Shown here: positions 1-19,174 of the stretch, one piece after another
Numbering within the stretch: position 1 is the stretch's first letter
How the letters are laid out: each line of letters starts with the position of its first letter
Assembly (NCBI GenBank): GCA_965644295.1
Contig: CBFFRP010000619.1
Location: forward strand, 1 to 19,174
Length of the DNA stretch: 19,174 nt
DNA from: Paraphysomonas bandaiensis
Lineage: Eukaryota > Protista > Chrysophyceae
Reading direction: 5' to 3'
Position numbers and translations under genes: made by a program
The notes under the pieces: model-generated
Told to the model about the DNA's origin: nothing
What the model saw: the letters and a program-made list of their open reading frames with translations, nothing else
The model's database searches: none

Positions 1-1707
1 TGAAACACATCTACATATATCTGAAAAACACATTGTCATGCTCAACTGCAAAGGGATTTATGTTACAATTCGTTGAAAATGAAATCCCCGATCTGAGCTA
101 CGCAGGAATTGGGGATGTAAATGTTTTGTAAATATTGATTCCAGCCTTCGAAGGAACAATTGGGACAGACATCGTTTATCCGGCTATTTTATGGGTTATC
201 GTGAGGATGGACCGGGTAACATAACCTTTGTCCCGGTACTAAGAGGTTTTGTATTATCAGGACACGTTTCCTTCAATGAATGTATTCCATCACCAGATAA
301 AAAATATTTACAGAAATTGACGAAAATATTCAAAGAAAACGAGACCTCCAGGACGATTGAGAGTTTCAAATACCTCATAGGACTCTTACATATTGGCCCG
401 GATGATGGCCTAACCTGCGTAACAACACAGATAAAAGTGAAAAAAGGACTAATTGCAGCGTACCGTGGACTAGGATAATAGCGGCAGTATTATTCAACTC
501 GACGACCTATACACGCTGCAGACGACGTCTAACGATATACCGAGGAATACACGGAATATAGAGCAGTTGCTCACAAACGTATCAATTCTCGATTCAAAAT
601 TGCATTGACGCGATCAATAAAACTTTTCCACTCTCCAAAAGAAAGGATACTAGAGATACCATCGGGAGCGTGAGCCATAAAAGGAAAGCTTAATTTTAAA
701 ATTAAAAGAAAGCGATATATATGATATAAAATTCAAAGCTCAACTGGTTGCTCAGGGATTCACCCAAATACCTGGCATCGATTACAATGAAACGTACATC
801 CCTGTAGCCAAGAAGGCGACATCACGACGGACCATCATCGCCCTTGCAACTATTGTGAATCTCAAACTCCACCAGAGATCGATTTTACCATCGCTTACAT
901 CAATGCCAACCTTGAGGAAGAAATCTACATATGTATCCCCCTCCATATATGAACATCCCCGATATCAAGGTACTCAGATTATTAAAAAGTATCTACGGAT
1001 CTAAACAAGCCGGTCTAAACTGGTATAAATGTTGTACTAATTTCATGTTAGACATGGGTATACTAGATTAGTATCTGACTCGTGCATATTTAAAAAACAT
1101 ATCGACGGCAGAATTATGCTAATTGCCATGTATGTCGATGACCACATTATCGCGTCGGAGTCAGATATCGACATCCAAGAATTCAAAAGCCTTATCAAAA
1201 AAAAGTTCTAAATCACGGAACTCGGACCCCTGGACTACTACTTAGGCATTTCCATCAATCAGGATTTCGACAAAAATACCACGACGTTCAGCCAGGAGCA
1301 ATATATGTTATCAAACTGCTGGATAAATTTAACATGTCTGACTGCGATTCCATGTCCACACCTATGTTGCTCTCATTTAACTATGATCTACATGAATTCA
1401 ACAATCTATCATACTCAAATCAAAGCTATGTTCAGAATTTCCCCTACAATGAACTCATTCGCTCTTTGATGCACTTAGGTGTGTGTACTCGACCAGAAAT
1501 TGCATTCGCTGTCAATACTTTTGACGATTCTCTGATTTGCCTAATCTAACTGCCTGTATTGCCAAATAAGGACTGACATATTCTGGATCCAACATAACAT
1601 TATCAGGATACTGTGATAGCGGCTGGATGCGATGCCACCTCAATCGACGGTCAACCACTGCATTCACATTCTTTATAGGTAATAGTCTAATATCATGGCA
1701 ATCTCGA
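1..1707 (+). mobile_element. Degenerate Ty1/copia LTR-retrotransposon pol remnant (post-integrase region, reverse transcriptase, start of RNase H)
   Basis: Copia motifs occur in the expected order across several frames with stops and frameshifts. They are GCKCFV...GYFMGY...SGHVSFNE (113-280), [28 protein letters not shown] (~729-812), [31 protein letters not shown], catalytic YVDD (1131-1142), YYLGI, SLMHLGVCTRPEIAFAV, and GYCDSGW...ISWQSR (ends ~1707). No LTR or intact RNase H is seen; the element probably continues left of the window. Confidence 0.93.
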
Positions 1708-3065
1708 TTATACAATTGTATATGTGAATTATAGTGTTCAATGAAATATATCACAAACTGAATTAATAATAGTATATGTTGAAGATTCAATAACGTTATT
1801 ATAACGATCGTCATTGTAAATTCTAAAAATCAGTATACCGAAAAGGACACGGCACTGTGCGCAGTGTTTCTGTGCATCACGTATGAACCATACAACTGTA
1901 TATATATGATACAGAAAAATACTGGCACATATAACGTCCACAACATGAGTAGTTGTCTGTAGTAATAATATATATCTTTGGTGTCAGAAAAGTAAACCGC
2001 TGTATATAGAGCAATCACAGCAGGAACTAGTGCTCAATGTAATGGTTATGTGGTGCACACAATATACCCAGCGTTACACACACATCATGACAACTGAATC
2101 AATGCTAATGTTAAGCAACAAAGGCTTACTATGAGGTTGCATGTCGAGTGAAAAGGGTCCTATATACGGGATCTCAGTTCAAAGCAGAGGAAGTCATCGA
2201 TCTTCGGATGATTGACGGAACCAATAATTGTTACATCTTCATCCATCGTCAACGATAATTTAAGAGGCCTTTAACCCTAGAAAATTTACTGTAGAGGAAC
2301 TCAGGTTGAAACCTCATTGCCGAACTGAAAAATTATAACTGATACGAAACCAGAGGGTTATTTAAAGCTTCTGTGGCACTAAATGCCTTCAGACACACCA
2401 AAAAACCTAACACAAAGTCATCATAACTTAGTGTAGTTTCTGTATACTGGAATACAGCTTTATCGAGTCTTTTGATTTGATCTTTTGGTGTCTTCTGTGT
2501 GGTTATACCCCTATGTAATAAACCAGCTTCCTTGGAATGTAAAGCGCTGAACAGATGAAAGTGTAAGCGACAACAACCAACACAGAGCGAGATCAAGCTG
2601 ATAAAAGAATGATGATCCAGTTGCGTGCCTCACAATCACACAGTAAGTAAATCCATACATCACAGAAGGAGTAGCCACATCCCATCGTTCCGTGCATCTC
2701 TTCATCATATACCACAACATACAACTAAATTATGACACTCGACTAATCATCATCAAGAGTTCGGAAATCATTGGATATTAATCGATTCCTGTATTGTATT
2801 GTAGTGGTTGTGCACACAACATAAGAATACCGTCTATACACCAAATACAGCAGCATTCAAGATTTCGGATTGACCAATCCAGAGAGTATATATATTTTTA
2901 GATCAATATCATTGGATGAAATTCTGTTCGCAAGGGAACACCAGCAGCAGCATATGACTTCCGACTTCCTACCTACAGTCTCAATGTTGAAGAACAAAAT
3001 ACATCCCACTTCAGCAAATCAAATACGATAGCTAGCATATAATTGGTTGTAACGTGGAAAAGATC

Positions 3066-4708
3066 ATGATGATGAAGAGTCTTCAACTTCGGGAGGGTAA
3101 GCCAATTTCAACTGCAGATGACTTTGAAGACAGTGTACATCGACAGCACAGCACTGTGTATGTATGTATATATAGAGCCACAAGGAACTCATAATGCCGA
3201 GGAGATATATATTTAAAGACGGAGCTCTGCATGAGCGACGAGAGCATACATCTGGTATGTTGTTGGAGAAGTACTACCAGTACGATGAGTCGAATCGTCT
3301 GGCTATAGTATCTAGCATAGATGAGGCGGAGCATGCGAGTATAGCGATAGAGAGGGACACAGGGATCAATATGGAATGCAGGCTTGCAGAGAGCGTTACA
3401 GCCGCTCGACGGACCATGAGATCACCCGAGTACTGCAGGGAGTTTGTCTCAGGGGTCCCTCATGAGCGGATGCATCTATTTGAAGAGATATGCCAGTACT
3501 TTGAGCAGTATAATATACCCATAGGGCTGCTCGATAAGCTGCTCGCTCTAAGAAACTACCACTTGAATTTTATCATTGGGGACAATGCGTCTATGACCGA
3601 TGACGTTGAGTAAGAGTTTCATGTATCACTTTGTACCAATGTGATGTCTTACGATAGGAATACTCTTGCCACTGGTCATCAGAGAGAGCACGGCGACAAT
3701 AGTTCAGGCTCCGAATCTGATGAAGAAGCTCCCATGTCCCGCTGGAGGGAGACGCAGAACAAGCTTCATATATTTGTAGACTTACTGGCTTTTATACCAG
3801 TGCGGAGCATATCTATCCGATTTATGCAGTGTCCTCGAGTGGCGACCCTTTCCCCCCGAGGGCGCCCTCCAAGTGAGTTTATGAGAGAAGCTCATTCGAC
3901 TATAGCGTCCGCTTTTAGAGCAGTAGAGCGAGAAGGAGGGCTTCTCAGCACTTCTTGCCCGGTATTAACTGCCCTACAAGAAAGTATAGGGCACACGCAA
4001 CACCTGCATGAGCCAACTGCCCACTATGTTCTAGCTGCAACACTTCCAACTGATGCCTCTCTAGAGAAACTACGATCTTTTGTTTGGGAGCGTAGTGACA
4101 GCTCCCACACACCGCTGACCTTCATATCGTGTGTTGGGGCACAAAGTTCGGGTTGCGATTGGATGAGAGATGTAGGCCGTAAAGCGCTTCTGGAAGAGGA
4201 CGAAGGAGATGTCGTACTAAAGGTGAACTAGTCGTAGGGGTATATTGCAATTTATGAGTTTCTTTTTGTAGATGCGCGGAGTTGATCCCCTAAGTTTTAC
4301 TAATGAAATTGCGTCCTATGAAGAAGAGAAGGAGCGCGTCTTAAGGTAGTCTGCTTCAGGCCCATATATATTTGAACTTATTGTATCTTGTAAAGATTCG
4401 AAGGTCCAACTTTTCCTTACACGAGGGGTTTTTGGCTTGTTAGTCATCTTGTTGCATCTCTTAACCCAGACGATATCAATGCCATGTATGAAGACCTTCC
4501 GTTCTCCAAGTACACACTTGATGAATTACTGGGTAGAATCCATACCACGAAGGAGTATGATATATACTTTTACAACAACCCTCGCAGCAAGTTCTATGTC
4601 GATCTTCACAAAAAATTTGCCGACAGCTCGAATTACTTACACGCCAGAGATATTGTTCCGTTGCTAGAAAGAGCACAACGTCGAGAGGATGGATGTACTG
4701 TTATGTGA
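3066..4708 (+). CDS. Intron-containing gene for an uncharacterised vWA-like protein, ~480 aa. Model exons: 3066-3157 (tentative), 3205-3609, 3658-4222, 4272-4345, 4396-4708
   Basis: ORFs 3194-3613, 3641-4231 and 4484-4708 join in frame through GT-AG introns of 48-50 nt. YHLNFIIGDNASM followed by SRWRE resembles the vWA beta1/MIDAS (IIDDSGSM...TRW) pattern. The C-terminal block FEGPTFPYTRGFWLVSHLVASLNPDDINAMYEDLPFSKYTLDELLGR looks conserved. The first exon needs a rare GAG acceptor, so the start is uncertain. Confidence 0.7.
3610..3657 (+). other. Spliceosomal intron, 48 nt, phase 2
   Basis: GA|GTAAGA...ACGATAG|G. Removal deletes the TAA at 3611 and joins DDVE to NTLATG in frame. Confidence 0.85.
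4223..4271 (+). other. Spliceosomal intron, 49 nt, phase 0 (alternative in-frame donor at 4172)
   Basis: AAG|GTGAAC...TCTTTTTGTAG|ATG, with a pyrimidine-rich acceptor. Removes the TAG at 4229-4231. Confidence 0.7.
4346..4395 (+). other. Spliceosomal intron, 50 nt, phase 2
   Basis: AG|GTAGTC...TTGTAAAG|A joins ERVLR to FEGPTFP, in frame with ORF 4484-4708. Confidence 0.8.
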
Positions 4709-5194
4709 CAGTTGAAGTATACAACAAATATTACGATACATACTATTGTATCATATAATCTAATTAATTTTTTTGGCGTCATACATATATTTCTATGAGT
4801 GGAAGGAATATATTATATACAGTATTCTTGTAGACAATTGTACTAATTTTCTATTCATATCGTACTTCTCAAATACACTTAAATCTTACTCGAAATAAAT
4901 CCAACCAATATATAGTACAAATCGAAAGGTATCAGCTAGAAATAACAAGCCAGTATCTATCGTTAATGATATATATATTTATTACTGATAGAAAACGTAT
5001 TCGTTGTGTTTAACACAAAGCACGATGGAATGATAATGTGTGAAACCACATGATATTCCATGCTGAGTGCAAAAGCAACAAGACGCCGAAAAGTCAAAAC
5101 ACATATTGATTGTAGAATGCTCTATTAGAGGTGTCATATGATGGAGAAATTTGTCAACACGAAAAAAATACCTCTGATACGAGCGTTCCATCGA

Positions 5195-6040
5195 TTATAA
5201 TACATTTCTCCACGAATCGATTGAATTTTTAACCAGTTTAGCAACCCCTGCAGTGTTTTTTCCAAATAACATGGTAAAGTGACTGCCTGCAGTTTTGTGT
5301 GTGCTGATAACGCCGGATGAAACTTCCTCCACATCTTCAACACTACAGTTATATGTCGATTGCGAAGCTCTAATATCAAGCACAGGACACGATAACAGGG
5401 GACGCTCACGCTTTTGGCGTTCATAAAACCTTCGCAAGAGTGATGTGCAGTAGGAAAAATGTGAGGCAACCGTTTTCTCAGTAGAAAGTTCCTCACTTTG
5501 CCCATGGAATTGGTTTATCCAAGACCTCACATCATCAGCAGTAGCATTTTCGTCTGCACTTTGCATATCATTCAGATTTGAAGAACCATTCCGTAGAGGA
5601 GCATCAAAAAGTACTATCCCCGCTATTTCCAAAGAACACGCGTCGTCCACATTGTAACGCGTGAGAGTGGGTGTGCTGGAGAGTTTTTCAGCCACAACTG
5701 TAGCCACGACCCCACCATACGACCATCCGCCTAGAACTACCTTTTTCACTGCACTATCGGGCGAATTTCTACCTGATAAAACACACCCGTATGCACTTGC
5801 AAATTTGACAACGAGAGGTAGGCATTTTTCGGCCACTGCATCAATACTGGATTCATTACGCTCAACATTCTTCAGAATCGCCCCGTCATCGAGACAGTAG
5901 ACGGGATACTTCCCATCTAGATGCTCGGACAAGTCAGAGTAACTGTGAATACACTTTAGAGCAATATGGTATTTTCCACTATCAAACTTACCAGAGTCCA
6001 GTTGCGCCTGCAGGATTAAAGAGAAGAAGAGGAACTTCGT
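5195..6040 (-). other. Terminal type I thioesterase domain
   Basis: Spliced sequence PLLLFNPAGATGLCYSDL...PVYCL; nucleophile motif LGGWSYGGVVA; Asp in LFDAP; His in AGSHFTML. Confidence 0.9.
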
Positions 6041-9000
6041 CAGAAGACCCTGCCTGCAGGCAAATGATCTCGTAACCATCACTTTCTATGACCTGCGCGC
6101 CATTTTGAGATGTCTTCGCGCTTCTAGCAGAGATGGTTGCTGCAATACCACATACAGTGGGCGCAGCGAATAGCTCCTGAACACTAATAGACTCTCCACT
6201 ATCACTCCGTATCCGGAATAACAACTGAATTGCCGAAACAGAATTCCCCCTAGGGCGAAAAACGAGTCACTTTGGCAGCATATTTGAGATTCTTCCATTT
6301 GCAACACAGCAGCAAACGATTCCACAATGGCAGCCTCTAATCTCGACGAAGGATCAACTTTTTTAGAATCAAGGATGGATGATGATAAAAATGCAGAGGA
6401 CACTGCATCTGGAAGAGGAAGTCGACTTCGTTCTACCTTTCCGTTGGCACTGAGTGGTATCTCATCTAATACAACAAAATGGCGTGGAATCATATAGTCA
6501 GTAAGTGTATCTTGACATAACTCTCGCAAATTCTGAAACACCTCATCATGACTAGCATCACTATAATCGCTGCTACCCTCTATATCTACAGATCCATTCA
6601 TGTCACTCAATACGAGATACGCACACAGGGCATTATGATGCACTGTCAACGCAGCCGATGATACTCGCTTGTCCTTCATCAGCACACGCTCGATCTCACC
6701 TAGCTCTATGCGGAACCCATTTACCTTGACCTGTGAATCCTCACGCCCCAATATCTCTATATTTCCACAGGGACGCACACGGCCCAAATCGCCAGTGCGA
6801 AACAGCGACTCACCAGTTCGCGGGTGCACAATGAACTGGTATCGAGTCCTCTCGGGGTTATTATAATATCCTTTTGCTACACCTGCCCCACCAATATAGA
6901 TACCACCAGTCACCCATGATTCACAGTTGTCCAGTTCCTCATTGAGAACATACATTGTTTGGTTGCGGAGTGGTCGACCATACGGTATGCTGGACCACCC
7001 CGGTGGTATTCCAGATCCCTCTTTACTCAGCTCAAACATATTCGACCATATTGCCGCTTCTGTCGCCCCGCCCATACTAATGATGCGAATATCGGGACAT
7101 GCAGACACGGCACGTATACGATTTGGAAGAGACAACGGAATCCAGTCTCCACTCATATATACCAGACGCAAGCTAGCAGGGAGCTGAGTATTTGAATACT
7201 CACAGTGTGTCACCATCAACTCCATGAAAGCTGGAACAGTGTCCCATATTGTAATCATCTCTGCTGTCAGAATCCCTATCCATTCTTCAGGATCTGGGGG
7301 GTGTATACAATTAGACGAAGGGAGCACGACCGTGCCGCCGGCGGAGAGCAAGCCGAATATATCATACACCGACAAATCGAAACTTAATGATGACAAGCCA
7401 AACACCCTATCTGACGATGTCACCGAAAATCGCTCATTCAAATCCGCAATAGTATTCACAGCTCCCTGGTGGTGGCAGCACACACCCTTCGGTACACCCG
7501 TAGAACCGGAGGTGTAAATTAGATACGCAAGGTCAGTTGGATCTACTCGTTTTCTACGACACAGAACTGAATCTACATCAGGTGTGTGGTGCTTCCCATG
7601 CCGAGTTATTACTGAGTTCACATCCATGACTGGAATGCTAATTTCGTTAAGCCACTGACAGGACGACAGTACACGAGACTGAGTCAAAACTGCTGCGCAC
7701 TTGCTAAGATCCAGAACCTGAGTAACACGATGCTCCGGCCACGAACGACTATCCATAGGAAGATAGACACATTGAGCCATATGCACACCCAGTACAGCTA
7801 CAACTTGTTCCCAACCCTTATCCATCAAAACTGCCACCACGCTTGACTCAATCAAAGAAGGCACTTTATTGAGCAATTCACTAGCTACTATCGTAGCATA
7901 TCGCTGCATATCAGAGTACATAACGACATCTCTCTCACCCAACTCATCGTAACTTACAACCGCAGGCATAATATCACAATTCGTCGCAGTCTTACATACA
8001 CGAATAAACCCTTCGTGCATGAGATCTTTGCTGAGAGGACATGGAGGTGAAACGGGCACAGGCGATGGAGGGGGAGCGATTGCTTCGGACACAGGGTTCT
8101 TCCACACCTGGGGGTCATCCGAGCAAACCAAATCAAGCATCGCAGAGTACGTCTTGTGCATCCCATGAACTACTTCATCTGGAAAAGTTCCCTCTACTAT
8201 ATCCATTGAAGCACATGCTGTACCGGCGGGGTCTGATTTAATTGCATTGACGCAGGCCGTATGAGGTACTCTTTCAGAGAAGAATCTCTCTTTGAACATC
8301 CAATTTCTTGACGACACTTGCTGATTTCCCTGTTCGACGCCAATCGGAGTTGTGAAAATGAATGGGGCTACCGCCTGAAACGTTTTACCCTGAACTCTAT
8401 TTAGCTCTTGCATAACCTCTACGCCACTCATGCATGCATGCTCTAGATTCTGAGAGAGTTCTTTGGCAACACGTTGGATGGCTACAAGAAAAGACAATGG
8501 TTCGTCTGTGCTCTTTCGGGTCATATCAATGTCACACAGTATGGTCGAACTACAGTTGCCAACAGTCTTATTCACATCGGGGTGCACCTGGTGTCTCAGA
8601 CACTGTAAAATATTTAGCAAAAACCTTTTTGTCCTTGACCAATGGGCAATAGTTAGCGAATAGACAGCAAGCAACATTGCAGGGATGGTTACTGAATGAG
8701 CGGCACAATTAGCTTTCGCGTTATTCCATTCATCCACTGACAGCCACCTGTGCCAATTACAAAACTTTCCAGAGTCAGACAATTGATTAGGTGCTATCAC
8801 TGAAGAAGGCAAATCAGGCCCCGAAGGGAGCGTAGACAATCTCCCAAGCCAAAATTCTTTTGCACGCATGTACTCTGTTGAGAGGGGTAAGGACTCCTCA
8901 ATGGCGTGGGAGTAATCAGCGAACATTAGCCTTGAAGGAGCTGGTAATTCCTTCATGATAGCTTTGCCGCTGTGAGCGCGCCCAGTTTTTCCGTCTACAC

Positions 9001-12000
9001 AAGACAGAGCTGCTCTGTATATGGTTGACAGTTCCTGGCGGAATATGAGATCTCCCATTGCGTCCATTAGGAATAATGAAACTGTGACGTGGATAACAGA
9101 CGTGGTGGGGCCAATATGCGTGACACGAAAATCAAAGAGCGGCCATTTGTACACATTCGGCCCATTGGCAGTCATGTCAGCTCTGGTTTCTAGAGCACTA
9201 GCCTCCGCAGCAGCAGCATCTCCAGTCCACGGTGCAACATGTGACACCTTATACTTTGGACAAAAATTAACCATCATCATTTGTCCACTTGGAAGCACAT
9301 AGGATCGGAAATGGGGATGCCTTCCCACGAAAAGGGTAACAGCTTCCTCGAGTGTATGCACATCAACAGGTCCAGGATCAGAGCCCCCATCCTCCGCACC
9401 CATAACCCATTCGAAATAAATCTGGGGCGCAATGCCTTTCTGGGAATAAGAAGATGTGTGTAGACCGACAAAGTGAGCCTTATTGATACCGATAAGTGGA
9501 TAAGCGTTGAGCATACTATGCTTTCCAGGTTTTATCTCAAAAATAGGTTTACCGCTTGACTTATCACTACTCGTCCCCAGAACAGTGGGACCAGATGACG
9601 CTGCCGACGTGGCAACACCAACAAGCGACTTGATAGTAGGATTGTTGAATATCTGAGGTACTGTGACAACGATTCCTCTCTTTCGAGCATGCGACACTAC
9701 TTGCATTGAACGTAAGGAGTCCCCACCAAGGGAAAAGAAATTAGAAACCGGAAGTATAGAGACAAAATCAATACCAAGAATTTCTGCCCATACATTGCGT
9801 AATGCTCTTGCCAATGGATTGCGGGAGAAATATGCTTCAGAATCGACGTCCGCAATACTATCGTCATAGCAAGACTCCGCATCAGTGATTGTCGGCAAAC
9901 GACTTCTCTCCACTTTTCCGTTTGAACTGAGGGGAAGTTCATCCAAACACATAAAATACCGCGGAATCATATAGTCGGTTAATGAATCCTTACACAGACC
10001 ACGAAGACTTACAATAATGTCGTCATGTGGGGCGGAATAATCATCACCATAATCATTTAATACGAGATACGCACACAGGGCATTATGATGCACTGTCAAC
10101 GCAGCCGATGATACTCGCTTGTCCTTCATCAGCACACGCTCGATCTCACCTAGCTCTATGCGGAACCCATTTACCTTGACCTGTGAATCCTCACGCCCCA
10201 ATATCTCTATATTTCCACAGGGACGCACACGGCCCAAATCGCCAGTGCGAAACAGCGACTCACCAGTTCGCGGGTGCACAATGAACTGGTATCGAGTCCT
10301 CTCGGGGTTATTATAATATCCTTTTGCTACACCTGCCCCACCAATATAGATACCACCAGTCACCCATGATTCACAGTTGTCCAGTTCCTCATTGAGAACA
10401 TACATTGTTTGGTTGCGGAGTGGTCGACCATACGGTATGCTGGACCACCCCGGTGGTATTCCAGATCCCTCTTTACTCAGCTCAAACATATTCGACCATA
10501 TTGCCGCTTCTGTCGCCCCGCCCATACTAATGATGCGAATATCGGGACATGCAGACACGGCACGTATACGATTTGGAAGAGACAACGGAATCCAGTCTCC
10601 ACTCATATATACCAGGCGCAAGCTAGCAGGGAGCTGAGTATTTGAATACTCACAGTGTGTCACCATCAACTCCATGAAAGCTGGAACAGTGTCCCATATT
10701 GTAATCATCTCTGCTGTCAGAATCCCTATCCATTCTTCAGGATCTGGGGGGTGTATACAATTAGACGAAGGGAGCACGACCGTGCCGCCGGCGGAGAGCA
10801 AGCCGAATATATCATACACCGACAAATCGAAACTTAATGATGACAAGCCAAACACCCTATCTGACGATGTCACCGAAAATCGCTCATTCAAATCCGCAAT
10901 AGTATTCACAGCTCCCTGGTGGTGGCAGCACACACCCTTCGGTACACCCGTAGAACCGGAGGTGTAAATTAGATACGCAAGGTCAGTTGGATCTACTCGT
11001 TTTCTACGACACAGAACTGAATCTACATCAGGTGTGTGGTGCTTCCCATGCCGAGTTATTACTGAGTTCACATCCATGACTGGAATGCTAATTTCGTTAA
11101 GCCACTGACAGGACGACAGTACACGAGACTGAGTCAAAACTGCTGCGCACTTGCTAAGATCCAGAACCTGAGTAACACGATGCTCCGGCCACGAACGACT
11201 ATCCATAGGAAGATAGACACATTGAGCCATATGCACACCCAGTACAGCTACAACTTGTTCCCAACCCTTATCCATCAAAACTGCCACCACGCTTGACTCA
11301 ATCAAAGAAGGCACTTTATTGAGCAATTCACTAGCTACTATCGTAGCATATCGCTGCATATCAGAGTACATAACGACATCTCTCTCACCCAACTCATCGT
11401 AACTTACAACCGCAGGCATAATATCACAATTCGTCGCAGTCTTACATACACGAATAAACCCTTCGTGCATGAGATCTTTGCTGAGAGGACATGGAGGTGA
11501 AACAGGCACAGGCGATGGAGGGGGAGCGATTGCTTCGGACACAGGGTTCTTCCACACCTGGGGGTCATCCGAGCAAACCAAATCAAGCATCGCAGAGTAC
11601 GTCTTGTGAATGCTCTCAATTACAGTTGTATCCAGTTTATCAGAAAAAGATAGCTTGCAGGTGAATTTATCCTGGGACGCATGAATGACATTGCAAACTA
11701 AGTAATTAGCAAATATTTCATCAGGATGGATGTCAATACGGTTGATAGAACAATATACTTCCTCAAGTACGAACTTTTTATTACTTTCGCTGTCCATGAT
11801 CATATGCCCACCAGGGACGGCGTGAACGTTGAATGCTCCAGCAGACACTTTTTTCCAATGCCATACAGCTTCTTCACCAATATCACTTCGTCCTACTAGG
11901 GTGGTGTCATCACATCCATAGAAAACAGTCACAGGACAATGCAACTGTTGTGCGCTGTCCGGATCCCACACATAAATGCTCTCTACCAGTAAATCAGCCC

Positions 12001-15000
12001 GTGCAGTGGTAAGGAAAAATTCAGCATCAGAAGTAGAAAGGTCAAGAAAATCTTTAGAATACCAGCCCTGGTTGGTGAGATCCTTCATCAGAGATCCTGT
12101 GTCAGCCAAAGGGTCCGCATCAGATTTGATGTGCATCGGGGCTGCTTCAGCAAGTACAAATATGTGGTCAGGACCAGTACCGTAAGCTTTTGTCACGGCA
12201 AGAGCAAGCTCATAGGCTACAAGAGCACCCATCGAATATCCGAGGAAACAAAAATGATTAGGATGCCCCGATTCTGTCCACAGCATTTCTCGCAATGAAA
12301 TCAACAAGTGGTTTACAATACTAGATAAGTCCTTCATAACAGGTTCAGAAAGTTTCGTGCCGTGACCAGGGAGATCGACACTAACGAGCTCAACATTCCA
12401 CACACTCGTTGCGTCATTGCATTGGGCCATGTTGGTTAGCACGTCTTTCCAACCCGTGAATTGAGCAGAGCTTCCACCAGCAGTGTGGAAACAGAACAGG
12501 GTCATTTTCCTTTTTGCGCCCCCGGCTAAGTAATTACCTTCGTTGTTACTGGACCATTCACAGAATGCCACATTACACATCTCTGACGATTTTTTCACAG
12601 AAGAAATATTTATCCTATTCATAGCAAGTTGCTCCTCCAGCTCGCTCTGTTTTAAGACATCCAATAAGGTCATCTCATACCATGATAGCTTCGAGTGTAA
12701 ACTAAATGTAATGTGCTGGCTGGATGATGCCTTATCCAGAAAATCGATGGAGAAGAGTGATGAGCTACTGTGGCGTTTAACTGCAACTAAAAAGGCGCTC
12801 AACATACACGAATTCAAGGACTCCAACTTATAATAAGAACAATTAGATAAGGCCCTTGTGAACTGAGTCCCAGCAATTGCCTTTACCAATTCAACCCGGG
12901 TACAATGTTTGACTCCCGTTGCAACCTGACGCTCAGGAAGTATAGGATTGGGAAGTCGTGGGTAATGGGGAGTGGTATGAAGCTTTCTAGAAACTTTTCG
13001 CTCAAAGTCCTGCATTGTCGTTTTAAGGCCATCATCTGAATCGATGCAGGACGCAAGAGCCTGAAGCGACATTTCCACTGAACAAAGTAATCCTTCAAGG
13101 AAGGACGAGTTATATTCCAAACATTCTGAAGTTGCAATCAATTGCGCAGACTCACTCCCAACAACAGTTCTGACTGAAAGTGGGCAACCAATGCGATCGA
13201 TCAAGGAGTCATTTTTAATATAAAGATCACCCACAAATTCACAATTGAAAAGCTGCTCATGCTGATAATCAAAAACTACAGGAAACAAAGACCCTTTGAC
13301 AGGGGTAGATGTCAACCTTTGAATCTCTGTTAAAGGAAGATTCTCATGCTTTATGCAATCCAGTAGGTGCTTGTGAACTCTTGCCAAGAATGACTTCACA
13401 TTTTCATCATTGTCCCACGTCAGCCGAACAGGGAACGTATTTATGACAGGACCAATTATTTCTCCTAGGTCTTGTACCGCGGCCGATCGTCCTGTGGCAG
13501 TGCAGCCGTATAAAACTCCTGGTGTGTCAGAGTCTAATGTAACCATAGATTTGTACACCACTGACCATGATGCATGAAAAAAAGATGCCAATGTCACACC
13601 AACTAGACTAGCTGCTTTTCTGCATACAATAAGCAAATCTGATGACAAGTACTTAGCGCAGCGCATAACTTCTTCATCAGAGGTATTAATCATAAGAGGG
13701 GGCATATTATTAAATACATTCGGTATCTTCCATCCTCTCAAACTATTACTCCAAAACGCTTTAAGAAGATCCAGATCGTGGGCTTCCGGAAATTCCAACA
13801 AGCTATTTTCATACATTGCATAGGCTTCGAATGATGGAAACAGCTGACATTGCTCATCGAGGTAGTGGCCTTGTACACTGGCATGTCGCGTGTAGTTATC
13901 ACGTAAACAGTGCAATAAATTGCGTATCGACCAACCGTCCACTATGGCATGGTGCACAGAAAATATCAGTGCATACTCTACTGGTTGACTCTGTGACAAT
14001 TTCACCAAGCTGACTTTAAACGACAGTGGATCTCCCGGATGCACACATCCTGATCGCCGATGCTCCTGTATTTTTGATTTTACAGTCCCATCCTTACTAT
14101 TAGACACTGTAGATGAGAATTCAAACCACGAATATTGAGCCTCATAGTGTGACTTGTTGAGGCCGATTACATGTGGCTTCCACACAAGTTGCATTGGCGG
14201 GGATGCTTCCATATCAAAAGACGATCTCAGAGAGGCGTGGTCAATAATAGTGTCAACCCAAGCGTTACGAAACGCAGCAACATCAAACTTAACACGATTC
14301 ATCCTACCATCAGAAGTGATGTACCATGAAAACGTTTCAAGGAATGTCCCACTAGAAGGGTCTGACATGTAATGAAATAGCATCGCTTGTTGCATACGAG
14401 TTGCAGGAAACATCGCTTCATATTCCTTGGGCATATCAAATGTAACTTTCCTATTGTGTTGTTGCAATTCCAGCAGCAGAGAGTTTGCACGGGATTTTCG
14501 TCTACCCTTTTGCGAACCCAGCTGCAACTGCTGAATGCAAGATGCGACACTCGCCACAGTAGGATATTCAAAGACAAGAGCCGACGGAAGATCAATTCCT
14601 CCAAACTCCCTTGATAGCTCGTTACGCACCTGCACAGCACCTAAAGAGTCAATACCTAGCGAAACCAAACTATCGTGATCATCAAAGTCAATCGACGATG
14701 GCAGAACAGATGATATAGCGCATCGAACAGTTTCCAGAAGTGATGCAGAAAGTGCGATGTTTGAGGCGGATACAGCTGAACCCTGATCAGGTCGATTCTT
14801 TCGGCTAACTGAAAAGAGGCTTCCCTTGTGTCGCCACTTATACAGTGCAGGAGAATAATTAGTGTCCACACGACACGACACTACAGTTGACAATGACCAC
14901 CGACGAAGCCATTGTAAGGCTGAGGTAACCTGCTCCCTTAAGTAAAGAACATCCGAATCACGCTTTCGTTCCGGTAAAATAGAAGAAAACCACCCAAACT

Positions 15001-18000
15001 TCCCGGAAGGAAGATTGCTGGCTGCGGCAATGGCCATGGCAAACTTTTGAAGCGTTTTCCCTGGACCAACTTCGACAATTGCATACCCTTCATTTCGAAA
15101 CGACTTCAATAATCCCATAAAAACATCACAAAATTGAACTGTATTCGTTATGTGACGGGACCAATACTCCACAGTCAAGTCTGATTTTTCCACATCCAAA
15201 CCAGTCACAGTAGATATCATTCTACAGTGGGGTGTCTTCGATTCTATTATAACAGCACCGGCAGCGTTGAGGTTTTTCACAGTCCGTATAAACGCTATAG
15301 CGGCGTTGGATAACAACGGGCTATGAAACGAATGAGTTAACAGAAGTTTCTTTGACGAGCATCCCAGCAAAGATATTACTCGCAGAACATTCTCGTCCAC
15401 TCCAGCGATCACACAGGACAAATGCCCATTCGCCGCGGCTACTGCCGGCCGCAGCTCTGAATTAGGCCACGCTATAGACTCAATCGCCTCCTCCACCATT
15501 GTTTGAGAAGCTCGTACGGCATACATTGCACCACGTTCACCGGTGGAAGATGGCGTATGCTCGACACACCACGCTCGAATTGCAACTAATTGGAGAGCTG
15601 TCTTTATATCAAGAGCGCCTGCGCATACAGCTGCGGCATACTCTCCCAGAGAGTGACCTATTACCACTGTGGGAAAAACGCCACTACTCTCCCAGAGCCG
15701 ACACAGACTCACCTCTAAAGAATACAACATACACTGTGTGTACAGGGCCTCGTTCCTCTGAATCTGAGACTGAGTTTCTATTGAGAGATTGGCGGATAGA
15801 ATATCAACAAGCGAAACGGAATCATCACACCCTAGCAGTTGTCGTATATCACTAAAGCATTGTGAACAGAGTGTAAATGTATTCCGAAAGACTTCTTCAG
15901 AATCGAACAATTCCATACCCAATCCTGTGGACAGCAAATCCGGCACGCCTTGCCCAGTAAATAAGAACACAACCTCTGAGGACGATCCGTCCTCAGAACA
16001 AGAATCTGAATTACCTGAGTTCGCTATGACACTACTGCTATGTTGCTGCAATAACACATGTGAGTTCGTTCCACCCGACCCAAAGGAACTAACACCAGCT
16101 ATTGGTGGCCTTCCTGTTCGAGTTATCAGGGGTGTAGACGTGACCGGAAACTCTACCGCACGCTGTGTAGACAAGTCTATCGCAGGGTTAACTTTTTTGA
16201 AGTGTATATTGGGAGGAACTGAACTGTGTCGAAGTGACATAACAGCTTTAATAAGTCCTGCTAAACCCGCGGCACCCTCTAAGTGCCCTATATTTGACTT
16301 AACTGCACCAAGAATAAGTGCGCTGGCATCACCAGTTGCACAATTATTGAGGAACACATCGCGAATAGCACTGAATTCGATAGGGTCTCCCAGAGCAGTG
16401 CCTGTACCATGTGTTTCAATATAACTGACCTCATCAGGAGCTACCCTCCCTCGGGATAACGCTTCCTGTAGAAGCGCCTGCTGGCATTGTCCATTAGGTG
16501 CAGTGAAAGATGCACTTTTTCCATCCTGATTAGCAGCAGTAGCCTTGATGACTGCTAAAATGGGTGGACCTACACCTGCGGCATAGTCTGCCTCAGCGTC
16601 AGCAAGTCGTCGCAGAACAACTGCACCAGCCCCTTCACCCCTCACGTACCCGTTCGCGGCTGAGTCAAATACTTTGCACTTACCATCAGGAGATAACATT
16701 TGCGAACCTTGCCGAATCTGCACAAAAATATGAATAAGATTTGCACTATTCGCAGAAACATGTGGCTGCTTACCTCCAGTGCATATGGTGCGAGCAATAG
16801 GTCTGCTGACATTACAAGAGCAGTGCTACATTCCCCACCTGCTAGTGCTGAGCAAGCCATGTGTACCGCAACGAGTGAAGACGAGCATGCGGTGTCCACT
16901 ACCATTGAAGGACCAGTAAGATTTAGGAGGAAAGAGAGACGGTTTGCAGCAGCTGCAGTCGATGTTCCAGTGCTTGCGTAGGGTCCAATGGCACACTCAC
17001 TTGTTGTACATATACTGGCATCCACATGTGCACGCATCTCCATTCCTGCCCAGAGCGGGTTGCACATACCAACGTATACCCCTACATCTTTTCCATCCGC
17101 ACTGTTGATGAAATGGTGGGAACAACGCAGTGCTTCATATCCAACTTCCAACAGCAGTCTCTGGTGGGGGTCCATACCGTCCACTTCCGCTGGGCTGAGG
17201 CCAAAGTACCGGGCATCAAAGCTCTCCGCAAAAAAATCATCAATCACTCCAGCGCGGCCGCTGAACCCATCCCATCCCCATGTGTCAGGGATTTCAACAA
17301 CAGCATCCACAGCGTGCTGAAGCATATTGTAGAACTCCTCGGGACTGTTTCCTCCACCCGGGAACCGGCAAGACATACCTACAATGGCGTATTCACAAGT
17401 TGGCGGTAGATGAGTGGAGGTGGCAGGTACAGTTGTTGGAAAAGAAGATATCCGATGCTGCTTAAAATATGACAGCACAGCCCGGGGTGTAGGGTAGTCG
17501 AATAGAAAAGTCGAAGACAGAGGGCCGGCTCCAGTGCGCTCAGAAATCAGAGAAGCTAACTGCTGCATTTGCAACGAGTCAAGTCCAAGAGCCATAAAAG
17601 GTTGACTCAAAAACGAGTCCATTGAAATGTGAGATGCACCATCGGGAGATCCTAAAGTCTCATAAACAAGTTGTGAAAGTGCTTCCGCATCAATACTTTT
17701 TGCGCTTGCTAGCAAACGATGCGTAACACCAGTAGCATTTTGAGAAGAGCGTGATAAACTATACCGTATTAACACACCATTTCCTTCATTCAGCATATCC
17801 TCTGGCCGGAAATCAGGAAGTACAGCAACAACAGTAGCACCGCCATCACAGTGGAAACGAATAGTGGGGTCTCTTAGAGACAGTGCATGCTCGGCAAATG
17901 GTGTACCCGACGACAGGTACGCCGAGCAGCGTGTCACCGCTACAACATCAGATATAGTATCTGTCATAAAAGCCTGAAGAAGCATAAAGTCCCTCAAAGC

Positions 18001-18444
18001 TTTTCCAATTTGCATATTTTTGACGGATGGGTTCACAGCTACCGCTATCAATTGAAGAAACTCACCAGTGGGAGTACCAAACGTGTGATATGTTGAAAAT
18101 TTCATACGGGATATAATATCATCCACAGAATTTATCCTTTGAGTATATATCACGCCCATAACTCGATTGTCTACAGTCGCCACCCAAGTAGTGTGAGAGT
18201 CTGACGTTAATCGAAGGTGAATTTGTTGAGCATTGATACGCATACATTTATCCCAGCAATTCTCCTCGAGCTCCAGTAGATTATCCAGATCATCTAAATT
18301 TGCTTTTCTTATCGCGAATGGCATTTGTTGTACATCTGATATGCATATCTTATCGTTATTTACAAGATCTTGCAGTGTTACGCTCCTCAGAAAGAAACAT
18401 TTCTCAGCAAGAGCACAAAAGATTGGCCACATATCACTGGTCAT
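5195..18444 (-). CDS. Hybrid type I PKS-NRPS megasynthase, ~4381 aa after frameshift repair. Exons 18444-16774, 16717-5992 (frameshift at ~6246-6250), 5942-5195
   Basis: ORFs 16642-18456, 6086-16723, 5988-6224 and 5195-6082 join by two GT-AG introns and one added base into 13146 nt (4382 codons including stop). Recognisable GNAT, ACP, KS, AT, C, TE, A, PCP and Cy motifs occur in colinear order. The first in-frame ATG is at 18444; the ORF-track start at 18456 is a TTG. Confidence 0.93.
5943..5991 (-). other. Spliceosomal intron in the terminal TE, 49 nt, phase 2
   Basis: On the minus strand, TG|GTAAGT...ATTCACAG|T. Removal gives GATGL-C-YSDL, a typical TE N-terminal motif, and deletes the TAA at 5990-5988. 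Confidence 0.9.
6130..6340 (-). other. PCP2 (thiolation domain) split by a 1-nt frameshift
   Basis: DSFFALGG is in one frame and NSVSAIQLLFRIRSDSGESISVQELFAAPTV in another. Adding one base at the G5 run (plus strand C5, 6246-6250) restores FFALGGNS. Confidence 0.88.
6420..8020 (-). other. Adenylation domain A2, Cys-type
   Basis: Motifs LAYLIYTSGSTGVPKG, SFDLSVYDIFG, SGDWIP, GGATEAAIWS, IPYGRPL, FRTGDLG, QVKVNGFRIELGEIE and NGK. FDLSVYD, SGDW and GGATEAxIWS are hallmarks of HMWP2/PchE-like Cys-activating A domains. Confidence 0.92.
6609..8158. repeat. 1550-bp direct repeat, copy covering the A2 core
   Basis: Matches 10059-11608 (offset 3450). I found only two mismatches by eye, 7166/10616 and 8054/11504, both synonymous. 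Confidence 0.95.
8140..9505 (-). other. Heterocyclization (Cy)-type condensation domain with altered signature residues
   Basis: Cy-family blocks RHPHFR...GQM, WPLFDFRVT, FADY, FWLGRLSTLPSGPDLP, RHQVHPDVNKTVG, SGVEVMQEL and PFIFTT are present. There is no HHxxxDG, and the DxxxxDxxS position reads SLFLMDAMG. Confidence 0.85.
9620..9815 (-). other. PCP1 (thiolation domain)
   Basis: NFFSLGGDSLRSMQV...IFNNPTIKSL; Ser codon at 9718-9716. Confidence 0.93.
9890..11470 (-). other. Adenylation domain A1, Cys-type
   Basis: Same core motifs as A2 (identical protein over the repeat); A10 motif LPLSSNGKVER. Confidence 0.92.
10059..11608. repeat. 1550-bp direct repeat, copy covering the A1 core
   Basis: Matches 6609-8158; duplicated ORFs in the ORF track show the same 3450 offset. 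Confidence 0.95.
11745..12510 (-). other. Internal thioesterase domain resembling type II (editing) TEs
   Basis: Motifs LFCFHTAGGSSAQFTGW, VDLPGHG, FLGYSMGALVAYE (Ser codon 12235-12233), RADL, CPVTVFYGCDD, W-K and PGGH (His 11806-11804). Confidence 0.9.
12550..12990 (-). other. Degenerate C-terminal lobe of a Cy-like domain, resuming after the TE at ~11745-11590
   Basis: LHTTPHYPRLP...FTRALSNCSYYKLESLNSCMLSAFLVAVKRHSSSSLFSIDFL aligns by eye with LSTLPSGPDLP...WNNAKANCAAHSVTIPAMLLAVYSLTIAHWSRTKRFLLNIL in the downstream Cy. Confidence 0.6.
13050..14420 (-). other. Condensation domain
   Basis: Motifs FPATRMQQAMLFH, HASLRSSF, HHAIVDGWS (His codon 13954-13952), IIGPVINTFPVR and HENLPLTEIQ. Confidence 0.92.
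14530..14740 (-). other. ACP of the PKS extension module
   Basis: LVSLGIDSLGAVQVRNEL...LVFEYPTV; Ser codon 14647-14645. Confidence 0.92.
14990..15975 (-). other. Acyltransferase domain, probably malonyl-CoA specific
   Basis: VFLFTGQG, GHSLGEYAA (Ser 15652-15650), conserved Arg in VAIRA, HSFHS (close to the malonyl HAFH motif, not YASH) and EVGPG. Confidence 0.9.
16045..17394 (-). other. Ketosynthase domain, catalytic triad intact, interrupted by one intron
   Basis: AIVGMSCRFPGG, MDPHQRLLLE, DTACSSS (Cys 16887-16885), ETHGTGT, KSNIGHLEGAAG and VSSFGSGGTNSH. Confidence 0.96.
16718..16773 (-). other. Spliceosomal intron in the KS, 56 nt, phase 0
   Basis: On the minus strand, GAG|GTAAGC...TTTTTGTGCAG|ATT joins LAPYALE to IRQGSQMLSPDGKCK, restoring a continuous KS. 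Confidence 0.92.
17465..17690 (-). other. Loading ACP
   Basis: PFMALGLDSLQMQQL...FLFDYPTP; Ser codon 17577-17575. Confidence 0.92.
17761..18315 (-). other. GNAT-like PKS loading domain (CurA/GphF/SxtA-type acyl-ACP decarboxylase)
   Basis: IRKANLDDLDNLLELEENCW, GVIYTQRI, LQLIAVAVNP...IGKAL, VVAVTRC, DPTIRFH..GA and FRPED..N.GNGVLIRY match the family pattern. Thr (17934-17932) and His (17853-17851) lie at the catalytic positions. Confidence 0.88.
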
Positions 18445-18866
18445 CGTCTGTACCAATCAACAGTAAAACAATGTTCCAGAGGAGGTCAGGACATTTATAT
18501 ATCGGATAACAATGAAGTCGTAATTAACGAATGAAGCTGACGGACATATACGCATTCCAGTATACATATGGCATATATATACTATATACATTGTACACTG
18601 CCGTATCTGGTGGACCAAGACCATACATACACACTGCTTTGTACTCGTACGCACCAGTGTGGCTGTACAGCATGTTACATCCTCATAAAAACTGTAGTAT
18701 ACCATGTATACGGAGGTATACGCATCACACAGTGGTGTATAGTGTCCAACCAAATGCGGCATTATGAGGAAACTGAAAAATCGCTGCATTAACATCGACA
18801 CGCACATCCTATACACAGTTTCTCTGATGGGAGACAGGCGTCACAAGGTATTACATACACAACAGA
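18445..18866. promoter_or_regulatory. Putative bidirectional promoter region (422 bp) between the PKS-NRPS and MFS genes
   Basis: Head-to-head ATGs at 18444 (-) and 18867 (+); non-coding TA/CA-rich composition. Inferred from gene geometry only. Confidence 0.5.
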
Positions 18867-19174
18867 ATGCAAGGTAGCGGGCAAAAGGACGGCTCGCAAT
18901 TGTTGGAGAGACTTATCTCTGACGAGGAGAGTGAGGAAGTCAAAGTCGATACAGTGGACCCGAAATGGAATATATTAGATCTCATTAAATTAGCACTATG
19001 TTGGGCACTGACGCTAACAACGTCGACCCTTCTTACTACTGTTGGCCCATTAGCTGCAAAAAAAATTGGAGCAAGTGATATTTTAGCTCCTTTTACAATC
19101 GGTACATTTTTAATTGGTGCAGCTGTATCATCTGTGCCATCGGGACCTCTCTTTCGTAAATATGGTCGCTATGG
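18867..19174 (+). CDS. MFS transporter, 5' part (runs off the window)
   Basis: Not in the ORF track because no stop is reached. Translation from ATG 18867 (in-frame TGA upstream at 18825) gives MQGSGQKDGSQLLERLISDEESEEVKVDTVDPKWNILDLIKLALCWALTLTTSTLLTTVGPLAAKKIGASDILAPFTIGTFLIGAAVSSVPSGPLFRKYGRY. This has two hydrophobic helices followed by an MFS motif-A-like loop (GPLFRKYGR). Confidence 0.82.
   Translation, partial: MQGSGQKDGSQLLERLISDEESEEVKVDTVDPKWNILDLIKLALCWALTLTTSTLLTTVGPLAAKKIGASDILAPFTIGTFLIGAAVSSVPSGPLFRKYGRY

What the first reader, a model, noticed from the sequence alone, without database searches (positions are those of the whole stretch)
5195..19174. Candidate undescribed eukaryotic biosynthetic system: GNAT-primed PKS-NRPS with two Cys-type modules and two TEs, plus a divergent MFS transporter
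Seen: one spliced gene with GNAT-ACP-KS-AT-ACP-C-(half Cy/TE)-A-PCP-Cy-A-PCP-TE, no KR/DH/ER/MT/Ox domain, and an MFS gene head-to-head. Known: GNAT-like loading and Cy/Cys modules are typical of cyanobacterial, myxobacterial and proteobacterial assembly lines. Fungal PKS-NRPS hybrids are iterative reducing PKSs ending in C-A-T-R. Inference: acetyl starter plus one unreduced malonyl gives acetoacetyl, then two Cys-like residues are added. The product would be N-acetoacetyl-Cys-Cys or its thiazoline, a possible thiol, metal-binding or defence compound. I do not recognise this architecture from any characterised pathway.
Basis: partly seen in the sequence, partly recalled or inferred. Interest (0 to 1): 0.92.

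Follow-up and report, generated by a model that had tools for sequence, protein, structure and literature searches.

The report
Orphan algal PKS–NRPS gene with exporter
This is a real, nearly intact 13-kb algal gene for an enzyme assembly line that probably joins a four-carbon keto acid to two cysteine-like amino acids; it sits beside a likely exporter gene and belongs to a family shared by several algal groups whose product nobody has identified.

Summary
On the minus strand, 18444-5195 encodes GNAT-ACP-KS-AT-ACP-C-[Cy remnant with an inserted thioesterase]-A-PCP-Cy-like-A-PCP-TE. The gene has two short GT-AG introns. No KR, DH, ER, MT or Ox domain is present. An MFS gene starts head-to-head at 18867.

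Four points change the reading.
1. The gene is not unique. Epipyxis, Chromulina, Chlorochromonas, Prymnesium, Cymbomonas and Ectocarpus carry the same order or a truncated version of it. The MFS partner recurs in two other loci. A fragment was noted in Chrysochromulina parva in 2020. I found no characterised product.
2. The "Cy" domain has the Cy fold, but the whole family lacks the cyclodehydration Asp and Gln and the first Asp of DxxxxD. A linear product is therefore more likely than a thiazoline.
3. The internal TE is a type II (editing-type) thioesterase inserted in a vestigial Cy C-terminal lobe.
4. The two A domains are kept nearly identical by gene conversion, here and across the family. 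The code is Cys-like (DLYDYSMIWK), with an unusual Asp at position 278.

A one-base frame break sits in a G5 run inside the last PCP. I could not tell whether it is a sequencing error or a real mutation. This is an uncharacterised variant of a known kind of system, of moderate to high interest.

The parts
18867..19174 (+). First 102 codons of an MFS transporter gene, head-to-head with the synthetase and cut by the window end
   Evidence: ATG at 18867. Pfam MFS_1 scores 19 bits, below the cut-off. 88.6% identity over 44 aa to the MFS_1 gene next to the orthologous synthetase in L001, which is in turn homologous to the Cymbomonas neighbour.
18445..18866 (.). 422-nt divergent intergenic region between the MFS and synthetase start codons
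   Evidence: Read directly from the sequence. A shared promoter is inferred, not tested.
17725..18354 (-). GNAT-like loading domain (malonyl-ACP decarboxylase type)
   Evidence: PDB hits: SxtA 7UCL at 5e-32, GphF 6MFC and CurA 2REE at 2e-25. The Thr (VTRC) and His (RFHC) are conserved.
17440..17694 (-). Loading ACP (LGLDSL)
   Evidence: Pfam PP-binding; motif checked.
16004..17424 (-). Ketosynthase, interrupted by intron 1; Cys-His-His triad intact
   Evidence: Pfam ketoacyl-synt and Ketoacyl-synt_C. Motifs DTACSSS, HGTGT and NIGHLE are present.
16718..16773 (-). Intron 1 (56 nt, GT..AG, phase 0)
   Evidence: The flanking exons align to adjacent residues 619/620 of intron-less P0003. L001 has an intron at the same place.
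15044..15973 (-). Acyltransferase (GHSLGE; HSFH, malonyl-type motif)
   Evidence: Pfam Acyl_transf_1; motifs checked.
14519..14758 (-). ACP of the extension module (LGIDSL)
13094..14428 (-). Ordinary condensation domain (HHAIVDG)
   Evidence: Pfam Condensation. Best PDB relatives are the C domains of PvdL, McyB and BacC. The motif is conserved in the family.
12509..13033 (-). Vestige of a Cy-domain C-terminal lobe, first part
   Evidence: hhalign against a Cy profile, columns 183-440: probability 99.2%, E 1e-18. AlphaFold confidence is low, pLDDT below 50.
11759..12508 (-). Embedded type II-like thioesterase (TE1); GYSMG, Asp and GGH present
   Evidence: PDB sequence hits: RedJ at 3e-16, human TE2, RifR and SrfTEII. 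Fold matches: RedJ, ClbQ, RifR, BorB and YbtT, TM 0.75-0.89. Triad checked.
11564..11758 (-). Vestige of a Cy-domain C-terminal lobe, last strands and helix
9884..11413 (-). Adenylation domain 1, specificity code DLYDYSMIWK
   Evidence: Pfam AMP-binding and TIGR01733; code extracted.
9614..9838 (-). PCP1 (LGGDSL)
8144..9541 (-). Cy-derived domain that lacks the cyclodehydration residues (SLFLMDAMG; ...ACVNAIK)
   Evidence: Best PDB sequence hits are Cy domains: BmdB 5T3E at 2e-30, EpoB and HMWP2. Fold TM is 0.75-0.83 to all solved Cy domains, ahead of ordinary C domains. Motif losses shown.
6404..7963 (-). Adenylation domain 2, same code DLYDYSMIWK
10053..11608 (-). Gene-converted segment, copy in module 1 (end of the Cy vestige plus most of A1)
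   Evidence: Identical to 6603-8158 except at two synonymous sites.
6603..8158 (-). Gene-converted segment, copy in module 2 (end of the Cy-like domain plus most of A2)
6111..6358 (-). PCP2, split by the frame break
   Evidence: Pfam PP-binding on the downstream piece. Collinear with homologues.
6246..6250 (-). One-base frame break in a G5 run, at the LGG|NS carrier-protein motif
   Evidence: Exactly one residue of P0121 (3622) is unaccounted for. No GT..AG is present, so this is not an intron.
5943..5991 (-). Intron 2 (49 nt, GT..AG, phase 2)
5198..6080 (-). C-terminal thioesterase (TE2; GWSYGG, Asp, His), interrupted by intron 2; stop codon at 5195-5197
   Evidence: Pfam Thioesterase scores 28.6 bits against a cut-off of 26.4. 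Triad conserved in the family. No PDB sequence hit.

Best explanation
The locus is a two-gene biosynthetic unit of a eukaryotic alga, placed closest to ochrophyte (stramenopile) relatives. It consists of one hybrid PKS-NRPS megasynthase gene and a divergently transcribed MFS exporter gene, and it belongs to a conserved, uncharacterised algal family.

Proposed mechanism (inferred unless stated otherwise):
1. The single AT loads malonyl onto both ACPs.
2. The GNAT-like domain decarboxylates malonyl-ACP to acetyl-ACP. Its catalytic Thr and His are present (shown).
3. The KS, whose Cys-His-His triad is present (shown), condenses acetyl with malonyl to give acetoacetyl-ACP. This stays unreduced, because no KR, DH or ER domain is present (shown).
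4. The ordinary C domain passes acetoacetyl to the amino acid on PCP1.
5. The Cy-derived domain forms the second peptide bond to the same amino acid on PCP2, but does not cyclodehydrate. The catalytic Asp and helper Gln are replaced family-wide (shown).
6. The C-terminal TE releases the product.
7. The embedded type II-like TE1 is an in-cis editing hydrolase. It is dispensable for the core chemistry, because the chrysophyte clade has lost it.

The expected product is a linear N-acetoacetyl dipeptide of two identical Cys-type residues, that is a dithiol or its disulfide, exported by the MFS protein. A metal-binding or redox role is speculative.
For: - Domain order and intact catalytic motifs.
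- The same order, or a truncated version, in Epipyxis, Chlorochromonas, Chromulina, Prymnesium, Cymbomonas, an ENA contig and JGI metagenome contigs.
- An MFS neighbour also in L001 and in Cymbomonas L003, with the MFS proteins homologous to each other (E 1e-21).
- Family A-domain codes are DLYN[F/Y/M]S[M/L][I/V]WK against the bacterial Cys code DLYNLSLIWK. The F/M variants occur behind canonical Cy domains in bacteria.
- Loss of Cy catalytic residues in 39 of 39 family domains, while about 290 of 403 canonical domains keep them. The literature describes the Asp/Thr dyad as crucial for heterocyclisation (PMC9547227, PMC8807600).
- The condensation-positioning Asn and the second Asp of the motif are kept.
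- TE1 matches type II TEs by sequence and by fold.
- TE1-less chrysophytes form one nested clade.
- The front-end logic matches the characterised lyngbyapeptin pathway.
- Within each algal protein A1 and A2 are 73-99% identical, against 60-69% between orthologues. This argues that both modules use the same substrate.
Against: - No product, transcript or enzyme activity has been observed.
- The window's A domains carry Asp at code position 278. In the bacterial proteins I fetched, A domains with Asp there are never behind Cy domains, so the substrate may not be Cys.
- The first Asp of DxxxxD is also lost, so even condensation by the Cy-derived domain is assumed rather than shown.
- The strongly conserved replacement motif (VPHTACVNAIK) could serve a chemistry I cannot predict.
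- The reading frame is broken once, inside PCP2.
- The MFS neighbour is not within 10 kb in Prymnesium and two other loci.
Confidence: 0.5

Rival explanations
1. The gene is a very recent pseudogene in this genome. The one-base frame break in PCP2 is real, so no full-length synthetase and no product is made here, although the family is functional elsewhere.
For: The frame break lies at 6246-6250, exactly at the phosphopantetheine-attachment motif. A decayed copia-like element lies about 3.5 kb beyond the gene's 3' end.
Against: It is the only break in 13.1 kb. Every catalytic motif is intact. The correct frame stays open for 84 + 248 codons after the break, down to the conserved stop. The break is in a homopolymer, a typical site for long-read assembly errors. 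Both differences between the converted A-domain copies are synonymous.
Confidence: 0.3
2. The A domains activate an amino acid other than cysteine, such as serine, 2,3-diaminopropionate or another small polar residue. Loss of the cyclodehydration residues in the Cy-derived domain would then follow from that change of substrate.
For: The code is only 7/10 identical to DLYNLSLIWK. Asp at position 278 is shared with 13 bacterial A domains (DLYDFSL[I/V]WK), none of which sits behind a Cy domain. The bulkier residues at 299 and 322 narrow the pocket (inference).
Against: Nearly all relatives have Asn at 278. The family variants DLYNFSMIWK and DLYNMSMIWK occur behind canonical Cy domains in bacteria. 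The A domain's best single-domain PDB relatives are A domains of Cy modules, FmoA3, BmdB and PchE.
Confidence: 0.25
3. The Cy-like domain still makes a thiazoline, using other residues.
For: The fold and overall sequence are those of Cy domains. The Thr of the dyad is kept in most members. The PchE paper notes that Cy active sites are versatile.
Against: At the catalytic Asp position, 37 family domains have Val and 2 have Ile. The helper Gln is Ala in 38 of 39. The first Asp of DxxxxD is Ser or Asn. The Thr is Val in Cymbomonas and Prymnesium. No Ox domain is present.
Confidence: 0.12
4. TE1 is a releasing or cyclising enzyme that off-loads an N-acetoacetyl-aminoacyl intermediate, for example as a tetramic acid, so the main product carries one amino acid.
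For: N-beta-ketoacyl-aminoacyl thioesters are the classical substrates of Dieckmann cyclisation (general knowledge). TE1 sits directly before module 1's A-PCP, and its triad is intact.
Against: TE1's nearest relatives by sequence and by fold are hydrolytic type II editing TEs. A whole clade of the family lacks TE1 but keeps module 2 and TE2. Module 2 is conserved and kept identical to module 1 in its A domain.
Confidence: 0.08
5. The contig is bacterial contamination, or the A-domain duplication is an assembly artefact.
For: The domain types are typically bacterial. A 1.56-kb repeat at 99.9% identity could in principle be a collapsed or duplicated assembly.
Against: Two GT..AG introns are needed to keep the frame, and one is shared with L001. 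A copia-like RT remnant is present. Relatives lie on contigs carrying eukaryotic genes. Near-identity of A1 and A2 is seen in every independently assembled relative.
Confidence: 0.02

Closest known systems
Lyngbyapeptin B assembly line (lynB, Moorena bouillonii; PMC10127204)
   Same: The front end is GNAT-ACP-KS-AT plus ACP. The AT loads both ACPs, the GNAT decarboxylates malonyl-ACP, and the KS gives acetoacetyl-ACP, which is handed to a C domain. The line ends in a Cy-A(Cys)-PCP-TE module.
   Different: lynB is bacterial and split over many proteins. It O-methylates the acetoacetyl unit, has four further NRPS modules, uses a working Cy domain, and has a free-standing type II TE. The window gene has no MT, only two modules with the same A domain, a Cy-derived domain without the dyad Asp, and the type II TE built into the polypeptide.
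GNAT-type PKS loading modules (CurA, GphF, SxtA)
   Same: The GNAT-like domain is homologous (E 1e-25 to 5e-32), has the conserved Thr and His, and is followed by an ACP.
   Different: There is no N-terminal adaptor or methyltransferase region; only about 30 residues precede the domain. The host is eukaryotic.
Cy-A(Cys)-PCP modules of bacillamide, epothilone, yersiniabactin and pyochelin synthetases
   Same: The Cy fold and sequence are shared. The A-domain clade and the ...S.IWK code are shared. The nearest bacterial full-length relatives have KS-AT-Cy-A-PCP-Cy-A, and one lies next to feoAB.
   Different: The catalytic Asp, the helper Gln and the first Asp of DxxxxD are replaced family-wide. 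The first Cy is reduced to a vestige and functionally replaced by an ordinary C domain.
Dithiolopyrrolone NRPS (HlmE/DtpB, Cy-A-PCP)
   Same: A Cy-containing, Cys-activating NRPS whose enzyme-bound product is a Cys-Cys dipeptide rather than a thiazoline (PMC10134970).
   Different: It is a single module used twice, has no PKS part, and needs a set of oxidases that are not seen in this window. I did not test homology beyond the domain types.
Type II thioesterases (RedJ, RifR, YbtT, ClbQ, human TE2)
   Same: Sequence, fold and Ser-Asp-His triad are shared.
   Different: These are free-standing proteins. Here the domain is inserted in cis into a vestigial Cy lobe between C and A.
PKS-NRPS fragment of Chrysochromulina parva (O'Neill 2020, PMC7073580)
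   Same: It was described as N-acetyltransferase, KS, C and an A domain predicted for cysteine, which is the front part of this architecture.
   Different: It was only a fragment on a small contig, with no full architecture and no product. I did not retrieve its sequence, so membership is inferred from the description.
Fungal PKS-NRPS hybrids (iterative HR-PKS plus C-A-T-R)
   Same: A eukaryotic single-polypeptide fusion of a PKS to an NRPS.
   Different: This gene has no reducing or MT domains, uses GNAT priming, has two NRPS modules, and releases by TE rather than by an R domain.

Membership tests
GNAT-type PKS loading module (CurA/GphF/SxtA type) | GNAT-like domain homologous to the structurally characterised loading decarboxylases | tested here: met
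   SxtA 7UCL at 4.6e-32; GphF and CurA at about 2e-25.
GNAT-type PKS loading module (CurA/GphF/SxtA type) | Catalytic Thr and His of the decarboxylase site | tested here: met
   VTRC and RFHC align to the corresponding residues in SxtA and GphF, and are conserved in four family members.
GNAT-type PKS loading module (CurA/GphF/SxtA type) | Directly followed by a loading ACP and a KS | tested here: met
GNAT-type PKS loading module (CurA/GphF/SxtA type) | Decarboxylation of malonyl-ACP to acetyl-ACP | not testable with these tools
   Needs an enzyme assay.
Modular type I PKS extension module | KS Cys-His-His, AT GHSxG with the malonyl-type xAFH motif, ACP DSL | tested here: met
NRPS heterocyclisation (Cy) domain | Sequence and fold of the Cy clade rather than of ordinary C domains | tested here: met
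   All top PDB sequence hits are Cy domains. Fold TM is 0.75-0.83 to BmdB, EpoB, HMWP2, FmoA3 and PchE Cy, ahead of ordinary C domains.
NRPS heterocyclisation (Cy) domain | DxxxxD motif | tested here: not met
   The motif reads SLFLMD. The first Asp is Ser in 36 and Asn in 2 of 39 family domains.
NRPS heterocyclisation (Cy) domain | Catalytic Asp of the Asp/Thr dyad (BmdB D1226, EpoB D449, PchE D480) and the helper Gln | tested here: not met
   Asp is replaced by Val (37) or Ile (2). Gln is replaced by Ala in 38 of 39. The Thr is kept in 35 of 39. The role of these residues is taken from PMC9547227 and PMC8807600.
Cys-activating A domain of Cy modules (code DLYNLSLIWK) | Ten-residue specificity code | tested here: inconclusive
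   DLYDYSMIWK matches at 7 of 10 positions. Relatives have DLYN[F/Y/M]S[M/L][I/V]WK. The D278 variants found in bacteria are not in Cy modules.
Cys-activating A domain of Cy modules (code DLYNLSLIWK) | Activation of L-cysteine | not testable with these tools
   Needs ATP-PPi exchange or loading assays.
Type II thioesterase | Alpha/beta-hydrolase fold closest to editing TEs, with a Ser-Asp-His triad | tested here: met
Type II thioesterase | Free-standing protein acting in trans | tested here: not met
   The domain is embedded between C and A1 in one reading frame.
Type I releasing thioesterase (TE2) | C-terminal position after the last PCP, GxSxG, Asp and His | tested here: met
   Pfam scores 28.6 bits, just above the cut-off. 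The triad is conserved in the family. There is no PDB sequence hit.
Major facilitator superfamily transporter | MFS_1 profile match and 12-TM architecture | tested here: inconclusive
   Only 102 codons lie in the window, scoring 19 bits against a cut-off of 33.4. The L001 orthologue and the Cymbomonas neighbour carry MFS_1 hits.
Conserved algal GNAT-PKS-NRPS family (this report) | Collinear order GNAT-ACP-KS-AT-ACP-C-[Cy vestige with or without TE1]-A-PCP-Cy*-A-PCP-TE | tested here: met
   Domain maps of P0006, P0124, P0003, P0141, P0122, P0001 and P0121. The Cy* domains form a monophyletic group with 100% SH-aLRT support.
Fungal-type PKS-NRPS hybrid | Iterative reducing PKS (KR, DH, MT) and terminal C-A-T-R | tested here: not met
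   None of these domains was found.

The most novel reading that the evidence does not exclude
A two-gene cluster (synthetase plus MFS exporter) shared by chrysophytes, brown algae, haptophytes and a phagotrophic prasinophyte makes a secreted N-acyl dithiol dipeptide, or a further-processed sulfur compound. Its function would be a new kind of algal metallophore or redox or defence metabolite. It would use a Cy domain repurposed to a non-cyclising, or entirely new, reaction. Its patchy distribution would reflect transfer of the cluster between eukaryotic algae after a single acquisition from bacteria.
Probability: 0.25. Interest if true: 0.8.

Novelty: new variant of a known kind. Interest (0 to 1): 0.6.

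Why it matters
Almost no NRPS or PKS-NRPS product of eukaryotic algae has been linked to its gene. This family offers a compact test case:
- It is small, with one PKS module and two NRPS modules.
- It is conserved across distant algal groups, including bloom-forming and mixotrophic ones.
- In three loci it is paired with an exporter.
- It yields a short, testable product prediction.

It also offers three points of enzymological interest:
- A natural Cy domain without the cyclodehydration dyad.
- A type II thioesterase fused into a vestigial domain.
- Family-wide concerted evolution of two A domains within one gene.

Tried and rejected
1. Checking the frame break in independent data. A same-species Logan contig exists for the neighbouring ORFs (SRR31053356, 99% identical). 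However, a protein search with the A2-PCP2 piece found nothing above 77% identity. An exact-match scan of metagenome contigs with the 26 nt just upstream of the break found nothing. The break stays unresolved.
2. Naming the organism. The window's proteins are not in the protein collection. The closest relative is an unnamed ENA contig at about 50% identity (69% in the Cy-like domain). The SRA run carries no name in these tools. Only 'alga, closest to ochrophyte sequences' can be said.
3. Folding the Cy vestige. The AlphaFold model is confident only for TE1 (pLDDT 80-95). The vestige scores below 50 with a 7-sequence alignment, so its fold is not shown. The homology rests on hhalign.
4. Literature search for the specificity codes gave no paper. 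Five literature searches found no characterised algal pathway with this architecture.
5. My first reading, that the catalytic Asp is replaced by Asn, was a misread of the alignment by one column. Both MAFFT and HMMER place Val at the Asp position and Asn at the following His.
6. The downstream ORFs 3194-4231 are not part of the conserved unit, because they are absent from L001.
7. tRNA, Rfam and tandem-repeat scans of the window found nothing.
8. Cluster look-ups for bacterial proteins with the D278 code gave no characterised names.

Full report
**1. What is in the sequence**

The minus strand carries one very long reading frame in three ORF pieces: 18456-16642, 16723-6086 and 6082-5195, plus a short bridging ORF at 6224-5988.

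The pieces join as follows:
- A 56-nt GT..AG intron at 16773-16718, inside the ketosynthase.
- A 49-nt GT..AG intron at 5991-5943, inside the terminal thioesterase.
- One single-base frame break in a G5 run at 6250-6246, which is not an intron.

I checked each junction against homologues that lack the introns. The residues flanking intron 1 align to positions 619 and 620 of P0003. Those flanking intron 2 leave exactly the split codon. Those flanking the frame break leave exactly one residue of P0121 unaccounted for.

From the ATG at 18444 to the stop at 5197-5195 there are 13142 coding bases, one short of 4381 codons. I kept an X at the break in all scripts and did not restore the frame.

**2. 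Domains**

Pfam and NCBIfam and PDB sequence searches give this order: GNAT-like, ACP, KS, AT, ACP, C, an unassigned 175-residue stretch, thioesterase, a 65-residue stretch, A, PCP, Cy-like, A, PCP, thioesterase. No KR, DH, ER, MT or oxidase profile matched at E 0.01 or better.

The catalytic and attachment motifs I checked are all present:
- GNAT Thr and His
- KS Cys-His-His
- AT GHSLGE with a malonyl-type HSFH
- The DSL or GGDS motifs of the carrier domains upstream of the break
- HHAIVDG in the C domain
- Ser-Asp-His in both thioesterases

At the last PCP the attachment motif reads LGG|NS across the frame break, and the serine lies in the downstream frame.

On the plus strand an ATG at 18867 opens 102 codons that run off the window. 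This is the N-terminus of an MFS transporter, 422 nt from the synthetase start.

**3. The 'half Cy' and the internal TE**

With the thioesterase removed, the segment between C and A1 was aligned across 16 family members and compared with a profile of Cy domains. It matches the C-terminal lobe, columns 183-440, with probability 99.2% and E 1e-18. It is a vestige of a Cy domain.

The thioesterase is inserted inside this vestige at the same place in the six relatives that have it complete. It is absent, or reduced to a 40-54-residue trace in Ectocarpus, in the others.

The inserted domain is a type II thioesterase by two measures:
- By sequence: RedJ at 3e-16, human TE2, RifR and surfactin TEII.
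- By predicted fold: pLDDT 80-95, TM 0.75-0.89 to RedJ, ClbQ, RifR, BorB and YbtT.

The vestige itself is modelled with low confidence.

**4. The second-module 'Cy' domain**

Its best PDB relatives are all heterocyclisation domains. Its model (pLDDT 76, pTM 0.82) superposes on every solved Cy domain better than on ordinary C domains.

However, in the window and in all 39 family copies I could align, three features are changed:
- The first Asp of DxxxxD is Ser (36) or Asn (2).
- The position of the catalytic Asp, in the canonical ...TPQVWLDHQ... motif, is Val (37) or Ile (2).
- The helper Gln is Ala (38).

By contrast, canonical Cy domains in the same search keep the first Asp in 375 of 403, the catalytic Asp in 287 and the Gln in 275.

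Published structures and mutagenesis describe the Asp/Thr dyad as crucial for cyclodehydration, and an Asn as positioning the condensation step (PMC9547227, PMC8807600). That Asn and the second Asp are kept here.

I therefore read this domain as a Cy-derived condensation domain that no longer makes thiazolines. A new activity of its conserved replacement motif cannot be excluded.

**5. The A domains**

A 1556-nt segment, 6603-8158 and 10053-11608, is duplicated with two differences, both synonymous. The flanks are diverged, so this is gene conversion rather than a whole-module duplicate.

The same pattern holds in every relative. A1 and A2 within one protein are 73-99% identical, while orthologous A domains are 60-69% identical. 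In the bacterial relatives the two A domains are about 45% identical. This rules out an assembly artefact and implies that both modules use the same substrate.

The specificity code is DLYDYSMIWK in both domains. The family has DLYN[F/Y/M]S[M/L][I/V]WK, and bacterial Cy modules have DLYNLSLIWK. Among the bacterial proteins fetched, the F/M variants occur behind canonical Cy domains. In contrast, 13 A domains with Asp at position 278 are never behind a Cy domain. Cysteine is the best guess for the family. For this window the Asp adds doubt.

**6. Relatives and context**

The window's own protein is not in the protein collection. The best hits are 44-56% identical and come from the following sources:
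- An unnamed ENA contig
- JGI metagenomes
- The chrysophytes Epipyxis, Chromulina nebulosa and Chlorochromonas (Ochromonas) danica
- Prymnesium parvum
- Cymbomonas tetramitiformis
- Ectocarpus fasciculatus

Their domain maps show the same order, or truncated versions of it.

A tree of the Cy-like domains places the family as one clade on a long stem within bacterial Cy domains. The window is sister to the ENA contig, and the TE1-less chrysophytes form one nested clade. This fits a single loss of TE1 (quick search, SH-aLRT only).

In the ENA locus L001, an MFS gene lies head-to-head with the synthetase and the KS is split by an intron at the same place. In Cymbomonas an MFS_1 gene also lies head-to-head, and the two MFS proteins are homologous (32% over 220 aa, E 1e-21). 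No MFS gene lies within 10 kb in Prymnesium or in two other loci.

A profile search of 1.84 billion representative proteins found thousands of Cy domains. Only a few dozen sequences carry the family's signature.

The nearest bacterial full-length relatives have KS-AT-Cy-A-PCP-Cy-A. One of them, from Halodesulfovibrio, lies beside feoAB.

**7. How it most likely works**

Shown:
- The domains, their order and their catalytic residues.
- The absence of reducing domains.
- The loss of the Cy dyad Asp.
- The identity of the two A domains.

Inferred, by analogy with the characterised lyngbyapeptin front end:
- The AT loads both ACPs.
- The GNAT-like domain decarboxylates malonyl-ACP.
- The KS makes acetoacetyl-ACP.

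Then C adds the first residue, the Cy-derived domain adds the second, and TE2 releases. TE1 is most simply an in-cis editing hydrolase.

The product would be a linear N-acetoacetyl dipeptide of two identical Cys-type residues, exported by the MFS protein. The dithiolopyrrolone NRPS shows that a Cy-containing, Cys-activating enzyme can carry a Cys-Cys dipeptide rather than a thiazoline. Any metal-binding or redox role is speculation.

**8. Known or new**

I found no characterised pathway with this order. A 2020 survey reported a fragment with N-acetyltransferase, KS, C and an A domain predicted for cysteine on a small Chrysochromulina parva contig, and could not predict a product. The family's proteins are in public databases without names.

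This is therefore an uncharacterised variant of a known kind of system (a hybrid PKS-NRPS), and a member of a small algal family rather than a singleton. There was no MIBiG comparison tool, so 'no characterised match' rests on literature searches only.

**9. Limits**

- Transcription is untested.
- The frame break is unresolved.
- The substrate of the A domains and the activity of the Cy-derived domain are predictions.
- The contig is not human, and nothing about it suggested a virus.

Noticed in passing
window 700-1700 (+): Decayed Ty1/copia-type reverse-transcriptase remnant with stops and frame shifts, in a low-GC (37-39%) stretch. Recognisable by eye, for example ...YVDD... and the ...TRPEIAFAV... 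motif in ORF 1334-1549. No Pfam hit on the short ORFs.
   Followed up: partly
window 3194-4231 (+); L008: Two adjacent ORFs (139 and 196 aa, 27 nt apart), convergent with the synthetase, with no Pfam family. The only hit in 5.8 billion proteins is a 98% identical protein on a 1.4-kb Logan contig (SRR31053356). That contig is 99% identical in DNA and differs by a 4-bp TGTA-repeat indel near 3157. The ORFs are absent from the orthologous locus L001, so they are not part of the conserved unit.
   Followed up: partly
window 6603-8158 and 10053-11608; relatives P0001, P0004, P0006, P0007, P0122, P0141 and others: Concerted evolution of the two A domains is family-wide. A1 and A2 within one protein are 73-99% identical, against 60-69% between orthologues and about 45% in bacterial relatives.
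   Followed up: yes
window A domains (code position 278); bacterial proteins P0040, P0050, P0064, P0077, P0104, P0108, P0115, P0120 and others: A recurrent bacterial code, DLYDFSL[I/V]WK, has Asp at position 278 and was found only behind ordinary C domains or none, never behind Cy domains. Its substrate is unknown to me, and no paper in the library holds these strings.
   Followed up: partly
P0035, P0023, P0017 (L006 for P0023): A sister group on eukaryote-like contigs starts with A-PCP instead of GNAT-PKS; one starter code is VDWVTSTGDK. It has Ser at the first DxxxxD position but keeps the catalytic Asp and Gln. It looks like an intermediate state between canonical Cy domains and the family's domain.
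   Followed up: partly
P0038 (Ectocarpus fasciculatus): A partial protein model shows a one-module version, KS-AT-ACP-C-[TE1 trace]-A-PCP-TE, with only a 40-54-residue trace of TE1.
   Followed up: no
L001 7193-7522; window 18867-19174: The orthologous MFS gene in L001 appears to have an intron, an ORF-internal low-complexity stretch, where the window reads straight through. In contrast, the KS intron is shared by the two loci and absent from L004 and L007.
   Followed up: partly
L005 (Halodesulfovibrio sp. contig): The nearest named bacterial relative, with KS-AT-Cy-A-PCP-Cy-A, lies directly downstream of feoA and feoB and a DUF4198 gene. It is followed by a second large PKS and an AraC-type regulator, a context suggestive of metal acquisition.
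   Followed up: no
L003 (Cymbomonas tetramitiformis): The public gene model starts within the AT domain. No GNAT or KS was found by tblastn in the 2.6 kb between the MFS gene and the model start, so the front end is either missing, in an assembly gap, or lost.
   Followed up: no

What the first reader, a model, noticed from the sequence alone, without database searches (positions are those of the whole stretch)
11590..12990. A type-II-like thioesterase appears inserted inside a decayed Cy half-domain between C and A1
Seen: sequence before the TE resembles the C-lobe of the downstream Cy, up to CNVAFCEW (approximately the PFIFTT position). Sequence after the TE resumes with a Cy-tail-like segment (VIESIHKTYSAMLDL versus VVHGMHKTYSAMLDL). 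The TE has GxSxG and a C-terminal His. Known: TEIIs are normally stand-alone editing enzymes, and a TE between C and A is rare. Inference: an ancestral Cy-A-PCP module lost its N-lobe, gained a C domain, and kept the C-lobe as a scaffold carrying a cis editing or release enzyme. The TE could proofread, release an early product, or cyclise acetoacetyl-aminoacyl intermediates.
Basis: partly seen in the sequence, partly recalled or inferred. Interest (0 to 1): 0.8.

Follow-up and report, generated by a model that had tools for sequence, protein, structure and literature searches.

The report
Editing-type thioesterase nested in vestigial cyclization half-domain
In a marine eukaryote's giant PKS-NRPS gene, a type II (proofreading-type) thioesterase is transcribed in frame inside the decayed back half of a heterocyclization domain, between a complete condensation domain and the first adenylation domain; the arrangement is conserved in a few other marine protists and is an unusual case of one assembly-line domain nested inside another.

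Summary
One open frame of 3545 aa on the minus strand (6086-16723) reads KS-AT-ACP-C-X-TE-Y-A1-PCP-Cy-A2. The TE spans residues 1408-1650 (window 11774-12502). By sequence, predicted fold and tree it is type II-like, and its Ser1497/Asp1606/His1640 triad is conserved. Metatranscriptome contigs cover C-X-TE-Y without splicing or indels. In one of those runs a 56-nt GT..AG intron elsewhere in the gene is spliced out, so the TE is neither a separate gene nor an intron.

Six further clusters, all eukaryotic where context or taxonomy is known (Cymbomonas, the diplonemid Artemidia, TARA scaffolds), share the C-X-TE-Y-A order.

That is gene conversion, not a relic. With all converted parts removed, profile comparison still places X and Y collinearly on the C-terminal lobe of Cy domains. 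X also matches an independent bacterial Cy profile; Y does not. X and Y evolve at linker-like rates.

The most likely function is cis proofreading, which is inferred. In-cis TEII domains and the FmoA5 module (C-T-TE-TE-A-T) are known, so this is a new variant, not a new kind. The scan's first stage had already noted the gene and the A1/A2 conversion on this window.

The parts
13049..14431 (-). Complete condensation (C) domain, residues about 765-1225, with an intact HHAIVDG motif at 13934-13954. It has its own C-terminal lobe and terminal helix.
   Evidence: Pfam PF00668. Alignment of about 425 residues to the PvdL and McyB C domains. The terminal strands and helix are conserved among orthologues.
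12503..13048 (-). X, residues 1226-1407: the decayed first part of a Cy-type C-terminal lobe (from the LP..P motif to about strand beta10, CNVAFCEW at 12554-12577).
   Evidence: hhalign of X (7 orthologues) against the family Cy domains gives P=1.3e-6, and against 8 bacterial Cy domains P=2.6e-6. There is no match to the upstream C domain or to PCP. 91 of 100 nearest named ESM-Atlas clusters are Condensation fragments. AF2 predicts the order beta-alpha-alpha-beta-beta-alpha at pLDDT 60-80.
11774..12502 (-). Embedded type II-like thioesterase domain, residues 1408-1650.
   Evidence: PF00975 E=1.1e-19. phmmer to RedJ 1.6e-16, human TE2 and RifR. AF2 pLDDT above 90. VIA-align Z 30.6 to RedJ, 29.6 to ClbQ, 28.7 to BorB and 27.2 to YbtT, against 22 or less for type I TE domains. 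One clade with SH-aLRT 98, nested in free-standing TEII-like proteins.
12233..12235 (-). Codon of the nucleophile Ser1497 (GYSMG).
   Evidence: The serine is nearly invariant in 70 sequences and present in all 7 embedded TEs.
11906..11908 (-). Codon of the triad Asp1606.
   Evidence: Invariant column D381 of alignment A3.
11804..11806 (-). Codon of the triad His1640.
   Evidence: Invariant column H415 of alignment A3.
11474..11773 (-). Y, residues 1651-1750: the last strands and terminal helix of the Cy-type lobe plus the Pro-rich linker to A1. Only 11609-11773 lies outside the gene-converted block.
   Evidence: hhalign of Y, with converted parts removed, against the family Cy domains gives P=2.4e-5 at Cy columns 351-470, directly following X's match. 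It is not significant against bacterial Cy domains or by ESM features. AF2 predicts beta-beta-alpha.
10053..11608 (-). Copy 1 of the 1556-bp internal repeat: the tail of Y, the linker and most of A1.
   Evidence: 99.74% identical to 6603-8158. A block of 517 identical residues at 1706 and 2856. RNA contigs branch at 11608 into the other copy's flank.
6603..8158 (-). Copy 2 of the repeat: the tail of the real Cy domain, the linker and most of A2.
9914..11473 (-). Adenylation domain A1, residues 1751-2270. It carries the FDLSVYD and GGATEA motifs that I recall as typical of Cys-activating A domains.
   Evidence: PF00501 and PF13193. Motifs located. The Cys assignment rests on my own knowledge and was not computed.
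8099..9526 (-). Genuine downstream Cy domain, residues 2400-2875, used as the reference for X and Y.
   Evidence: phmmer to BmdB-Cy2 (5T3E) 1.2e-31, and to EpoB, HMWP2 and PchE.
16718..16773 (-). 56-nt GT..AG spliceosomal intron inside the KS domain. It served as the positive control that the contigs of run X5 derive from spliced RNA.
   Evidence: Sequence. A spliced contig in run X5 joins 16717 to 16774.

Best explanation
Gene and layout. The window carries one intron-containing eukaryotic PKS-NRPS gene with the order (GNAT-like)-ACP-KS-AT-ACP-C-[Cy' front part]-TE-[Cy' back part]-A1-PCP-Cy-A2-PCP-TE. Cy' is the vestigial C-terminal lobe of a heterocyclization-type domain. It has no N-lobe and has lost the Thr/Asp cyclodehydration dyad.

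Position of the TE. A thioesterase of the free-standing type II family sits in Cy' at about the position of the 'latch'. In intact Cy domains the latch is the loop and strand between beta10 (PVVFTS) and beta12 (QVxLD) that reaches over to the N-lobe.

Origin. The insertion happened once, in the ancestor of a small family found in marine eukaryotes.

Proposed mechanism. This step is inferred. The domain works like YbtT, PchC, ClbQ or RifR, but in cis. Ser1497, activated by His1640 and Asp1606, attacks thioesters on the phosphopantetheine arms of the synthase's own carrier domains. Water then releases stalled or wrong acyl or aminoacyl groups, for example acetyl left by decarboxylation without condensation, or mis-primed or mis-loaded units, and so frees the carrier. 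Fusion guarantees 1:1 co-expression in a eukaryote that has no operons.

Role of the Cy' remnant. This is also inferred. It is kept mainly as the structural neighbour and linker of A1, whose sequence is repeatedly overwritten by that of A2. The conversion tracts run into the Cy' tail because that tail is homologous to the real Cy tail.
For: Shown:
- The frame is continuous and the domain order is as stated.
- Contigs from RNA-library runs (three metatranscriptomes, one of them polyA-selected, plus X1, whose RNA status is only the tool's guess) lie collinear over 11300-13869 with no joint and no indel. The KS intron is spliced out in run X5.
- The TE is type II-like by sequence, by predicted fold and by tree. 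Of 10,323 library hits, the best ones outside the family are mostly stand-alone proteins of about 250 aa.
- The triad is conserved in all 7 embedded copies at about 25-35% identity.
- The same C-X-TE-Y-A order occurs in P0001/P0153, P0003, P0004/P0154 (Cymbomonas), P0005, P0006/P0155 (Artemidia) and P0157 (TARA). P0005 and P0157 have eukaryotic neighbour genes.
- After all converted segments are removed, X and Y are collinear with the Cy C-lobe. XY against the family Cy domains gives P=5e-10, and against independent bacterial Cy domains P=1.4e-6. There is no signal to the upstream C domain, to PCP, or in reversed and shuffled controls.
- ESM features of X point to Condensation-fold fragments.
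- The latch is defined as strand 11 plus the preceding loop, lying between the dyad Thr and Asp, in PMC9547227.
- In-cis editing TEII domains are experimentally established for CylH (PMC5707447).
Against: - No activity data exist, so editing cannot be told apart from release or transfer by sequence.
- The TE is less conserved than the other catalytic domains (35% identity to the nearest orthologue, against 44-64%).
- X and Y are conserved no better than a linker (26% and 14%), so a structural role is not demonstrated.
- Pfam's Condensation model does not detect X or Y.
- Y alone fails against bacterial Cy domains and by ESM features.
- The hhalign columns near the insertion point have low confidence, so 'at the latch' is approximate.
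- AF2 confidence for X and Y is only 50-85, and I could not check whether the two pieces pack together. Fold searches were filled by the TE.
Confidence: 0.55

Rival explanations
1. The embedded TE is a programmed off-loading or branching enzyme, not a proofreader. It would release or cyclise an early intermediate, for example acetoacetyl-Cys from PCP1 or acetoacetyl from ACP1. The gene would then make two products, or the TE would pass the chain on through an acyl-enzyme.
For: - Some type II-like TEs act on pathway intermediates. ClbQ and RedJ are among the closest structural neighbours.
- AjuTE and JerTE are in-cis type II-like domains implicated in lactonisation or ring formation (PMC5707447).
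- The gene already has a separate terminal TE that is very distant from the embedded one, so the two need not be redundant.
Against: - The TE has no carrier domain directly upstream, unlike releasing TEs and unlike FmoA5 (C-T-TE-TE-A-T).
- The downstream modules A1-PCP-Cy-A2-PCP-TE are conserved together with it in every full-length orthologue. That argues the chain normally goes on.
- The nearest sequence relatives are overwhelmingly free-standing TEII-sized proteins.
Confidence: 0.2
2. X and Y are not remnants of a Cy lobe. X is a fast-evolving linker, and Y only looks Cy-like because conversion tracts from the Cy-A2 junction have repeatedly spilled upstream of A1. On this view the TE was simply inserted into the C-A linker.
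For: - Identical A1/A2 blocks of 476-533 residues occur in four lineages, and each has a different 5' boundary inside Y.
- Y without its converted parts fails against bacterial Cy domains and by ESM features.
- Pfam sees nothing in X or Y.
- X and Y diverge at linker-like rates.
Against: - X lies upstream of the TE, out of reach of tracts that start in A.
- X matches both the family's Cy domains and unrelated bacterial Cy domains at P of about 1e-6 to 3e-6, at the correct place (the start of the C-lobe). It shows no signal to C, to PCP, or in reversed and shuffled controls.
- 91 of 100 ESM neighbours of X are Condensation fragments.
- P0001 and P0005 have no identical A1/A2 block yet keep both X and Y.
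- Homology-dependent conversion into Y itself presupposes that Y resembled the Cy tail.
Confidence: 0.15
3. The embedded TE is an inactive relic or an assembly or annotation artefact: a separate gene, a retained intron, or a chimeric contig.
For: - This contig has a 1-base frameshift in PCP2.
- A second contig of the locus (C250) carries 85 indels, so the assembly is imperfect.
- The repeat at 11608 breaks short-read contigs.
Against: - No indel or joint is seen in RNA-derived contigs across 11300-13869.
- The TE is in frame in two contigs of this genome and in six independent clusters from other assemblies and transcriptomes.
- The triad is intact in all copies.
- The PCP2 frameshift is absent from both other contigs.
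Confidence: 0.03

Closest known systems
FmoA5 module of the JBIR-34/35 NRPS (C-T-TE-TE-A-T), as described in PMC5707447
   Same: Thioesterase domains sit inside a module between C and A. The second TE is type II-like. The pathway makes azoline-containing products.
   Different: - In FmoA5 the TEs follow a carrier (T) domain and are tandem.
- Here there is a single TE with no upstream carrier (X against PCP: no similarity), set between two pieces of a Cy-type C-lobe.
- FmoA5 is bacterial. This family has been found only in eukaryotes.
- I did not compare sequences with FmoA5 directly.
In-cis editing type II TE domain of CylH (cylindrocyclophane PKS), and the AjuTE and JerTE domains (PMC5707447)
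   Same: A type II-family thioesterase is fused into an assembly-line protein. For CylH, editing activity rather than termination was shown experimentally.
   Different: Those domains are C-terminal appendages after an ACP. This one is internal and nested inside another domain's remnant.
Free-standing type II thioesterases of thiazoline and PKS-NRPS pathways: YbtT, ClbQ, RedJ, RifR, BorB, PchC
   Same: They share the fold, the Ser-Asp-His triad and the size. They are the top structural and sequence matches. They belong to Cys/thiazoline assembly lines like this one.
   Different: They are separate proteins acting in trans. This one is covalently embedded. PchC is cited from my own knowledge, not from a tool hit.
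Interrupted adenylation domains, with methyltransferase or epimerase-like inserts in A, e.g. PchE (PMC8807600, PMC9056781)
   Same: One NRPS domain is inserted into a loop of another, giving a nested architecture.
   Different: - The host there is a working A domain. Here the host is a condensation-fold half-domain that has lost its N-lobe and its catalytic residues.
- The phrase 'interrupted condensation' occurs in none of the roughly 8.4 million full texts searched.
C-lobe-to-C-lobe exchange units (XUC concept; natural recombination inside C domains). From my own knowledge, not checked here.
   Same: The unit [C-lobe]-A-PCP behaves as one evolutionary block. Here X-TE-Y-A-PCP-Cy-A-PCP-TE is the conserved cassette behind variable upstream parts: PKS plus C in most, A-PCP-C-C in Artemidia.
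   Different: The upstream partner here is a complete C domain, not just an N-lobe. The Cy' lobe is therefore supernumerary.

Membership tests
Type II thioesterase (alpha/beta-hydrolase, Pfam PF00975 Thioesterase) | Significant match to the family model over most of its length | tested here: met
   PF00975 scores 72 bits against a cut-off of 26.4, covering profile positions 2-215 of 226. The whole-genome scan gave 78 bits.
Type II thioesterase (alpha/beta-hydrolase, Pfam PF00975 Thioesterase) | Ser (GxSxG), Asp and His catalytic triad | tested here: met
   S1497, D1606 and H1640 lie in columns that are invariant or nearly invariant in 70 sequences, and all three are present in all 7 embedded copies.
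Type II thioesterase (alpha/beta-hydrolase, Pfam PF00975 Thioesterase) | Closer to known TEIIs than to chain-terminating type I TE domains | tested here: met
   The top 7 VIA-align matches are RedJ, ClbQ, BorB, YbtT, 7E3Z, TesA and human TE2 (Z 22-31). Type I TE domains follow at Z 22 or less. In the tree the embedded TEs are nested among free-standing proteins, and the family's own terminal TEs lie on a distant branch with support 100 (quick tree).
Type II thioesterase (alpha/beta-hydrolase, Pfam PF00975 Thioesterase) | Free-standing protein acting in trans | tested here: not met
   It is embedded in frame in a 3545-aa ORF and in the mRNA. It is therefore a TEII-type domain, not a TEII protein.
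Type II thioesterase (alpha/beta-hydrolase, Pfam PF00975 Thioesterase) | Hydrolytic editing of mis-acylated carrier proteins | not testable with these tools
   This needs enzymology. The complex prediction with PCP1 gave no verdict.
NRPS heterocyclization (Cy) domain | N-terminal lobe with the DxxxxD motif | tested here: not met
   Profile matches of X and Y start at Cy column about 200-220. What lies upstream is the end of a complete C domain.
NRPS heterocyclization (Cy) domain | C-terminal lobe homologous to that of Cy domains | tested here: met
   XY against the family Cy domains gives P=5e-10 with 96.6% probability. X against bacterial Cy domains gives P=2.6e-6. The matches are collinear. 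The order of AF2 secondary-structure elements fits. Y alone is weak, and the 3D packing was not verified.
NRPS heterocyclization (Cy) domain | Cyclodehydration dyad: Thr of PVVFTS and Asp of QVxLD (PMC9547227) | tested here: not met
   The aligned positions read NVAFCEW and YLVCNVIH in this protein and vary among orthologues. The alignment there has low confidence.
NRPS heterocyclization (Cy) domain | Detected by the Pfam Condensation model PF00668 | tested here: not met
   There is no PF00668 hit in X or Y of this protein or of five orthologues, even at E up to 10.
Internal-TE NRPS module of the FmoA5 type (C-T-TE-TE-A-T) | Carrier domain immediately upstream of the TE, and tandem TEs | tested here: not met
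   X against the PCP alignment scores 9.6, P=0.63. There is a single TE.

The most novel reading that the evidence does not exclude
The vestigial Cy lobe is not just a spacer. It keeps the donor-carrier docking face of a condensation-fold domain. With the TE grafted where the latch and N-lobe used to be, the two form a new composite 'proofreading domain' that docks a carrier on the old Cy surface and feeds its thioester to the TE. This would be the first functional 'interrupted condensation-fold domain'. It would have arisen in eukaryotes, possibly by exonisation of a TEII gene in an intron at the latch position, and then spread among unrelated marine protists.
Probability: 0.15. Interest if true: 0.8.

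Novelty: new variant of a known kind. Interest (0 to 1): 0.6.

Why it matters
- Thioesterase position is used to predict where assembly lines end. An internal, probably proofreading, TE nested in a half-domain would mislead automatic annotation and product prediction.
- It shows that condensation-fold domains, not only adenylation domains, can host an inserted domain. It also shows that a lone C-terminal lobe can persist next to its A domain, which bears on where NRPSs can be cut and rejoined in engineering.
- The family is expressed in the sea. It appears in several marine metatranscriptomes and occurs in a chlorophyte, a diplonemid and this plankton genome. It therefore points to an undescribed, probably thiol- or thiazoline-containing small molecule made by marine eukaryotes.

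Tried and rejected
- AF2 of X-TE-Y with a 2-sequence alignment gave pLDDT 37.6 and was useless.
- Fold searches with the better model (pdb, pdb_via_wide) were filled entirely by alpha/beta-hydrolases. They therefore say nothing about the fold of X and Y.
- The complex prediction of X-TE-Y with PCP1 returned 'no answer' (score 0.01). It counts neither for nor against binding.
- Pfam scans of X and Y from six proteins at E up to 10 found no Condensation hit.
- NCBIfam gave only sub-threshold hydrolase families.
- ESM-Atlas features for the unconverted Y of P0157 returned unrelated families below 0.9.
- The word-indexed protein search with the region 1226-1720 found only 2 proteins. With the Cy domain it found only fragments of the same family.
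- The genome-contig scan gave one bacterial locus. A bacterial Cy profile therefore had to be gathered through the genome search.
- Rejected: the idea that contig C250 is a pseudogene copy. Its 85 scattered single-base indels at 98.6% identity look like an unpolished duplicate contig.
- Rejected: X as a degenerate carrier domain.
- The organism's name is withheld by the tools and was not pursued.

Full report
**Setting**

The window is a whole 19,174-bp contig (C619) of a 62.5-Mb genome in 669 contigs. A 3545-aa frame runs on the minus strand from 16723 to 6086. Pfam gives this order:
- KS (C-terminal part), AT, ACP
- C, residues 770 to at least 1155
- a gap with no Pfam hit
- Thioesterase, residues 1408-1649
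- a second gap
- A1, residues 1774-2270
- PCP, a Cy/C domain and A2

The N-terminal half of the KS, an ACP and a weak GNAT-like hit lie in the upstream frame 16642..18456. The two frames are joined by a 56-nt GTAAGC...CAG intron. The gene is therefore eukaryotic. Two other contigs (C250 and C367) are 98.6% and 99.3% identical duplicates of parts of the locus.

**Is the TE really there, in frame and expressed?**

Yes.
- The domain passes Pfam's threshold (72 bits against 26.4).
- It has GYS(1497)MG, Asp1606 and His1640.
- Contigs from four public RNA-library runs were laid on 11300-17100. Three are marine metatranscriptomes, one of them polyA-selected. The fourth (X1) is only guessed by the tool to be RNA.
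- These contigs cover the C tail, X, the TE and Y collinearly. Examples are 12117-13275, 11579-12115, 12261-13158 and 11763-12425. None shows a joint or an indel.
- The only joint in the whole stretch is the KS intron (16717 joined to 16774, CT..AC on the plus strand), seen in run X5. That shows the contigs of X5 derive from spliced RNA.

**What kind of TE is it?**

- The best solved relatives by sequence are RedJ, human thioesterase 2, RifR and the surfactin TEII.
- With a 70-sequence alignment, AF2 models the domain at pLDDT above 90.
- The closest solved folds are RedJ (Z 30.6), ClbQ (29.6), BorB (28.7), YbtT (27.2), TesA and human TE2. Type I TE domains come only below these.
- An exhaustive profile search of 1.84 billion representatives found 10,323 hits. 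Beyond a handful of orthologues, the best are stand-alone proteins of about 250 aa.
- In a quick maximum-likelihood tree the seven embedded TEs form one clade (SH-aLRT 98) nested among those stand-alone proteins. The terminal TEs of the same synthases sit on a distant branch with support 100.
- The domain is type II-like, and the insertion happened once.

**Orthologues**

The same C-X-TE-Y-A-PCP-Cy-A-PCP-TE order occurs in these clusters:
- P0001/P0153, a EukProt transcript
- P0003, an ENA fragment
- P0004/P0154, Cymbomonas tetramitiformis KAK3241698.1, a chlorophyte
- P0005, a Logan contig
- P0006/P0155, Artemidia motanka, a diplonemid
- P0157, TARA scaffolds, about 51% identical to this protein, with the same split of the KS

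P0005 and P0157 are flanked by eukaryotic genes such as Argonaute/Piwi, RabGAP and EMP70. The parts upstream of X vary. P0001 has no AT, and Artemidia has A-PCP-C-C instead of a PKS. The conserved cassette therefore begins at X.

- From residue 1706 (HKTYSAML) onward, the sequence belongs to a 1556-bp block that is 99.74% identical to the Cy-tail/A2 region (10053-11608 = 6603-8158).
- Identical A1/A2 blocks of 476-533 residues also exist in Cymbomonas, Artemidia and P0157. Each has a different 5' boundary inside Y. P0001 and P0005 have none.
- This is recurrent intragenic gene conversion, so the near-identity says nothing about an ancient relic.

I therefore removed every converted segment and compared profiles with hhalign.

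| Query | Target | Score | P | Matched target columns |
|---|---|---|---|---|
| X (7 orthologues) | family's genuine Cy domains (6) | 51.6 | 1.3e-6 | 209-378 |
| Y (unconverted) | family's genuine Cy domains (6) | 40.1 | 2.4e-5 | 351-470 |
| X+Y joined | family's genuine Cy domains (6) | 76.3 | 5e-10 | 219-466 (199 collinear columns) |
| X | 8 bacterial Cy domains | 49.1 | 2.6e-6 | 203-364 |
| X+Y joined | 8 bacterial Cy domains | 52.7 | 1.4e-6 | 198-416 |
| Y | 8 bacterial Cy domains | 13.9 | not significant | - |

- Controls behaved as expected. Reversed alignments scored 11-16. The 30 column shuffles scored 18 or less. The upstream C domain scored 12-13. A PCP alignment scored about 9.5.
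- The bacterial Cy profile was taken from unrelated genomes and is independent of this family.
- The confident core of the X match is the start of the lobe: the LP..P motif and the 'vT..llaaY..vL.rWS...rF' helix-strand region.
- Language-model features of X have Condensation fragments as 91 of the 100 nearest named clusters, with a top score of 0.93. The rest come from related acyltransferase families. The same test on an unconverted Y gave nothing.
- AF2 predicts beta-alpha-alpha-beta-beta-alpha for X at pLDDT 60-80, and beta-beta-alpha for Y at 57-85. This fits the published order of the Cy C-terminal subdomain (PMC9547227).
- Pfam does not detect X or Y.
- The upstream C domain is complete. 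It aligns over about 425 residues to the PvdL and McyB C domains and ends with the usual strands and helix.

X plus Y is therefore a supernumerary, N-lobe-less Cy-type half-domain.

**Where the TE sits**

- Family alignments put the end of X at the strand equivalent to PVVFTS. The sequences there are CNVAFCEW here, PVLFSVAS in Cymbomonas and APFIFTT in the real Cy.
- They put the start of Y's match at the QVxLD-equivalent strand.
- In intact Cy domains the segment between these two strands is the 'latch': strand 11 plus its preceding loop, which is donated to the N-lobe sheet. It lies between the catalytic Thr and Asp (PMC9547227).
- The TE thus replaces, or sits in, the element that has lost its partner.
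- This placement is approximate, because the alignment columns near the junction have low confidence.
- The dyad positions are not conserved in X and Y.

**Constraint**

Identity to the nearest orthologue P0157, by region:

| Region | Identity |
|---|---|
| C | 44% |
| TE | 35% |
| A1 | 64% |
| Genuine Cy C-lobe | 75% |
| X | 26% |
| Unconverted Y | 14% |
| AT-ACP linker | 25% |

X and Y are retained in every orthologue but evolve like a linker. They are decayed, and any role is structural at most.

**Mechanism: shown and inferred**

Shown:
- The TE has type II identity and an intact triad.
- It arose from a single origin.
- It is expressed in frame.
- It is nested in a remnant of a Cy-type lobe.

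Inferred:
- The domain acts in cis like YbtT, PchC, ClbQ or RifR. It would hydrolyse stalled or wrong thioesters from the synthase's own carriers.
- In-cis editing by a type II-like TE is experimentally documented for CylH (PMC5707447).
- Fusion is a sensible outcome for a pathway living in a eukaryote without operons.
- The Cy' remnant may persist because A1 is continually overwritten by A2, and A2 normally sits against a Cy C-lobe. The conversion tracts end inside Y.
- I give cis-editing about even odds, programmed early release or transfer about 0.2, and an inactive relic or artefact a few per cent.

**Comparison with what is known**

- In-cis type II TE domains are known (CylH, AjuTE, JerTE).
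- One bacterial NRPS module, FmoA5, has internal TEs between C and A in the order C-T-TE-TE-A-T (PMC5707447). 'A TE between C and A' is therefore rare but not new.
- What differs here is fourfold. There is no carrier before the TE. The TE is nested in a split, vestigial condensation-fold lobe. The family has been found only in eukaryotes. It is coupled to concerted evolution of the two A domains.
- Nested domains are known for A domains ('interrupted' A domains). I found no report for condensation-fold domains, and the phrase 'interrupted condensation' occurs in none of the full texts searched.
- I class it as a new variant of a known kind.

**Earlier notes of this scan**

First-stage notes on this same window had already flagged the whole gene (s1-443460), the A1/A2 conversion (s1-443722), the odd Cy signatures (s1-443615) and the intron and GNAT (s1-443614). 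I tested the conversion and the intron here and they hold.

Noticed in passing
window 6603-8158 and 10053-11608; also P0154 (1411/2542), P0155 (1858/2919), P0157 (1730/2871): A1 and A2 share blocks of 476-533 identical residues in four independent lineages, and each lineage has a different 5' boundary. P0001 and P0005 have no such block. This looks like recurrent concerted evolution of the two adenylation domains within one gene.
   Followed up: partly
window about 6245-6252 (minus strand, PCP2 motif FFALGGNS): This contig has a homopolymer run one base shorter than contigs C250 and C367. That shifts the frame exactly at the phosphopantetheine-serine motif and causes the stop at 6086. Both other contigs read GGNS in frame, so the break is probably a contig error or an allele.
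   Followed up: yes
G000 contig C250 1-15114 and C367 1-8655, against the window: Two more contigs duplicate parts of this locus at 98.6% and 99.3% identity. C250 carries 85 scattered 1-4-base indels over 10 kb and looks like an unpolished duplicate, not a pseudogene.
   Followed up: partly
window about 5990-6060 (minus strand): The N-terminus of the terminal TE (…LLLFNPAGATGLW) ends at a GTAAGT donor, and the rest of the domain continues in ORF 5195..6082. The TARA orthologue P0157 breaks at the same place. This is a probable conserved intron, not confirmed with reads.
   Followed up: no
window 8099-9526 (downstream Cy domain, residues 2400-2875): The genuine Cy domain reads DAMGD where DxxxxD is expected. 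It reads VPHTACVNAI where bacterial Cy domains, P0005 and P0155 have TPxVxLDxQ, so the cyclodehydration Asp seems absent here and in P0157, P0154 and P0001. The thiazoline-forming step may be altered.
   Followed up: no
P0155 (Artemidia motanka) residues about 1-1430; P0001 residues 561-698: The parts upstream of the conserved X-TE-Y-A-PCP-Cy-A-PCP-TE cassette differ between species. Artemidia has A-PCP-C-C instead of a PKS, and P0001 has no AT between KS and ACP.
   Followed up: no
window 11300-17100, runs X5, X6, X7, X11 and others: Near-identical transcripts of this gene occur in marine metatranscriptomes from several independent studies, one of them polyA-selected. The gene therefore appears to be expressed in natural plankton communities.
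   Followed up: partly
P0159: A 443-aa fragment 62% identical to the Cy domain is labelled Ectocarpus fasciculatus in NCBI. The family may also occur in, or contaminate, a brown-alga data set.
   Followed up: no

What the first reader, a model, noticed from the sequence alone, without database searches (positions are those of the whole stretch)
17465..18444. CurA-type GNAT-like loading module with no upstream methyltransferase/adaptor, in an intron-containing gene
Seen: VAVTRC, RFH, FRPED and CW motifs are intact. Only ~45 residues precede the domain, and only 422 bp separate the gene from the divergent MFS, leaving no room for an MT. Known: this family decarboxylates malonyl-type acyl-ACPs via a Thr/His pair and usually follows an MT or pseudo-MT; dinoflagellate SxtA is the familiar eukaryotic case. 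Inference: a minimal acetyl-priming module, with the loading ACP charged by the module AT or a trans malonyltransferase.
Basis: partly seen in the sequence, partly recalled or inferred. Interest (0 to 1): 0.72.

Follow-up and report, generated by a model that had tools for sequence, protein, structure and literature searches.

The report
MT-less GNAT starter module, diatom PKS-NRPS
The first exon of a transcribed giant polyketide-peptide synthase gene in a silica-forming marine alga encodes a CurA/SxtA-type "GNAT-like" decarboxylase and carrier protein that most likely make the acetyl starter; it has no methyltransferase in front, but that layout is common in this family.

Summary
Observation confirmed. 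On the minus strand, ATG 18444 opens a GNAT-like domain, a loading ACP (Ser290) and the first KS.

- **Family.** The domain matches SxtA, GphF and CurA GNAT-like decarboxylases by sequence (E 4e-32 to 2e-25). A confident model matches them by structure (Z 28, against 19 or less for ordinary acetyltransferases).
- **Catalytic residues.** Thr171, His198 and Arg213 align with CurA Thr355, His389 and Arg404.
- **No MT.** RNA contigs from three runs end 48-113 nt upstream of the ATG and cover an in-frame TGA. Two of them skip the 56-nt intron, and none shows an upstream joint. The divergent MFS gene starts 422 bp away. Relatives on other eukaryotic contigs have the same layout.
- **"Usually follows an MT" is overstated.** About half of the 147 best-matching domains among 1.84 billion representative proteins are N-terminal.
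- **The leader is not filler.** The 40 leading residues are a conserved pre-GNAT element that superposes on SxtA 465-503, the end of its MT region.
- **Clade.** The window falls in a strongly supported (100/99) clade in which 32 of 33 sampled GNAT domains are N-terminal. Every member I examined in context is eukaryotic. The clade includes two more PKS starters in this genome.

Acetyl priming by malonyl-ACP decarboxylation is inferred, not shown. This is a new member of a known kind, of moderate interest. The scan has noted GNAT starters elsewhere in this genome.

The parts
18445..18557 (-). 5' untranslated region as seen in RNA contigs. It contains an in-frame TGA at 18457-18459.
   Evidence: X1 contig ends at 18557. 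X4 and X6 contigs end at 18492. No joints or loose ends upstream. Stop codon.
18325..18444 (-). Residues 1-40: conserved pre-GNAT element (helix 6-14, strand 17-19; motif W..F..LA..G/C-F-F). It is equivalent to SxtA 465-503, the end of the AprA-MT2-like Pfam domain.
   Evidence: AF2 block-mean pLDDT 83-97 over residues 1-40. VIA alignment: model 1-232 to 7uci 465-705. hhalign P 5.7e-4. A1 consensus AxxGLF. The same stub occurs in many GNAT-first proteins.
17749..18324 (-). GNAT-like decarboxylase core (residues 41-232) with Thr171 (17932-17934), His198 (17851-17853) and Arg213 (17806-17808).
17467..17712 (-). Loading ACP (about residues 245-326). Phosphopantetheine Ser290 lies in LGLDSLQ (17575-17577).
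   Evidence: Pfam PP-binding E 1.7e-6. PDB ACP hits. Serine position.
16774..17388 (-). N-terminal part of the first KS (exon 1 ends at 16774). Active-site Cys520 lies in TACSSS (16885-16887), so this is a condensing KS, not a KS-Q.
   Evidence: Pfam PF00109 E 2.3e-47. Cysteine position.
16718..16773 (-). 56-nt GT..AG phase-0 intron inside the KS domain. Gene calls of relatives break at the same KS position.
   Evidence: Sequence. Skipped in X1 and X4 RNA contigs. Relatives' gene calls end at KS profile positions 207-213. The gap to the next called gene is 50-54 nt in L004 and L005.
6086..16717 (-). Exon 2: KS C-terminal part, AT (GHSLGE, HSFH), ACP, C, embedded TE, A, T, second condensation-type domain, A, T. 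This is the only AT in the gene.
   Evidence: Pfam. AT motifs.
18867..19174 (+). Divergent gene for a likely MFS transporter, cut by the contig end.
   Evidence: Translation. PF07690 E 7.5e-4, below the cut-off on this fragment. Separate RNA contigs start at 18629 (X1) and 18801 (X7). Contig ends at 19174.

Best explanation
Exon 1 encodes the chain-initiation didomain of a hybrid PKS-NRPS: a short conserved leader, a GNAT-like decarboxylase and a loading ACP, followed directly by KS-AT-ACP. The loading ACP is malonylated, most likely by the gene's single cis AT or by the cell's malonyl-CoA:ACP transacylase. The GNAT-like domain decarboxylates malonyl-S-ACP to acetyl-S-ACP using His198 and Thr171. 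The acetyl group passes to Cys520 of KS1 and is extended once with malonate before hand-over to the NRPS modules. There is no methyltransferase, so the starter stays unbranched. Shown: domain identity, conserved catalytic residues, domain order, the true 5' end and the intron. Inferred: substrate, decarboxylase activity and the source of the malonyl group.
For: - Sequence homology to SxtA, GphF and CurA GNAT-like domains: E 3.6e-32 to 1.9e-25.
- AF2 model pLDDT 92.6, pTM 0.90.
- Closest structures: GphF Z 28.5 (rmsd 1.3 A over 188 residues), CurA Z 27.9, SxtA MT-decarboxylase Z 27.7 over 227 residues. Ordinary acetyltransferases score Z 19 or less.
- Thr171, His198 and Arg213 align with CurA Thr355, His389 and Arg404.
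- His198 is invariant and Thr171 is kept in 90% or more of 111 aligned domains.
- An ACP with DSL and a KS with TACSSS follow. The AT has GHSLGE and HSFH, close to the malonyl-type HAFH signature.
- RNA contigs end at 18492-18557, cover the in-frame TGA, skip the intron and show no upstream joint.
- Relatives have the same layout with unrelated divergent neighbours: an Argonaute/Piwi gene upstream of the Tara homologue (L002-L004), and a different neighbourhood containing a TBCC gene at L005.
- No AprA-MT2-like domain was found in the 62.5-Mb assembly.
- The literature assigns decarboxylase function to these domains (PMC8302727, PMC10006239).
Against: - No biochemical data exist for this protein or any member of its clade.
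- Substrate choice (malonyl, methylmalonyl or another) cannot be read from the sequence.
- Contig ends are not mapped transcription starts.
- The genome-wide MT search had a silent control and works exon by exon, so a divergent trans-acting MT is not excluded.
- Which enzyme charges the loading ACP is unknown.
- No dedicated Pfam or NCBIfam model exists for the domain. It gives only a sub-threshold Acetyltransf_1 hit.
Confidence: 0.7

Rival explanations
1. The domain acts on a different carboxyacyl-ACP, such as methylmalonyl-ACP giving a propionyl starter, rather than malonyl-ACP.
For: Family members accept methylated malonyl thioesters (GphF, SxtA; my knowledge of Skiba et al. 2020 and the SxtA work behind 7uci). 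Nothing or 70 discriminates between substrates.
Against: No MT is present to methylate malonyl-ACP. The only AT carries an HSFH motif, nearer to malonyl-type HAFH than to methylmalonyl-type YASH.
Confidence: 0.12
2. The domain is bifunctional as first proposed for CurA. It decarboxylates malonyl-CoA and transfers acetyl to the loading ACP itself, so no AT is needed for loading.
For: This is the original CurA model (Gu et al. 2007, cited in PMC3075265). The Arg404 equivalent and the CoA-binding GNAT fold are kept.
Against: Later work reclassifies these domains as decarboxylases only (Skiba et al. 2020, as summarised in PMC10006239 and PMC8302727). I could not read the primary paper.
Confidence: 0.1
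3. The domain is an inactive structural relic, like the AprA pseudo-GNAT, and the starter is supplied in another way.
For: Pseudo-GNAT domains exist in this family (PMC13564409).
Against: All invariant and near-invariant family residues, including the Thr/His pair, are present. The model fits the active enzymes at rmsd 1.3-1.5 A. No alternative loading domain is present: the KS has its Cys, and no A or CoA-ligase domain lies upstream.
Confidence: 0.05
4. An MT is present after all, either on an unseen 5' exon or as a separate trans-acting protein.
For: Contig ends are not mapped 5' ends. The contig stops at 19174. The genome-wide MT search had no positive control.
Against: Three independent runs end at 18492-18557 with no loose end or joint, and an in-frame TGA precedes the ATG. 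A divergent gene occupies the upstream DNA here and in relatives. In the careful tree, 32 of the 33 sampled clade members have an N-terminal GNAT.
Confidence: 0.03

Closest known systems
CurA loading module (curacin A, Moorea/Lyngbya): pseudo-MT 'adaptor region'-GNAT_L-ACP_L-KS-AT
   Same: The order GNAT-ACP-KS-AT in a cis-AT module is the same. Thr355, His389 and Arg404 are conserved. Structural match: Z 27.9, rmsd 1.5 A over 191 residues, 30% identity.
   Different: CurA carries about 200 residues of truncated MT in front (its representative P0112 hits PF23525 at 12-194). Here only the last 40 or so residues of that region remain. This gene is eukaryotic and has introns.
SxtA MT-decarboxylase didomain (saxitoxin; PDB 7uci)
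   Same: Best sequence match (E 3.6e-32). Model residues 1-232 align to SxtA 465-705, so the leader is matched as well.
   Different: SxtA has a full MT that methylates malonyl-ACP, giving a propionyl starter, and is followed by an aminotransferase-type domain rather than a KS. Neither feature is present here.
GphF GNAT-like decarboxylase (gephyronic acid; PDB 6mfc)
   Same: Best structural match: Z 28.5, rmsd 1.3 A over 188 residues, 32% identity.
   Different: GphF has Ser in place of the Thr (VSRC), follows an active MT and acts on dimethylmalonyl-ACP.
GNAT-first loading modules of bacterial trans-AT PKSs
   Same: GNAT-ACP-KS with nothing in front, as in representatives P0048, P0071 and P0103. 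[quoted passage not shown]
   Different: Those synthases lack a cis AT. The window's GNAT lies in a different, strongly supported clade (100/99) whose members examined in context are on eukaryotic contigs and have a cis AT.
Chrysochromulina parva 'N-acetyl transferase-KS-C-A(Cys)' PKS-NRPS hybrid (O'Neill 2020, PMC7073580)
   Same: The reported domain order is the same in a marine alga, so this is probably the same gene family.
   Different: It was described only as an N-acetyl transferase on a small contig. I did not compare its sequence here.

Membership tests
GNAT-like decarboxylase of PKS loading modules (CurA/GphF/SxtA GNAT_L) | Significant sequence homology to characterised members | tested here: met
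   E 3.6e-32 (SxtA), 1.7e-25 (GphF), 1.9e-25 (CurA).
GNAT-like decarboxylase of PKS loading modules (CurA/GphF/SxtA GNAT_L) | GNAT fold closer to GNAT_L structures than to ordinary N-acetyltransferases | tested here: met
   Z 27.5-28.5 for 6mfc, 2ree, 7uci and 2ref. The next best hit is serotonin N-acetyltransferase at Z 19.0. Model pLDDT 92.6.
GNAT-like decarboxylase of PKS loading modules (CurA/GphF/SxtA GNAT_L) | Catalytic His (CurA His389) and Thr/Ser (CurA Thr355) | tested here: met
   His198 and Thr171 align to them. His198 is invariant and Thr171 is kept in 90% or more of 111 sequences.
GNAT-like decarboxylase of PKS loading modules (CurA/GphF/SxtA GNAT_L) | Directly followed by a carrier protein at the start of an assembly line | tested here: met
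   ACP with Ser290, then KS with Cys520. The N-terminal position is confirmed by RNA contigs and an upstream stop codon.
   No MT in the transcript, the intergenic ORF or the genome. However, 74-80 of 147 family domains also lack it.
GNAT-like decarboxylase of PKS loading modules (CurA/GphF/SxtA GNAT_L) | Malonyl-type acyl-ACP decarboxylase activity | not testable with these tools
   Needs an enzyme assay.
Ordinary GNAT N-acetyltransferases (Pfam PF00583) | Score above the Pfam gathering cut-off | tested here: not met
   19.0 bits against a cut-off of 20.7; 16.8 bits on the whole exon.
AprA-type pseudo-GNAT (MT1-pseudoGNAT-MT2-ACP) | Flanked by MT1 and MT2 domains | tested here: not met
   No PF23525, PF23526 or PF23589 hit on exon 1. 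The catalytic residues are intact.
KS-Q type loading module of cis-AT PKSs | First KS has Gln in place of the active-site Cys | tested here: not met
   The first KS reads TACSSS, with Cys520.

The most novel reading that the evidence does not exclude
The window represents a eukaryote-restricted, intron-bearing clade of MT-less GNAT-like starter modules heading cis-AT PKS and PKS-NRPS genes in marine protists. The clade includes a silica-forming alga of a group whose model genomes have no type I PKS. It would have been acquired once from bacteria, trimmed stepwise from an MT-GNAT ancestor (MT lost, then the stub lost in one subclade), and is transcribed in the open ocean. Under this reading, abundant phytoplankton make acetate-primed polyketide-peptide hybrids that chemistry has not yet described.
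Probability: 0.4. Interest if true: 0.6.

Novelty: new member of a known kind. Interest (0 to 1): 0.42.

Why it matters
It fixes the true start and the priming logic of a transcribed 4,000-plus-residue PKS-NRPS in a silicifying marine alga. That is the first thing needed to predict or find its product.

CurA-type chain initiation is not confined to bacteria and dinoflagellate SxtA. It heads at least three synthase genes in this genome and a clade of environmental eukaryotic genes. Surveys of model diatom genomes found no type I PKS (PMC4661987, PMC7073580).

For enzymologists, the family-wide tally corrects the view that the MT or adaptor is the rule. It also points to a conserved roughly 40-residue pre-GNAT element worth including in expression constructs.

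Tried and rejected
- **Mixture-model tree.** The PMSF mixture-model tree of all 149 domains did not finish in two 300-s runs. I replaced it with FastTree on all rows and a careful LG+G4 IQ-TREE on 82 rows.
- **Sister-group claim dropped.** FastTree placed the MT-bearing P0002 group as sister to the window's clade (support 89). The careful tree did not recover this, so I make no sister-group or donor claim.
- **Stub tested with a single-sequence HMM.** An HMM of MT C-termini was scored against the leaders of 25 clade members. The window's own leader scored -1.1 bits, not above shuffles, and only 3 of the 25 exceeded the shuffled maximum. The claim rests instead on the profile-profile hit (P 5.7e-4), the shared alignment columns and the structural superposition.
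- **"Vestige of a lost MT" softened.** The same stub occurs in many MT-less proteins and in MT-bearing ones. It may simply be part of the decarboxylase domain.
- **Intergenic ORF.** The ORF at 18460-18816 (minus strand, in frame with the gene) has no Pfam hit.
- **Papers and accessions.** Skiba et al. 2020 could not be read. A search for the WGS prefix MDTF01 found nothing. P0093 has no recorded contig.
- **Spliced protein.** I never joined the exons.
Full report
**1. What is there**

The window is a complete 19,174-bp contig of a 62.5-Mb, 669-contig assembly. On the minus strand an ORF opens after an in-frame TGA at 18457-18459. Its first ATG is at 18444.

Numbering from that ATG, exon 1 (18444-16774, 557 codons) encodes four parts:
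- a 40-residue leader;
- a GNAT-like domain (about residues 41-232);
- an ACP (about residues 245-326, Ser290 in LGLDSLQ);
- the first 205 residues of a KS with an intact TACSSS cysteine (Cys520).

A 56-nt GT..AG phase-0 intron (16773-16718) follows. The frame then continues in a 10.6-kb exon with the rest of the KS, the gene's only AT (GHSLGE, HSFH), ACP, C, an embedded TE, A, T, a second condensation-type domain, A and T. A terminal TE lies in further 3' exons. I searched the exons separately by reference and never built the joined protein.

**2. Check of the observation**

The similarity is not chance.
- phmmer against all PDB sequences returns only four strong GNAT-type hits. They are the SxtA methyltransferase-decarboxylase didomain (7uci and 7ucl, E 3.6e-32), the GphF GNAT-like decarboxylase (6mfc, 1.7e-25) and CurA GNAT_L (2ree, 1.9e-25).
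- In the CurA alignment, Thr171, His198 and Arg213 fall on chain positions that correspond to CurA Thr355, His389 and Arg404. The residue offset comes from the structural alignment.
- In a 111-sequence alignment of the family, His198 is invariant. Thr171, Arg213, Trp64 and 16 other positions are conserved at 90% or more, and all are present in the window's protein.
- An AlphaFold2 model of residues 1-245 is confident (mean pLDDT 92.6, pTM 0.90).
- Structure comparison puts GphF (Z 28.5, rmsd 1.3 A over 188 residues), CurA (Z 27.9) and SxtA (Z 27.7) far above the best ordinary acetyltransferase (Z 19.0).

Pfam has no dedicated model for the domain. The generic Acetyltransf_1 hit is below its cut-off, and NCBIfam gives nothing for the domain.

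**3. Is there really no methyltransferase?**

Five lines of evidence agree.
- (a) *Transcripts.* I laid contigs of four public runs on 15000-19174.
  - A 6,923-nt contig of a culture-labelled run (X1) skips exactly 16718-16773, so it is RNA, and it ends at 18557.
  - A marine metatranscriptome contig (X4) also skips the intron.
  - X4 and a second metatranscriptome (X6) each have a contig ending at 18492.
  - No run shows a joint or a loose end upstream of the ATG.
  - The MFS transcripts are separate contigs starting at 18629 (X1) and 18801 (X7).
  - The 5' UTR is therefore 48-113 nt and contains the in-frame TGA.
- (b) *Upstream DNA.* It is occupied by a divergent gene whose ATG lies 422 bp away. 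The only ORF in between has no family hit.
- (c) *Relatives.* The nearest environmental relatives (39-48% identity in the GNAT domain) begin in the same way. They have 20-60 residues, then GNAT, ACP and KS, and their gene calls stop at KS profile positions 207-213, where this gene's intron sits.
- (d) *Genomic context of relatives.*
  - On Tara Oceans scaffolds the homologue has a divergent Argonaute/Piwi gene upstream. The nearest called gene, a 95-residue ORF on the opposite strand, ends 367 bp before the homologue's start.
  - On another contig the upstream genes are different and include a TBCC gene.
  - In both contigs a 50-54-nt gap at the KS site precedes a 1,600-3,500-residue continuation with AT, C, TE and A domains.
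- (e) *Whole genome.* A six-frame search of the assembly with the AprA-MT2-like model (PF23525) found nothing at E 0.01 or better. The control genomes were also silent, so this search is weak evidence on its own.

**4. What the 40-residue leader is**

The leader is conserved in the window's subclade, with the consensus W..F..LA..G-[FY]-F. Three results link it to the segment just before the GNAT core in MT-GNAT proteins.
- Proteins that do carry an MT have the same motif (consensus AxxGLF) about 25-35 residues before the GNAT core. There it forms the last 40 or so positions of Pfam's MT2-like model.
- A profile-profile comparison of the two segments aligns the motifs with P 5.7e-4, and MAFFT places them in the same columns.
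- The model predicts a helix (6-14) and a strand (17-19) at block-mean pLDDT 83-97. The whole of model residues 1-232 superposes on SxtA 465-705 (227 aligned residues).

A single-sequence HMM test was not significant for the window's own leader, so the sequence evidence is at family level only.

The stub also occurs in many MT-less synthases outside the clade. Others, and the subclade holding this genome's two other starters, begin directly at the GNAT core. I therefore read the leader as a conserved pre-GNAT structural element shared with MT-GNAT didomains. It is compatible with descent from an MT-bearing ancestor but does not prove it.

**5. How unusual is the MT-less format?**

An exhaustive HMMER search of 1.84 billion representative proteins found 782 relatives at E 1e-3 or better.
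- Among the 147 domains in the best 150 proteins, 74-80 start within 100 residues of the N-terminus. Of these, 21-23 are in synthases of 900 residues or more.
- 40 domains follow a full MT2-like domain, and 24 follow a partial one.
- MT-less examples include GNAT-ACP-KS synthases with no cis AT domain (trans-AT type) and GNAT-ACP-KS-AT synthases.
- The literature already states that GNAT-like domains perform on-line decarboxylation of malonyl starters in trans-AT PKSs (PMC8302727). It also states that CurA's N-terminal region is a degenerate MT acting as a lid (PMC10006239).

"Usually follows an MT or pseudo-MT" is thus too strong, and "minimal" is ordinary for the family.

**6. Phylogeny**
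- A careful IQ-TREE (LG+G4, 82 domains) places the window in a clade of 33 rows with 100/99 support. In 32 of the 33, the GNAT is N-terminal.
- On the other side of the tree, MT-bearing and MT-less domains are interleaved, with at least 9 changes forced by well-supported branches.
- FastTree on all 149 rows gives the same clade (50 rows, 49 N-terminal).
- Every clade member I could inspect in context is eukaryotic. These are this intron-bearing gene, the Tara scaffolds (Argonaute, RabGAP-TBC), L005 (MBF1, TBCC) and the 2,744-residue P0043 (BCS1, VTC/SPX and UCH neighbours).
- The same genome holds two more GNAT starters on contig C80, heading open frames of 12,637 and 7,292 residues. Both start at a Met right at the GNAT core and both are in this clade.

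The trees are unrooted and most rows are unnamed. I claim no donor lineage, and I do not claim that the clade is exclusively eukaryotic.

**7. Organism and prior knowledge**
- The genome carries at least seven loci above the Pfam cut-off for the silicon transporter family. This fits earlier scan notes that call it a marine diatom.
- Surveys found no type I PKS in Thalassiosira, Phaeodactylum, Fragilariopsis or Pseudo-nitzschia genomes (PMC4661987, PMC7073580).
- A likely homologue was reported in the haptophyte Chrysochromulina parva as an "N-acetyl transferase, KS, C and A (Cys)" hybrid on a small contig. It was not linked to CurA-type initiation (PMC7073580).
- An Amphidinium carterae transcript with a GNAT domain, repeated C and A domains and two TE domains has also been described (PMC8283056).

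**8. Mechanism and verdict**

The most likely function is chain initiation.
- Malonyl is loaded on ACP_L, plausibly by the single cis AT, whose HSFH motif is close to the malonyl-type HAFH. The alternative is the cell's malonyl-CoA:ACP transacylase.
- The GNAT-like domain decarboxylates malonyl-ACP_L to acetyl-ACP_L through His198 and Thr171.
- KS1 then condenses the acetyl group with malonyl-ACP1.

Domain identity, residue conservation, domain order, 5' end and splicing are shown. Substrate, activity and the loading route are inferred.

Its claimed peculiarity (no MT) is common in the family. This is a new, eukaryotic member of a known kind of loading module.

Noticed in passing
G000:C80:261319-261927 (+) and G000:C80:215597-216163 (-); loci L007, L008: Two more GNAT-first PKS starters in the same genome head open frames of 12,637 and 7,292 residues. 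From the AMTRCS motif through the ACP into the KS, the two copies are almost letter-identical, while their N-terminal halves differ. This suggests recent duplication or gene conversion.
   Followed up: partly
P0002 (environmental protein, 1,429 aa): Unusual tandem starter: stub-GNAT-ACP, then an AprA-like winged helix, an MT2-like domain, a second GNAT and, by the Pfam scan's count of two PP-binding stretches, apparently a second ACP. Both GNAT copies are full-length matches.
   Followed up: partly
window 18457-18555 (-): The longest RNA contig (ending at 18557) includes an in-frame upstream ATG at 18555-18553. It opens a 32-codon uORF that stops at the TGA 12 nt before the main ATG. The shorter contigs (ending at 18492) lack it.
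   Followed up: no
window 18629 (+), run X1 record 2: The contig over the divergent MFS gene starts at 18629 with 36 letters that do not match the window. This could be an upstream exon, a chimeric contig or an adaptor.
   Followed up: no
window 16718-16773; L004 6081-6130; L005 5466-5519: Gene calls of several distant relatives break at the same KS profile position (about 207-213), with 50-56-nt gaps. This implies an old, conserved short intron in the first KS.
   Followed up: partly
window 191-1814: Short ORFs resembling Ty1/copia retrotransposon protein lie at the far end of the contig, in AT-rich DNA (GC 0.37-0.40).
   Followed up: no
window 15000-19174, runs X4, X6, X8: Near-identical (99% or more) spliced transcripts of this gene occur in marine plankton metatranscriptomes from different studies, so the synthase is expressed in the sea.
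   Followed up: partly
G000, several contigs (C348, C406, C398, C150, C149, C298, C405): At least seven loci score above the Pfam cut-off for the silicon transporter family, which fits a diatom or other silicifying stramenopile.
   Followed up: partly
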